Origin: Fimbriosthenelais zetlandica
Lineage: Eukaryota
Length of the DNA stretch: 64,000 nucleotides
Assembly: GCA_977030845.1 (NCBI GenBank)
Contig: OZ365118.1
Coordinates: 20,398,001-20,462,000, forward strand
Reading direction: 5' to 3'
Shown one piece after another: positions 1 to 64,000 of the stretch. How positions within the stretch are numbered: the stretch's first letter is position 1; each line of letters begins with the position of its first letter. The notes under the pieces were generated by a model, which saw only the letters and a program-made list of their open reading frames with translations, had not been told where the DNA came from and searched no databases. Made by a program: the position numbers and the translations under genes.

Positions 1-3000
1 TCAACTGAGCACAAAGACAGGGGAGGAGCATCTCTCATGCTGCCACGTCCCCAAGGCACCAGAAGTCTGCTTTTAATGAATAAAAATGATGAGACAGGAA
101 GAATAAGCACTTTAAATGTTCCTCCCAGACACGCGGGACAGGGAACACAGAATCTAATTATCTTCACCAGAAGGAATGGCGGTCTGTGACGGGTAATGTG
201 AAAAGACGCGCATTACACTGATTACAAAGAAACATTAATTTCTTTCATTTGTAATAAAAAGAAGGGATTCCATTCAGGGATGAGATTGGCGAGGTGGGGG
301 AAGGTGTTACAACGTCATCTTTTGTGACTGTGATCAACAACTTTGTCTTCCATAAAGATTATGTAAAGACTAAAGTCCTCTCTTCACCTCAATAGTCTGA
401 GACAGTTCTTGTATCACTCAAATGAAGAGTCGAGAAATTTTGTAAGTGCAAAACAAAGTAAGTGATGGGAGACTTTGTCTTTATGTCAGAGAGTTGTGTG
501 GTCAGACTTTGTGACTTTGTGTGGGTCGGTTTGTCGGGGGTACTGTAGTAGTATTGACCATGGTCCTAATGTCCACACATGAAGCCATGTATACCACCTG
601 CTACCCTCACCTCACCTCACACTGACTGACCTTTACTGACATAACACTTAGTGAGCTTTAAAGGCACACTGGTGCACACAGGTAATGCCTGGCCTGGAGT
701 CCCACATCTTATATAGGGCCTCCAGCCCCCCCAACCCTACCCCCAACTTACAGGACACCAGCCCTGCCCTCAGCTAGCCCTGCCTCTCCAGACCAAAGCT
801 GAATCAACACAAGCAAATGGACAAACACTCGTGGACAACCAGCCGAGCCTTCACACCACAATACTGGACCATTTACCCTAATTAAACTCCCTCCACTCAC
901 GCCTGTAAAGTCCATACCGCACTTTTAATACCCAGGTTTTTAGTTAATGGAATTCATTACATCTTATTTCTTGCAGCTGCATGAATCATCGCACCCAGTA
1001 ATACTATCAGTAATGCCGATTTCCAGTCCATCTAATCAGCCATATCAGACACTGACCATTTATTAATCGGCAGATTGCAGGCAATACAATCAAGATTCAC
1101 TCTGTGGATCACTGGAGGCGAGATGCGAGGTGAGGGACTGGCGAGGGGCGTCCTCCAGGGCACCACCATGACAACAGGCTGAGGGTATGGAATAGAAAAT
1201 GATGAGTGGGGGCCGGGGGGTGGGGTAAATACATATGACTGGTCTGTCATGAATTGTCCATCGTTTCGCCACCCATGGCAGGTCCGGGTATTGAATACCG
1301 GCCATACAATCAGGGACGTCAGTGGACGCTTTCACAAATGACTATTTTCCTCTGATTGTATCAGGTAATAATAAATCATACAGCAGCTATTATAGAGGCG
1401 GAGTCTGAATGGCTTCATGATGAGGGGAGGGGTGACTTCACGGAGAAAACTAGATCTACTTACTACTACAAGACAGACTCAAATGTCTAGAAACTTGGTG
1501 AATAAACAATGTAGACGTACTAAATGGCAAGCAACTTGGTTATAGAAAAGTTGCAGCAACTTGAGTAAATTTTGCAATGACAAAGACAAAGTATACCCTA
1601 ATATGCTTTGTCATTTGTGAGATAATCCCAGTTTAAAAGTCACATTTCTACAGACAAGTGGAACATTGGAGTAAAGCGTGGAGAGGGAGAGACACAGGTG
1701 AATAATTGAGGCGGTGAGAAATGTCAGAGCACCACAAGGGAACTGTGATTCTCACCATCCAGGTTTTACTGCGCTTTACATCCAATCCTCGTCCAGTAAA
1801 CCGAGACATGATGCTTTAAGTTTTCATTGAGGATTTTCTTTATGGTATAGTTGTACATGCAGTATGTATGCTCGCTCATAGCACTAGTTGTGTTTTACAG
1901 GATGAAGATGAAACATAACACGACAGTGAACACCAATACATTCATGGAACCTATGGATTCTGTATGCAATTCTGTATCCAAGGCAAAGGCTCAACCAACT
2001 GATCTGATAAATGGCAGGGTTAAAACTCTGTAGCAGAGTGAAATATGAATGATATCTACCAATATAACACTGATTACCATCGGTGGGGGAATTAATTCTT
2101 TTACTTTGGTATTCATAACCACCACAGATTGGTGACAAAGCCCATTAAGGTAAACGGTAGGGGGGGGGGGGGGAGGGGGTATGTACACGTAGTCAAGGTT
2201 ACCTCATAATTACCCTACAATAATATTATTATATACCCCTGGATGGGACACTTTAAAGTCAGTACCATTTTCATAATGTGATTAATACTAGAGATAAAAT
2301 CATGTCAAGTTCTCGGAGATTTTTGCATAGATTAAAAGGATCCAACTAGTATAAATAAATGTACCTAAGATGACTAAGTTTCATGAGAGGGAATAATACA
2401 TTAGATATATATGAGGATGAGGATAGAGTGGAGGGTGCACTTAGTGGGAGAAATGTGCCACTGGGTCAGGAGGAAATGTAAAACAGTTCACCTTAACGGG
2501 GACATCTGGCGGCCTAACCGTTTACTACTATAACAGGGGGCAGGACTGGCCCGGACTGAGTCAAAGTACACTATACAATAGACAAATTGAAGTGATGATC
2601 TTTGAATCAGTCTGTTTTGAGAGGATTCTTGTCTGTCCATCTATTTATCAGTTTCTGTCTCCTACTGTCTTTTATTCTACCCCCCCCCCCCCCCCCCACC
2701 TTCACACTGTGTATTGGTATTGGCGGCCCCATGCTTGCCTCTAGTACAGTGTTTATTGACTATTGCCCATCTGACCCCCGCCTGGGATTTCTCTGTCAGT
2801 GTGAATGGCATTCTGTCAGCCATATACAAGTCTCACACCCTCCACCCATCATTCCTCTCTCACAGAAGTCAATCACACACATTAAACTTTACCCCCACCC
2901 GCCAGTCTTACCTCCCAGTCTCATCAGTATGCTAATCAAGCTCCACTCACCGAGCTGCCAACCTCTCACACAAATTACCCAATCTCAAAGTATGCATGGA

Positions 3001-6000
3001 TTCAGCTTAAAATGGATTTAAATTATTTAAATCAAATTTATACCAAACTGGTTTGGGAATTTGCCTAGCAAACTGAGGATTGAGAATAGATAGTGTAGGG
3101 GAGTCAGTCAATGTCATGCCTTCATCCATGACCAAATATTCTCCTGGTTTAATGAAAGCTGGTGAGAATCCGGGAACATAAAGAGGGATAGAGGAGGCGT
3201 GTCCCGGGATTAGAGATACACTGATTTATTCCCCATCTATTGACTCTACCTTCATTTCCCCTTGTCGGCCACATCCCTGGGGATATAAAGGGATAGGGTG
3301 CTACCCCACACCCCGAGGGACAAGCATTGACTTATTCCCAATAGCTTAGGCCAAACAATCCAAACTGTGGTGTGTATCTCACATGAACAATCCCCTTTAG
3401 ATTTTCTAAATCCAAAACCAAATGACATTCATGAATACAGTTCTTGAATTCATCATGATTGAATAAATAAAGTTGATGAATTAAACATGTTTAACTGGGG
3501 GACTTGAGACGTGAGAAACACACGTCTTTTATGTCTGGCTTTGATACCTTCGTGGATTAGGGACGCGGATCCTTAATGAAATTAACTAATCTCAAAGTAG
3601 CAATTCATCTGGAGAGAGTAATGGAGATGGGGGTGGGGGAAGGTAGGATGGTGTAAGGGAGACAGGAATATGGTCGCCATCCCAGCTAAATTAATTAATA
3701 AACTGATGAGGGATTTGTCATATTTTCCTATATGGCTCATATAACGTTTCATAATCCAGTCTTATAACATTTATTATGCAATGGATCCAGGGGACAAAGC
3801 CTCATTTTCTCTTACTTAGGGTTTAACTTTAAGTGCATCTGGAGCGACTTAGAGACTAAACCAGGGAAATACATGGCAATATATGAGAGAAAGTATCAAA
3901 TATAGAGAGTGTAGAAAGCCCAGAGATGACTGAGAGGTTAATAGAGGACAATAGTGAGGGCGAGTAGACTGTGATATCATAAAAGTAATGGGAAGATTTG
4001 CCTGACAGATCTGTGTAGAGAATGAGTCAATCTCTCTATGTCAGTCACGACACCTCTCTCTATATTAGACATCATATGGTGCCGTCATGCTTCTCTCATA
4101 CCTACTGACCGTGTGTTTAAACTACAACATATGTACATGGGTACAAATGGTACATCATACACAGTTAAAATCACCAAAATCATCATCATTCTCCTTGATT
4201 TTAAAGCCTTGTGGATTCCTTCTTTTACAAAGTGTTCCAAATTGAACCAGATACCTATATGTAATCTGGTTGAACATAAATGAACTAAATATCCATAGTG
4301 GAACCAGAGCTTTCCCTGGGCATATTAGTAAACCCAGCTGGGGAAATAGTACTGTATGCCCCTCAGAGACCATATATTCATTATCATGTTATACCTTGAT
4401 TGATAATATGTTAAGAATTTAACATAGATAAGCTAAAGCCCATAGAGACCCATAGTCTGAGCCATGCTTGTTAATCCAGCAGGGAGATATGACTGGGATG
4501 ATCCCGTGGGGAGGGATTAAGGGAGCATGTGAGAGATATAGGATTACAGGCTATTTTACCCCAATAAACAAACACAGACATGCTACCATCTAACCTCAAT
4601 ATCCTCACAGCGGGCAGGAAGCCTGCAGACATGGGGAGTGGGGAGTTGCATTTATTAAAGCAATGGGAGATTCGTTTTTATCGAAGGCAAAAATCTCCTG
4701 CTCAATGAACGATTACCTTTCTTACAAATGCATTTGAGTCTGCTTTAAGTACCTGGCAGGGACGTGTATTTAATGAATTGTTAAGTACACTAGCTATATA
4801 TAACCCACAGAATGTAAGTAGGACACCGGGCCTGAATGACTGGGTATATAATCAGATTTCTCCACTCATCACACTATTTTAAGTTAACCTCAATGCGGCC
4901 CACAAACAGAATCAACAGACCATGTCGGTACAGAGAAACTATATTAGACCAAGGTCGGTTCTCACATTCATTAGATTTAGAGACCAAGTTAAGTTCACTT
5001 GAGAAGTACAGTATACCTTGGAGCAAGAGGGGTCTAACATTGTACACAGGCGTTTAACCTTTGTTCAGGGTGTTACCGTACAGTCTGAAAATCTATTAAA
5101 ATAGACATAAACTTACTGCAACAATAACGTGACTTTTTAAAGCGTTAGAATGTAGAGAAGGTCATTGTTTTTCTAGTGTGATATGTTTAGGTCGGTTTAC
5201 AATGTTGTGGTCTCACACGACACTTCACAGATTGTCTTACATGTCATCAGATAGGATGAACTCACACGCCTGGGAAGTGAACATTATTTAAGTTAAGGAA
5301 ATGATGTTTTTCTTCCAAACTGAATACAATCTGTCACTCTGCTAAATGGATTGCTTATCCAATCCAATTAGGCCTGACAACATTTCAGACATGTCAATTA
5401 TTGCCGTCAAAGTTTGGGCAAATAAAAAGTTTTCATGTCACATTTAGTCAACTTGGTTGAGAAGATGTGATATTGACCTGACAAGGGGGGAGAACAGCCT
5501 AGCCATTAGTGGTAGAAATATTCAGTAATTTAATTACTAGTGAAGGTCTATTAGAGGGAGGATGTACTGAGGGGGATGGGTGGAGGATGTGTAAATTAAA
5601 TTACTAGTCAATTAATGTATTCAATTAACACCATTTCCATAGCAATGAATATATATGTTGGGTTGATTGGGGGGGGGGGGGGGTGAGGAGAGTCGTGGGG
5701 ACAGGAGGACGTGGGGGGATGCCTGGGGACAAATAACATTTCCTCTGACTTTCCCGGAAAGGAAACATTGGTTGTTCAGTGATCCGGACCAGATTTACAT
5801 GCCCCAACCCTGGCTTAAACGATGCAGTCAGGTCTAGTCTGGATGTTAGTCAGCTATATATGTACAAGGCCCAGCCCCCAGAGGCTTCACTAGACTTACA
5901 CTCGACATCTCCTCAAATTAATTAAATATATTCCCACCATAATATGCCTGCCTGGACCATATTAGGATTTCCCTCACTGAAAATTTCTTTCTCAAAAAAT

Positions 6001-9000
6001 CGCACAGAAGCGCAAAGAATGGATTATCCTTAATGGAAGAGTGCAATTATTTATAGCAGTAAAGAAATAATTATGAAGGTAGCTTGAGCACGTCTAGGTG
6101 ATGGTTACAGCACCATTTAACCGGGCTGACACGGCTCAGGCCCTGCTGGGTTTTTTCTTTATCTGTGAAAACCACATGCGCCATGAGATCTCCCTGTTTC
6201 CCCGATCACCTATTTTTAAACAACTTTAATTGTTTTTTCACTTCCTTCTTTTTCTTAAATTGCATTCTTAAAGCAAACCAAAAGTGGTCCTAATCATTTT
6301 GCAAAAACAGAAATCACCAAATAATAAATTTCTATGAACTCCATTTCGGAAAGGAGTAAGTGATTTCCGATTTCTAAATGATTTTTACAGGGAAAATGTT
6401 CAGTAAATAAATCAATTGGATAAAACAAAAGGCTGTGAGGAATAACCAAAATATTAGTCAATTCTTGTTTAGGCGTTAGGGGGATGGATGATTTTAGGTT
6501 GAGGGTCTGCCTATTAAGTGGATAATGAGATGATAATAAATAGACATCTATGAAAGCTGCTGCACTCCACACATTCACCGCTTCATTTGTCTCCCCAGTG
6601 AGAAACCGTAGTAACACAGATGCTAGTGGGGCAATAAGTCAGCCCAGTGATGGCCTATATTTGTGTATTGTGAGTTTGTTCTACTACACATCATTCCTAG
6701 CAAAGCAGGTCGGAAGTGGGGAATGTGCCTAGCATAACTCTCCCCCATGTTCCCCCACCCCCACCCCTACCCCGCCTCCCTTCCAACTCCAGCTTCCCAA
6801 TACCAAACACAAGCACAGAGCTCCTAGAAGACGAAATACCTACACACCACAATAACTTTATAATCGTTATGCAACAAAACATGTTATGTAACGCACTTTA
6901 TCATTATGAAATGGGTCATATTTATTTGTGAATTTTGTCGTAGGTTTGTCTGTAGGATCCGAGTGGGAAGCAGGATGGAGATTATATGTACATGTCATAG
7001 CCTCGACATTATCTCATAAAGTATCATGTCCTACACATACATGATTACCCTGACTGGCACTGTACAGGATGTTGGTTCATCTAATCATACTGACCAAGGA
7101 TGCTCACTTGCTTCTTGAAATATTATCCCAACAGCTGCAGAAATGAGTTCATTCTATTTTACAAAATGAACCATAATTTAATGTTAAGTCCGCAGCTTAA
7201 AGCAGACAAAGACTTGCTGTGGTTTAATGTCTAATTATGCCATAATAACTGTTCTAACCCCGTCAATACAGATCTCACTTTACGACCACAAGTCCATATA
7301 AAAGGTGGCAGAATCCGGGATATAAGTCAACGTTTGATCCTCTTACTAATCGTCTAAGTTCAACTTGACAGTGCTTGAGGGCAGGGGGAGCATTAGGGGA
7401 TTTAACAGGGGGCAGATGATGGCCCATCATGTAAAGAAGGCAGAGAAATAAACAGAGAGATAAAGAGAGAGGTCGCTATGTTAGCGTTTCACCTCCCATA
7501 GCTCCTACTACTGAGGGCAGACCAGCCTATAGTCTGATCAACAGGGCTTGAAATGGTCAACAAGTTCCCAGGATTCACCATTTACCTTATATCAAAGTCT
7601 TTCAGCAAATCCTGAGGGTTTAAGCGAAACTAAAACGCCTGATTCACACATGTCATTCATGTACTATCTACCAAAGGCACAGCAGACCAGGGCCTAAATC
7701 TAAACTCCCGAGCCTTACATGATGTATGTTAACTTGGTGAAAAGAGCCGACAAAAAGGCAGGAGGAGAGAGAGAGGGATAAATAGCCGGAATTTATGTGC
7801 TGATAATACGGGAGCTGGAGACAAGAGAGAAGATAAGAGAGAGACGGAGTGTTGTACAACAATCTGAGATGTAACAAGGCCACTCCAAGGATGCCAGCTT
7901 CTACTCTACTCATTCCTAGATACATTACACATCTGTGCACAATAAATACAGCTCTATATCCAGCTATCATTGCTGCACCGATCTCAACAGTTTCAATATC
8001 TCTAACGGTACAACTTTGTACAAGTACAAAGCCGATTTAGAAACTAGTTGTGAAGTGGACGATAATAACAATGTATTGGTTTACTATAGTATATCATCCA
8101 TACATGAGTGGTTCCTTTCTCAGAATATTCAATACAATAATATACTGTACATTATTTATTATACTGTAACAGTATATATACTGTATAATACACCCTGTCT
8201 GTAGGTGGCTCAGGGAAAGGGTCACTGAGCTTCACCCAAATTATGTGATATTAAATTCACAATATTTTAGTGTAATAAACACTTAATACGAAGCAAAGAG
8301 AATATAGTCATTGACAAAGGTTGAGTATGATCTAATATGACTCAATGCCGATTATGCGTGAATTCCTACCATAGTTACATCAACTGATCATCATCATGTG
8401 TGTCCTCTTTTTTAATCAAAGTACAAGAGTCCAAAAAACCTCCTGATATCGCCTGAGTGCACCACTTGGCTTATAAATATTTGCACACAACAAATTATCT
8501 TATCAATTCTGGTGTGCAGGAGCCGACACGCCAATGGGATTTCTATTCAAGCATTGCTGAATTCTGTTCATGAATTTATGACAATACACGCATTTATGAT
8601 AGATTTTAACAGCCTTTCATGTTCCGTATGGCATTATATACGGGGCACATAGTGGGATATATTCATACAGTTATAATTAAATATTGGTATCTCCCATGGA
8701 CACAACTGGTGCTTCCCCTCGACCTTTGTATATCTGGGTCGATGCGTGCTGATATCATGTAAAATATATGACTATGTCCTCAGTAATTTATTATCTTAAA
8801 ATATTTGCAAAATTATGTTAGTCCCTAGAGCATAAACAAATGAATTTCACTCCAAAGTTAAACAACAGCTGAAGCACATAGCCTAGATAAATTGGAGTTC
8901 AAATGAGATTAATTTTGTATGGGACCTGAACGTACAAGTAATGCCTGATATTTTTTCTAAGTTTTTAACACATGTTCACCACACACATGGTGGTAAGTGA

Positions 9001-10487
9001 TGTAGTGGCAGCAGGTTCACCCTGGAGCTCACATAACACATGTTGTCCACCTCTAGCTGTGGTCACCACCTATAAGATGGTGCTCGGGGAGGAAGATGGA
9101 GCTGAGTAAACATGTGGTCAGCTGGAGACGGTCAGTGAAGGTCAGTCTTTACTGACCAACTGGTGCACACAAGACACGTGTACCTCTTACACTCACCCTC
9201 CCCATTATGAGCACACTGTTGACATACATGTATGTCATTCTGTCTCTGGTTATTTTGCCAATATTTGATGATGACCGCCAGGTAATAAATAACAAATCAA
9301 GGAGGCTCGTCATAGAATGTTCTCTTTTTACAACAAAAAGAAACGAATTCCAGACAGAAGTATTATGGATTTTTCTGTCAACCTGTGGTTTGGGAGGTGC
9401 TAGGTTCTCTTGATGTTAATTAAAGCAGATAAAAATCTTTAGTTGGTAACACAATGTCACAGTTCCTTATCTACACACCTACACCTACCAGATTACTTGG
9501 AAATGTCATAATATATATATTATCTATCTACATCTTTGTCATACATTCACATTAGCTGGGACTGTCATATTTACTCACTTTGTTTACCGAAGATAACTAA
9601 CCCAGGACATTATAGAACCTAGATAAGATATACAGTCATTATTCCTTCCCAGAATAAGAAACATCACAATATCAAAAACAAAAGTTATTATAAATGATGG
9701 ACATTCTGTACAGTATTGAGTAAGGCTAGGTGTTCTAGTCTACCGAAGCTGTTCCTACTTCATGGAGTAGGCCTACTAGTCTAAGCTGAAATAACATCAT
9801 GGAAAATGATGGCGGAATGACCCGAGGGCACATGATAGATCTGGCCTGCCCCAGAACAGAAGCATGGAAATATATCCCCATTCATTCACATCTGCCTGAT
9901 TGTAGGCAGAGAGAATATAGCCTGGAGATATTGCTTTCAGTACGGCTTACTTCCATCCCAATCACTTAATCAGCCCCAACCTGTGTGTCCCTTGTTATGA
10001 CCTTTAAATATCGACATTGTAAAGTAAGCCAATCTACCATTTAATTAAAATCACCATATTTAACAGACATCATTAAAGTAAAACGGTACTCAGACTCAGT
10101 CACATGAATCAAATGACATGCGTTATGTAAAAGGTGAGACATTAGTAAAACTCTTGTATAAGTTAACATTTGGAGAAGAAACCAACGAGTGGATAAAGAG
10201 GGATGGGCCCCTTCATGCCTGCTGCCTTGCTACCAGTGGACATGACTAATTGTTTGGTCAAACTTTGGATCCCTGTTGTAGTTAGAATAGTTAGGGGAAA
10301 GGTACAAAAGTACCACAAACTCCACCACAAAGTGCAACGAAAGGGACATTTGCTATTCCTTTGTAATTGTCTAAGTGGGGCGGGGTCTTCCCAGTCGAGT
10401 AAACAGGTAAGTACACGAAGTCCCAAAGCCAAGGCAGACCCAAGTCGATACATCAACAACATACGGAGTAGAGAGTCAGTCACTTAC

Positions 10488-10571
10488 CGAAGGGAAAATG
10501 CGTCGAGGGCCCGGCATCTTCTTCTCTGGTGGGGATTTTATCAGCCATCCTTGGCAGATAGCTCCCTCCAT
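10488..10571 (-). CDS. GAB1: First coding exon of a GAB/DOS-family (GRB2-associated binder / Daughter of sevenless) adaptor; N-terminus of the PH domain
   Basis: Minus strand ATG at 10571 reads MEGAICQGWLIKSPPEKKMPGPRRIFPS (28 codons) and ends at a consensus donor CG|GTAAGT (plus 10482-10487 ACTTAC), phase 0. GWLxKSPPEKK is the hallmark start of GAB PH domains (human GAB1 [24 protein letters not shown]). Downstream exons not found in window. Symbol denotes family, not a specific paralog. Confidence 0.85.
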
Positions 10572-10890
10572 CCTTACTTCACTCTCTTCTTGCACAAGTC
10601 TGGATCTAATTGAAAAGCATGGCATTAATACCGTTTCAAATAGTCCCAAAGTTAGGAAGACTTTCTCAAACAGGAAGTTCCATGGGAATATGGCGGACGG
10701 GGTTCCCCGTGTGACGTCATGAATGATGGCTGTTGTAAGCTGAGTGCTGATTGGTTAAAGTGTCTGGGATCCTCTTCCGTCCGCCAATCAACGTCCGCTT
10801 TACAACAAGCAGATGAACGAAAACAAATATGGCGTCCGGAGATAGGTTTTGAACAGGTGGTCACTGAAAATTGTTGGAATAATCTGTGTT
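10572..10890. promoter_or_regulatory. Compact bidirectional promoter / 5'UTR region shared by GAB-like (-) and CAPN15 (+)
   Basis: CpG-enriched 319 bp between two divergent ATGs. Contains ETS-like CAGGAAGT 10671-10678, YY1-like AATATGGCGG 10687-10696 and AATATGGCG 10826-10834, full CRE TGACGTCA 10712-10719, ATTGG 10750-10754 and CCAAT 10784-10788 (opposite orientations). Confidence 0.75.
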
Positions 10891-11156
10891 ATGGGTTCTA
10901 ATGCGTCGGTATTACAATGGAACTGTACTAATTGTGCTCACATAAACCCCACGGAGCGAGGAAAATGTATTAAATGCGGATATGAGCGTGTAGTGGGAGA
11001 TCTACCGCCTCGAAACGTCCAGGATGGGCAGGAGCAGCAGGAGAATACACTCACCCAACACAGAGACAGTTTGGCCGAAGATTCGCCTCAAGATCCCGGG
11101 CCAGTTACTTCATCTCCAGGACAAGGATCATCTACTCCACCAGTGAACCATGATAA
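10891..11156 (+). CDS. CAPN15: CAPN15 exon 1 (RanBP2 zinc finger 1)
   Basis: [29 protein letters not shown]...; donor AA|GTATGT, phase 2, joins the G at 24551 to give AAG (Lys). Confidence 0.88.
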
Positions 11157-14100
11157 GTATGTATTAAGAATGTCATGATATAAATTTAAACCCTTCCTGC
11201 TTTCTCTTTCCTAGCATTTTGTAGGCCCATTTACATAGTGAAATTGGATTGTTGAGATTTGTTTATCTTCTCATAATCATATGATTCACATGACTCAGTA
11301 TCTGACTCAAGGGCAAAGAATAAGATTCACTTGTGTTACACAAATCGTAATCACCATATAATACTGAAAAAGAACAATAAAATAGCAATAGGGTATGGTC
11401 GATCCACAAACTGCTCATTCTAATGAACTATATGTATTTCATGCTGCATTGGCTTTTCTGACACACCCTCTTTTCAGAACATATAACTCAAAGACATCAA
11501 ATACACATAAGGACAAATATGACATATAAATGTGGGAAAAAGTTCCTGATTTGTACTAGAATTTTCCCATAATAGGTAAAGTCAAATCACAGTTCCTTGT
11601 GTTTCCCCACAGGAAGATAGTGTCATCAATTAATTTGACCTACCTCATAATTAGAGTGTCCAATTCCGGGGAACCAAGTTCCACATCTTTTGGAACGGGA
11701 GAATCCCTGTACCAGGATCAGCCCTCAGTGTGCATACGAAGTGACAATAAATGTTGTATCAGATCCGGAACAAGAATACATGTACCGGTACCAACAATTG
11801 GCAACATTACATGCATTCACGTGGATATTGATTTATGTATCGTTTTCCCACCATTGCTTTTTCCTTCCTTCTTGACATCATCTTGCAGTCAGTTCAGCTC
11901 TGGTTAAAGGTTAAAGCTTTTTATTTCCCGGCTTCTTCTCATGACAAGTATGAGTAAGAGGCTTTGAATAATTGATGAGCAGAACTGTTCTGTCTAGATT
12001 TGTTTTACGTTCCTCCGTACAGCCATGGAAGCTACATGGCTTTTATCACGTATTTTTACCTCTCAGTCTGGATCATATGTCTGGGCATATAATGAGAATC
12101 CCCTTTGTTAATATAAAATAATATTATGTACAATGAAATAGCTAATTATCGAGCTATAGATACAAGACTCGAGATTGCTCTAAATTGCTCCAGGCTAAAC
12201 AATTATTTCAAGCCATGTGATCAGACTATATATTACCAGATATGATCTTTTATGTCTATTACTGGCAACTCTTCAAATCTGGAAGAATAACCTGCAATCA
12301 GGAAATAATTTAATCAAATTATTGGATTTAATTTCTGGGAAATTTCTGGCAGAGGTGTAGAAAATGTCCCCCGGGGGATTATTTGAATCTAGTATAAGTA
12401 ATGTTCCCCTCCTGCCTTAGTCTCCCGGTTCTCTCTCTTTCTCTCACGTTTCTCTCTCCGTCTCCATGTAAGATCTATGGTATTCTCTCTCATCATATCA
12501 GCCTGTCTATGTCTGTGTCTTGTGTCTGTGTTATGGCCTGTGGGGGGGGGGGGGGGGGGGGGGTGGGGGGCTATTAGCAGTAATTTCTGTTGGTGATGGA
12601 TGTTTATAGCTTGTCATGAGCGCACATTGTTGTCCTAACAAGCCGAGTCCACTAATCAGGCACTCTACTTCAGGTCTGCCTTACCGTACACCCTCCACTA
12701 GTACCTCACTCTCAAACATATATCACCAAGATTTCACTAGTCTATATTTTAAGAAATATTTTTCTAGCAAAAGGAAATACCACAAAAAGATGGTCTAAAT
12801 TTGCACCAATGAAGCAAGGTATTTATTTGATTATTCGAGCATTAGAGCGAAAGGGAATCATCAACATGAATACACAACGGCTTTGAAGTCACAACTTCCA
12901 AGTTTTAAAGGAAGGTGACCATTACATTGAGCTGTTATTTCATGATTTACGGTAGTTTGTGTATTACCTCCCAGCCCAGCCACCTTCTCCACCAGACTGA
13001 CTAACGTCCCTCTTTCTCTGCCAATAGAAACATATTAGCTGATAAGCAACAACCACCGAGACAGAATAAAGAAAGACTTGCTATCTCAGAGTAAATGAAC
13101 TGGATGACCATTCCTGTCTGCCTTTACTAAATACAATGTTTACCAAGAACTCACAATATTGCGTTTTAAGTTCTGTCTGGTATTATAGAGAAGATAGCAG
13201 CTATAAATGTGAGCGGCAGATTGAGCGTGTGGAGGTATAATGTGAGCGTTATGAGCGTCTCCTATCTTTAGGCATTGTGTGATGTTTGTACTGATCTATG
13301 TTAGCATGAGAAGTACCCATTCCCCTCCAGCTCCCCACCAAGGCTTTCCTCTCTTCTTCCCATCAGTAGCTGCTAGGTCCTTTATAATCTGTGTGCTCCA
13401 TTCTCACAGTTGGTCATTATGTCATGACATATTCAACACAATTCCAAGCAAGTTAATATACTGAAATACATCATGAGATGTATTTCATAACATCTATTGA
13501 TTGAAAATAAAACTAATTTAAAATCTGAATCAATCAGAAAAATGGTACATGTACTTATAATTTGTATCAGCTAAAGAAAAACTATGATTTGGTTTCATTT
13601 TGCCCTATTAATGTATGAGCTCATACATTATGTTATGAATCATTAATATAATCCTCTGTAAGCCCCCCCCCCCCTGCCTGACCTTGAAGCCCCGGCTGTA
13701 ATTAATGGTAGGCCATGAGTTGTAGAACATTATCTGTTTCCTCTTTCACTCATTAACCTGGATGCTGGGTGGGAGGTGTGTGAGACAGGAAGGAAAACTT
13801 CACCCGCGTCTAACGATGTGATGAGATTTAATGAGAGAGTTGAATCATTCCTCTAACTTCCATCTAATCCCCCTTCACCCCCTGCCGGCTTTAATGTTCA
13901 CAGATTTACACCTTCAACTTCTCTCACAGGAAAAACTTCTAAATTGCTCCTTCCTAGATTTATACTCGTCTGACACGATCTTGTTTTGGATTCCATCCAT
14001 GGATGGAATTTAGAACTTGATTGCAGGACGATCTAAAGTCCTGTATCAACACAATAGAGAGCCATATCATGATTTCATTTCTGTGGATTTTATTTAGAAA

Positions 14101-17100
14101 CACAGTGTTGCACATGAGTCATGTTGAATACATACAGGAGCTGAAAATGACCCTGACTTTTACTAGAAGTTAGAACCCCCCCTACCCTACATCCACTGCC
14201 CAGTGGCCAGCTGAGTGCAGTGAGACATGACCAAGTAAGACATGTCTTATAAATCTATTGGTTATGGACTTTTTCTCCTCACCTGACATTATTTTTGGTG
14301 GGCGGTCCCTTGGCACCAGTACCAAACCTCCCACCTCTAGATTTATGTCTTGTACACATGATGCTATCCACGAGTAATTGGGGAATTCAGTCGATGATTT
14401 AATTTTCCATCCATATTCATAATGGCCTCTTCTCATACCCTAGACATGGGTTTAGATTCTAAAATTGTGTACCACCTAAAGCGGCGGAGCAAGCCATGAA
14501 TGTTCACCGTCTGTCAGCCCCATGGTATAACATGCTGTACGACATCAACTTGTCCAGCACAGAATCTGGATTTTCAGATTCTTGGAGATTTCCTGAGGGC
14601 ATTAGGATCTTTATATAACATAAGGTTCACTATTCATGTTGACAATGTTTCCTTGGAAACGTTAGAGGTCCACGATTGATTTATCCCCTGATCGTAATCG
14701 GTAATGCCAGCAAGTGTCTTTAATCCACACCCTTCAGGGAGAATGAATAATCCATGAAGAATATTAACCTGATAAAAGCTAAATTAATTCTGCACCTGTT
14801 AAACCACTCAAAAGGACATGGGATTGATTAAAACTTTTACCTCCAGACACGGGGATTAGATGAGGAGGATTTATTTTCAAGCAGAATCCACTCAGTGTAA
14901 TGAGAGTGGTGGCTGGGTGACATGTTTCAGTGAGAGGTGACATGTTTCAGTGAGAGGTGACATGTTTCAGTGAGAGTGGTGGCTGGGTTACATGTTTCAG
15001 TGAGAGTGGTGGCTGGGTGACATGTTTCATTCTCTTTCCCTCCTGTAACGATCTAAACGGTTAAAGCATTTAAAACGATCCACATTTACAAGTCACATCT
15101 TAATGTAACATCCACCCACAGCTAAATACAAACCCCTGTCGGCCTGTATATCTGTGTTGAGTATATGTTGAGTATATCTGTGTTGAGTATATGTGTGTTG
15201 AGTATATCTGTGTTGAGTATATCTGTGTTGAGTATATATGTGTTGAGTATATCTGTGTTGAGTATATCTGTGTTGAGTATATCTGTGTTGGGTATATCTG
15301 TGTTGAGTATATCTGTGTTGAGTATATCTGTGTTGAGTATATCTGTGTTGAGTATATGTGTGTTGAGTATATCTGTGTTGAGTATATCTGTGTTGAGTAT
15401 ATATGTGTTGAGTATATCTGTGTTGAGTATATCTGTGTTGAGTATATCTGTGTTGAGTATATCTGTGTTGGGTATATCTGTGTTGAGTATATCTGTGTTG
15501 AGTATATCTGTGTTGAGTATATCTGTGTTGAGTATATGTGTGTTGAGTATATCTGTGTTGAGTATATCTGTGTTGAGTATATATGTGTTGAGTATATCTG
15601 TGTTGAGTATATCTGTGTTGAGTATATATGTGTTGAGTATATCTGTGTTGAGTATATCTGTGTTGAGTATATCTGTGTTGAGTATAGACCGTGGCCTTGC
15701 CAGCCTTTATACACCGTCTCCACGGATCAATACCAGATATTAAAGTGCACGAATCAACGAGGCGGGGATAAGTGTGATATTTTTTCAGGCTTTATCTGTG
15801 TGTCTCAGTCAGTCTCTGGTGACAAGGTTGTCAGCTGCCTGCTACACAATGATCACTCCTCGTTAGGCCAGGCACATTACATGTCTGCTAACTCTATTAT
15901 CACACAACTCATATCACTCTGAAGGAAAGGCAGATATGAAGGATAGATGCTTCATGTATTCCCTCTACTACCCATCTTCACATTCAAAAGATATATGATA
16001 GAAAAATGAGTGAGTGACTTAATGAGTTAATGGATATGTTAATTGATATTAGAACTCTTTGTTAGGCCCGGCATATTAACTACAATGCTACTTTCGCAAT
16101 CCCAATATAATAGGTTATAGGCAAAGGAACATGTATGGATGCACCATATTCCCTCTAAGTCTACTGTCCATCTTGATAGATCCAATGTCTGAAGAAGTGT
16201 CTGAATGAGCAAATGGATATATATCACTCCTATAATAAATTGAATTCACTAGTTGAGCTTCAATTCTGTTCAGATTTTTTCTCCACCCAGGCCAGTAAAA
16301 CATGTATAGTATTTTTTTTCCTGTCCTTAGTTGGACTGAGCTGTATTTTGCTGTATAAAGCTTATCGATCTTTTCGTCAGTATGAGACTCTAATTTGATC
16401 GCTCGCCAAATGCAGCTAAGTGGTGTATTTTGGAGGTGTTGCTATATATTCTGGCACATCTTGTATTTGTATGGGAATGGACTGAAGTAGGAAGTTAAAT
16501 ATGATTACCATGATGTGGGGGATTTCCTCCATTCCCAGCCCTTCTCTCACCTCGCTCTTTCTCTCTTCCTCTTCTCCCTCTTTTCCCATATGTCTTCCTA
16601 CCCCCTCCTTACTGCATCCTTGTATAAAGCCAGGAGAATTGAGTACAATGACATTACCTGCCTATATATTTGTCCTGTCCTAGACTTTAATCCAATTTAT
16701 AGCTTTGCACCTTTAAATTTAGATCCTGTGCATTTGTGAAATGCGATTTTCATGCCAATAATAGTTACCCTCCTGTAACCCCCTCCCCTCCACACACACA
16801 CACACACACACCCAATCCTATATTTGTGATCTAAACTTACCTGTTAATCCCCTTAATCCCTCGATTATCTCCTAATCCAAAATACATACCCCCTCTCTCT
16901 CCACCCAGTCACCCACCCTTCGCATGCTATACCCTTTGACAACAACCTATGTTCACAATAGGGCCCATTGACTCAGTATAACAAGCCTGTGGTCTGCCTA
17001 AATGGGAAGAGGTTGTCACAGAGTATAGGGCTTTGACAATCACCCTTCCCCATTCATTGTACATTCAGGTTCACCTGTGTTCAGTGTTTCAGACCTAGGT

Positions 17101-20100
17101 CAGAGAAAACAGTAAAGACGCTCACATCCCTGTATATCTAGGATCTAATTATATATTTACATTTATTTGGACATACTTGGATTGAAATATATTCCCCTCT
17201 GTGAAATTTTGGATTAATTTTCATTTAATAGGAGTAATAATTTCAAGCACTCAATATGTTAGGACTTCGTCTCAAATTGAGGTAGGACAATCATTTTAAG
17301 TGTTTAAATGTACCAGTTGTCATTAGTCTGGCAGTAATTTGTGACATGGAGTATCGAGGTTTTTGTTCAGTTTAAGCTTGGACTCTGTACCACCCATTGT
17401 GTATAACCCTTAGCGTGACCACAGAGCCCGGGTGGTGGACATACATGGAGGGACAATTAAACCAGACATGTTCACCTCTATTGGTCTATTGGATTAACCC
17501 ATTTTATGGCCTCCATTCTCTCTACATCAATACATGTTTCAATTTTACTCTTTGTTCAGAATTAGACCAGGGTAGCTTTTTGAAACATGGTGAAATGTAC
17601 AAGATATAGTCATGTTATCCCTGGAACAAATTTGGGTTTTGAACCATAAATCTGTTCTCTGGAAAGTCCTGATATGTTTTATCAATCATACGAGAAGGTG
17701 CACTCTATGGAAAGTGGACTAATCTTATCGCTCATGTGATTTGTAAATCTCAGGTCAGGACCGCCTTATGGCAAAAATCCATTACATGTATACTGAAACA
17801 TCCCATAATATACCGTAAACCATTCATGGAATGCTCAACACAAACTAAATTACCCACAAATAAGTTTTAAATAAAGTACTAAATACATTACATTTAGCGC
17901 CTTAAATATTGGGGGGAAATACTACAGCATGTAATCCCTCAAGAGAATGGGGATTTTGTAATTTTAAATATTTAATACATATTTTTGAGGGGAATTCATG
18001 TGATTTGTGCCAGAGTTTAAGGTCCAAGTATGTACATTAATATACGGATCTATCATTCTCATTTGAATCTTATGAAAGATCAAATTCATATAGGATTACC
18101 ACTATAGCACACCCTTGGCCTACTATTGCGTGTCTCATTCCACCTTCCATGATGACTAATATGTTCCAATATTCTGATGTCTTTTGGTAAGTTTATAAAG
18201 ATGATTCTTTCATATTCCTAATGTGAAAGTTTCCTGACATTTGATCTTATTTCATGGCAGCTTCGGAGGCCCTGCAGAAGATCTAAACTTACTAATAATA
18301 TGGCATTTCTGTGCTTTCAAATCAGGAGAAATTCCACTGATTTCTTTCACGTATATTTCACTTCTATGTGAGCGATTGCCTGAATGAAATACGATCTAAT
18401 ATGGCAGTAGTTGTTAAGAAGAAATGGCCGGATACTGTTACTGATATGAAATACGTCAGACCATCCATATTGCGGATACGCCAGGAAAACGATACATCAC
18501 CACATCTTTATATTGCGAGAAAAAAATGAAAAGTCAAAGCTGGAGGGCATGGTCTGAAAGATGTATGCCATACAGACGTGCCCCACGTCTCTAATCTGAC
18601 TACCATTCAATCTGACCAGGATTAACAACTCATCCAGGTCTTTCATATTCTTGTAATTTTCCATAATATAAAATGTTTAATGAACATTTAATGTGCAACC
18701 CGTATATTTACACATACAAATGTGACAGCAGTGAATGTACTATCCATGTATCTATCCCCTGTCACCCTGCCCCTATCCCACCCAGTCTCTCACCCCCACC
18801 CAGCCCCATCCCACCCGGTCTCTCTGCTCTCACCCAGCCCCTGGCCCCAGTCATTGATTGATAAATCCATCTCGCCATCCACCCATCCCATCCATCATGT
18901 CCCACGTTAGTATAAATCTCCCCCTGCTCTTTAAATGCTCCTTCATCCGCCCCCCGCCCCTCTACATCTAATGCTATTCCCCGTCCCAATCACAGTCAAA
19001 TATAATTCACCTTCACAGGAACACTTGTAACTTCCAGGGAAGGAACACGCTTTTCTATATCAATGTGAAATCTGCCTGGGAGGGCGCATGTCTTACAAGT
19101 ATTCCATCATTTCATCTAGATACATCTTCATTCTATATTCAGATACATCATATATACATTACTGTCCTATAGAGAGGATATGTATATCAGACATACCATT
19201 CAATCATCTCTACATAACAGAGATAGTGGATACATTGTCTATATCACTTATTTCATATACAACATGTCTGCGATCTAGGATGTCTAAGGGGAGTGGTGGG
19301 GGAAGTCAGGCCTGTGAAAAGGGGGACGGGGTGCATAATTGTGCCAAGAGAATGAAGTATTTGAAGTACATAAAATCTCTGAAAGGGTGTGAGTTCTGAC
19401 CCCCGAGCCCCCCACTTTTAGCCCCCTGGATCCAGCCTTATCTGTATGATAGAGAAGGGTAGGTGGTGTATGGGAGGTGGTGTATTGGTAATGTGATGAC
19501 ATGATCAATTACAATGAGATGGATGAAGTCTGAGACAGATATCAGACACAGATGATCCATCAAGACGTCACAATTATTTCATTTATCTCTGGTTGAGGAT
19601 GCATCATGGCAGTAATAAGATGCATCATGGCCGTAATAAGATGCATCATGGCAGGCATGGTGGTCATAGTCAGGCTTCACGGTGAGCGGGTAATGATGGC
19701 TCAACATGAGACCATTAAACACACCTCCACCCAGGATCAGTCTGTACCTGCCTGACCATTCACACCACTCAGATCAGGCTCTAATCCTACCCCTGAATGC
19801 TGCATATGTGTGTGGCTAATCTCTCAATTGATCTCGTATTTTGCCTGATTTAATCAGTCGAATAGACCATGTCACATTGACTGACTGATTTGTGTCGAAT
19901 AGACCATGTCACACTGACTGACAGACTTTGTATGAGTTTGAATGGAACTGAATATATTAGAACTTCCACACAAGGAGTTAAGCTGAACTTATAAGCGGCC
20001 AATTTCATCTCTGGCGTCCATAAATTTAATCATGGGAATAGATGAAATAACCTTACAACGAAAACTCTGTGGATTTACACTGAAAAGAGAGTTATTGTGT

Positions 20101-22769
20101 CATATGGGTTGGTGCTTGAGGGGTGAAGAAATGATCTGAGATCAAGAGACGAATCTGTGAACAAATGCTATAGATGTTGACCCTGTCAATGGGGAATGTT
20201 GAGGGTGGGAGTGGTAATAGAAGGAGGTGTATTGGTCATTGGCGTCACGTGGTATAGCCATCGGTCACTAAGTCTATGTGTGGTGGGGTTCTAATGAAGA
20301 CTATACATCACATGTACACCACCCACCACCAGCTCTTTGATTATCACAACTCTAAGGATCTCTCTCATTCCACACTCGCTCCCTCAGTGCAAGATGAAAC
20401 GGGTAGCGCTGGCGGCCAGGCTTGATGGGAAAAAGTGCAGGAAAAGAGGGAAAATGAGGTGAATCTGGTGCAGTGCTCTCATTGGTCGATGAGATGTGTT
20501 CACGCTTTCATGTTCCTCGTTCTGTTCTTATTGAAATATGCAAGATTATCTTCTCTGTGTAATGATTGCAATTAGACATGTTTAGTACTCATTATCACAC
20601 AATATAAATGATAAGTTATAGATTGATGGATGTCTGTGTGATATGAAGGTTTGATGTATTCATGGTGAATATATCAGAGCATCCATCTCTTGTCTTGGTA
20701 TCCATTAATTGGGTGTGAAGTGGTAGGGTAGAGGTCAGTCCACATCCCACCCTCCACCCTTCTCTCTCCCGCATCCTAAGTGACAGCTCTATTCCCAAGC
20801 CCCATGGATCCAGGCAGATCACGTCAGGCCAAGTAAATGACAAGGATCTTCCCAGGTCTATCCATCTTTCATATCAGAAATTCACTTCTCGGCCTCAGAT
20901 GTAATTTTGCATTAAATAATCGTTCAAAAATCAATTTGACAGTTCAAGGTAGGGTTTTTTTGCAGACATATTTTAGGGTTGGTTGGTGTGAGGAGAAACA
21001 GGTGTTTTTCTTGGCCTGGAAGCTGATCGCCTCTCAGGGCGCCCTCTGTCCACCTAGCCATACAATCATTTTAAGTGGTAATTCCTGGCGATCTCCAGGC
21101 CGACAATTGGGAGCGTCAGGTCGTGGGCATTCAGCGTAAAGGGTAGGGGTTAAGTGAGCCTGACCGACCTGCGTCCCCCTACCCCCCCCCCCCCCCTCCC
21201 TTACTACAGGATCTCACAAGAACAGGGCATTTCCTCCCATCCCTTGGTGATGGCCACAATATGGAGAGTGCATGGTTTTTTTCTTATTTTTTCTTCCCTG
21301 TGTAGTGTGGTTTTTCTTTGTGGTTTTCCATTTTTTCTCTTCCCTGTGTGCTAGGAATTTCCACACTTTTTCTTCCCTGTATGAGTGTGAATGTCCCGCT
21401 GATTTTGTAGTAATTTATGGCGAGTTTTGATGTTTTATTCCCCCTCCTGTGTTGTGAGGATTTCTCCTAATTTTGTATTAATTTATGGGAGTATTAATGT
21501 TTTATTTCTCCCGCATGTGTGGTGGGAATTGGGCGGTATCTGGGGCGGACTATGAGCAGGTATAATGGATGAGTGTATAAGGCCACACAGTCAGGGATCA
21601 TGGTAATCGGGATTGATTACCTTCCCCGATAGGCATCCATCAAGTCACACCAAGACGGCTCAAGTGTTACCATGTACTGCAGCAATGGAGAAATTCCTAT
21701 AGCACACTCAGGCCATGTTAGCAGCAACCTCCTCCCCCAGCCCAGCAACCTCCCCCTCCCCCAGCCCAGCAACCTCCCCCTCCCCCAGCCCAGCAACCTC
21801 CCCCTCCCCCAGCCCAGCAACCTCCCCCTCCCCCAGCCCAGCAACCTCACCCTCCCCCAGCCCAACAACCTCCCCCTCCCCCAACCCAGCAACCTCACTC
21901 TCCCCCAGCCCAGCAACCTCCCCCTCCCCCAACCCAACAACCTCCCCCTCCCCCAGCCCAACAACCTCCCCCTCCCCCAACCCAGCAACCTCACTCTCCC
22001 CCAGCCCAGCAACCTCCCCCTCCCCCAACCCAACAACCTCCCCCTCCCCCAATCCCCATCCCAACACTGGAATCTCTCTGAAAGTAACCCAACACCAAGG
22101 CCTTACAACTATCTACAATACCCCACCCATCCACCTCCCCACCAAGGTCCTACCACTATACCCCACCCATCCACCACCCCACCAAGGTCCTACCACTATA
22201 CCCCACCCCACATAGCACCAACTAATACCAAGGCCTCCCCCTACAACCACTCCTGCCACGTGTAATGAAAATAAATAAATGAGAGCAGGCTACTTCTGCT
22301 AGAAGTGATAAAAAGATGCTAACTGACATTCATTCTCCCCGCCACACTGCTACACCGAGTAGCAAGTATCTGAGGAGGAGTAGTAGATGAAAAGTGGGGA
22401 AAGATGTAGGTAAAAATTACCACTTGAAAATCACTACCACTTCAAGAATTATTGATTGATAAAAACATAGAGGATGTGAGAGACATGGATATCTTCACTT
22501 CCTCTCCTTCTATCTCTCCATCTCTCTCTTCAAGGCCAGGAAGTATAGAGTAGGTAGTATGAAGGAGATGTAAGGTACCTTGAGGGAGGCCTCGCTGCCA
22601 GGTATTGTACACAACCACCAGAGCAGACCAAGTGCAAGCAGCTTTTGTCATCACCAACTTGCCAACCTCTCTCATTCCTCTCATCTCTCGCTCTCTCACT
22701 CTCTAGCTCTCTCTCCTCTATACAGCTTTCTCTCTGTATCTTTCTCCTCTACCTTCTTCCCCCCCCCCC

Positions 22770-22848
<79 letters not shown>

Positions 22849-25800
22849 CTCTCTCTATCCCTCTCTACTTCTCTCTCCCACTCACTATGCCAATATGCCA
22901 TACTCCTGCCTACCTTTGCTTTATGTTTTATCAAAAGAAGACCAATCAATAAAGCCTTTTCTTTGATAGATGCCATAGCGGGGTTTAATCCGCACTAACT
23001 CTATCAGCTTCAGTCTAAATGCCATTTGGGTGTTAGCTGCATGTCTCTGGAATAAGGCGAGTTAAATAAATAAAGTGTGGAGGGAATTTAAAAGCCTGGG
23101 CTTCTTTGTGGATCAAAAGAGAGTGGTGTTAATGAAATATTCAGAGGTTGTGAGGCCCGCGTGGAGGCCCGGTGTGGAGGCCCTCAACAGAAAGCCCTTG
23201 TTTTCCCATTGTGTGCCACTACCCGGGGTGGAAGGAAGAGCGATGGCACTTAATATCTGTCTCAAGTTTTCCCCCTAAAATAAATAAATGAGGAATAAAA
23301 TGACCAGAATAATTAACAATTCACGGGCTCACTTTAATTAATTATTTTCGGAATTTAAATGATTGAATTAAAGTGGTATTTGTTTAATTGGAACATCTGG
23401 GTGGAACCCACAGATTATTTTTTTAAATTTTGTTAATCATTTATATAATGGATTTATTGTTTTGTGGTGTGATCGGGGATTGAGATCATTAAGAGTGTTT
23501 GGATGATGTTCCCTCAGTGATATGTCATCCATATGTTCACTACATCATCGGTTTTCATTTAAAATCTAATAATTCCCACTTAGTCTCATCAGTGAGGGAG
23601 ACTCCTGGGAGATAATATCCATTTTCTCCTCAGCCTCAGACTTCAATTATGCAGTTATCGGGCAATCACCCTCCTTAAGATGGCTGCGAACATTTTATCC
23701 CCCCGCATTTTAAATTAGAAAAAAGGACATCCTTCTTTCTTCATTCATCCTTCCTTGCTGAATTATTCAACAACCGTAAATCCTTTTATTTCTGTACAGA
23801 TAAATGTCATTCTACCAATAATAACAATTTATTATTTTAACAGCTAATTATTTTAACAGATCAAAGTTCAATTGTTCCAGGCTAGACTTCATTTATCATT
23901 TTTGGGGCCCAATATTGATAATTTTCATTTAATTGAGAATAATTTGACAATTATAAGTATGTTTACAATGTTGGCTATAGGTTGTTTATTTTGCCCTCAT
24001 GTTTAAACATGAGCCTATAATGGCCTACTTCCCTGACTCAGGTCTCATGCCCTCTCCCTGTACTAATTAATCCTGCCTTGTTCCATTGCCATAAAAAGCC
24101 CAGCAATACCGAGTGGCTCGCTTGGTAGCTGGTATTTCTCTTCACAGAGAACAATATTGATTTAGAAAACATTATGGCCTGACTGGGCAAATAAAACTTT
24201 TCTCGTTACACTATAAACTTTCTGCTATGGCCCTGTTTAATTGCGCAATCCAACAGTGGACTAGTAAACTTATTGGATTAAAAAAACTTTCTGAAAGCAT
24301 CATTAGTCCTATAACTAACTTCACATTGTTTTACACTGTAAAATGTGGAAAAAGCTTTACTCACTGAGAAAGTCAATCATGCTAGGAATTATCCTGCACA
24401 AGTTTAAATTGAATAAAATCCTAAGCATTACTATCAAAACATGATTGAAATCCTTGCTTCTGAATTTAGATTTGTTCGCACAATTTCATAATTAACTTAA
24501 AGCCTGAGATTAGAAGTGAAGTAATTGGATCTATTTTCTTGTAATTTCAGGTCAGTTAATTTGGAGTCTCGACAGGAGGAAAGGATGGAGGTAGACACAG
24601 ATAGTCCAGATTCTGCATCTCTTGCCTCGGGTGGCCCAGCCCCACCCTCGGGTGGCCCCAAAAAATCCTCGGGTGACGACAAAACCCCTTCGGATGGCCA
24701 AGCTCTACCCTCGGATGGCCCAGCTCTACCCTCGGATGGCCAAGCTCTACCCTCGGATGGCCCTGCTCCCTCGGGTGGCCCAGATCTACCTCCAGGTGGG
24801 CCATCTCCACCCTCGGGTGGGCCAGTTCCCACTCACCCATCATCTCTTTCACCCTCACAAGCTGAAGCCAGTCGTAATGAAGACATTGAGCTGGCTGGCA
24901 CTAAGGTACCATCAATAGCCACCAATGTGGCTGCTGCTGCTGCTTCAGCTGCTGCTGCTGCTGCTGTTATAGCTTCCAGCAGTCTCTCTCCCTCTCCCCC
25001 CTCATCCAGCCTCTCTCCCTCTCCTCCCTCCACCAGCCGAGTCTCAGACACTCTCACCACACCAGCCCTGACACACACCTCACCACACGTGAGACCAGAA
25101 ACATACAGTAAAGTTAGAATGAGGGTGAAAACAAAGCGGAAGAGGCTGCCCTCCCCTGACGAGGACACGGGGGAGGTGAGTAACGGTAATGTAGGGGTGG
25201 GATCCCCGCTGGAGGAGGAGGTGGAGGAGGGGGCCGGGGAGGAGGAGGAGGAGTGGACAGAACATAGTGATAAGGAAACACCTGACGACAGTACCAAGTG
25301 GAGGTGCATGCGATGCTCCTTACTCAACCCGGACCCCGTGGATTTATGCATCGCGTGTGATGAACCAAAGTCAGTGCTTCTCAAGAAGAATCCAGTTAAA
25401 ACAGTGGAGAGTAAAGTGGGAGGATTGGTGAGAAGTGTTGACAATGACAGGAGGAGTGGTGGGCGGTATGGGAAGAGGGTGCCTGGACTTAACCACTCTA
25501 CTAATACAGCTAACTGTGATGGTAGCGTCCATAATGCTCACCGCAATGATCTCAGGGATAAAATGGCCAACAGTGCATTCAACAGTAGCAGTAGTCAAGA
25601 TAGCTCCTCCCTTACACCTAGAGGTCCACAGGAGGCCAATAATGTTCCTGATGTCAACAGCAATACCCAGCCTGATATTGACAATTACCCGGCCTCCCCC
25701 ACCCCCGGGGGAGAGGACGGGGAAGATGTGATAGTGGTGGAGCATCGGGAGGGGGATATAGATTACGCGGTATGGAAGTGTAGGAGATGTACCTTAGAGA

Positions 25801-28800
25801 ATACAGTGATGGCCCAGCGCTGTGTGGTCTGTGAGGCACCGAGACGATCCAATATGCCAACCATGTTCCCCGATGACCAGGTCCTGCTCATCCCGACCCC
25901 GCCCTCCTCCACCTCCCGGAACCACAATAGGATGGTTGATAACAACTCATCCATAACGGGCGTTAGATTACGTGAGGTTCTGCCCTCCTCCAGGGATCAG
26001 GACAGCCGCTCATCATGGCCCAGTGCTCAGACAAGTCGAGGGAGCGCCACACAGACAGACGCACCTCCACCACCAGCGGATAACAAAGATAAGACAAGCT
26101 GGAACTGTCATAACTGTTCATACGCCTGTAACTCAGCCTCAGCTAAACAATGTGATGTTTGTGATTACCCTAGACTGAGAACCCAGGCAGATAAATCAGG
26201 TAGTAACCCCCCCTCATCATCATCATCATCAGCTGAGAAGGTGACCAACGGTCCTAAAACCCGGCCTCGATCAGTCATTGAATCAGTGTCCAGTAGTTTA
26301 CGTCAAGTGAAGGGACAGAAGGGGACGTGGGGGTGCCCCAGGTGTACCCTGCTCAACAAGGAGAGCGCCATTATCTGTGGAGCATGCGGCTGTAGGAACC
26401 CTAACACCCGCGCCACTGATGAGACTACATGGGTGTGTAGTCGATGTACACTGAGAAACGCTGCTAATGCTGAAACATGCCAAGCTTGTCATTCAGGTAA
26501 AGATGGTATATTACCTACCACCTTACCTAGTCCTACCTCCACTACCCCGTCCCCTACCACCACCACCACTACCCCCACCACCACCAACAACCATCCCCCC
26601 ACCACCACCACAACCCACCTGGCCAAGGTGGGCAATAAATGGTTATGTGATAAATGTACATACGCCAATAACCCTGACGATCCTGACTGTATGATGTGTG
26701 ATAATCCGCGACCCCCCGGCACGGTGCCTAATGGTAAGGGGCCGTCCTCCCCAGCCCCCACCCCTGGAGGCAGTCCAGTCACTGGAGGAGATATAGCAGG
26801 GTTTACTCCCCCTAAAAAACAGCTGCTTCAGCGTCAAACCACCATCTGTATGGAGGATCTACGGAAGAAGGAGGAAACCGAAGCCAGAGAGCAATGGGAC
26901 CAAATCATATCATTCTGTAGAGTAGTAAGTCTTTATATCTTTCTACTTGACCGATGGCTCCCCAAGGGCCGAACATAAGCCACTGAACTCTCTACTGTCT
27001 CTACTAAGTTAGGGGTTATTCTCAATATCCATAGCGGCATAATACTTTACTTTATATTGCCTCCAGCCTTCAGGCCCATTAGTACCACACATAAAAGACA
27101 TCCTGCTTGCCTTATATCTCAGTAACAAATGTTTCCTCCCAGTTATAATAATGATCATACTCTTTCTCCCACAGAATAAGGAGCCATTTGTAGACGACTC
27201 CTTCCCACCGACGCCCAAGTCTTTATATTTTGATCCGAGTCGAGCGAAGCACCGTGTGACTCAGTGGTTACGTCCTAACGAGATCCGGACGGCCCACGGG
27301 GAGGGACGTATACGGTGGCAGGTCTTCCGTACACCCTTCCCATCAGACATCTCACAGGGGGTCCTCGGCAACTGCTGGTAAGATTAGAGAAAAGGCTTAG
27401 GGCCCTGCTTGAGTAGAATTAGATTTTGGACAGTGTTCATTATTTCCCTTATCAAAATATTAAGGGGAGTGACATTGGGAAACACTGGATTCTATTCATA
27501 TGTTCTTCCCATGATAAATGTAATAGTATTTATCCATTATTTCTATGATAAATTAATAGTATTTATCCATTATGTCTATGATAAATATAATAGTATTTAT
27601 CCATTATTTCTATGATAAATGTAATAGTATTTATCCATTATTTCCATGATAAATGTAATAGTATTTATCCATTATTTATATGATAGATGTAAATCCATTG
27701 TTGCCATGATGCTAATAATTTTGATCTATTCGTCCCTAGGTTCCTCAGTGCTCTAGCTGTGATAGCAGAGAGACCTGAGTTGGTAGAGAGAGTAATGGTC
27801 ACTCGTCAGTACTGTCCAGAAGGTGCGTACCAGGTACGACTGTGTAAGGACGGCAAGTGGACCACAGTGCTGGTAGATGACCTGCTACCATGTGATGCTA
27901 ACGGTCATCTCGTCTACTCACAGGTCAGTACTGACCAGCTCAGTCCATATAGTATGGACAGGCTCAGCTGGTAGACTTTCCAGGTTCAAATTCCTCAAGC
28001 TTTCTCAAAATTTGCCATCTTCCTTCTTCAATTATTAAATGCCAGCCGTACCTCCAATTCTTTGTGGTGAGAGGCTTGTAAAAGCCAACTATCTCCCTAT
28101 GTCTAGCTCTAAGATGAAAGGCATCTACAAGATCAATTCACTGGGTTCAAACCCCAAAGCTGGTGTCTCTTAATGACTTGAGTCACTGGTGCTTTGAATT
28201 CAGAACTTTATCGAGGATGTTAAACTTTATTGTGCTTTCTAATACAGGCTAAGCGGAGACAGCTGTGGGTACCACTGATAGAGAAGGCTCTAGCCAAGCT
28301 TCATGGCTGTTACCAGGCTCTCATTGCTGGACGGTGTATAGAGGGGCTAGCTACCCTCACCGGCGCGCCGTGTGAGAGCATCCCGCTACAACGTACGTAT
28401 ACATATAGTCTAAAATCAATTTATTATTTTCACTAATTTATTTCATCATCCAGAACGACTGGCGAATTTCGCCAAAACTCCAGGCCATGTTCAGTGGTCC
28501 TGCGACTTGTGGCTCACTCTGCATTATATGTATGAATACGTTAATGAAATAATGCTGTCTTCTTACAGCCTCAGGACCGAATCCTCGCCCTGAAGATATC
28601 GACCCTGATCTTATCTGGGCCCAGTTACTCAGCTCCCGAGAATCAAGGTAAACCAACCAATATTAAATATTACCCTGAAACACTGCCACTAATCAAGACC
28701 ACTTCAGGGATCATCTCAGTAATATTCTTGAACGAAAAAGGGAAAAGAAAACTGAAATATTTACAAGCAAAATATTCCCGAAACCATCCTTATCAATCAA

Positions 28801-31785
28801 AGTATAAATTTCATTACCTTTAGAAACATTTTTCTTTCCTTTTCAAATGTTTTTAACCGTCTGTAATTCAATACTGGGTTGATGAATCGAGTTAGTGAGA
28901 TGAAATGGATGATTCCTCAGGGAGCAGGGAGGAAGAGGAGTCCCGTAACTTAATTTCTCACCTCTTTTATCTCTGCCTCCCTCACCACTACTCCCACCAT
29001 CAGCTTCTTATTACCCAGGGGAAACACGGGAAAATCAGACAGGGAAAACAGGGGGAAACCAGACAGGGAAAACAGGGGAAAATCAGATGTTTTTTTTTAA
29101 TGTTATTCTTGTATCGTTACAGGTTTTTGATGGGAGCGTCATGTGGAGGGGGGAATATGAAGATAGATGATACAGAGTATGAGAAGAAGGGACTACGGCC
29201 GCGACATGCCTACTCCATCCTGGACGTACGAGACGTAGCTGGAGCCAGGTATGTCTTACTCTATATCATTCACTTACTACTCCTACATATCTCACTAGAT
29301 AAGCACTCCTCCTCCTTTTTAAATATCTAAACTGAAATGATTAAACCTATTGTTTGAATGGAGAATTTCAGTACAGTCCAATATAAAAACTCTTCTAAAG
29401 TAACATTTCTTTTATCATATGCCTTGCCTTTTATTCATTTCACAAAGAACTGTTACACATCTTAATACAGTATTTAGATGAGTTACCACTTCTGTTTGTC
29501 CATTTGCCAGGTTGGTGAGGCTGAGGAACCCGTGGGGTCACTTCTCGTGGAAGGGTGACTGGTCGGACCACTCCCCCTTGTGGGGGAATATAGAGGCAGG
29601 TGTGAGGGAGCAGCTCATGGTGCACGGAGCTACAGAAGGCGTCTTCTGGATGTCTCTACAAGACATTATGACGTGAGTTACTCTCAAATAAAGACAAAAA
29701 TACAAGTATTAAACACCCAAAGACATCCCATTAGACATAGCTCACCTTACAACTCTTATACTCTCATATCAAATGTACATGAGAAGAGACAGGGACTATA
29801 TCATATAGGGTCTCTGGTAGAGCTAGATCTAAGAGTAACTCGCCATTTGCTCACTGATTAAGACTTGCTCAAGTATTATTTGTATTCTAATATGTTTGTT
29901 TGAACTGAAATCAGCTGTTACTCCAGTCCTGTAATGGAAACAAGTTAGTCTAATCCCTGCAAACCTTCCTATGTAACTGATCTAACACTTTATGGCACAC
30001 TTACTCTGTCAGTAACACCCTGTATATTGCTATTTCACAGGTATTTTGACGCTATAGACATCTGTAAGTACCGTCCTGACTGGATGGAGACACGTCTGGA
30101 TGGTGTCCTCCCGTTCCCGGGTTGTACTCAGCTGCGGGTGGCTAAACTGACCGTCTTTAGTCATACCGAGGTCGAGCTCGGCCTATTCCAGTCCGGCGCC
30201 AGGTAAATATATTATACAATCAGCCCGCCAATACCTGTAAAGAACAACAGACATAAAGAAATTAATGATATATATTAAATATTATAAATTATTCATCGAA
30301 GTCGTCCAAAAAATTCAATCAAGATTTTAATATATTATATTATCTTGTAAAATTAGACTTCTTTGTTTCATTTGAGTCTTAATTTCAGTTTACACGCGGG
30401 TTTAACATTAAACCTCGAGTATAATAAAGTAACTCATGTTTAATGTCACATTTACAGGGGTCAGGAGTTATCCCGTGGACCAGTAGACCTGTGTATTCTC
30501 GTACTGAGAGCGTTAGACCTGACTACCCGGGTAGTGGGCCGCCTAGTGACACACAGTAAGAGACAGGTCCGCAGCTTCGTGGATTGTAGCATCATGCTAG
30601 AACCGGGCGAGTACACGGTGGTCTGTGTGGCCTTCAACCACTGGTCAGAAGGTACAAATCTACTCATTTCAATCTCCTTTTAATATATGATCTGCTCACG
30701 AGAGCTGATGGAGTTAAACTAAATGGTTTACAAGGACTAACCAATAATACAAGCATCTAGCCATATCAAATCATCAAAAAATCTAGCCTTATGAGCAGTC
30801 TGATCATTTTTCTCATGAATTAATAGCATATGTTGGTTAATAAGTAATAATGTGTTTTGTTTTCAGGCCAGCCACCTCTTCACTACGTCCTGTCAGTACA
30901 CAGCTCTAAGGCCCTTATTGTTGACCCTGTCAAAGGTCCAAATTATATCCTGGCGGACGCCATCATCCAACTGGCCTTAGCTAAAGGCAACAGGCACGAG
31001 GTCAGTCATATACTAACATACTCAAGTCTGGGTAAAGTCTGGTTATAAAACCAGTAACATTTCTGTTGAATGAATGATAAGATGTTCTTTAGGGAAATAT
31101 CAACATGGAGTAGTTGTTAATACTTTATAAATCTATCTTGGGTAGATATTACTTTACTTTATAGCCAATAGCCATGTTAAACACTTATTGAATGTTGTTA
31201 ATTGTGATAGTATGATAGTTAACCTTGTATGTTTAATTGATTACAGGGTAGGGAGGGAATGACCACGTATTACCTGACCCACGGTTGGGCAGGTCTTATA
31301 GTAGTGGTGGAGAACCGTCTACCTGACTACAGCATCCATGTACAGTGTGACTGTACTGAGAGCTTTAATGTCGTCTCTACAAGGAGTGCTCTCAAAACAG
31401 TGGATGCCATCCCTCCCCTACACAGGTCCGTATCTTAAAGCTTATGTGTTGTACCTCCTGTGAATATATAGATTAAAAAAAAAGAAAAAAAAAAGATCAT
31501 TGAGACAGATAATGCTCTTTAAGTCTATGATTTTGGATAATTTTGAACTGTAAACCTTGTCTCTAACATAGTGTTATGTATCAATAATTGTGATTATTAT
31601 TTTTCAGACAAGTTGTGATTGTGTTGTCGCAGTTGGAGGGTAGTGGTGGATACTCTATAGGACATCGTTTGGTTCACCGGGTTTATTCGTCTAGCGGTGG
31701 TCTAGGTGACTGGGCTCCTGGTTCATCTCATGTACCGTACCTGTCTACAGACGTACAGGGTCTACATTCACCTAGACCGTTATGA
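10891..31785 (+). CDS. CAPN15: Calpain-15 / small optic lobes (SOL) calpain, full gene, 13 coding exons, 4386 nt CDS, 1461 aa
   Basis: Exons 10891-11156, 24551-26924, 27175-27377, 27740-27923, 28248-28392, 28569-28647, 29123-29248, 29511-29672, 30041-30202, 30458-30651, 30867-31000, 31247-31425, 31608-31785. All GT-AG with matching phases. N-terminus [20 protein letters not shown] resembles Drosophila Sol. 7 RanBP2 zinc fingers, CysPc domain ([19 protein letters not shown]) and C-terminal SOL-homology domain. Confidence 0.95.
14901..15030. repeat. Composite 30/20-bp tandem repeat
   Basis: Units TGAGAGTGGTGGCTGGGTGACATGTTTCAG (30 bp) and TGAGAGGTGACATGTTTCAG (20 bp) in the order 30-20-20-30-30. 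Confidence 0.9.
15146..15686. repeat. 15-bp minisatellite (GTATATCTGTGTTGA)n, about 36 copies
   Basis: Directly visible; variant units recur periodically. Confidence 0.98.
16791..16810. repeat. (CA)10 microsatellite
   Basis: Directly visible. Confidence 0.95.
19598..19654. repeat. 21-bp tandem repeat GATGCATCATGGCAGTAATAA, about 2.7 copies
   Basis: Directly visible, 1 substitution. Confidence 0.9.
19857..19931. repeat. About 37-bp tandem duplication (GTCGAATAGACCATGTCACA...)
   Basis: Two adjacent near-identical copies. Confidence 0.85.
21722..22052. repeat. 24-bp C-rich minisatellite (CAGCAACCTCCCCCTCCCCCAGCC)n, about 14 copies
   Basis: Directly visible; the unit has no stop codon in the frames shown, which explains four spurious ORFs. 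Confidence 0.97.
22121..22209. repeat. 40-bp tandem duplication plus partial copy
   Basis: CCCCACCCATCCACCTCCCCACCAAGGTCCTACCACTATA at 22121-22160 and a near-identical copy at 22161-22200. Confidence 0.9.
22773..22844. repeat. (CT)n microsatellite within a pyrimidine-rich tract
   Basis: About 36 CT units with one interruption. Confidence 0.97.
24551..26924 (+). CDS. CAPN15: CAPN15 exon 2 (2374 nt; low-complexity linkers and six RanBP2 zinc fingers)
   Basis: Acceptor TTTCAG at 24550; W-x-C-x2-C...C-x2-C fingers start at 25299, 25773, 26100, 26328, 26430, 26640; donor GTA|GTAAGT, phase 0. Confidence 0.93.
27175..27377 (+). CDS. CAPN15: CAPN15 exon 3 (catalytic Cys, TGC 27373-27375)
   Basis: [12 protein letters not shown]...WLRP...[11 protein letters not shown]; donor TG|GTAAGA, phase 2. 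Confidence 0.95.
27511..27691. repeat. 34-bp AT-rich minisatellite, about 5.3 copies, in CAPN15 intron 3
   Basis: Unit ATGATAAATGTAATAGTATTTATCCATTATTTCT. Confidence 0.95.
27740..27923 (+). CDS. CAPN15: CAPN15 exon 4
   Basis: [15 protein letters not shown]...[24 protein letters not shown]...YSQ; donor CAG|GTCAGT. Confidence 0.95.
28248..28392 (+). CDS. CAPN15: CAPN15 exon 5
   Basis: [43 protein letters not shown]; donor C|GTACGT, phase 1. Confidence 0.95.
28569..28647 (+). CDS. CAPN15: CAPN15 exon 6
   Basis: [27 protein letters not shown]; acceptor CTTACAG, donor AG|GTAAAC. Confidence 0.92.
29016..29088. repeat. About 24-bp purine-rich tandem repeat, about 3 copies
   Basis: AGGGAAAACAGGGGAAAATCAGAC-like units in CAPN15 intron 6. 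Confidence 0.8.
29123..29248 (+). CDS. CAPN15: CAPN15 exon 7 (catalytic His, CAT 29205-29207)
   Basis: [13 protein letters not shown]...[16 protein letters not shown]; donor AG|GTATGT. Confidence 0.95.
29511..29672 (+). CDS. CAPN15: CAPN15 exon 8 (catalytic Asn, AAC 29527-29529)
   Basis: [19 protein letters not shown]...[11 protein letters not shown]; donor AC|GTGAGT. Confidence 0.95.
30041..30202 (+). CDS. CAPN15: CAPN15 exon 9
   Basis: [21 protein letters not shown]...TEVELGLFQ; donor AG|GTAAAT. Confidence 0.93.
30458..30651 (+). CDS. CAPN15: CAPN15 exon 10 (SOL-homology domain)
   Basis: [11 protein letters not shown]...[31 protein letters not shown]; donor G|GTACAA, phase 1. Confidence 0.92.
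30867..31000 (+). CDS. CAPN15: CAPN15 exon 11
   Basis: [14 protein letters not shown]...[17 protein letters not shown]; donor GAG|GTCAGT. Confidence 0.93.
31247..31425 (+). CDS. CAPN15: CAPN15 exon 12
   Basis: [24 protein letters not shown]...[22 protein letters not shown]; donor AG|GTCCGT. Confidence 0.93.
31608..31785 (+). CDS. CAPN15: CAPN15 exon 13 (terminal coding exon)
   Basis: [24 protein letters not shown]...[11 protein letters not shown] 31783-31785; typical SOL-calpain C-terminus. Confidence 0.93.
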
Positions 31786-31840
31786 AACCACCCAACTCTA
31801 GACCACCTAGACCGTTATGAAACCACCCAACTCTAGACCA
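31769..31840. repeat. Perfect 35-bp tandem duplication spanning the CAPN15 stop codon
   Basis: CACCTAGACCGTTATGAAACCACCCAACTCTAGAC at 31769-31803 and 31804-31838. Confidence 0.97.
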
Positions 31841-34319
31841 TCCCCATTAATCCATGTTTTAACCATTTTATCCGCATCTATCATATATATACATTTTGAA
31901 GCATTGCATTTGAGGATTTATGCTTCCTTGGTTTTAGAATTGAAGTCATGATATACAACTTGATATATACTCAGTGGAGATTTATAAAGAGAGCAGATAC
32001 ATTCTTGGAATACTGTCAAATCAGATCTGATCATTGTTTAATTTTACAAACAAATAATGATTGGTCTGCATTCATATCGGTTGTGTTTTGAGCACCAGTC
32101 TCATGTTCTCAATTTCGTTGTGATTCGTTTTCCATTCTAGGTGATATATTTTTCATGTTTCTGTGTTTTATGCATAGAAAACATATAGGTTGTTGGTGGT
32201 TAAATACCAACCTGAAATTAGTTTATATGGAAAATGTGGCCATGAGATTACTTATGTTTATAATTGTGGAGAGAACTGACTGCACCCGTCAGCAAACACT
32301 GAAGGGAGTGAACAAAGCCATAATATTATATTTTGGTTTCATTTGATTCCCCGGAGCCTTGTGTTTGCTAAACTTTGCATGCAACTTATATTCTTGTGGT
32401 TTCGAGTATTTTATTTTACTCTAAATTAAAATGAAGTAATGGAAAGAGGTGAAAACATTCTGTATGCATAATACATGAGTTAATATGATTAAGCGTACAT
32501 GATTTGTGTCATTTTCACCTTCTCTCATGCCCAATATTCACATATTTTAGCTGTTTATTAGAGAAAAACTAATACTCCACAAGTCAAGGCAGCTTCATAA
32601 CCCATGTTACCATGGAAACATGTCATCACAGTGAGATACATAGGGAAATAAAACCATTCTTGGCCTTGTTAGACATTTGTATTGTTGGGAGGGCCTAAAA
32701 TATATCTGTGCGGGGAAGGGTGACAATTGGAGATACATTCTGTATATCTTTAACATTTCTTGAAATCTAACATCAATGTACAGTGCATAAGACTAATATT
32801 CGGATATGGTAAGACATCAAGAGCATGGGAACTAGTGCTGAACCATGTCATAGCATGAATCTGCATGAAATAAAATTCCCCGAGAGCAAAAGCAGAGACT
32901 AGATACAGGGTCAATAGTCAGACATTTTTATAAGCAATGAATGAAAGGGCGGGTTGTGAAGACAGAGGATGCAAACGTCTTGCTGATCTAGGGTTTGGGT
33001 TGCAAGTTGTTGTAACTAGTTGCAAGTGCCAAGGAATGATTTCTAGTAAAGGACAGAGCCAAATTATGGACTCTGAGAAGTGATCAGGTAAACGTGACTG
33101 AAGGAAAGACAAGTGGTTGAGAGATGTCCCTGCAGATAACCAGTAAATCAAGGTATAACCAAGGGTATTAGAGTAAAGTCTAGGTTATTTTTACCGGGGA
33201 GGAGGAGGGTGTAGTATTGTCTATTTTCATCACTCTTGTGATCATCACATATAATACATGTTTAGTGTTGTGGACATTGATTCTGTTCTAAACTTGATGG
33301 CTGTGCTCTTGTGAATGAATCTGTCTTGGTTCTGTTTTTATCTCCTGTAATGATATCTATATTATTATTATGAGAGGGACCATCTCGAGATTGACTCTGG
33401 TCAGCTTAGGCTTCTTTCTGATGGACTTGAGCATCATAGCTGGCTAAAACTTGATATAAGTAATGACCTAAAGTATGCCCAACAATATAAATGGCAAACT
33501 TACAGCAAAATACTAACAACTTGTACTGGTACATGGTGTTCTATACCTGTACAAGCAGGCCTGAATGATTATATGCCACTTTAGTTTAAACTGTCTGCCA
33601 GTTTTGTGGTAATTCCTTGTCTTTTATTTTGTATACAAAATGGAAGCAATAATTTCTGCTACGTTTAACATTTCGTTCAGCCATTATAAGATTGCAATGT
33701 TCACTTTTTAGAAAGTTAAATTTTGAGGAGGGTATAAGAGGTATATTCCATCTTTTTACTTGAACTTATTCCAGTTTATCAGCTTAAAAGTGAAGAGATT
33801 GCGTTCGTTTGTTTCAGGCTTTTCCTGTGGATGCTATTATATCTTATTATCTGTATGCTGTTTGTATATTTGGTTGTGAATCTTCACTCAAAAGCTACTA
33901 AGTGATTTGTTTTAAATCTCATATTCTTGCTCAGGCATCTGATAAAAATGGCAGGTTTGTAAACAGGAATCAAAGCCTTCATGTGGTCGTGGGCATCATT
34001 CATGCCCAATGTCCTAAAGCAAATGGTGGATCTAGCCTTCTTCATCACTATTGTATCATATACTGGTATTTGTAATAAAAACTGTGATACGTATTGTTCG
34101 CAAATCATCGCTTTCACTTCTTTATTTAGTAAAATGGGATTAGATGGCAAACAAAGTCAAATGTCTTCATGGAAATCAATCAAGGATAGTACCGGTATAC
34201 GATCCTTGATTCAATCTTCACATGGGAAAATCCTCATAAAAATCCTAAGTAATAACTTTATTACATCTAAATATTCATAGAGTGAAAACTCATGAAGAAT
34301 TCACTATTATATAACAACT

Positions 34320-34565
34320 CATGTGGGGAGAAATGACGTAAAGGATTGGCTTTATTGAGGATTGCTCCGGTCTGCCCCCGCGCGGAGTTACAGGGAACCC
34401 GTTACAGCTACCCGTTACACCGCCATTTTCACCGCCCTCAACTTTCACCATTTCCGTCACTTCCGTCAAAATGTAATGGAGGACTTGTGTTTACAAATAT
34501 TCCCTCAACAAAAAAGACAACCGCGGCCTTGACAAGGCACTCAACCGCCCAGTCCGACCAGGAAG
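34320..34565 (+). promoter_or_regulatory. ATG13: ATG13 promoter and probable non-coding first exon
   Basis: CpG-rich patch with TGACGTAA 34334-34341, ATTGG 34345-34349, CCGCCATTTT (YY1-like) 34420-34429 and ACTTCCG (ETS-like) 34459-34465. Candidate donor AAG|GTATGA at 34565/34566 and acceptor TTTAG at 35186, just upstream of the ATG. Confidence 0.55.
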
Positions 34566-35207
34566 GTATGATTGGTCGTCCATGGAATCGATAAACTGTA
34601 TTTGTGGGGAAAATGTGAGGATTTATGAGAGGATTTTGATAAGATCGCAATAAGCATTGTGTGACGTGTTTTCATGCTCCCGTCCATGTCGCGGCCAGAC
34701 GGTTGGGATGAAACTCAACATAAACAACATATTTTACAGCCGTCATCCATTCCCTGAACACAGGTCGGGTATTTAATGGCTCCTTTTGCTGTTATAACAT
34801 TGAAACTGTTTAAGGAGAACTATTGGAATGCTGGCAGCCCGTTCTGAGCGAGGCGGAGACAGTGTCAGTTAGGATTTGATTCATTCCATTTGGTAGGCCT
34901 ACCTCATAGTACCTGCCTACCCCTACTTTCAGTTTGAATTAGGTCAGAAGTTCAACTAGTTGATGAACCTACGGCTGGCTTAAGGTGGGTACACCCATTT
35001 AATGTTTACAACATATGTATTCATTCATTAATTAGGCCTAAGACTTTTAAGGGGTATATTATTTTTAAAATAATTTCTTAGTGGTATTAACTTCCTATAT
35101 AATTCCCAACCCATGAAACCTTTCCATCATAGCATCCTATGCCATGGAGGAAATATTTGCTAATGACGATTTTCTTGTCCATTTAGATTATCGAAGTAGT
35201 TCAGAAG

Positions 35208-35360
35208 ATGGCCGCCCCACGTTTGAGCGCGCAGGACAAGAAAGACCTGGACAAATTCACCAAATACCTGGTTTACAAATGTATCCAGGTGATAGTGCAG
35301 TCCAGGCTGGGTGAGAAAGTCAAGACTCAATCAAAAGCTTTCTCTTCTGGATCAGACTGG
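35208..35360 (+). CDS. ATG13: ATG13 coding exon 1
   Basis: Kozak AAGATGG; MAAPRLSAQDKKDLDKF...GSDW; donor TGG|GTGAGT. Confidence 0.95.
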
Positions 35361-37846
35361 GTGAGTTGTACAGTTTTTCTCTTATTTTATATACAACATT
35401 GTCATATTATAATATGCTCTCTGTCTCTTTCTTTCTAATCTCTCATTTTGCTTTTTTTCAGTTCAACCTTGCCCTCAAAGACATCCCTGAAGTGTTTGCT
35501 GAGACTAAGAAAGTCTTCCCGGGCGCGTCTCTCTCTGTGTCTCAGTGTGTGTGTGTGGAGATGTCACTCCGCACACCTGAGAATGAAACCATGGTGTTAG
35601 AGACATGGAGCATCCACATGCAGGAGACGTGCGACCCGTCAGCCCGCGTGTCCTACACGGTGTATAACAGGATGGGTATCCTCATGAAGTCTCTAGTGTG
35701 TATCAGTAGAGCTACCCCTGCCTACCGCCTGTCACGGCGACAGGGTCCAGAGACCTTCATTATATGTTATAGACTTTATACTGGAGAAGCACAGAGTCAG
35801 AACCTGGGGGAGGGGTACCAGACCATTAAAGTAGGCGCGGTACCCACACCCCTGGGTACAGTGCATCTAGGATTAATGTACCGTACTAAACTGTTAATCT
35901 CCCCGCAGCCCAGCAGTCATGATCTGACCATTAATCTTAAAGACAATCACTTCACGTCAGAAGCGAATAATGGGCGGTGGCCCTCCACCCCAAAACCCTG
36001 CCACAACTTCTCACGAGATACAAAGTAAGTCTACAAGAAAATTAACTAAAGTTGAGAAATATAATATAGAAGTCAGAGGCCTAACTTTCATCAATGTTCT
36101 TGAAATTAACCCCAGCCTTAAATTTCTTTTAAGTTAAAGTGTATTGAGAGTACTATGTAGAATGTTATTCTATAATGTATTGTTTTTATAGGAATGTGGC
36201 TCATGAGGAGACGAGCAGCAATGAGTCAGAGTTCTGTACGACCACCTTCTTCACACAGACAGGAACAAGTCCTACAGATGCTGGAGGGGCCACCTCCCCC
36301 TACTCTAAAACACCCTCCCCCCGGAGCCCGCATAGAAAACCCCCCGAGGATCCTACCACCAACCACAGGTCTGTATGCCTGGTCCTCAAAATCATTCACA
36401 ACATAATGAACGACCTAATTCACGACGGATATCGCTACAATCATATAAACACTTGAGACAAAAGCTCTATAATCAAGACTTGAATTTCATAGAAATAATC
36501 TCATAAGAAATGATCTCATTAATTTCCTAAATAAGAGCTGATCTATTAAGGCTATATCTGTTATGTAACATCTATATTGTTAGTATAATCAAGACAATCA
36601 ATCTGTAGTATAATAAATGATCATTTTCCTCGTTTACAGCCCTGAGATCAATAATTTCCCATCATTACCTAAGCTGGGAGCGTTCGCTCAGCTACCTGAG
36701 ACGTGCCCACACCTGGACAACCTGTCTGACTATGATGACGTGCCCTTCCTGGCGCTCATAGAGCCCCAGAGCGACGCTCAGCAGCCTGGAGACACGTCCT
36801 CTACGTCCAAGGAGGAGGAGAGCGGCGTATCGGACGCGTCCATGGAGACCCAGGACCGCGTCAGTCTACGATCAACAGGCAGCGGGTCCGAGCAAAGTAC
36901 GTGCAGCCGAGCGTCCGCCCAGGAGGACTTTGTCATGGTGGAACTGGTTAGTAAACTATCATATACTTCTATAATCATCTACTAAATACATCCACAAAAA
37001 TACCCCATCTTCATAAAGGCTAGAGTCACTTAATGTTAATCATATGTCTACCACCGAGAATTTGGAATAGAGATTCCCTGCTTGAATTTTATTGTATGGA
37101 AATGATTATGGATGTTGATAGGACGAGGTTCTGCAACTTTATTCCATGCGCTTGGCAAGTATCATTTTCCGCAATATCAGTTTCATAAATTACTTCACAA
37201 ATTGATGATTTTGATAGTAGATTTACTACATTATGAATTTGAAGTAAGGTCTAGTTATAAATTTATATCACTGCACATAGCATGATTTTCCAACTTTGGG
37301 TGAACGATTTGGAAGCAACAGTTTTGAATCATTAGGAGTGGACAGACTCAAGTTTGGTATTTTATCAATTTGTTGGAGATGGAAGAGTCGTATTTCTAAC
37401 ACTAACACTCACACAGTTAAGAACTTGTTCACAACACCATTTCGCGCATTACACTAATATTGTTCTAGTCAATAAACCTAACAGTACTAAGTTCTTAAAC
37501 AAAATCCATGTATTACTCGAGAGTTGCTTACATAGAAATCATTGTTGAGATACCTATATAATTACAATAAGCTGTGTGTACTGTTGAGGGAGATGTTATG
37601 AAGCAATATAAGTGAACGATATATTTCTATGGTTTACAGAAGACGCCGTTCGCGGGTCAGGATGTGAACTCTGACCTGGGTCGGTTTTACCGGGACTGTC
37701 AGGGAGCGCCCGCTCTCTCCATGTTTAACCAGGACGCCAGCGTCGAGGACACACTGAACGCTATCACTGATCAACTGGCGCTGTTTGAAGCTTCATCTAA
37801 AGACTTTGATGACTTCGTGGAGTCTTTACCAGCCACAGAAAACTAA
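35208..37846 (+). CDS. ATG13: Autophagy-related protein 13, full CDS, 5 coding exons, 1407 nt, 468 aa
   Basis: Exons 35208-35360, 35462-36024, 36192-36368, 36640-36946, 37640-37846, phases consistent. HORMA domain (QDKKDLDKF...IVQSRLGEK...GSDWFNLA...TPAYRLSRRQG), LIR DFVMV (FVMV 36929-36940) and C-terminal DLGRFYRD...FDDFVESL match recalled metazoan ATG13 motifs. Confidence 0.96.
35462..36024 (+). CDS. ATG13: ATG13 coding exon 2 (rest of HORMA domain)
   Basis: FNLALKDIPEV...MYRTKLL...; donor AA|GTAAGT, phase 2. Confidence 0.95.
36192..36368 (+). CDS. ATG13: ATG13 coding exon 3 (Ser/Thr/Pro-rich linker)
   Basis: Acceptor TTTTATAG, open frame, donor AG|GTCTGT; phase 2 to phase 2. Confidence 0.85.
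36640..36946 (+). CDS. ATG13: ATG13 coding exon 4 (ends in LIR motif)
   Basis: ...LGAFA...DVPFLAL...QEDFVMVEL; donor CTG|GTTAGT. Confidence 0.92.
37640..37846 (+). CDS. ATG13: ATG13 coding exon 5 (terminal)
   Basis: KTPFAGQDVNSDLGRFYRDCQGAP...FDDFVESLPATEN*. Confidence 0.94.
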   Translation, partial: KTPFAGQDVNSDLGRFYRDCQGAPALSMFNQDASVEDTLNAITDQLALFEASSKDFDDFVESLPATEN

Positions 37847-39312
37847 ACCACACAGAGGAGGAGGACTAGAGGGAGATGGGTGATCGAAACTAAGTCATGT
37901 AGAGGGGATTATAGCAAGGGGGAGGGGGTCCAGAGATTAAGCCAAATACTGTAGAAAGATGTAGAATGAAAGTGTGATTTGTGAGATTGGAAATAATAGG
38001 AATACGTGAGGGATCTGAATAGTGCCTCCGAAAGATGATAAAGTCGGAAACGGACTTGGAGGGGAAAAGGGTAGCATTGCTGAGACAGGGAAATTAATAT
38101 AGTCACCCTTACATCCCAGTACATATATATATACATATATATCAGTGAGAATGTTGATGCTCCTCTCATAGAGACAATCAATGTACAGACCCCACTCACA
38201 CCCTAAAACAATGGTTCACTTCCCATTCAGAACGAAACTGAAGGCACGGCAAATGTTTTGGCCTTTATTAGGTACTTTAATTCAAATGTATACGAAGCAT
38301 ATTTGAAGAGCATGTATGGAGTAATATTATACCACAAGCAGTCTTTGTGTCACACAGTTTCTAGTGATCTGTACAGTTTGTGATCGTGGCTGCTTAGATT
38401 CGGCTTCCAGAAGCTATTGTCCATATTGTCTTATAAATTACAACATGTAAGGTCGAACAGAAAGTATTAGGCCAAGGGAAATGGTACGTTTCCTGGGACA
38501 TAGCTGAGTAAACACTAAATGACTATTATTATTACATTCGTTAGTATTTATACAAGCACAGAATTTTATAAGTTATAGATTTTATGAAGATTTTGTGGAA
38601 AAATTCTATGATGTATTGTAGGAGTTTACAGAATGAATTTAGTAATGGTTGCTGGAAACAGAGCGATCTGCTTGGCCTAAAACTTGGTCCATTTTATTAG
38701 TAACATCTGTCCACAGGTAGTGAGTGGCATGATAGAAGGTTCCTACCCCAGCGGTCAGACATGGGAGGAATCAGTGTTGCTCAATATCTACAACAAGTTT
38801 CTTTCTCTTTAGCCAAGTAATCACCGTGCCTTTAGTGTAGACATTTACAGGCAAATCAGTTCTTGCAAACACTGGAGAAATGTACGCGTTTACAAGGCAT
38901 AGCATACTGTGATTCATTTATAGTTACTTAACCCATGTGTACAGCTACCCTCATTGTAAATCCTGCTTTCTTTAATCCCAAGTAAATGTTCCTAATAATT
39001 GAACTGGGAATTTTCTCATCATAATATTTCCCGCTAATTTGGTACATATCAAGAATGCTATTATTACCTACATGTATGTATTAATGTTAAAATATTAAAC
39101 TCACCTTCCTTTGCCATCCTTTAAGAGCACAACCTGATGCATACCCCTTACACGTAGAACATATTCAGGTATTTATATCATTTTCCAGACAGTGGACGGT
39201 ATTCAGTCCCTCCTATTAGAGTGGGGCTGCGCCACCATTTTAATTTATTGGTTGTATCTTTCTATGCGAAAAAACTTGCATTGAACTTGTACATATGCTT
39301 TATCGTAATCAG

Positions 39313-39318
39313 AATAAA
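39313..39318 (+). other. Candidate ATG13 polyadenylation signal AATAAA
   Basis: First AATAAA I found after the ATG13 stop, about 1.47 kb downstream; position is inferred, not transcript-verified. Confidence 0.4.
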
Positions 39319-39386
39319 ATGTCTCTGTATAAAGCTGAATATTGTCAGAATATTCTACTGCGTCTATAGTATATTTCAAGTCAAAG

Positions 39387-39800
39387 AACGCTCAACCTAT
39401 ATGACTTTAAACTGAGACAACGCTCAACCTATATGACTTTAAACTCAGACAACGCTCAACCTATATGACTTTAAACTGAGACAACGCTCAACCTATATGA
39501 CTTTAAACTCAGACAACGCTCAACCTATATGACTTTAAACTCAGACAACGCTCAACCTATATGACTTTAAACTCAGACAACGCTCAACCTATATGACTTT
39601 AAACTCAGACAACGCTCAACCTATATGACTTTAAACTCAGACAACGCTCAACCTATATGACTTTAAACTCAGACAACGCTCAACCTATATGACTTTAAAC
39701 TCAGACAACGCTCAACCTATATGACTTTAAACTCAGACAACGCTCAACCTATATGACTTTAAACTCAGACAACGCTCAACCTATATGACTTTCAACTGAG
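39387..39800. repeat. 32-bp minisatellite, about 13 near-identical copies
   Basis: Unit AACGCTCAACCTATATGACTTTAAACT(C/G)AGAC, head-to-tail with no spacers. Confidence 0.98.
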
Positions 39801-39813
39801 GGTGGTTGAGGGT

Positions 39814-39885
39814 GGCCGCAACTACGCCAGAGCTAGAGTGCCTGACTCTGGATCTCAAGGTTCACGGTTCGTTCCCCGTTTGCTG
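39814..39885 (+). mobile_element. Degenerate tRNA-derived SINE head or tRNA pseudogene
   Basis: GGCCGC start, GCCTGACTCTGGATC anticodon-arm-like segment and B-box-like GGTTCGTTCCC (39866-39876), with tRNA-Arg-like spacing. The A box and stems are degraded, so it is not a functional tRNA. Confidence 0.4.
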
Positions 39886-41239
39886 CCTGTGGCATTTCTA
39901 TTACCCATGATTCCTTATTACCCATGATTCTAGACGCCAACTGGCTTGCTTTTGCTTTTACTAGAAAACTCAAACGTAGTTTGTACCAAGCTGAAAGACA
40001 AGACCAAGATAAATACAATATCTCAGAAAGCCTAGCTTTACATTGCAATACCGCACCATTGTCTTGCAGTTTAGCCAAAGAAATCAAATTTGAAAGTAAT
40101 GAATCTCCGTGGAATATCTTAGTAAAGTAAGTTATAAACAAGATAAACAACCGCAATATGTTAATTGAATTTATTTACAAGAAATCCTGAATGAATTTTG
40201 TACATGCAGAAGCAATGACAACTTGGAATGATTTCCAACAGGACAACGATATAAAAACCTCAAAACACATATACACACATGAATATCAATGGTTTAACAA
40301 TTAGTAAAGGTAAGCAACTCTTAAATAACCTGATTGTTCACAGACCGCTGGGTGCTAGCTAATCCAGGTGGGCTATCTTTGAACGCAGGTGGCGAACAGT
40401 TCAAATATTTAACACCTTATTCTTATCCGATACTTTTGGCAAATCACTAAATTGATAATTCACAGAAATTTGTCACAGATTGAAATGCATTAATAATGAA
40501 TATTGAACAATGAAAACGTAATAAAAATACACACATTTGATTTTGTACATGCTCTCAATTTTCTCACCTTTACAATGTGATTGTCGTTTAAAACTTTTGT
40601 TTAAGACTTGAGTTGCCAAAGATATTTAGTTTAGAAACAGTAGTAGATTATGAGTGAGAGGGAAAGAGTAAACAGTCATCCTGGTACACATGGGAAGCAT
40701 AACCGGACGATAAAACAAACCCTTTACTGAGGAGGGAAATCCTGATTATCCCAATAAGTACAACCAACAGATTTGTGCAATAAATCTACACAAGATTAAG
40801 GAAACTTATCCCTTGAAAAGAGTGATTTATTGTGTATTTCTAAATACTATAATATAAGGTGTTAACAAAGTGTTCAACAAATATTCTAATCTACAAATAT
40901 AAATTGTAAAGTAATGGTTAGAATCACAAACATGGAACAAAAAGGAGAGTGAGTGGAGGTGGTTGTGGGATGTTTGGGATGAGTCTGGCTTCATGTTTTT
41001 TTTGACAGGGTGTTTTAATTTAACTGGGCATTGCTAGCCTAATACATGATTACAATGAAAGCATCCGTGGGTCTCTCAGAAGACTGAGAAATACTAGAAT
41101 CGGTGGATTAATATAGTGACTGCCCCACTAGCAGCAATATCAGACAGCTTTTGGCGATGGGTTTACACTTGTTATTTATATTGCTGGACATACAAATATC
41201 AAATACAACGATTAGTCAGTGAGAGAAAAGCAGACAAAC

Positions 41240-41456
41240 AGTCACTCTTTCTCCCTCCAAATCACCATTCATTCATTCTCTCTCTCCCATCTCTCTCACT
41301 CAGCTCTCCCTCCTCCAATCACTGCTATCTCAGTCTCTCCATTTTGCTCTTTCACACTCAGTCTCTATCTCTCACTCACTCACTCTCATTGTCTCTCTCT
41401 CATTCACTCACTCAATCTCTCTTTGTCTCTCTCTCATTCACTCACTCACTCTCCCT
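41240..41456. repeat. CT/TCAC low-complexity tract
   Basis: Degenerate (CT)n and (TCAC)n. Confidence 0.8.
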
Positions 41457-44400
41457 TTAGAGTACATGTACATCAATCGTATCTGTTGTTGAGATCATTG
41501 TCCAAATTAGTGAGCAAATAACTTGATCACTTAATAGTGATCTATAAACCATGGCTCCATAGAAATGAAGAGGAAAACAATCCACATCATGAACCTTCGT
41601 GTGTTAAACAGAATAAATTATATTATTATACAGGGATTTGTCTATATATTAGGTGATTAATGCAGGCTCTCTAATTCCCCACACGTTCTCCAGCCATTCA
41701 CGTGGAATGGTAGGAATGAGAGCCGTGTATGTGTGATAGATCTATGTGCTCATGGTGAGTGTGAATGTAAGCCTTGGCCAGCTACTTATTCATTCTGACT
41801 ATAATTTTGTGCAAACCTGAGCCAGTGTGTGAGCTTTCTAATCATCAATCATTTTGAAAAATAGTCACTCAATAAATGGATATAATATCATATGATCACG
41901 TGTTTACATTTTGCACGGTAACTCATTCACGGGACATGTACTCTCACAAGCCTACAAACTACCACATTATCAGAAGTATTTATATTCTATTTACTTAATA
42001 TAGAGTTAGTTAGCAGGGGAAATTCTTGTGCAAACCACAGCCTTGCACTGAAAAGTGTGCCTGCAAAATCTCGAAAATATAGAGCGCAGTATGTATACGG
42101 TTAATGTGGCTTAAGCCTAGGAAAATAGAGAAGATGCAGTGTTGACACATCCAGGAGCAAGCTGGAAGGACAAAGTGAGAGAAAGAGGAGGAATGACCAC
42201 AAAAGATTGAAGCCACTGTGACTAAAGTTACACAACCTGCGAGAAAACAGCCGATCATTGGAGTCACCAGGTCTTCTCTGTCTTATAGTTTGAGAGAAAT
42301 ATTAACTACTGCTAGGTAACCTTCCCGATACAACTAACATCTGTCATGGGATTATATCATCAAATTTTATAAATAAAAATCTGTTAAAATATAGGAAAGA
42401 TCCATCTTTTCTATACACTTTAATCCTACACAAGACCAACTGGTGATAAATGGGGACTATTGACTGGTTATAGAGATTACCATCTAGTAACATATCATCA
42501 TCTTGACTGATGGCCGGAGAAACGCAGGATATAGGCAAATCACCTGAGAAAACCAGAACTAACGTGTCTCAACTTTCATCACTTAACTCGAAAATGTATT
42601 GTCCATTCGTGCTTTGAGGTATGTTAGGTTAGGGATACAGGGGTTGAGAGGGATGTAGTAGTGTTTGACAGTGCTATAGGTGTAGGTGTGATACAGAGAG
42701 TAGGAGACTACTAGACTTCTAAGGCTATAAACCTCACTAGACGAGATATCTTCATTTATAATTACATCCATTATTCATTTATAAAACGTATATATTTCTC
42801 TGAAGAAAACATGTAGGAAATTCTAATACATATCATTTTTCATTTTTAAAAATCTATCCCAACGAAAGCCTTAGATACTTTGCCAATACTTATAGACAAT
42901 TATTCAGACACAGAACTTTTTCTTCATTTTAACAGAACTTTTAGCAATTTAGAAATAGGTAAAAATGGATGAAAAAGAGCACAATGAGAATATAATGCCC
43001 CTATACAGTATGTACATGACGGCCTTGGCGTTTTCGTACCTCGTGATAATTGCATAAGACATGGAAGTATGTTTAAAAGTGGATCATGTATTATTGGAAA
43101 CGCTGGTTCCTCGCAACTGACGGGTGCTAACTATCGCACACACTCTGTGAACGAGAAACGGCTACAAACAGGAAAGATGGATTAGAAATGGATAAAATTT
43201 TAAGATGAGAAATTTGTTGCAAAGACTATCATCTTCCTCTAGACCACTAGGTTTGATACCATCTATATATAATATATGAAGAGATGTAAAAGACCTACGG
43301 AGTGCAAGTAACGAGCGTAAAGCTAATTTATTGGGGAGAAAATGACAGTTTTTAAGAGTGAAATATATAGTAAAACCCACTGTAAGAAATAGGTTCCCCG
43401 CTTCTTCAAATCGAGGGTAAAGGGTGGAAGCTATTTTCCTTGCATTAGTATTTTTGCAATACACACAGGTTCCTCGCCTTTAGTTCGTGTACACACAGAT
43501 ATTTCACCTTCAGTTCTGTACACACACTTTGATAATGAGAGGAGGAGAATGCTTGTTATGATAATTACTGTGCTCTCAATGCCAAACATTATGTTTATAG
43601 AAATCTAGAATATGACATCATCTACATGGAATAGTCCATGACACTGCGACTAAATGCATGACATTACTCAGCAATATAAAGAAATTATTTTTAAGAAAGA
43701 TTTGAATGACTCTGTATCAAGACGAACACCATGTGTGCATTATAGGTAAATAATGAACGACTGAGCGGTGAGAATTGAGTATTCCTCTCATAGTGTACAG
43801 AATACCACATGATTGTTTGATTATAACTTTAACGTCCAGTTATCTCGGCCCTGTCAGGACGATATACCTTATCATCAATCATATCCATTTACATTTCAAG
43901 TTTAACTCCTAGACAAATTAATTTTTCAAATAGTATTAATGATATTTACACCGTGTTTGCAATACGAACCATTATTATTTCCTAGAATTTCCTTATTTCC
44001 CTATAATTTCGTGAATAAAACCTCTGTGTTTTCAGTACAATACATGCTTTAATATTCAACTACTTCATTCAGTAAGTTCCGTTCGGGTAGAGTGTTCTTT
44101 TCAGTGCTGGGTGAAATGTCAAGAATAATTTGATTACAATTCTGGATTTCAGTGACTGCCTCAACTGTTTAGAATACAAGGGGACTGTATGTACATATAA
44201 TATAGTGTTAACTACCCAGCAATCTTAGATTATTACAGGTTAGAAACGCTCACTTTTTCATTAATCTGCTTTCATACTAAAGCCTTATCACAAGCAAATT
44301 CTCCTATATTGTTAGCCACGCCATTTAAGCCCCGTCTACGTCTCACCCATTCTCAGCCTACCGTATCATTGCTTTTAATTTTTTTTTGTCACCCAACACT

Positions 44401-45791
44401 TTTGGGAACCATTGAGGGAATTTCAAATGACAAAATATAATTCCTAAATGGTATTATTGCACATAAAACACCTTTTGTAAGAGGGACCTTTCAGTGAGGC
44501 CTGTCTTTTACAGCTGTATTTTCAACAGGCATTAAGTTCTTATATTTGTGATTTTTGGCCAAAAAAATGTCAACAGATAAATCCCTGAAGGAATTTATTC
44601 GCAACAAGTGTGGATTAATATATTCTATTAGAGATATTTAGGACTAAATTGTCTACATATAAATCACCTATAACAACAGAGCCTTAGACAGGCAAAAAAT
44701 GATTAACATAATATAGGATTAGGAGAGGTCTAAGGGGATAAATCAAACCCCTAACTATGAGGGGAAATATCATACATACACAAGTTATAATACCAGCACA
44801 TTCATTAACTATCCTTTAATTTGGTCACCCTCACAAATCAATGACAACACAAAGTTACCCCTCGGGAAGTGAGTCAATCTCTGGAACCTAGTGCAAGTAG
44901 TGACTACCGGTACATTTCACTTTGTTTGGCAAGATTGTTTTGGTATCAATGCCCAGCCCCCGAAGCCCCTAGCCCCCAAATAAATAGAGTGCCTCCGACT
45001 GGTGAGAATTCACGTACTGTTGTTATTTTGAGTTGTGTTAGAACACAACAGTGAGTTGTACGGTAAGTCCCTGGTTGAGGAGATGGAGGGTTTGGGTTGA
45101 CATTTGCCTCTCGTCTGATTATACACCTGGGGATATACATCATGATGGTAAGGTACCTGTATAGAGCTCACAAACTCACCACTCACTCCACATCTTACTG
45201 AGAGCTGCTCAGCTGGGAGCAGTTAGAGACTAGAGCGAGCAGGTCACTCCACTCCGGCTAACAGGGGCGGGGGGCGGGGGGGGGGCTGCTATTGTTAATC
45301 ATATCATTAACTAGAGGAGGACGGTAATCCATGTACTGCCCTGTACCGAGGGGCAAGTATAACAAAAGTAAATACATTCACACAATATAAAACAACAGTG
45401 ACCGTAAACACATACTCAACCTGGTAAGACAATTTGAGACCTTATCAACCAAAGAAAAAAAAGCTTATTTTTCGTTACATTGGACAATTCCTCCCCACTG
45501 TCGAGCTCTATGTAGATATAGTATTTCTTCTATGTGCAAAAAGACTGTCAAAAAATACACAGAAAATGCAAAAAAAAACATGCTTTGTATCACACACGTT
45601 AGCTATCTCGCGCCGTGGTTTGATATTGAGACCCAAAATATTACAACCATGATACCAAAGTCCCCCCCTACCCCCGCCTTCCCCCCACCATCACCCCAAA
45701 CATTCAAATCCTTATATCATATATGAGTATCAACACAAATGATGCTGTAACATTTACCATCTACCTGAAGGAAAATAGTATGAACCCTTAT

Positions 45792-45878
45792 TATACAGTT
45801 GTCACCCATGTTATCAGGGATATACAGTTGTCACCCATGTTATCAGGGATATACAGTTGTCACCCATGTTATCAGGGA
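45792..45878. repeat. 29-bp unit, 3 perfect tandem copies, in presumed PGAP2 3'UTR
   Basis: TATACAGTTGTCACCCATGTTATCAGGGA at 45792, 45821 and 45850. Confidence 0.97.
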
Positions 45879-46037
45879 TCTGTTCGGGGTCTACCTACGA
45901 AGGGGGAAGTACTACTATCTCCTGAAAAAACCAAACGACGTACGACGTGCACATTGACGTAGAGAGAGGGAATGATAAGTAAACCGTAATCCTTGATGTG
46001 TATGGAGGAGGTGGATGATGTGGTGAGATGGTGATGA

Positions 46038-46174
46038 TTATTGGATCTTCTTGTGAGGGCTGGAGGGCACGCCGATATACCAGTAACGACCACGGAAGTC
46101 GGTGGCCGCCGTGTAGTGGAAGCCGATGTTAGTGATGGCTATACCGTACTCACACGCTGAGAAGAAGCTAAAGG
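46038..46174 (-). CDS. PGAP2: PGAP2-like terminal coding exon
   Basis: AFSFFSACEYGIAITNIGFHYTAATDFRGRYWYIGVPSSPHKKIQ*. Confidence 0.92.
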
Positions 46175-47600
46175 CTGAGACAGAACGGAGAACAGACCGT
46201 TAATTCTTATATTCTAATCAAACAAACGTCAGGGACCATCTTAAAAGTTCGCAGATTTAATTCCTGTAAAACAGAAGGTGGTGGTCCGAGGTCCACTTTA
46301 ATTTGTGGAACAACTGCATGGATATCGGTTACCATGATTTCAGCCACTTTTTTCACACTTCAATTTAGGAGATGGGGTTGTGGTCTGGTTCCAAATTAAA
46401 GGACTTCAATTTAGAAAAAATTGCGAACTTTTGTGATGGCCCATAACGCTCAACTTCAAGTAATAATAAAACATTTATAACTCATTGAACTAGATGAATA
46501 AATAATTTACTAATAGTCATCAAGATTTAACTCTTATTGAAACACTAGAATTGATGAACAAATTTAACACAAAATGGGAGGACAACTTGTTGTGAGTAGT
46601 TTCCACGGTTATAATGAAGGCATGGAGTGAGTATAAGGCGGTATAGTTACCTCCCGGTTCACAGTAGAGCCGATGTCTGAGGAAGAAGTAGAGCAGACCC
46701 GCTGTAAAGAACATGATTGTCACGAAGTAGATCCTCTTCCACTTATACGACCAGATCTCCTGAAAACAAAAACAAATTAAATCAGTCCACTGTCCATGGA
46801 AGGAACATAGAATGTACGCAGCAATATTTTAGTGTAAATACTTCACTATATTGAGCAGTTTTCTTTCATTCATCAGACAACCACATGATGTGGGGAAATA
46901 TTTTTCAGCTGGTCAAGCCTAATAATTAATAATTAATTAAGAAGACACATGTTGAGGTGATTGTGATTTGATGAAGACATGTATAATGTTATACTCACAT
47001 CTTGAGACATGGGATCAGGATGGGTCCAGCGGAACAATACTATAGTAACTAGTTCATAAACCAATGAGGTAATCATGAAGACAATGAAGATCTTCTCATG
47101 GAGAGCTGCAACACCAAAATACATCACATTACTAATCAGTCATAGATCAGATAATTAATCAAAATCATAGATTATCTCAGAATATTAATCAAGACTTACA
47201 AAATAACCTACAAAAATATTTCAGAAAAGAAAAATATGCCATAAAAACTCAACGGACGACCGATAAATCTATTACATGAGAATATTCAAGTTAAGACAAA
47301 CAAAATTGATTTAAATTGAAGTCGACTATACTTACGGTAGTTCTCCACATTGGCTATATAACTGACGCCCACTAGACAAGCATTTTCTATGGTGTACACC
47401 CAGAAGTTGATTCTGACTAAGCGTTTAAAGAGTGCCTTTTGTTCCTCAGCAATGATGGGTAGTCGCTCCATATAGTAGTTATAATAAACATAGCCGAGAG
47501 CGAAGCGAGGGGTGCAGTGCAGGGCTATACAGATCCTCCATACGTACCTCTGAGGGGTCACCCCAGTAATGGCACTTATGGAGGGAATTACATTCTTAAC
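46038..47600 (-). CDS. PGAP2: PGAP2 / Frag1-DRAM-Sfk1 family membrane protein, last four coding exons (5'-partial)
   Basis: Exons 47600-47336, 47105-46999, 46759-46651, 46174-46038 (phases 0/1/0/1). Motifs PSISAITGVTPQRYVWRICIALHCTPRF, IEN...V..Y...ENYPLHEKIFIVF, RHRLYCEPG, FSACEYGIAITNIGFHYT; stop TAA at 46040-46038. Confidence 0.92.
46232..46443. mobile_element. About 212-bp MITE, PIF/Harbinger(Tourist)-like, in the last PGAP2 intron
   Basis: Imperfect 22-bp TIRs: left GGGACCATCTTAAAAGTTCGCA, right (reverse complement) TGGGCCATCACAAAAGTTCGCA, 18/22 identical. Flanks TCA / TAA fit a mutated 3-bp TNA TSD. Confidence 0.6.
46651..46759 (-). CDS. PGAP2: PGAP2-like exon (SYKWK...RHRLYCEPG)
   Basis: Acceptor TTTTCAG; donor G|GTAACT. 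Confidence 0.92.
46999..47105 (-). CDS. PGAP2: PGAP2-like exon (LHEKIFIVF)
   Basis: Acceptor TTGCAG; donor GAT|GTGAGT. Confidence 0.92.
47336..47600 (-). CDS. PGAP2: PGAP2-like exon (PSIS...PQRY...WR)
   Basis: Acceptor TTTGCAG (plus 47601-47603 CTG); donor C|GTAAGT. Confidence 0.94.
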
Positions 47601-48362
47601 CTGCAAAGAAAAAACAAGATCAGTCAATCATGTTTAATGGTCCAATGATGAAGTCATCTTATTAAAGATATGGAGACGTAAAGGTAGGATAAATGAAGAG
47701 CAGTCAATAGTATCCAATGGTCATATCATGGAACAACAAGACCAATCAAGAGCAGTCAATGATATTCAAGGGTCAAATGATGGAGACACAGTCATCTTAA
47801 GACGCACTGTGTGGTTGCATAATCCCAGGGCAATACTGAATATTGATTTACACGTGAAAGGTTTGCAGAATCTGGAGAGACTAGAATACATTATGCTCGC
47901 CAGATTCTGCTAGCAGCTTGCTTGAAAACAGAATCGTGAGGGTCGTGGAAGAATGCAAGGCCTGTTATCAAGACAATATCTGGCATTTTTCGCAATTTCC
48001 CAGACATAAAAAAAGGATTAAATATCTTGATTTCTGCAAAATCACACACTTTGAAGGGAGGAGAAGGATTTGAATGGAGGGGGACTGGGAGCGGGTGATG
48101 ATCTTTTTAACAGTGTGTAATGTTTTTATAAGAATCAGAATCAGGCAGTGAGAACCAGTAGTCGCTCAATGGGATCAGAATGATGGCGACAGGCGAAGCC
48201 AGGCACTGCATCATTCACAGGCGAGTACCATAAATCAAATGTTTTAAATCTAAATGTCACATCAGATATTTGTCATGGGGGAGAGTGGGGGAGAGAGAGG
48301 AGAGAATGGCAGTTTGTGGGATCGTATCAACCCTAGTCAAGATCAAAGTCATTTACAACAGA

Positions 48363-48443
48363 TTGAAATGAACTAAAAACAGCTTGAAATGAACTAAAAA
48401 CAGCTTGAAATGCACTAAAAAAACCAGCTTAAATGCACTAAAG
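48363..48443. repeat. About 21-bp tandem repeat (GCTTGAAATGAACTAAAAACA), 3-4 copies
   Basis: Directly visible, degenerating 3'. Confidence 0.85.
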
Positions 48444-51400
48444 AAGCCCCGAGCTGATTCTCTTACGGGTTTAAAGAAAAACTAACAGGAGACTGTTAAG
48501 CTGGATCCAAAAGCAGTAGGAAAATGGCTAATGTAAGAGTGTGTACACATGCCTTAACATGGTGGGTCGTGGTTATAGCAGGTAGAGGGGGGGGGGGGGG
48601 GGGTGGGGGCTCGTCCACGCATTAACCACACTGACTATAGCCTTTATACTCCTACATTTTAACCCTTTCTGCTCGCTGGACATGGCTTTGACTGGACATA
48701 AAAGCAGGATTGAGGGGTATTGATGGAATGGATGGAGACCTATTGTGTTTTATCCTGGCCTTTAACAGTGAAACCATGAGAGGGGAGAGATATGGACGAC
48801 AAGCGGATCAGGCTAACCCACTCGAAATCCTGCCCCACATTACACTACTAGTCTCTACATTATAATTCAAATTACCATCAAGGCATCTACGTGGATTGTA
48901 GGATTTCATAACCTCAGCAGAAAAAATTTCAACATATGAATTACATAAAGTGAACTAATCAAAATCACAATTGAAGTTAGGTTATTTAAAATACAGAGGG
49001 GTGAACTCTGTGCAGAGTTATATTCATTATAAATACATTTCCAAAAAATGTTGGTTATACATCATGTATTAATGTTCAATGTGAATATGATCCGAGCTAA
49101 TTTAAATATGGAATCAAGCCGGGTGATTCATGTATAAATGAATGAAGCAAGGTGGTAGATGATGGGTAAAAGATTAGCTTGACCTACAAGCAGGGCAGAT
49201 CACATTAGTCATTTAAAAACAGATTAAAAACAGATTCCTGAAGAATAAGGGAGAAAAATAATGACGAATTCGCGTGACTGCCAGCAAAACCTTGTTCTCC
49301 ACCACCCCACGTCATAAAACACCCAGCTGCATTTTTTTCAAATGAATCTCCAGTTCTTACAATCCAAATTGTAGCGGGGATTAATCCAAATAAAATTTAT
49401 GTAAGGAAAGCACCAATCATCCTGGTTTGTTCTTGAAATATCACCTTTACTTTAAATCAATCTTGAGGCTTCTGGGGAACTTGCAACAAAACGCAACAAA
49501 AATGTGAATAAATGACTGGGTGGATATAGCAGGGCAGGGAGCGTGTAGCAAGTTACATTAGAAGATTAATCAACAAGTGCCATGTCTAATGTATTTCCAG
49601 CCCACATCATTTTCACGGTAATTACTTTTCATTGTCATGGAAACGGACATCAATTTGTCGGTAGGAAAATGAGCATGACATCTGATGCCGGAGTAGCTGA
49701 GAATCATTTTACCAATCTATACCGCATTCATCCTCCTCTATCTACATCCCCAAATCAAAAACCCATTTTTTTTGGCAACTCTCGTTCAATCTGACAATTT
49801 TGTGGAAAAGAAACCCCATATCATTGAATCGGTTTCAATTTTCAATTGCCTCCATTTGCTATATAACCATGAGCCTACATAAAGGGTGAACCTATTTTTG
49901 GTCTTTTAAACAACACCACTTATGGCTGAATGATGGTGAAGGGATTGCCTCATGGCTGAGAGTATTTAGCCTATGTATACAGATTAGTATAATTCTAATC
50001 CTCACTTGACATTGGCTCATATATGGAGATTAGTGTGACAATCAGCTTATGGTGGGTATAATAAGAAGATGAAGTAAGGGATAATAACAAGGCCTGGATT
50101 AGTGGGAGGGGGAGGCTGGTATCTCTACCTTACACATGATCGCTAACCAGTCATCAACCATGTTAATATGGTTATCCCCGCTCCTCTCACTCTCCCCATC
50201 CCAAACTATCCCCCCTCTCTCTCCTCTCACTCTCCCTCCCTATGATGGCTATCTTCCTCTCCTCCCTCTTCCTATCCCCGTCCCAATCCCTAGTTATCCC
50301 CCTCCCTATGATGGCTATCCCCAGCCACCTCCACCCTCTTGTAAGCCAGTCATTACAACCCTTACAAATCTAACACTTAACAGACTCCAATAATCTCCTA
50401 CAAGTATACATCTATAGCAGGGCACTTTATAAGTAACTGATATATGTTCATGTGACAAAAACATGCATGTATGTAATGTATATCAGTGAGATATTCTGAC
50501 TAACGTCTAAGTGCAATACTAGCCATATTTCTGCCACAACCACAGTTTGTGGGATTTCAGAGTTAAAAAGAGCATTCTGTATGCACTGCCAGAGTGTAGA
50601 AAATCCTCAGGTGGTATTTACTAGTGTTAAGGAAAGAGAAAAGAGATGTATGAGCGGGGTTGATGCTAGCATATCGTGAGTCGCACCCACAGTGCTGGTA
50701 GTATTGCATGTCAGAGTAGTATGGAGGAAAGTGGAGGTGAAATGCCACCCAAACCACACTCCATAACTCCCCCACTCTACTACTACCTCACAGCTCCACA
50801 GGTATGTATCCAAGTTAAAAAAAACCATTTAACTAACAACAGATGAAGGGAATTTATACTCCACACATAAAAACAATGGGTATAGAGTTAAGGCAGCAGC
50901 TCGCTCGCTGAAAGGTCACTGGTGTAATTCCATGTTTTTCCAAGGAGGCGATAGCTCAGGTGTTTCTGGGATAACTCTTCAATTATCCACACTAATTGTT
51001 ACATTTATGTTTAAGGGTTCTTTATAGCTCTTATAGTTTTTACATTCATAACAGTCAGACAGCTGCTTATGATAAAAATCAGAAGGTTTTGCCCAGAGTA
51101 CAATCTTGGTGAAATCATATGCTGCTTCAGAGGGAGACAATATCAGGAAAAATCTCAAAATGAAAGCCGAGAGAGTAAACAAACAGATAGATGCGCGGGT
51201 ATAGTAATGATTGGCTGAAGGAAACACTGAGACGCAGTGCGGGGAGTGGTTAGGTTAACTGGATTACTTTGTGGGGGGTTGATGGTGCAGCAGACCCGGG
51301 TAATTTATATCATCTCCCTGCCTTTCTTCTTCCTTCAGAACCAAGATTGTTTTCACGCTGAGAATAGAAATAATCTATATATACAAGGTCTGCCCTACGA

Positions 51401-51924
51401 CTCGCCATGTATTATAGCTGTACATCAAAGCGTGGCGGATTTACAAGCCTCACCCGCACCCATACACCATCACTCCATCTTATACAATCTACACACATGG
51501 CCGCTGGTCAGTCATCCGCTCAAACCTCGGCTTTCATGTCAGGCCTTGACCATTACTAACCATTCTCCTACCACCCAATGTTCCCATGCTAAACCTCCAC
51601 ACTGCAGTACTAGTATAACGTGAAGCATTCATCAGTAGATTTGATTCAATTGTCAACTATAATCAATGTACAATCAATCACCATTTACTTTCATTTATCG
51701 CAGATATTTTTAAGACTTAAAACCGCGAGGAATTTTCTCCAAAGGAATTCAGAAGAAGGAAAATGCCAATGGCTGTTGCACAAAAGTGATAAGCGAAAAT
51801 TCCAATATTGATTTTTCTCACTTCACTTGAAATTCCTATAAGTGGATGAGGGTAGAAGGGCGAGGGTGCAAAGAGAGGGGGGCGGCGAAAGGTTGGCTGA
51901 AAGCCGTAGAGCAAGCACTCTGAT

Positions 51925-52030
51925 AGATTATACCCTCTAATAGTAAAGATTATACCCTCTAATAGTAAAGATTGTACCCTCTAATAGTAAAGATTATATC
52001 CTCTAATAATAAAGATTATACCCTCAAATA
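51925..52030. repeat. 22-bp tandem repeat AGATTATACCCTCTAATAGTAA, about 4.8 copies
   Basis: Directly visible. Confidence 0.93.
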
Positions 52031-52349
52031 TTGAAATGAAGATTTTACCTTCTAATGATGCTTTCATGAATCTAAAATCCCCAAACTATTTCATTGTCAA
52101 AAGACTCGGAACAACATAGAACAATAGCTGTTATTTTCTCTTTTATCAACAAAGCTGTTTGTGGCCTTGAAGGAGATAAGTATATGTATTCGTCTCTCGG
52201 GTAATGGGAGGCACGGGGGAGAGGTCTGTGTACATTAGAGTAGAGGTGTGGTATAGCTTTAGTAGATGACTATCATCCATTACATGAGCATCACTACGAT
52301 TGTTATGCTATCTGTGCTCATTGTGGATAAAGGTCAGGGATTCCATCCT

Positions 52350-52436
52350 GATCTAACCACCCTACAGATGTGCTTAGATCAAAATCTAACCACCCTCCAA
52401 ATGTGCTTAGATCAACTAACCACCCTCCAAATGTAC
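52350..52436. repeat. About 30-bp degenerate tandem repeat (CTAACCACCCTCCAAATGTGCTTAGATC), about 3 copies
   Basis: Directly visible. Confidence 0.8.
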
Positions 52437-54538
52437 AAGTGGAGAGAGAGACGGAGGGAGGGAGAGAGAGGGAGAGAGCAGTTTGATCACAGCTGTTACA
52501 TTCACACATGCATCTTACATAATATGATGACACCCACTCAAAGTGATCTAACCACTGATCTAACCTCTGATCTAACATGCAAATAAAGTTAGGTATCCCG
52601 TGGTGCATGCTATTCTCAGGGATGACATAGTGATACAGGCAAGAGGAGGGGAATGGAATATCTTCAGTTAAGATGGTGAATAAAGAACAAAGATTTAGGA
52701 AATAGATTTACAAGTATAGGCCTCTTTGAGGCAAGCAATCTAGAAGGGCAGACAACATTCTGGAGTGGAACCCAGGGCGTTTTAATCAGTAGTTAATCGT
52801 AAGAACAGAGCTTGTCTAATGTTTCCAGACAATATTGCGGGGCAGAGTAAAAGTCTTTGAGCTGATTTGTTTGTAATTTGGAGCGAGGCTCATACATATA
52901 ATGGCGACCGTTAGAAGCGGGCTTTTTTTGGTCTGGCATTTCACTCTGCTTCCCATACAAGGGTTAATGGTCCCCAATCTAGCCACCCTACTCACTGCTA
53001 TAAACCTTTCCTAAAATAGACCTTTACATCGGATCCCTTTTTTACCGTCAATGAGAGCAAGTGCAATTATTAGCGGATTTTGAACTCTTTAGTGTCTTTC
53101 AAATTATCTGCATGATAATGAATGAAAGAGTAGAAGAATATTACTCTCGAGAGGTACGAGTTCCCTGCTCTACTTGGGAGCAAATTTAATCTACTGATAT
53201 GCATTTAAATTTCCCCGAGGGGAAGTGGAGGAAACAGGTTGGATTTTTATCCATCTTTGATGGGCGAGTTTGGATATTAATTTTGTCATCTGGCAATATG
53301 CCAATTGTGGAGTGGTAGTGTAGGCAAAGTGTTATTTATTCCAGGTTAGCACGCGTTAAAATGACCTATAATATAAAGACTGGCTTTTTATGGGGGTCAA
53401 CAGCATACCCACCAATACATACACCCTAACAGGCTAAACCAGGGACCTTTACTAGCTTTAACTGAAATGGATTAAAATGAAATCCTGGGCCAAATCTCAA
53501 TTTCAACATACTACTTATCGATGGTCTATGTGATCTATGAAAATCACTGGATCTTTAGAGGTATTTCAGAATTTATTTCAAGTTGTGACATTTATTCAAA
53601 TTTTCATGAAGCAAATGCCGAGGCATATTGAGGATTTCTTGTGGGGACTGAACACATTTCAACCCATCATAATCTGGCTTTAGGCAGTCCAATGGCAAGC
53701 AGTTTTATATCTTCTGATGGGTGAAATATTATCTATATTTCATGGAGCAACACTTAACTGAATTATAATCTCCCGTACATAACAAGTTATGAAGGAATAT
53801 GACCCACATGCAGGCAATAATCCACAAAGAAATTAATGAAATTTACAGCACATTTCTCCCTTGTGTCACAGATTAAACAAGTCTGAATCATAGATAAAGG
53901 AGCGATACAGCAGTCAAACAAATAAAACATTATTAAAGGTCTGACTTATTGCTCTCTCTGCCTGTAAAAGTATCTACATTACCACAGCCGTACAGACCTA
54001 CTGTACCCTGGTCTGATTCTCACATTTAATTACAGATATTAAATGAAAATGAGAGAGAGATGAGGGGGTGAATGAATAACTTGTTGAAACAGTGAGGATA
54101 TTGCATCCACTCATGAAGAGCATAATAAATATCCCTCAATAAATGTAAGTCACCAAAGGTCAAATGAGCATGTGGCTATAAACTGCACTGTAGTTTAACC
54201 TTCCATATAAACTTTTAGAGGAAGAATTGCTCAGAAATGCTGAGGATTGGTATACAAAATAGAGTATGTATCGATTTTGTGTATATAATAGTGAGCTGGG
54301 TGCCAAAAAGCAAGACTTTACAAGTGTTTATGGTGGAGCCCCAGCATGTATGCTCAATATATAGGCCCTCCTAGAGCTGCTCACAGCCTTAACCCATTTC
54401 ACTGTGAGCAGTTCGCTCATGCGTGTCTACACTAAGAGAGAGCAGTATTACATATTTATTGAATAAGTCAGCCTGGGGAATGGTATAAAACACAAGCCCA
54501 CATTGGTATGCATGCCGTCTACATTATGTATTTTATAT

Positions 54539-54653
54539 AGTATAGAGCCTGTGTAGCATTGAGTATAGAGCCTGTGTAGCATTGAGTATAGAGCCTGTGT
54601 AGCATTGAGTATAGAGCCTGTGTAGCATTGAGTATAGAGCCTGTGTAGTATTG
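54539..54653. repeat. 23-bp tandem repeat AGTATAGAGCCTGTGTAGCATTG, 5 copies
   Basis: Four perfect copies and one with a substitution. Confidence 0.97.
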
Positions 54654-57600
54654 CTTTCATGCTCGTATCTTTCATACGCTATACTCTTAATGGAGTCAGA
54701 AAGGAGGCTGTTCAGACAAAGGGAAAAAACAATCCCTGTTTTCATTCGGTTCACCTATTACATGAATAATTTATGTTCCAATTATAGCAACTGTACAACA
54801 ATCTGGTAGAAAACGGTTACAAGAATTATTCAAGAAATGATTTTCAACTGAACAGTGAACAAGAAGGGGATTATTTGACTCGTCTACTAAGGCTCATCAA
54901 TTATCAGTGCGCTTAAACTTCATCAATACCTTAAGTAGACTAGATAAGACCATTTTTTGTGGTCTGAATAATATATTGAAGGGTAAATGTTTGCAAGTCT
55001 AGTGGCCGGCAAACTTGAACCAGTTTTAGACCAGGCAGGCAATGCACAATGTGAACCAATAAACATATATTTAGCTAATGAGACGTTGAGAGAGAGAGAG
55101 TGGTTAGAGGGATGAATGGTTAATAGATGACACATTGATAGATCAGGGAGGGGTAAACCTGGGATTGTTATGGTTCCTGAACCGGGGGAGTTATGTTGAG
55201 GAGTCCGAATCGACCAATTATATAGGACGGTAGATCCTTGGTCCGGGTAAGGAGGTATCCAGGGCTCGTCCACCGCACCCACTGATCCCATTCACCAGCC
55301 ATTTTAATCATTACCCCCCACGGTCCCTGAGGGCAGAAGCCCCCAGCAGGCCAGCCCATCAAAGGCGGGTGTAGAAAAAAAAGCTTAGTCAGGGGCAGCT
55401 TTGTCTTACAAGGGAACGTCACAGGAAAATTGATTGAGCACTGAAGGTGACCTCTAGTTATGTGTGGAGGTAGAGGGGTACAGTGGGCATCCTCCTCACA
55501 GACAAACCTGTACATTAAATCCAGGTCAAAATAGACGGCACAGAGACGATGGTTTTATGATGTCGTCAGAAACAATTGATCCCTGCCACTGAGGCCTCAT
55601 CCACACACCCGATGACTACAGCTGGATTTCAACCAGTCATAAAGTATGGTTTCACTCAGGCTGTGGGATGTACATATCATGTTCTTATTGCAATGTTGTG
55701 ATTCCACATTTAATACATTTCATTTTCATTATAACTGATTTCTCTCGGGTTTAATTCACATTACGGATGTTATAAATGCATTAAATTCATTTATGAGATT
55801 TAAATTGATGAAATATGAGATATGTTAGATATTAGAGCGAGGCTGGGGGGGGGGGGGGGGGGGGAGGAGCTATAGTGAGCAGCTCGCCTTTCATTATATA
55901 CGTGCTTCTCGCTACATTTGCCGCATCAGATGTTACCTTAGACAGCTCACCCTGCCACATGACCAGCATTCTCAAGCATACACCATTTATAATGCAACCA
56001 GAAGGCTATTTTCCAAACATACTGACAGGCTCTATCTACATGGGAATAATATTGATCAAGCTGATGTGAAATATCTCCACAAAATAAGAACAAATCTAGT
56101 CATTTCCGGAGTATATAATAAAGGGTTTTCAAAGGCACCACACCCTGTCTCCTACTACACAATATTCATCAATAAAATATGGGTGTGTTTTCTCACCTTC
56201 AGGAACATATATTTGAATAAAAAACACTTTAGGTTCACTATCTTCCTTTGTTGGTGATAGAATAACAAGGGGATGTTTATATACATGAGGAAAGTCCTTT
56301 TAAGACACGCATCATTTTTTGATGCGGCCTCAACTAGTGGAGTAATGAAGTTATGTGTTTAGTATATGTGGAGAGGCAAGCTTCAGTAATGATCACGCCT
56401 ACACTGAGCATTGTCTTCCGGGCCAGCAATGGTATGTACTTAGTACTTCATTCTTACAAGCCTATAGGTCCGGAAGGCCAGGCTTTCCCCCTTAATACTT
56501 GATATTAGCCGAGCACAATAGGATGAGGTATGATTAATTGATAGAGTACAGGGGCAAACTACAGTCTGCCGCGCTTATAGGGTTTGGACAGGCGAGCAAA
56601 TTGAAGCATTGATTGGATTGCACTTCCCAGGCCAACCATCTGTTTGCTGGAGCTACGTCTACTCAACGCATACTGAGGCGGTCTTACTGATCCCAATGGA
56701 GGAGGAAAGCTATCTCCACTCATTAACAGATTATGTAACATCTATTAAGGAAATTACCAGTAGAACTGTATGAAATGTAGAGTAGTCTGACACAAATTAG
56801 TGTGGAATTTCTAAGATTATCATAGGAATGCATTTTAAATGGAGAAAAGAGAATAAATATCCTCAACTAAGAATAATGAACAAGGCAAACTTAAAAGCAT
56901 CAATCCCAGATGATGAAGCCATAGTGGAGTAATGTAAATTGGGGATGATTTATGTCTAGACTGCGGGGGAATCCGGGTGAGGTGGGGTCTACTCGCCGGG
57001 GGAGTGAGTGAGTCGGTGATGAGTGAGTTATTACGAGGCGCTCAATACTCGCCTTTGATGAACTCGGAGCAGAAAATGGCCATGTGTAGAGACAGTGCTT
57101 CCTCCCGCCTGGCAATACTATCAAACACTTTCATTCTCAGATCAATTTTTAGCCACCTGACTAAATTACAACAAATCATCACCAGCCAAAACCAATACAT
57201 CAACGAACGTTAATAGGTAAGCTTCCAGTAGGAGAATATAGATACAATTATAAACTAACATATTGACACCGAATGGCAGATTTAAATACAAAAATTCAGT
57301 TCATATATAATTTATAAGTGCTTAACCCTTTTCAGTGAACTTTTACTACTTCATAGCCAAGAACAACACCACAAATATGATATATAATGAGATTAAATTT
57401 AAATTAAATTGACCTATCTTGCCTAACGTAATCTAGAGATTTCACAGCCCCTGAGTGTCCAATTTTCTATCTAATTCTCAGCCTTAATGAAGTTAGAGTA
57501 ATTAGTAAACAATTAGGTGATGATACACCCGGCGGTCTGCCTCTCCATGGTGTAACCTAATTAGCGGTGATCATAATAAGCTATCTCTACCCTTGACGGG

Positions 57601-58207
57601 CTAACATTTCATTTATATCTTCACATTTACCTCTCCTCTCTCAGTAAGTAGTGGTCAGCTGATATTAAACTACCATATCAATCCTCCCAGGATCTATATG
57701 AGTTAGTGGATGCCATGAGCAGCAGGCTGGTGGGTGGTGGTGGTGGGGGGGGGGGGGGGGAGAGACGGTGTGAGGAGATAAAGGGGGGAATTAGATGGGA
57801 GATTAACATGCAAGCTGGCATCCATTTATCAAAACAAGGCAGGATGAAGAATAATGGTGAATTAGTGGTTAAAACACGGCCGTAGTCCTGCCTTAAAGCG
57901 GCTCCATCATCACTGACTGAGGCGAGCAGGGAAATCACTGAACCCATCTGAACAGAAAGCTTTAAGGTGTGAACCCTCATTGGCTTAATGTGGATATATA
58001 AAACGGATGGTGGAGCTGAACTCGCAGTGTGAAATTCCACAGGGGGACATCAGTCGTGTAGGGCATTTGTAGGGCAATCAATAGGCCTCACCCAACACAC
58101 ACTCAATAGTCAGTCCATTACAAAGCAACATAAACATAGCCATATTGTGCTTCACTCAAACTTAAATTTAATCAACAAAACTTAAGTTTAATCAGATGAA
58201 TAGAATG

Positions 58208-58935
58208 CAGTGGTCGCGCTACCCATTCGCCACGTTCGCAAATGCGAAAAGAATTTGCATGTGGCGAAAATATTTTTAAGGTTATTCGCCACATTGGCGA
58301 ATCAAAATTCTTACTAACATACTCGACAATTTGCTAAATTTTCTTGGTTGCCCTTCGGGCAACCTGTTATAGAATTCTACTTCCCCTTTTCAAGAATCAC
58401 TGGATCCTACAGTCATAAGCATTTTTGGGAAAGTAAATAAAAATTCTTGCAGATTTGTGTTGTAGGCTATATAGGAACACGAACTTGGTGAAAGATTGCC
58501 TAAATCAAATCGTGACCTTGGTGTTATACCTAGAGCAAAAGAATTTTACCACAAATTACCGGTACAACTTCGCTTTCTAAGAGAAGAAGAGTGAATATAG
58601 AATGCCAAGGTAGAGGACAGAGGGTTATAGGCCTAGTATTCATGGTCGAAGATGTCGCTAATAGAGAGAAGTGGGTAACTTTAGGGGAGAGTGGGAAGGG
58701 CGGGATGGACGGGAGAAGAGATGAAGGGATCATGGTGTGGGAGGAAGGAAGGGAAAAATGGAGGGCACGAATAATTAGGGGATGGAGAAAAGGTGGGAGA
58801 GTCGAGGGAGGAGAGGTTAATAGGGGATGGGGGACATGAAAGTTTTGTGGCTAAAGACTTTTGATTGTGGCGAATATAAATTGAAAACCATTCGCCACAA
58901 TGGCGAATGGTTTTCAAACCCCAGCGCGAACACTG
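58208..58935. mobile_element. 728-bp non-autonomous DNA transposon (hAT-like termini) with 5-bp TSD
   Basis: TIRs CAGTGGTCGCGCT (58208-58220) and, reverse-complemented, CAGTGTTCGCGCT (58923-58935). GAATG directly flanks both ends (58203-58207, 58936-58940). Subterminal TTCGCCA/TGGCGAA motifs occur at both ends. Confidence 0.75.
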
Positions 58936-59063
58936 GAATGGATACAAGGTCTAAATTATCTTAAGCCAAAACAGTAGTCAGTGAATGAGTGAGTGAACAA
59001 TGTTTTAACGTCCAGAGGGCGAGTTTTCACAGCTCTATGCCAGGAGGAAACAAGCTGTTGGTC

Positions 59064-59717
59064 GGGGGTGTATTTTAGTAGTAGATGGTTCAGTTTTAGG
59101 ATTGTATGTTAGCAGTGGAGGGTTGTGGTATGTTGGCGGGGGAGGGTTAAGGTTTTAGGTTTTGTTTTTTAGGTGGGGGTGTATTTTAGTAGTAGATGGT
59201 TCTGTTTTGGGGTGGTATGTTAGCAGTGGAGGGTTGTGGTATGTTGGCGGGGGAGGGTTAAGGTTGTTGAGGGTGGTATGTTGGCGGGGGAGGGTTAAGG
59301 TTTTAGGTTTTGTTTTTTAGGTGGGGGTGTATTTTAGTAGTAGATGGTTCAGTTTGTGGGGTGGTATGTTAGCAGTGGAGGGTTGTGATATGTTGGCGGG
59401 GGAGGGTTAAGGTTGTTGAGGGTGGTATGTTGGCGGGGGAGGGTTAAGCTTGTTGAGGGTGGTATGTTGGCGGGGGAGGGTTAAGGTTTTAGGTTTTGTT
59501 TTTTAGGTGGGGGTGTATTTTAGTAGTAGATGGTTCAGTTTGTGGGGTGGTATGTTAGCAGTGGAGGGTTGTGATATGTTGGCGGGGGAGGGTTAAGGTT
59601 GTTGAGGGTGGTATGTTGGCGGGGGAGGGTTAAGCTTGTTGAGGGTGGTATGTTGGCGGGGGAGGGTTAAGCTTGTTGAGGGTGGTATGTTGGCGGGGGA
59701 GGGTTAAGGTTGTTGAG
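59064..59717. repeat. G/T-rich compound higher-order repeat: A-C, A-B-C, A-B-B-C, A-B-B-B
   Basis: A = 91-92 bp, B = 37 bp, C = 20 bp; block boundaries parsed base by base. Confidence 0.95.
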
Positions 59718-62700
59718 CTGAGCAGGTCAATATTTAGTGTGAGTGGAGGCTGACAGTAATCGGGATGTATCCTCACTAGTCGGGTGTCCATGTCATAGAG
59801 TGACCCAGTACTGACCGCTAACTGACCACTACAGGCCGCACTTCACCCCCATGTACCTGTCTACATGCCGGCACATCTCATTCATTACACCCCAACACGC
59901 CAGGGGCGCCATCATCGCCAGGTGGGGGCACAGTAGACGAGCGCAAGTCCTACCATCATTCAATATTTATTGTATTCATATACAATCTTTTCTCCTTGAT
60001 CATTTCATTATTCATCAGTTATTGATTATTTTATATTATTATTTATTACATTTTTCCCCGTCATTTTTACATATATCCTCTATCGCACCCCCATTAGATT
60101 ATTTTCATATATCCAATATCTGTCTGAAGTGACCCCTTTATGTGGGAGATGCCGTGATTGCCCATCTTTGAATAGACTTGCACCATGGTGGGATTCTCCC
60201 TCGCCAGTTTTCTCCTAAGCCAATCATTAATTCCACAAAAGTAATTGCATTCATCAAGTCAGACATTAATCACTTTATACGCCGTCCACAACTAAGTTAC
60301 TAATTACGCGGCGCACTTTACCAGGTCTGCCGCGCGCCGCTACCATTGTGATGAAGTTCATTCGTCTTAGAGGTGCTTTTTATTAACTCATTGTAAAGGT
60401 CATTTAGACATTACCCGCCTCCTGCCTTATACACGTAACTACTGGCGGTTTTTTGGGGGTTACCCTGTTACTAAAGAAGTGGTAACAGGTAAAAGTGTGA
60501 GAGTCTGTCCAGATAAAGGTGGCAGGTACAGGTTTTTTAGTTCAAGTCACAGGGTTCAATAGCTCACGATTGCAGCTCAAGTTAAATAGGGAAAAATAGA
60601 CTTGGGCAGATATATAGATTGAAATCAGCTTAGCTCAATGAAAAAGCTTAGTCAGAAATAATCTCAATTTCTAACTTAAGCACAGCTGCGTACTTCATGC
60701 CATGAACCTGGTATGTTATGTAACTCTTGAGGTTCAAATCAAGTCAGAAACAAAGGAAATTCTCACCGACTAAATGTTGTCTTTAGGGAGCCTAAGACCT
60801 GAGGGCGGGGTAGAGATATAGGGTATTTATGACGTTATGACCATTACAGCCTTTCATGTGGTTTATATGTGACTTTATGATTATGGTGTATAACGGCTGG
60901 TCTGACCGTCAGACTGAGGGCCGTGACTGAGAGGTGACAACCATTAACCCCCCTTCATTACCACCACTCCACCGCTTCCAATTCATTTCCTAAATTAACA
61001 GTGCATTTCATAAGCATGCGGGAGGGTGAGCGGGGAATGGTTGCAGCACCCGGCCCATTAATCAACGCTTAATAAGCACATCCACCGACAACGCTTTCAA
61101 AATACATGACCAATCTTCTCCTTGCTTTCTCCAACCACCGTACAATTTTTTTTGGGGTGTGCGTTACACCATTGATTGTTACTAAAATCCAAGGAAAATT
61201 CCCATTCAGATTCTCTGAGGGGTTAAAAAATAGATTCACTGGCCATTCAGCCAAGATTGCCAATATCTTTTTTCACTGGGTTAGATTATGTAAGGGTAAC
61301 GATTTACTGCCACGCATCCCACTCTAAACTGGAGGTTTTAGGAGATTATCTCAGAAGCTCATTGAATTTGAGCCGGGGGCAGGCCATCCTGGTTAACCCC
61401 TCAATAATATATCCTCACGTTGACACACAATCCTCCCCTTGATTGGTTTTAAAGGACATGCATGCTTATTCCTGGTGCTGCTGCTATTGACGGCCCATCC
61501 CCAGTCAATACAGACAAGGCACATTTATGAAGAATATTCCAGTATGAAGTGGAGGGACAATAAATGCATGGAAGCAGGGATGGGTAAAAAAAACCTGACA
61601 TTAATGGCCAGTTATTCAGCTTTATCATAAAACACTAACGTTGGAGATCTTTTTAAAGGGATCTTATATCAGGGCTGAGTTTTTCGTTCATGTATACATA
61701 AGCAATGATCATAAACTAAAATCAACTCAGTGGTATCGGAGAGTTGCTGTGTGAATACACATGAAGATGTACGGCTAATAGAGTAACAAGACATGACTGA
61801 CAATGTACTCCATTCACAGTTAAATCGTATAAAGGAATGCCATGGAGGGATGTGTTGGTTTGTCTGATGTCAAGTTGACAAGTATTGTTATTGTATGCAG
61901 CTGTGGTCGCCTATTCTCGAGGCTGAGCGGGGGTCAATCTGCCCACCACCCTATGCTTACCACCCTTCATCCAGCATCACTCCCTCAATTGTGCTCCCTA
62001 CCACGAGATGGCTATTGATTTTCCGGTTTGACCACCGTGTTTTCCTCTCAACCCAGACTCAAAATTCCCTCACTGATCTCACAGAAAAAAATCTTAAAGC
62101 TCACAAAAAGATTCAGGCGGGAAATAACACCCTTCCGCTTAGTGAAATGGCACCAATTCCATTCTGTTTTATTTAGAGATTTTTAAATATTTTTCATGGT
62201 GGAAAATTGATTTTTCCACGCGGATCTGTTAGGATTAATATTCAATGGGTTGGATGGCATGTGGTTGGACTGACTAAGGACCCCAAGACAGGTTATTTTT
62301 AAAAGATCATATCAAGTAAAATGCTCCCATTCCAGGGTTCGCATCATCTATGAGATGAAGACGGATGGGGATTCTATGTTTGGATTCAATATTTACTGTC
62401 ACCAAAAATAAACATAGCCTGGAGCAAGTCTATGAAGCATTTGAGAGTGTGATATGAGTTATCCACATTGTGCATGACAATGTGTACTGAATCCATGTAT
62501 GAACACACGAGGGTAAACTCTCATTGATGATATTACATTGGAAGGTATTAATTTCTAATGACTAGTATGGGAAATCAAAACAATCTACATGCATCTTTGG
62601 GTTCTTATAACAATTGGCTCAATATTTTGTCGAAATTTCACTTCATACTTTTTCAGTAATTACATGTATTAGTAATTTATGTAACCTACTGTATAACACT

Positions 62701-64000
62701 GCGTGTACTAATGGGTTCTGTCAGACACAGAATGCAGTATAAGTATGAATACTGGTCTACCTCAATATATCACTGAGTGAGAGTCTCATACAAAATTAAC
62801 GACACAGCCGCAACTCTGCCTGACCCTAAACTGTCAATGGTTCTGGAGAAAGCCAGAGCTTAGACGGGATCCTATTGGGGTTGATCACAGAAGCCAGTTG
62901 TGGCATAAGCAATGGTTGAATAATTGATGGCTTTAAACAGATTATGTGGGCCTGCTTGTCTAGCTCTTATCTAATAAAGAAATGATCACACCCCTTGTAC
63001 TGGCATTAGGAGCGGGTCAGACTAGATGAGGCCTGGGATTTGGATTAGTTTCCACTCACACAAAGGACGAGTAGGGAAATCAATGAAATGTTGGGCAGTG
63101 ATAGAGGTAGAGTTGCTAGAAGGTCTAGAGTGACAGCTGGAGTCGCGGCTTCTCCACCAGGCGATCCGGGGGAACTTTAATTAAAGCTGCCTTACTCAAT
63201 GTAAGACAACACCCAAGGTTTAAGGTTTCAACGGCTGGACCCACTACAGAGTATATAATTCTAAGAATAACCCTGTTCTACGTACTGGGGGCCCCATTAT
63301 GGGTACAATATACCGGTACAAGCTTATCTATTTCCATCCAATTTAAAATAGATTACCTCTATGTACACTTTTAGTTGCAAATTAGTGCGAATATATAAGG
63401 GGAGAAATTGCTAATAAAGTAAGAAATCTAAACAGTAGGCCTCAATATATTGAGTTAGCAATAAATTTTGGAATCTTTTACTGTAAATTGTATCTAACCA
63501 GATCCCACAAGAGGAAATGCCTATTATGAATGTGCTAAAATTGAAATAATATAAATTATAAATATGATGAAAATATAAGAATGTAGATATATCAATTTAT
63601 CATGGGGGAAGGCATTGTGACATAAGGTCACTAAATACTTATTTCTGACAACTGACCAAAAACTAGGGTATGGGAGGGAGCCAAGGCGTTGGTTAGTAGA
63701 GTGACAGAGTTGAGATTTAACCAATACACAACATGGTGAAAAGAGTCCCACCCACCAGCCCAGTCAACAGAATCTAGATCTATACGGTACACACCACGAT
63801 CATGTCCAAAATCTGGGCCCTGAGTGGACCAAGTATAACACAGGCGAGGTGGGTTCATAAGGAAGCACAGTCCTTGCTATGGTAAATATTATTACAGGCG
63901 ATATTGGGGATGGATTTCATTAAACACCCGTGCAGCACAGCAGAGCCAGATTTGTGACTGTGCCAGCTCATGATTCCCTGGCCAGACCCCAGCCCCGTCC

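What the first reader, a model, noticed from the sequence alone, without database searches (positions are those of the whole stretch)
10488..11156. Hidden GAB/DOS first exon sits head-to-head with SOL calpain across a 319-bp bidirectional promoter
Seen: an 84-nt minus-strand exon (MEGAICQGWLIKSPPEKKMPGPRRIFPS, consensus GTAAGT donor) too short for the ORF track. Its ATG is 319 bp from the CAPN15 ATG. The gap holds a full CRE, two oppositely oriented CCAAT boxes, and ETS-like and YY1-like motifs. Established: GWLxKSPPEKK marks GAB PH domains, GAB/DOS are RTK-signalling scaffolds, and SOL calpain is implicated in neural development and plasticity. Inference: an RTK adaptor and a ubiquitin-binding calpain are co-regulated, possibly CREB-responsively, from one promoter. 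I do not recall this pairing from human or fly.
Basis: partly seen in the sequence, partly recalled or inferred. Interest (0 to 1): 0.7.

Follow-up and report, generated by a model that had tools for sequence, protein, structure and literature searches.

The report
Ancient GAB / SOL-calpain divergent gene pair
The short minus-strand exon is very likely the true first exon of this animal's only GAB/DOS signalling-adaptor gene, and its back-to-back placement with the SOL (CAPN15-type) calpain gene across about 320 bp is an old arrangement shared by annelids, brachiopods, molluscs and arthropods, with a conserved ETS site in the shared promoter.

Summary
An 84-nt minus-strand exon (10571..10488) has a GTAAGT donor, and 319 bp separate its ATG from the calpain ATG at 10891. 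That gap holds the window's only full CRE, its only ACAGGAAGT, two canonical NF-Y boxes and two YY1-like sites.

The missing exon 2 lies 36 kb downstream, outside the window. It has a good acceptor in phase 0 and encodes the rest of a GAB-type PH domain. Proline-rich exons and a last exon with SHP2-type tyrosine motifs follow it.

The GAB/SOL-calpain head-to-head pair recurs in 7 of 11 other animals sampled:
- Present: Owenia, Lingula (318 bp between ATGs), Patella, Pomacea, Mizuhopecten, the tick Ornithodoros and the springtail Orchesella.
- Absent: Helobdella, Tubulanus, Pollicipes and Branchiostoma.

An ETS 7-mer sits 105-144 bp upstream of the GAB ATG in six species (corrected P about 4e-6). 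The CRE is kept in only two others.

So this is a real, compact, ancient divergent gene pair with textbook bidirectional-promoter grammar. Co-regulation and CREB responsiveness remain inferred, because no RNA runs were listed for this genome. I found no paper describing the pair. It is a new member of a known kind, of moderate interest.

The parts
10488..10571 (-). GAB/DOS coding exon 1 (28 codons, PH-domain strand beta-1 with the GWLIKSPPEKK signature)
   Evidence: Sequence and translation. It is the only GWLxKSP-type candidate in 164 kb on both strands. tblastn with a GAB homologue hits it. It aligns colinearly with the N-termini of full-length GABs.
10482..10487 (-). Exon 1 splice donor GTAAGT, phase 0
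   Evidence: It pairs in frame with the acceptor TTTTCAG|AAATGG of exon 2 at G000:C37:20372510, which is 35,977 bp downstream and outside the window.
1..10481 (-). 5' part of GAB intron 1 (the whole intron is about 36 kb and runs off the left edge of the window)
   Evidence: No PH-domain exon on the minus strand of 1-10487. Exon 2 lies at window-relative -25490..-25804.
10572..10890 (.). 319-bp region between the two ATGs: the putative shared TATA-less bidirectional promoter plus both 5'UTRs
   Evidence: CpG observed/expected is 0.73 for 10400-11200, against 0.44 for the window (95th percentile of tiles). There is a local GC peak of 0.48. The order of motifs is shared with Lingula, Owenia and Pomacea.
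10670..10678 (+). ETS site ACAGGAAGT, 107 bp upstream of the GAB ATG (reads ACTTCCTGT on the GAB-sense strand)
   Evidence: Only copy in the window. The same 7-mer lies at -105 to -144 in Lingula, Mizuhopecten, Pomacea, Patella and Owenia. ACTTCCG lies at -86 in amphioxus and -224 in the tick. None of 500 shuffles reached this sharing, and the corrected P is about 4e-6.
10712..10719 (.). Full palindromic CRE, TGACGTCA
   Evidence: Only copy in the window. Full CREs lie at equivalent positions in Lingula (-142) and Owenia (-167), against -148 here.
10747..10756 (-). NF-Y box 1 (AACCAATCAG on the minus strand)
   Evidence: An ATTGG in the same position and order is present in Lingula, Pomacea and Owenia.
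10784..10790 (+). NF-Y box 2 (CCAATCA)
   Evidence: The k-mers CCAATCA and ACCAATC are shared with Owenia, Mizuhopecten and Pomacea at similar offsets.
10687..10695 (+). YY1-like site AATATGGCG, next to the ETS site
   Evidence: Lingula has CGCCAT next to its ETS site, at -114.
10826..10834 (+). Second YY1-like site AATATGGCG
10891..11156 (+). SOL-type calpain coding exon 1 ([10 protein letters not shown]... plus RanBP2-type zinc finger 1), donor GTATGT
   Evidence: Pfam Zn_ribbon_RanBP, weak and below the curated cut-off (19.5 bits against 27). tblastx gives 65% identity to exon 1 of the tick calpain and 48% to Lingula. The same N-terminus occurs in Orchesella.
25296..26930 (+). Calpain exons encoding six further RanBP2-type zinc fingers and a conserved linker
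   Evidence: tblastx against the calpain loci of Lingula, Patella, Owenia and the tick. Pfam Zn_ribbon_RanBP, 1.6e-12.
27172..30203 (+). Calpain catalytic-core exons (Peptidase_C2), with Cys (GNCW), His (HAYS) and Asn (RNPWG) present
   Evidence: PF00648 hits at window 27187-29673. Pfam on single exons gives 5e-14 and 2e-19. Identity to Lingula is 63-88%.
30444..31782 (+). Putative C-terminal (SOL-homology) exons of the calpain, ending at a stop near 31782
   Evidence: Open stretches with calpain-like sequence. The domain model PF26741 is not in the local Pfam library, so this was not confirmed.

Best explanation
Window 10488-10571 (minus strand) is the true first coding exon of the genome's single GAB/DOS adaptor gene. 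It encodes strand beta-1 of the PH domain and is spliced over a 36-kb intron to exon 2, outside the window.

The gene lies head-to-head with the SOL-type (CAPN15/CalpD) calpain gene, with only 319 bp between the start codons. That interval is a compact, TATA-less, CpG-enriched divergent promoter. In order, running from the calpain gene to the GAB gene, it holds a YY1-like site, NF-Y, NF-Y, CRE, a second YY1-like site and ETS.

The arrangement is not local. It dates back at least to the last common ancestor of lophotrochozoans and arthropods and has been kept in most lineages sampled.

Shown here:
- the exon and gene structures;
- the adjacency and orientation in 8 species, counting this one;
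- positional conservation of the ETS site.

Inferred:
- both genes start transcription inside this interval;
- they share the factor-binding sites, so that splitting them would damage one or both promoters, which would explain why the pair is retained;
- their basal expression is therefore coupled.

CREB input is possible but is the least supported step.
For: Exon and gene:
- The ATG, ORF and donor are as described.
- Exon 2 lies at C37:20372196-20372510 (minus) with a polypyrimidine acceptor in phase 0. It matches Pfam PH at 3.9e-16, covering profile positions 17-104 only, so it needs the beta-1 strand that exon 1 supplies.
- There is one GWLxKSP candidate in 164 kb and one GAB-type PH exon in the 447-Mb genome.
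- 417 homologues score at E<=1e-3. The named ones are GRB2-associated-binding protein or daughter of sevenless.
- Their N-termini (for example ...[30 protein letters not shown]) align colinearly with exon 1 plus exon 2.
- Downstream exons carry proline-rich stretches and the motifs VQYLDL and EYKEIDFVKTKAL, shared with other GABs.
- A Pomacea RNA-derived contig splices the homologous exon 1 to exon 2 at the same position.

Calpain.

Synteny:
- A calpain with RanBP2 zinc fingers and Peptidase_C2 (plus CalpD_C in all but Lingula) lies divergent from GAB in seven species.
- They are Owenia, Lingula, Patella, Pomacea, Mizuhopecten, Ornithodoros and Orchesella.
- ATG-to-ATG spacing is 318 bp in Lingula and 674 bp in the tick.

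Promoter:
- The window's only CRE and only ACAGGAAGT fall in these 319 bp.
- In an unbiased k-mer scan the ETS 7-mer is the top conserved word. It is shared by 5 of 9 species within +/-40 bp, none of 500 shuffles reached that, and P is about 1e-8, or 3.5e-6 corrected.
- The motif order is shared with Lingula, Owenia and Pomacea.
- CpG observed/expected is 0.73 against 0.44 for the window.
- GABPA (an ETS factor), NF-Y and YY1 sites are the known hallmarks of bidirectional promoters, and GABPA can drive bidirectional transcription (PMC3082894).
Against: - There is no transcript evidence for this genome. No sequencing run was listed, so the start sites, the exon 1-exon 2 splice and any co-expression are untested here.
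- Apart from the motifs, the intergenic sequence is barely more similar to Lingula's than shuffled sequence is (z about 2.4).
- The CRE and CCAAT k-mers taken singly are shared by only 2 other species, a level that about a third of shuffles reach for some k-mer.
- The ETS site is also present upstream of amphioxus GAB, which has no calpain neighbour. It may therefore be a GAB promoter element rather than a shared one.
- In Patella, Mizuhopecten and Orchesella the gap is 2.8-8.9 kb, so the pair can persist without a compact shared promoter.
- The pair was lost in four sampled lineages.
Confidence: 0.8

Rival explanations
1. There are two independent promoters that merely abut. The genes are neighbours by descent. 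The pair survives because a very short intergenic region offers few viable breakpoints, not because regulation is shared, and expression of the two genes is uncoupled.
For: - The ETS site tracks GAB even where the calpain is not adjacent, as in amphioxus.
- The tick has separate ETS sites near each gene within 674 bp.
- The gap has grown to 3-9 kb in Patella, Mizuhopecten and Orchesella without breaking the pair.
- Four lineages lost the pair with no obvious loss of either gene.
Against: - The pair is kept, with conserved orientation, in 8 of 12 sampled species across at least four phyla, which is far beyond neutral expectation for metazoan gene order (general argument of PMC3514665).
- With 318-319 bp between ATGs in two distant lineages, there is almost no room for two separate promoters plus two 5'UTRs.
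- The Pomacea transcript contig begins at least 26 nt upstream of the ETS site, which pushes the GAB start towards the calpain gene.
Confidence: 0.2
2. One reading: the shared promoter is CREB-responsive, so that neuronal activity or cAMP signalling switches on the RTK adaptor and the plasticity-linked calpain together.
For: - A perfect palindromic CRE, the only one in 64 kb, sits centrally in the gap.
- Full CREs lie at matching positions in Lingula and Owenia.
- CRE-like ACGTCA elements lie next to the ETS site in the tick.
Against: - The full CRE is absent from the equivalent region of Patella, Pomacea, Mizuhopecten and Orchesella.
- Sharing by 2 species is within the noise of the k-mer control.
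- From general knowledge, CREs in CpG-type promoters are common in housekeeping genes and are often bound constitutively by ATF/CREB family members.
- No expression data exist here.
Confidence: 0.12
3. The 84-nt ORF is a chance or decayed look-alike, and the real GAB first exon lies elsewhere.
For: The peptide alone gives no Pfam hit, and there are no RNA reads for this genome.
Against: - The signature GWLxKSPPEKK plus the lophotrochozoan-specific xGPx(K/R)IF linker match homologues residue for residue.
- The start context, the consensus donor and the phase all fit exon 2.
- It is the only candidate in 164 kb.
- It sits in the same place relative to the calpain gene as the annotated exon 1 of seven other species.
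Confidence: 0.03

Closest known systems
Conserved ancestral microsyntenic pairs (CAMPs) in 5'-5' orientation, for example HSPE1-HSPD1 (Irimia et al. 2012, PMC3514665)
   Same: Two unrelated genes are kept adjacent and divergent across phyla. The intergenic region is very short in several lineages, and retention is explained by shared cis-regulatory sequence.
   Different: I did not find this gene pair named in that paper's main text, and its supplementary lists are not held. From memory the pair is absent from human and Drosophila, so human-anchored surveys could miss it. Coexpression has not been measured.
Mammalian bidirectional promoters with GABPA/ETS, NF-Y, YY1 and NRF1 grammar (summarised in PMC3082894)
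   Same: Head-to-head genes less than 1 kb apart, no TATA box, CpG enrichment, and ETS, CCAAT and YY1 motifs. GABPA-type ETS sites can drive transcription both ways.
   Different: This is an invertebrate promoter. Start sites are not mapped and factor binding is not tested. No NRF1 or ZNF143 motif was seen. A full CRE is an added feature.
GAB1-4 / Drosophila Daughter of sevenless (DOS) scaffolding adaptors
   Same: An N-terminal PH domain with GWLxKSPPEKK and WV.C.C.VCG motifs, the conserved phase-0 intron after the beta-1 strand, a proline-rich middle, and paired C-terminal SHP2-type tyrosine motifs.
   Different: A lophotrochozoan-type linker (MPGPRRIFPS) and loop insertion are present. The strict Grb2 SH3C motif PxxxRxxKP was not found by a simple scan. 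The gene is single-copy.
SOL calpain (Drosophila small optic lobes, Aplysia SOL, vertebrate CAPN15/SOLH; CalpD)
   Same: Multiple N-terminal RanBP2-type zinc fingers, followed by a calpain catalytic core with an intact Cys/His/Asn triad, and then further C-terminal exons.
   Different: There are seven zinc fingers here. The N-terminus [10 protein letters not shown] resembles an N-myristoylation signal and is shared with the tick, the springtail and Lingula. The C-terminal SOL-homology domain could not be checked with the local Pfam library.

Membership tests
GAB/DOS adaptor family | N-terminal PH domain with the GWLxKSPPEKK beta-1 signature | tested here: met
   Exon 1 supplies GWLIKSPPEKK. 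Exon 2 matches Pfam PH at 3.9e-16 over profile positions 17-104. The joined sequence aligns with GABs from 12 taxa.
GAB/DOS adaptor family | Closest relatives are annotated GAB/DOS proteins | tested here: met
   The top full-length hits that carry names are GRB2-associated-binding protein 1/2-like or daughter of sevenless, from Pomacea, Mizuhopecten, Patella and Lingula.
GAB/DOS adaptor family | C-terminal paired tyrosine motifs of the SHP2/Corkscrew-binding type | tested here: met
   The last exon (window-relative -29621..-29893) encodes VQYLDLAL and TEYKEIDFVKTKAL. It aligns to the C-termini of Lingula, Mizuhopecten, Patella and Owenia GABs at E down to 5e-14. Binding itself was not tested.
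GAB/DOS adaptor family | Atypical Grb2 C-SH3 binding motif PxxxRxxKP | tested here: inconclusive
   A regular-expression scan of the three minus-strand frames over the downstream exon region found no strict match. Proline-rich PPPPKRP is present. The exon models in the middle of the gene are incomplete.
SOL / CAPN15 / CalpD calpain subfamily | Several N-terminal RanBP2-type (NZF) zinc fingers | tested here: met
   Seven W-x-C-x2-C-x3-N fingers lie at 10915 and 25299-26699. The exon-1 finger alone is a weak, sub-threshold Pfam Zn_ribbon_RanBP match (19.5 bits, cut-off 27); the 26325-26714 stretch holding fingers 5-7 scores 1.6e-12 (46.9 bits).
SOL / CAPN15 / CalpD calpain subfamily | Calpain papain-like core (Peptidase_C2) with the Cys-His-Asn triad | tested here: met
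   PF00648 hits are over the cut-off on four exons. GNCW, HAYS and RNPWG are visible in the translated exons.
SOL / CAPN15 / CalpD calpain subfamily | C-terminal SOL-homology domain (Pfam CalpD_C, PF26741) | not testable with these tools
   PF26741 is absent from the local Pfam copy, and the C-terminal exons gave no hit to other models. The syntenic genes in the other species, Lingula excepted (its Pfam listing lacks the domain, probably because the contig cuts the gene's 3' end), carry CalpD_C in precomputed annotation.
Bidirectional promoter (head-to-head genes less than 1 kb apart, divergent transcription) | Divergent orientation with less than 1 kb between the 5' ends | tested here: met
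   319 bp lie between the start codons, so the start sites must be closer still, or overlap, if both first coding exons are also first exons.
Bidirectional promoter (head-to-head genes less than 1 kb apart, divergent transcription) | Transcription starts on both strands within the shared region, with coupled expression | not testable with these tools
   No sequencing run was listed for this DNA, so read laying could not be used. The only indirect evidence is the Pomacea transcript contig, which starts 145 nt upstream of the conserved MNKL ATG (97 nt upstream of the annotated upstream in-frame ATG).
Bidirectional promoter (head-to-head genes less than 1 kb apart, divergent transcription) | Typical composition: no TATA box, CpG-rich, ETS/GABPA, NF-Y and YY1 sites | tested here: met
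   No TATA motif, and two NF-Y, two YY1-like and two ETS cores are present. CpG observed/expected is 0.73 against a window median of 0.43. The motif classes follow PMC3082894.
Conserved ancestral microsyntenic pair | The same two orthologues adjacent, in the same relative orientation, in distant phyla | tested here: met
   Annelida (Owenia), Brachiopoda (Lingula), Mollusca (Patella, Pomacea, Mizuhopecten), Chelicerata (Ornithodoros) and Hexapoda (Orchesella) all have the pair in 5'-5' orientation with no called gene in between.

The most novel reading that the evidence does not exclude
GAB/DOS and SOL calpain form an ancient co-regulated unit, at least protostome-wide and possibly bilaterian. 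Selection has kept it together because the two proteins act in one pathway. For example, the calpain might process substrates downstream of RTK-GAB-SHP2/PI3K signalling during neural development or plasticity. An ETS site, ETS factors being the classic nuclear endpoint of RTK/Ras/MAPK signalling, would then give feedback control of both genes at once. Vertebrates and flies, where both genes have been studied, lost the linkage, which could explain why the connection was never noticed.
Probability: 0.15. Interest if true: 0.75.

Novelty: new member of a known kind. Interest (0 to 1): 0.55.

Why it matters
Annotation: GAB first exons are short, lie tens of kilobases from exon 2, and are missing from many public gene models. 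Several database proteins begin MFQKW..., which is exon 2 read from its acceptor. The calpain neighbour gives a simple landmark for finding them.

Biology: deep conservation of a divergent pair is one of the few sequence-only hints that two genes are regulated together. SOL calpain has few established regulators or substrates. A linkage to the RTK scaffold GAB, kept from annelids to ticks and carrying a conserved ETS site, is a concrete and testable lead.

The lead can be tested in two ways: by co-expression in public RNA-seq of Owenia, Lingula, Patella or ticks, and by genetic interaction of sol and dos in Drosophila, where the genes are now unlinked.

The phenomenon itself is already well described. 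Conserved bidirectional pairs and their NF-Y/ETS/YY1 grammar are textbook, so this is an addition to a known class, not a new mechanism.

Tried and rejected
- RNA evidence. The look-up of sequencing runs on the promoter and first exons, with kind rna and kind any, listed no run. Read laying therefore could not be used. None was listed, which is not the same as none existing.
- Exon 2 inside the window. A scan of the minus strand of 1-10487 found none. It lies 25.5 kb beyond the left edge.
- Pfam on the 28-residue peptide alone gave no hit.
- The solved-structure search gave only generic PH domains such as DOCK9 and IRS1, which was uninformative about family.
- Deuterostome and cnidarian outgroups. 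A word-based homologue search seeded with amphioxus GAB returned almost only vertebrates. One seeded with Lingula returned only molluscs and arthropods, mostly chelicerates. The pair can only be dated to the protostome ancestor.
- Lingula isoform X3 was not on record. Isoform X2 worked.
- PF26741 (CalpD_C) is not in the local Pfam library, and the C-terminal calpain exons gave no Pfam hit.
- Literature. Three full-text searches found no paper linking the two genes. The supplementary pair lists of Irimia et al. 2012 are not held.
- The whole-region alignment of the promoters is weak outside the motifs. MAFFT's apparently invariant ACTTCCTGTT across five species was partly an alignment artefact: the tick has ACTTCCTAC. 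I therefore relied on the position-anchored k-mer test.
- A calpain exon of the MGSxASVLQW type was not found within 10 kb in Owenia or the molluscs.
Full report
**1. Observation**

The window is G000:C37:20398001-20462000 of a 447-Mb assembly. Its GC content is 41% and it contains no N.

On the minus strand, 10571..10488 reads ATG...TCG and encodes MEGAICQGWLIKSPPEKKMPGPRRIFPS. GTAAGT follows directly. The ATG has A at -3 and G at +4.

On the plus strand, the ATG at 10891 opens [29 protein letters not shown]. Pfam Zn_ribbon_RanBP matches it only weakly (19.5 bits, below the cut-off of 27). The zinc-finger call rests on the W-x-C-x2-C-x3-N pattern and on homology to tick and Lingula exon 1. 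The exon ends at 11156, before GTATGT.

Exactly 319 bp separate the two ATGs. That interval holds:
- the window's only TGACGTCA;
- its only ACAGGAAGT, plus a second AGGAAG;
- two opposed canonical NF-Y boxes, both CCAATCA;
- two AATATGGCG YY1-like sites.

CpG observed/expected is 0.73 over 10400-11200, against 0.44 for the window, which is the 95th percentile of tiles.

**2. Is the exon real?**

No PH-domain exon lies on the minus strand of 1-10487. I fetched 100 kb to the left of the window.

One open stretch at C37:20372196-20372510 (minus strand; window-relative -25490..-25804) begins just after TTATTTGTTATCTTTTCAG. It reads KWRRRYFVLGD...RTYFLAADSEDTMNRWVECLCKVCGFKPTDE.

It matches Pfam PH at 3.9e-16, but only over profile positions 17-104. 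So it lacks the first beta-strand, which is what exon 1 encodes. Exon 1 ends in phase 0 and exon 2 starts in phase 0. The intron is 35,977 bp.

Other checks agree:
- Exon 1 is the only GWLxKSP-type candidate in 164 kb on either strand.
- Exon 2 is the only GAB-type PH exon in the whole genome.
- A search of 1.84 billion representative proteins with exon 2 gave 417 hits.
- Where those hits carry names, they are GRB2-associated-binding protein or daughter of sevenless, from molluscs, a brachiopod, annelids, arthropods and chordates.
- Their N-termini read, for example, M...[30 protein letters not shown]. Exon 1 plus exon 2 aligns with them colinearly, including the lophotrochozoan-type linker xGPx(K/R)IFxx.
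- Many database models start inside the acceptor (MFQKWRRRYF...). The intron position is therefore shared, and exon 1 is often missed.
- An RNA-derived Pomacea contig joins the homologous exon 1 to exon 2 across 12.3 kb at that same position.

Further downstream, tblastn finds proline-rich exons. It also finds a last exon with VQYLDLAL and TEYKEIDFVKTKAL, aligned to the C-termini of other GABs. These are the SHP2/Corkscrew-type tyrosine motifs of the family (identification from general knowledge).

I conclude that this is the single GAB/DOS gene. It spans about 40.5 kb, and its first exon is in the window. Direct RNA proof for this genome is missing, because no run was listed.

**3. The neighbour**

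tblastx against the calpain loci of Lingula, the tick, Patella and Owenia, together with Pfam, defines the gene:
- exon 1 at 10891-11156;
- a 14-kb intron;
- six more RanBP2-type fingers at 25296-26714;
- a conserved linker;
- catalytic exons at 27172-30203, which are 63-88% identical to Lingula and carry GNCW, HAYS and RNPWG;
- further open exons up to a stop near 31782.

This is the SOL/CAPN15/CalpD architecture. The C-terminal domain model PF26741 is not in the local library, so that one feature is unverified here.

**4. Synteny**

I looked up the genomic context of GAB orthologues in other assemblies.

A gene carrying Zn_ribbon_RanBP and Peptidase_C2 lies immediately upstream of GAB on the opposite strand in seven species. 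All but the Lingula gene also carry CalpD_C. No called gene lies in between.

| Species | Distance between the genes |
|---|---|
| Owenia fusiformis | 309 bp between annotated CDS starts |
| Lingula anatina | 318 bp ATG to ATG |
| Patella vulgata | 2.8 kb |
| Pomacea canaliculata | about 0.95 kb; one calpain model even overlaps GAB exon 1 |
| Mizuhopecten yessoensis | 5.8 kb |
| Ornithodoros turicata (tick) | 674 bp |
| Orchesella cincta (springtail) | 8.9 kb |

The pair is absent in four species:

| Species | What lies upstream of GAB |
|---|---|
| Helobdella | Frizzled |
| Tubulanus | another PH-domain gene, on the same strand |
| Pollicipes | an unrelated gene |
| Branchiostoma floridae | Pirin |

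From memory, not tested here, human CAPN15 (16p13.3) and GAB1-4 lie on different chromosomes. So do Drosophila sol (X) and dos (3L).

The pair therefore predates the split between lophotrochozoans and arthropods and was lost several times. I could not obtain echinoderm, hemichordate or cnidarian loci, so an older origin remains open.

**5. Promoter footprint**

I anchored 320-400 bp upstream of each GAB ATG. The word ACTTCCT (an ETS core, antisense to GAB) then appears at these offsets:

| Species | Offset from GAB ATG | Word |
|---|---|---|
| This genome | -107 | ACTTCCT |
| Lingula | -105 | ACTTCCT |
| Mizuhopecten | -109 | ACTTCCT |
| Pomacea | -119 | ACTTCCT |
| Patella | -124 | ACTTCCT |
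| Owenia | -144 | ACTTCCT |
| Amphioxus | -86 | ACTTCCG |
| Tick | -224 | ACTTCCG |

I scanned all 7-mers of the 319-bp region without prior choice. This word ranked first, shared by 5 of 9 species within +/-40 bp. None of 500 shuffles reached 5, and the maximum was 3. Using the background rate in the same loci, P is about 1e-8, or 3.5e-6 after correction for 313 words.

Other elements are less well conserved:
- The full CRE recurs at -142 in Lingula and -167 in Owenia, against -148 here.
- CCAAT/ATTGG boxes lie further towards the calpain gene, in the same order, in Lingula, Owenia, Pomacea, Mizuhopecten and the tick.
- Taken singly, the CRE and CCAAT words are shared by only two other species, which is within the noise of the control.
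- Outside the motifs the sequences are essentially unalignable (z about 2.4 against shuffles).

The Pomacea transcript contig starts 26 nt upstream of its ETS site. The ETS site therefore lies at or just downstream of the GAB start. Here that would leave less than about 190 bp to the calpain ATG.

**6. Interpretation**

ETS/GABPA, NF-Y and YY1 sites are the motifs known to be enriched in bidirectional promoters. GABPA can drive transcription in both directions (PMC3082894). Conserved 5'-5' gene pairs with very short spacers are a recognised class, attributed to shared cis-regulation (PMC3514665).

The simplest reading is that this locus is a new example of that class. One compact, TATA-less, CpG-type promoter serves GAB on one strand and SOL calpain on the other, and it has resisted separation for more than half a billion years in most protostome lineages.

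What is shown:
- the structure of both genes;
- the conserved adjacency and orientation;
- the conserved ETS position.

What is inferred:
- transcription of both genes from this interval;
- shared use of the sites;
- coupled expression.

The main rival is two abutting but independent promoters kept together by inertia. It gains some support from the ETS site in amphioxus, which lacks the calpain neighbour. It also gains support from the 3-9 kb spacers in three species.

**7. Novelty and score**

Full-text searches found no paper connecting the two genes. The kind of feature is well known, but this instance appears unreported and links two proteins with no established functional connection. I rate it a new member of a known kind, interest about 0.55.

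The most novel reading not excluded is a functional RTK-GAB/SOL-calpain module with ETS feedback. I give it about 15%.

Noticed in passing
window 10891-10920 (+); L017 about 8069 (-), L019 about 9326 (-), L023 about 1083 (-): The calpain N-terminus MGS(N/T/I)ASVLQW is conserved in this genome, Lingula, the tick and the springtail. It fits the N-myristoylation consensus (Gly2, Ser6), which suggests membrane anchoring of SOL calpain. No such exon was found within 10 kb in Owenia or the three molluscs.
   Followed up: partly
window 35187-36025 (+) and onwards: The next gene downstream of the calpain, on the same strand, is an ATG13 (autophagy-related 13) homologue. Pfam ATG13 matches at 2.6e-09, and the N-terminal exon reads ...[28 protein letters not shown].
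   Followed up: partly
window 10623-10625 (-): An in-frame ATG with weak Kozak context lies 18 codons upstream of the conserved GAB start. If the transcript starts upstream of it, a longer N-terminus or leaky scanning is possible. Pomacea and Patella models show similar upstream in-frame ATGs.
   Followed up: no
public proteins P0009, P0011, P0019, P0024, P0033, P0038 and others: Many database GAB models begin inside the exon 2 acceptor (for example MFQKWRRRYF...). Exon 1 is therefore missed by automatic annotation in many invertebrate genomes.
   Followed up: partly
L015 1-13614 (Pomacea): One annotated Pomacea calpain model extends to a 5' exon inside GAB intron 1, so the two genes overlap head-to-head there. 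A zinc-finger-1 exon with its own ATG also exists at 9065.
   Followed up: no
window 12520-12640, 6700-6840, 2680-2760: G/C homopolymer-rich tracts recur, translating as poly-Gly or poly-Pro next to similar flanking text. They may be copies of a dispersed repeat within the introns.
   Followed up: no
whole window: CpG observed/expected is 0.44 across the window. This is consistent with a methylated genome, with the promoter standing out as a weak CpG island.
   Followed up: partly
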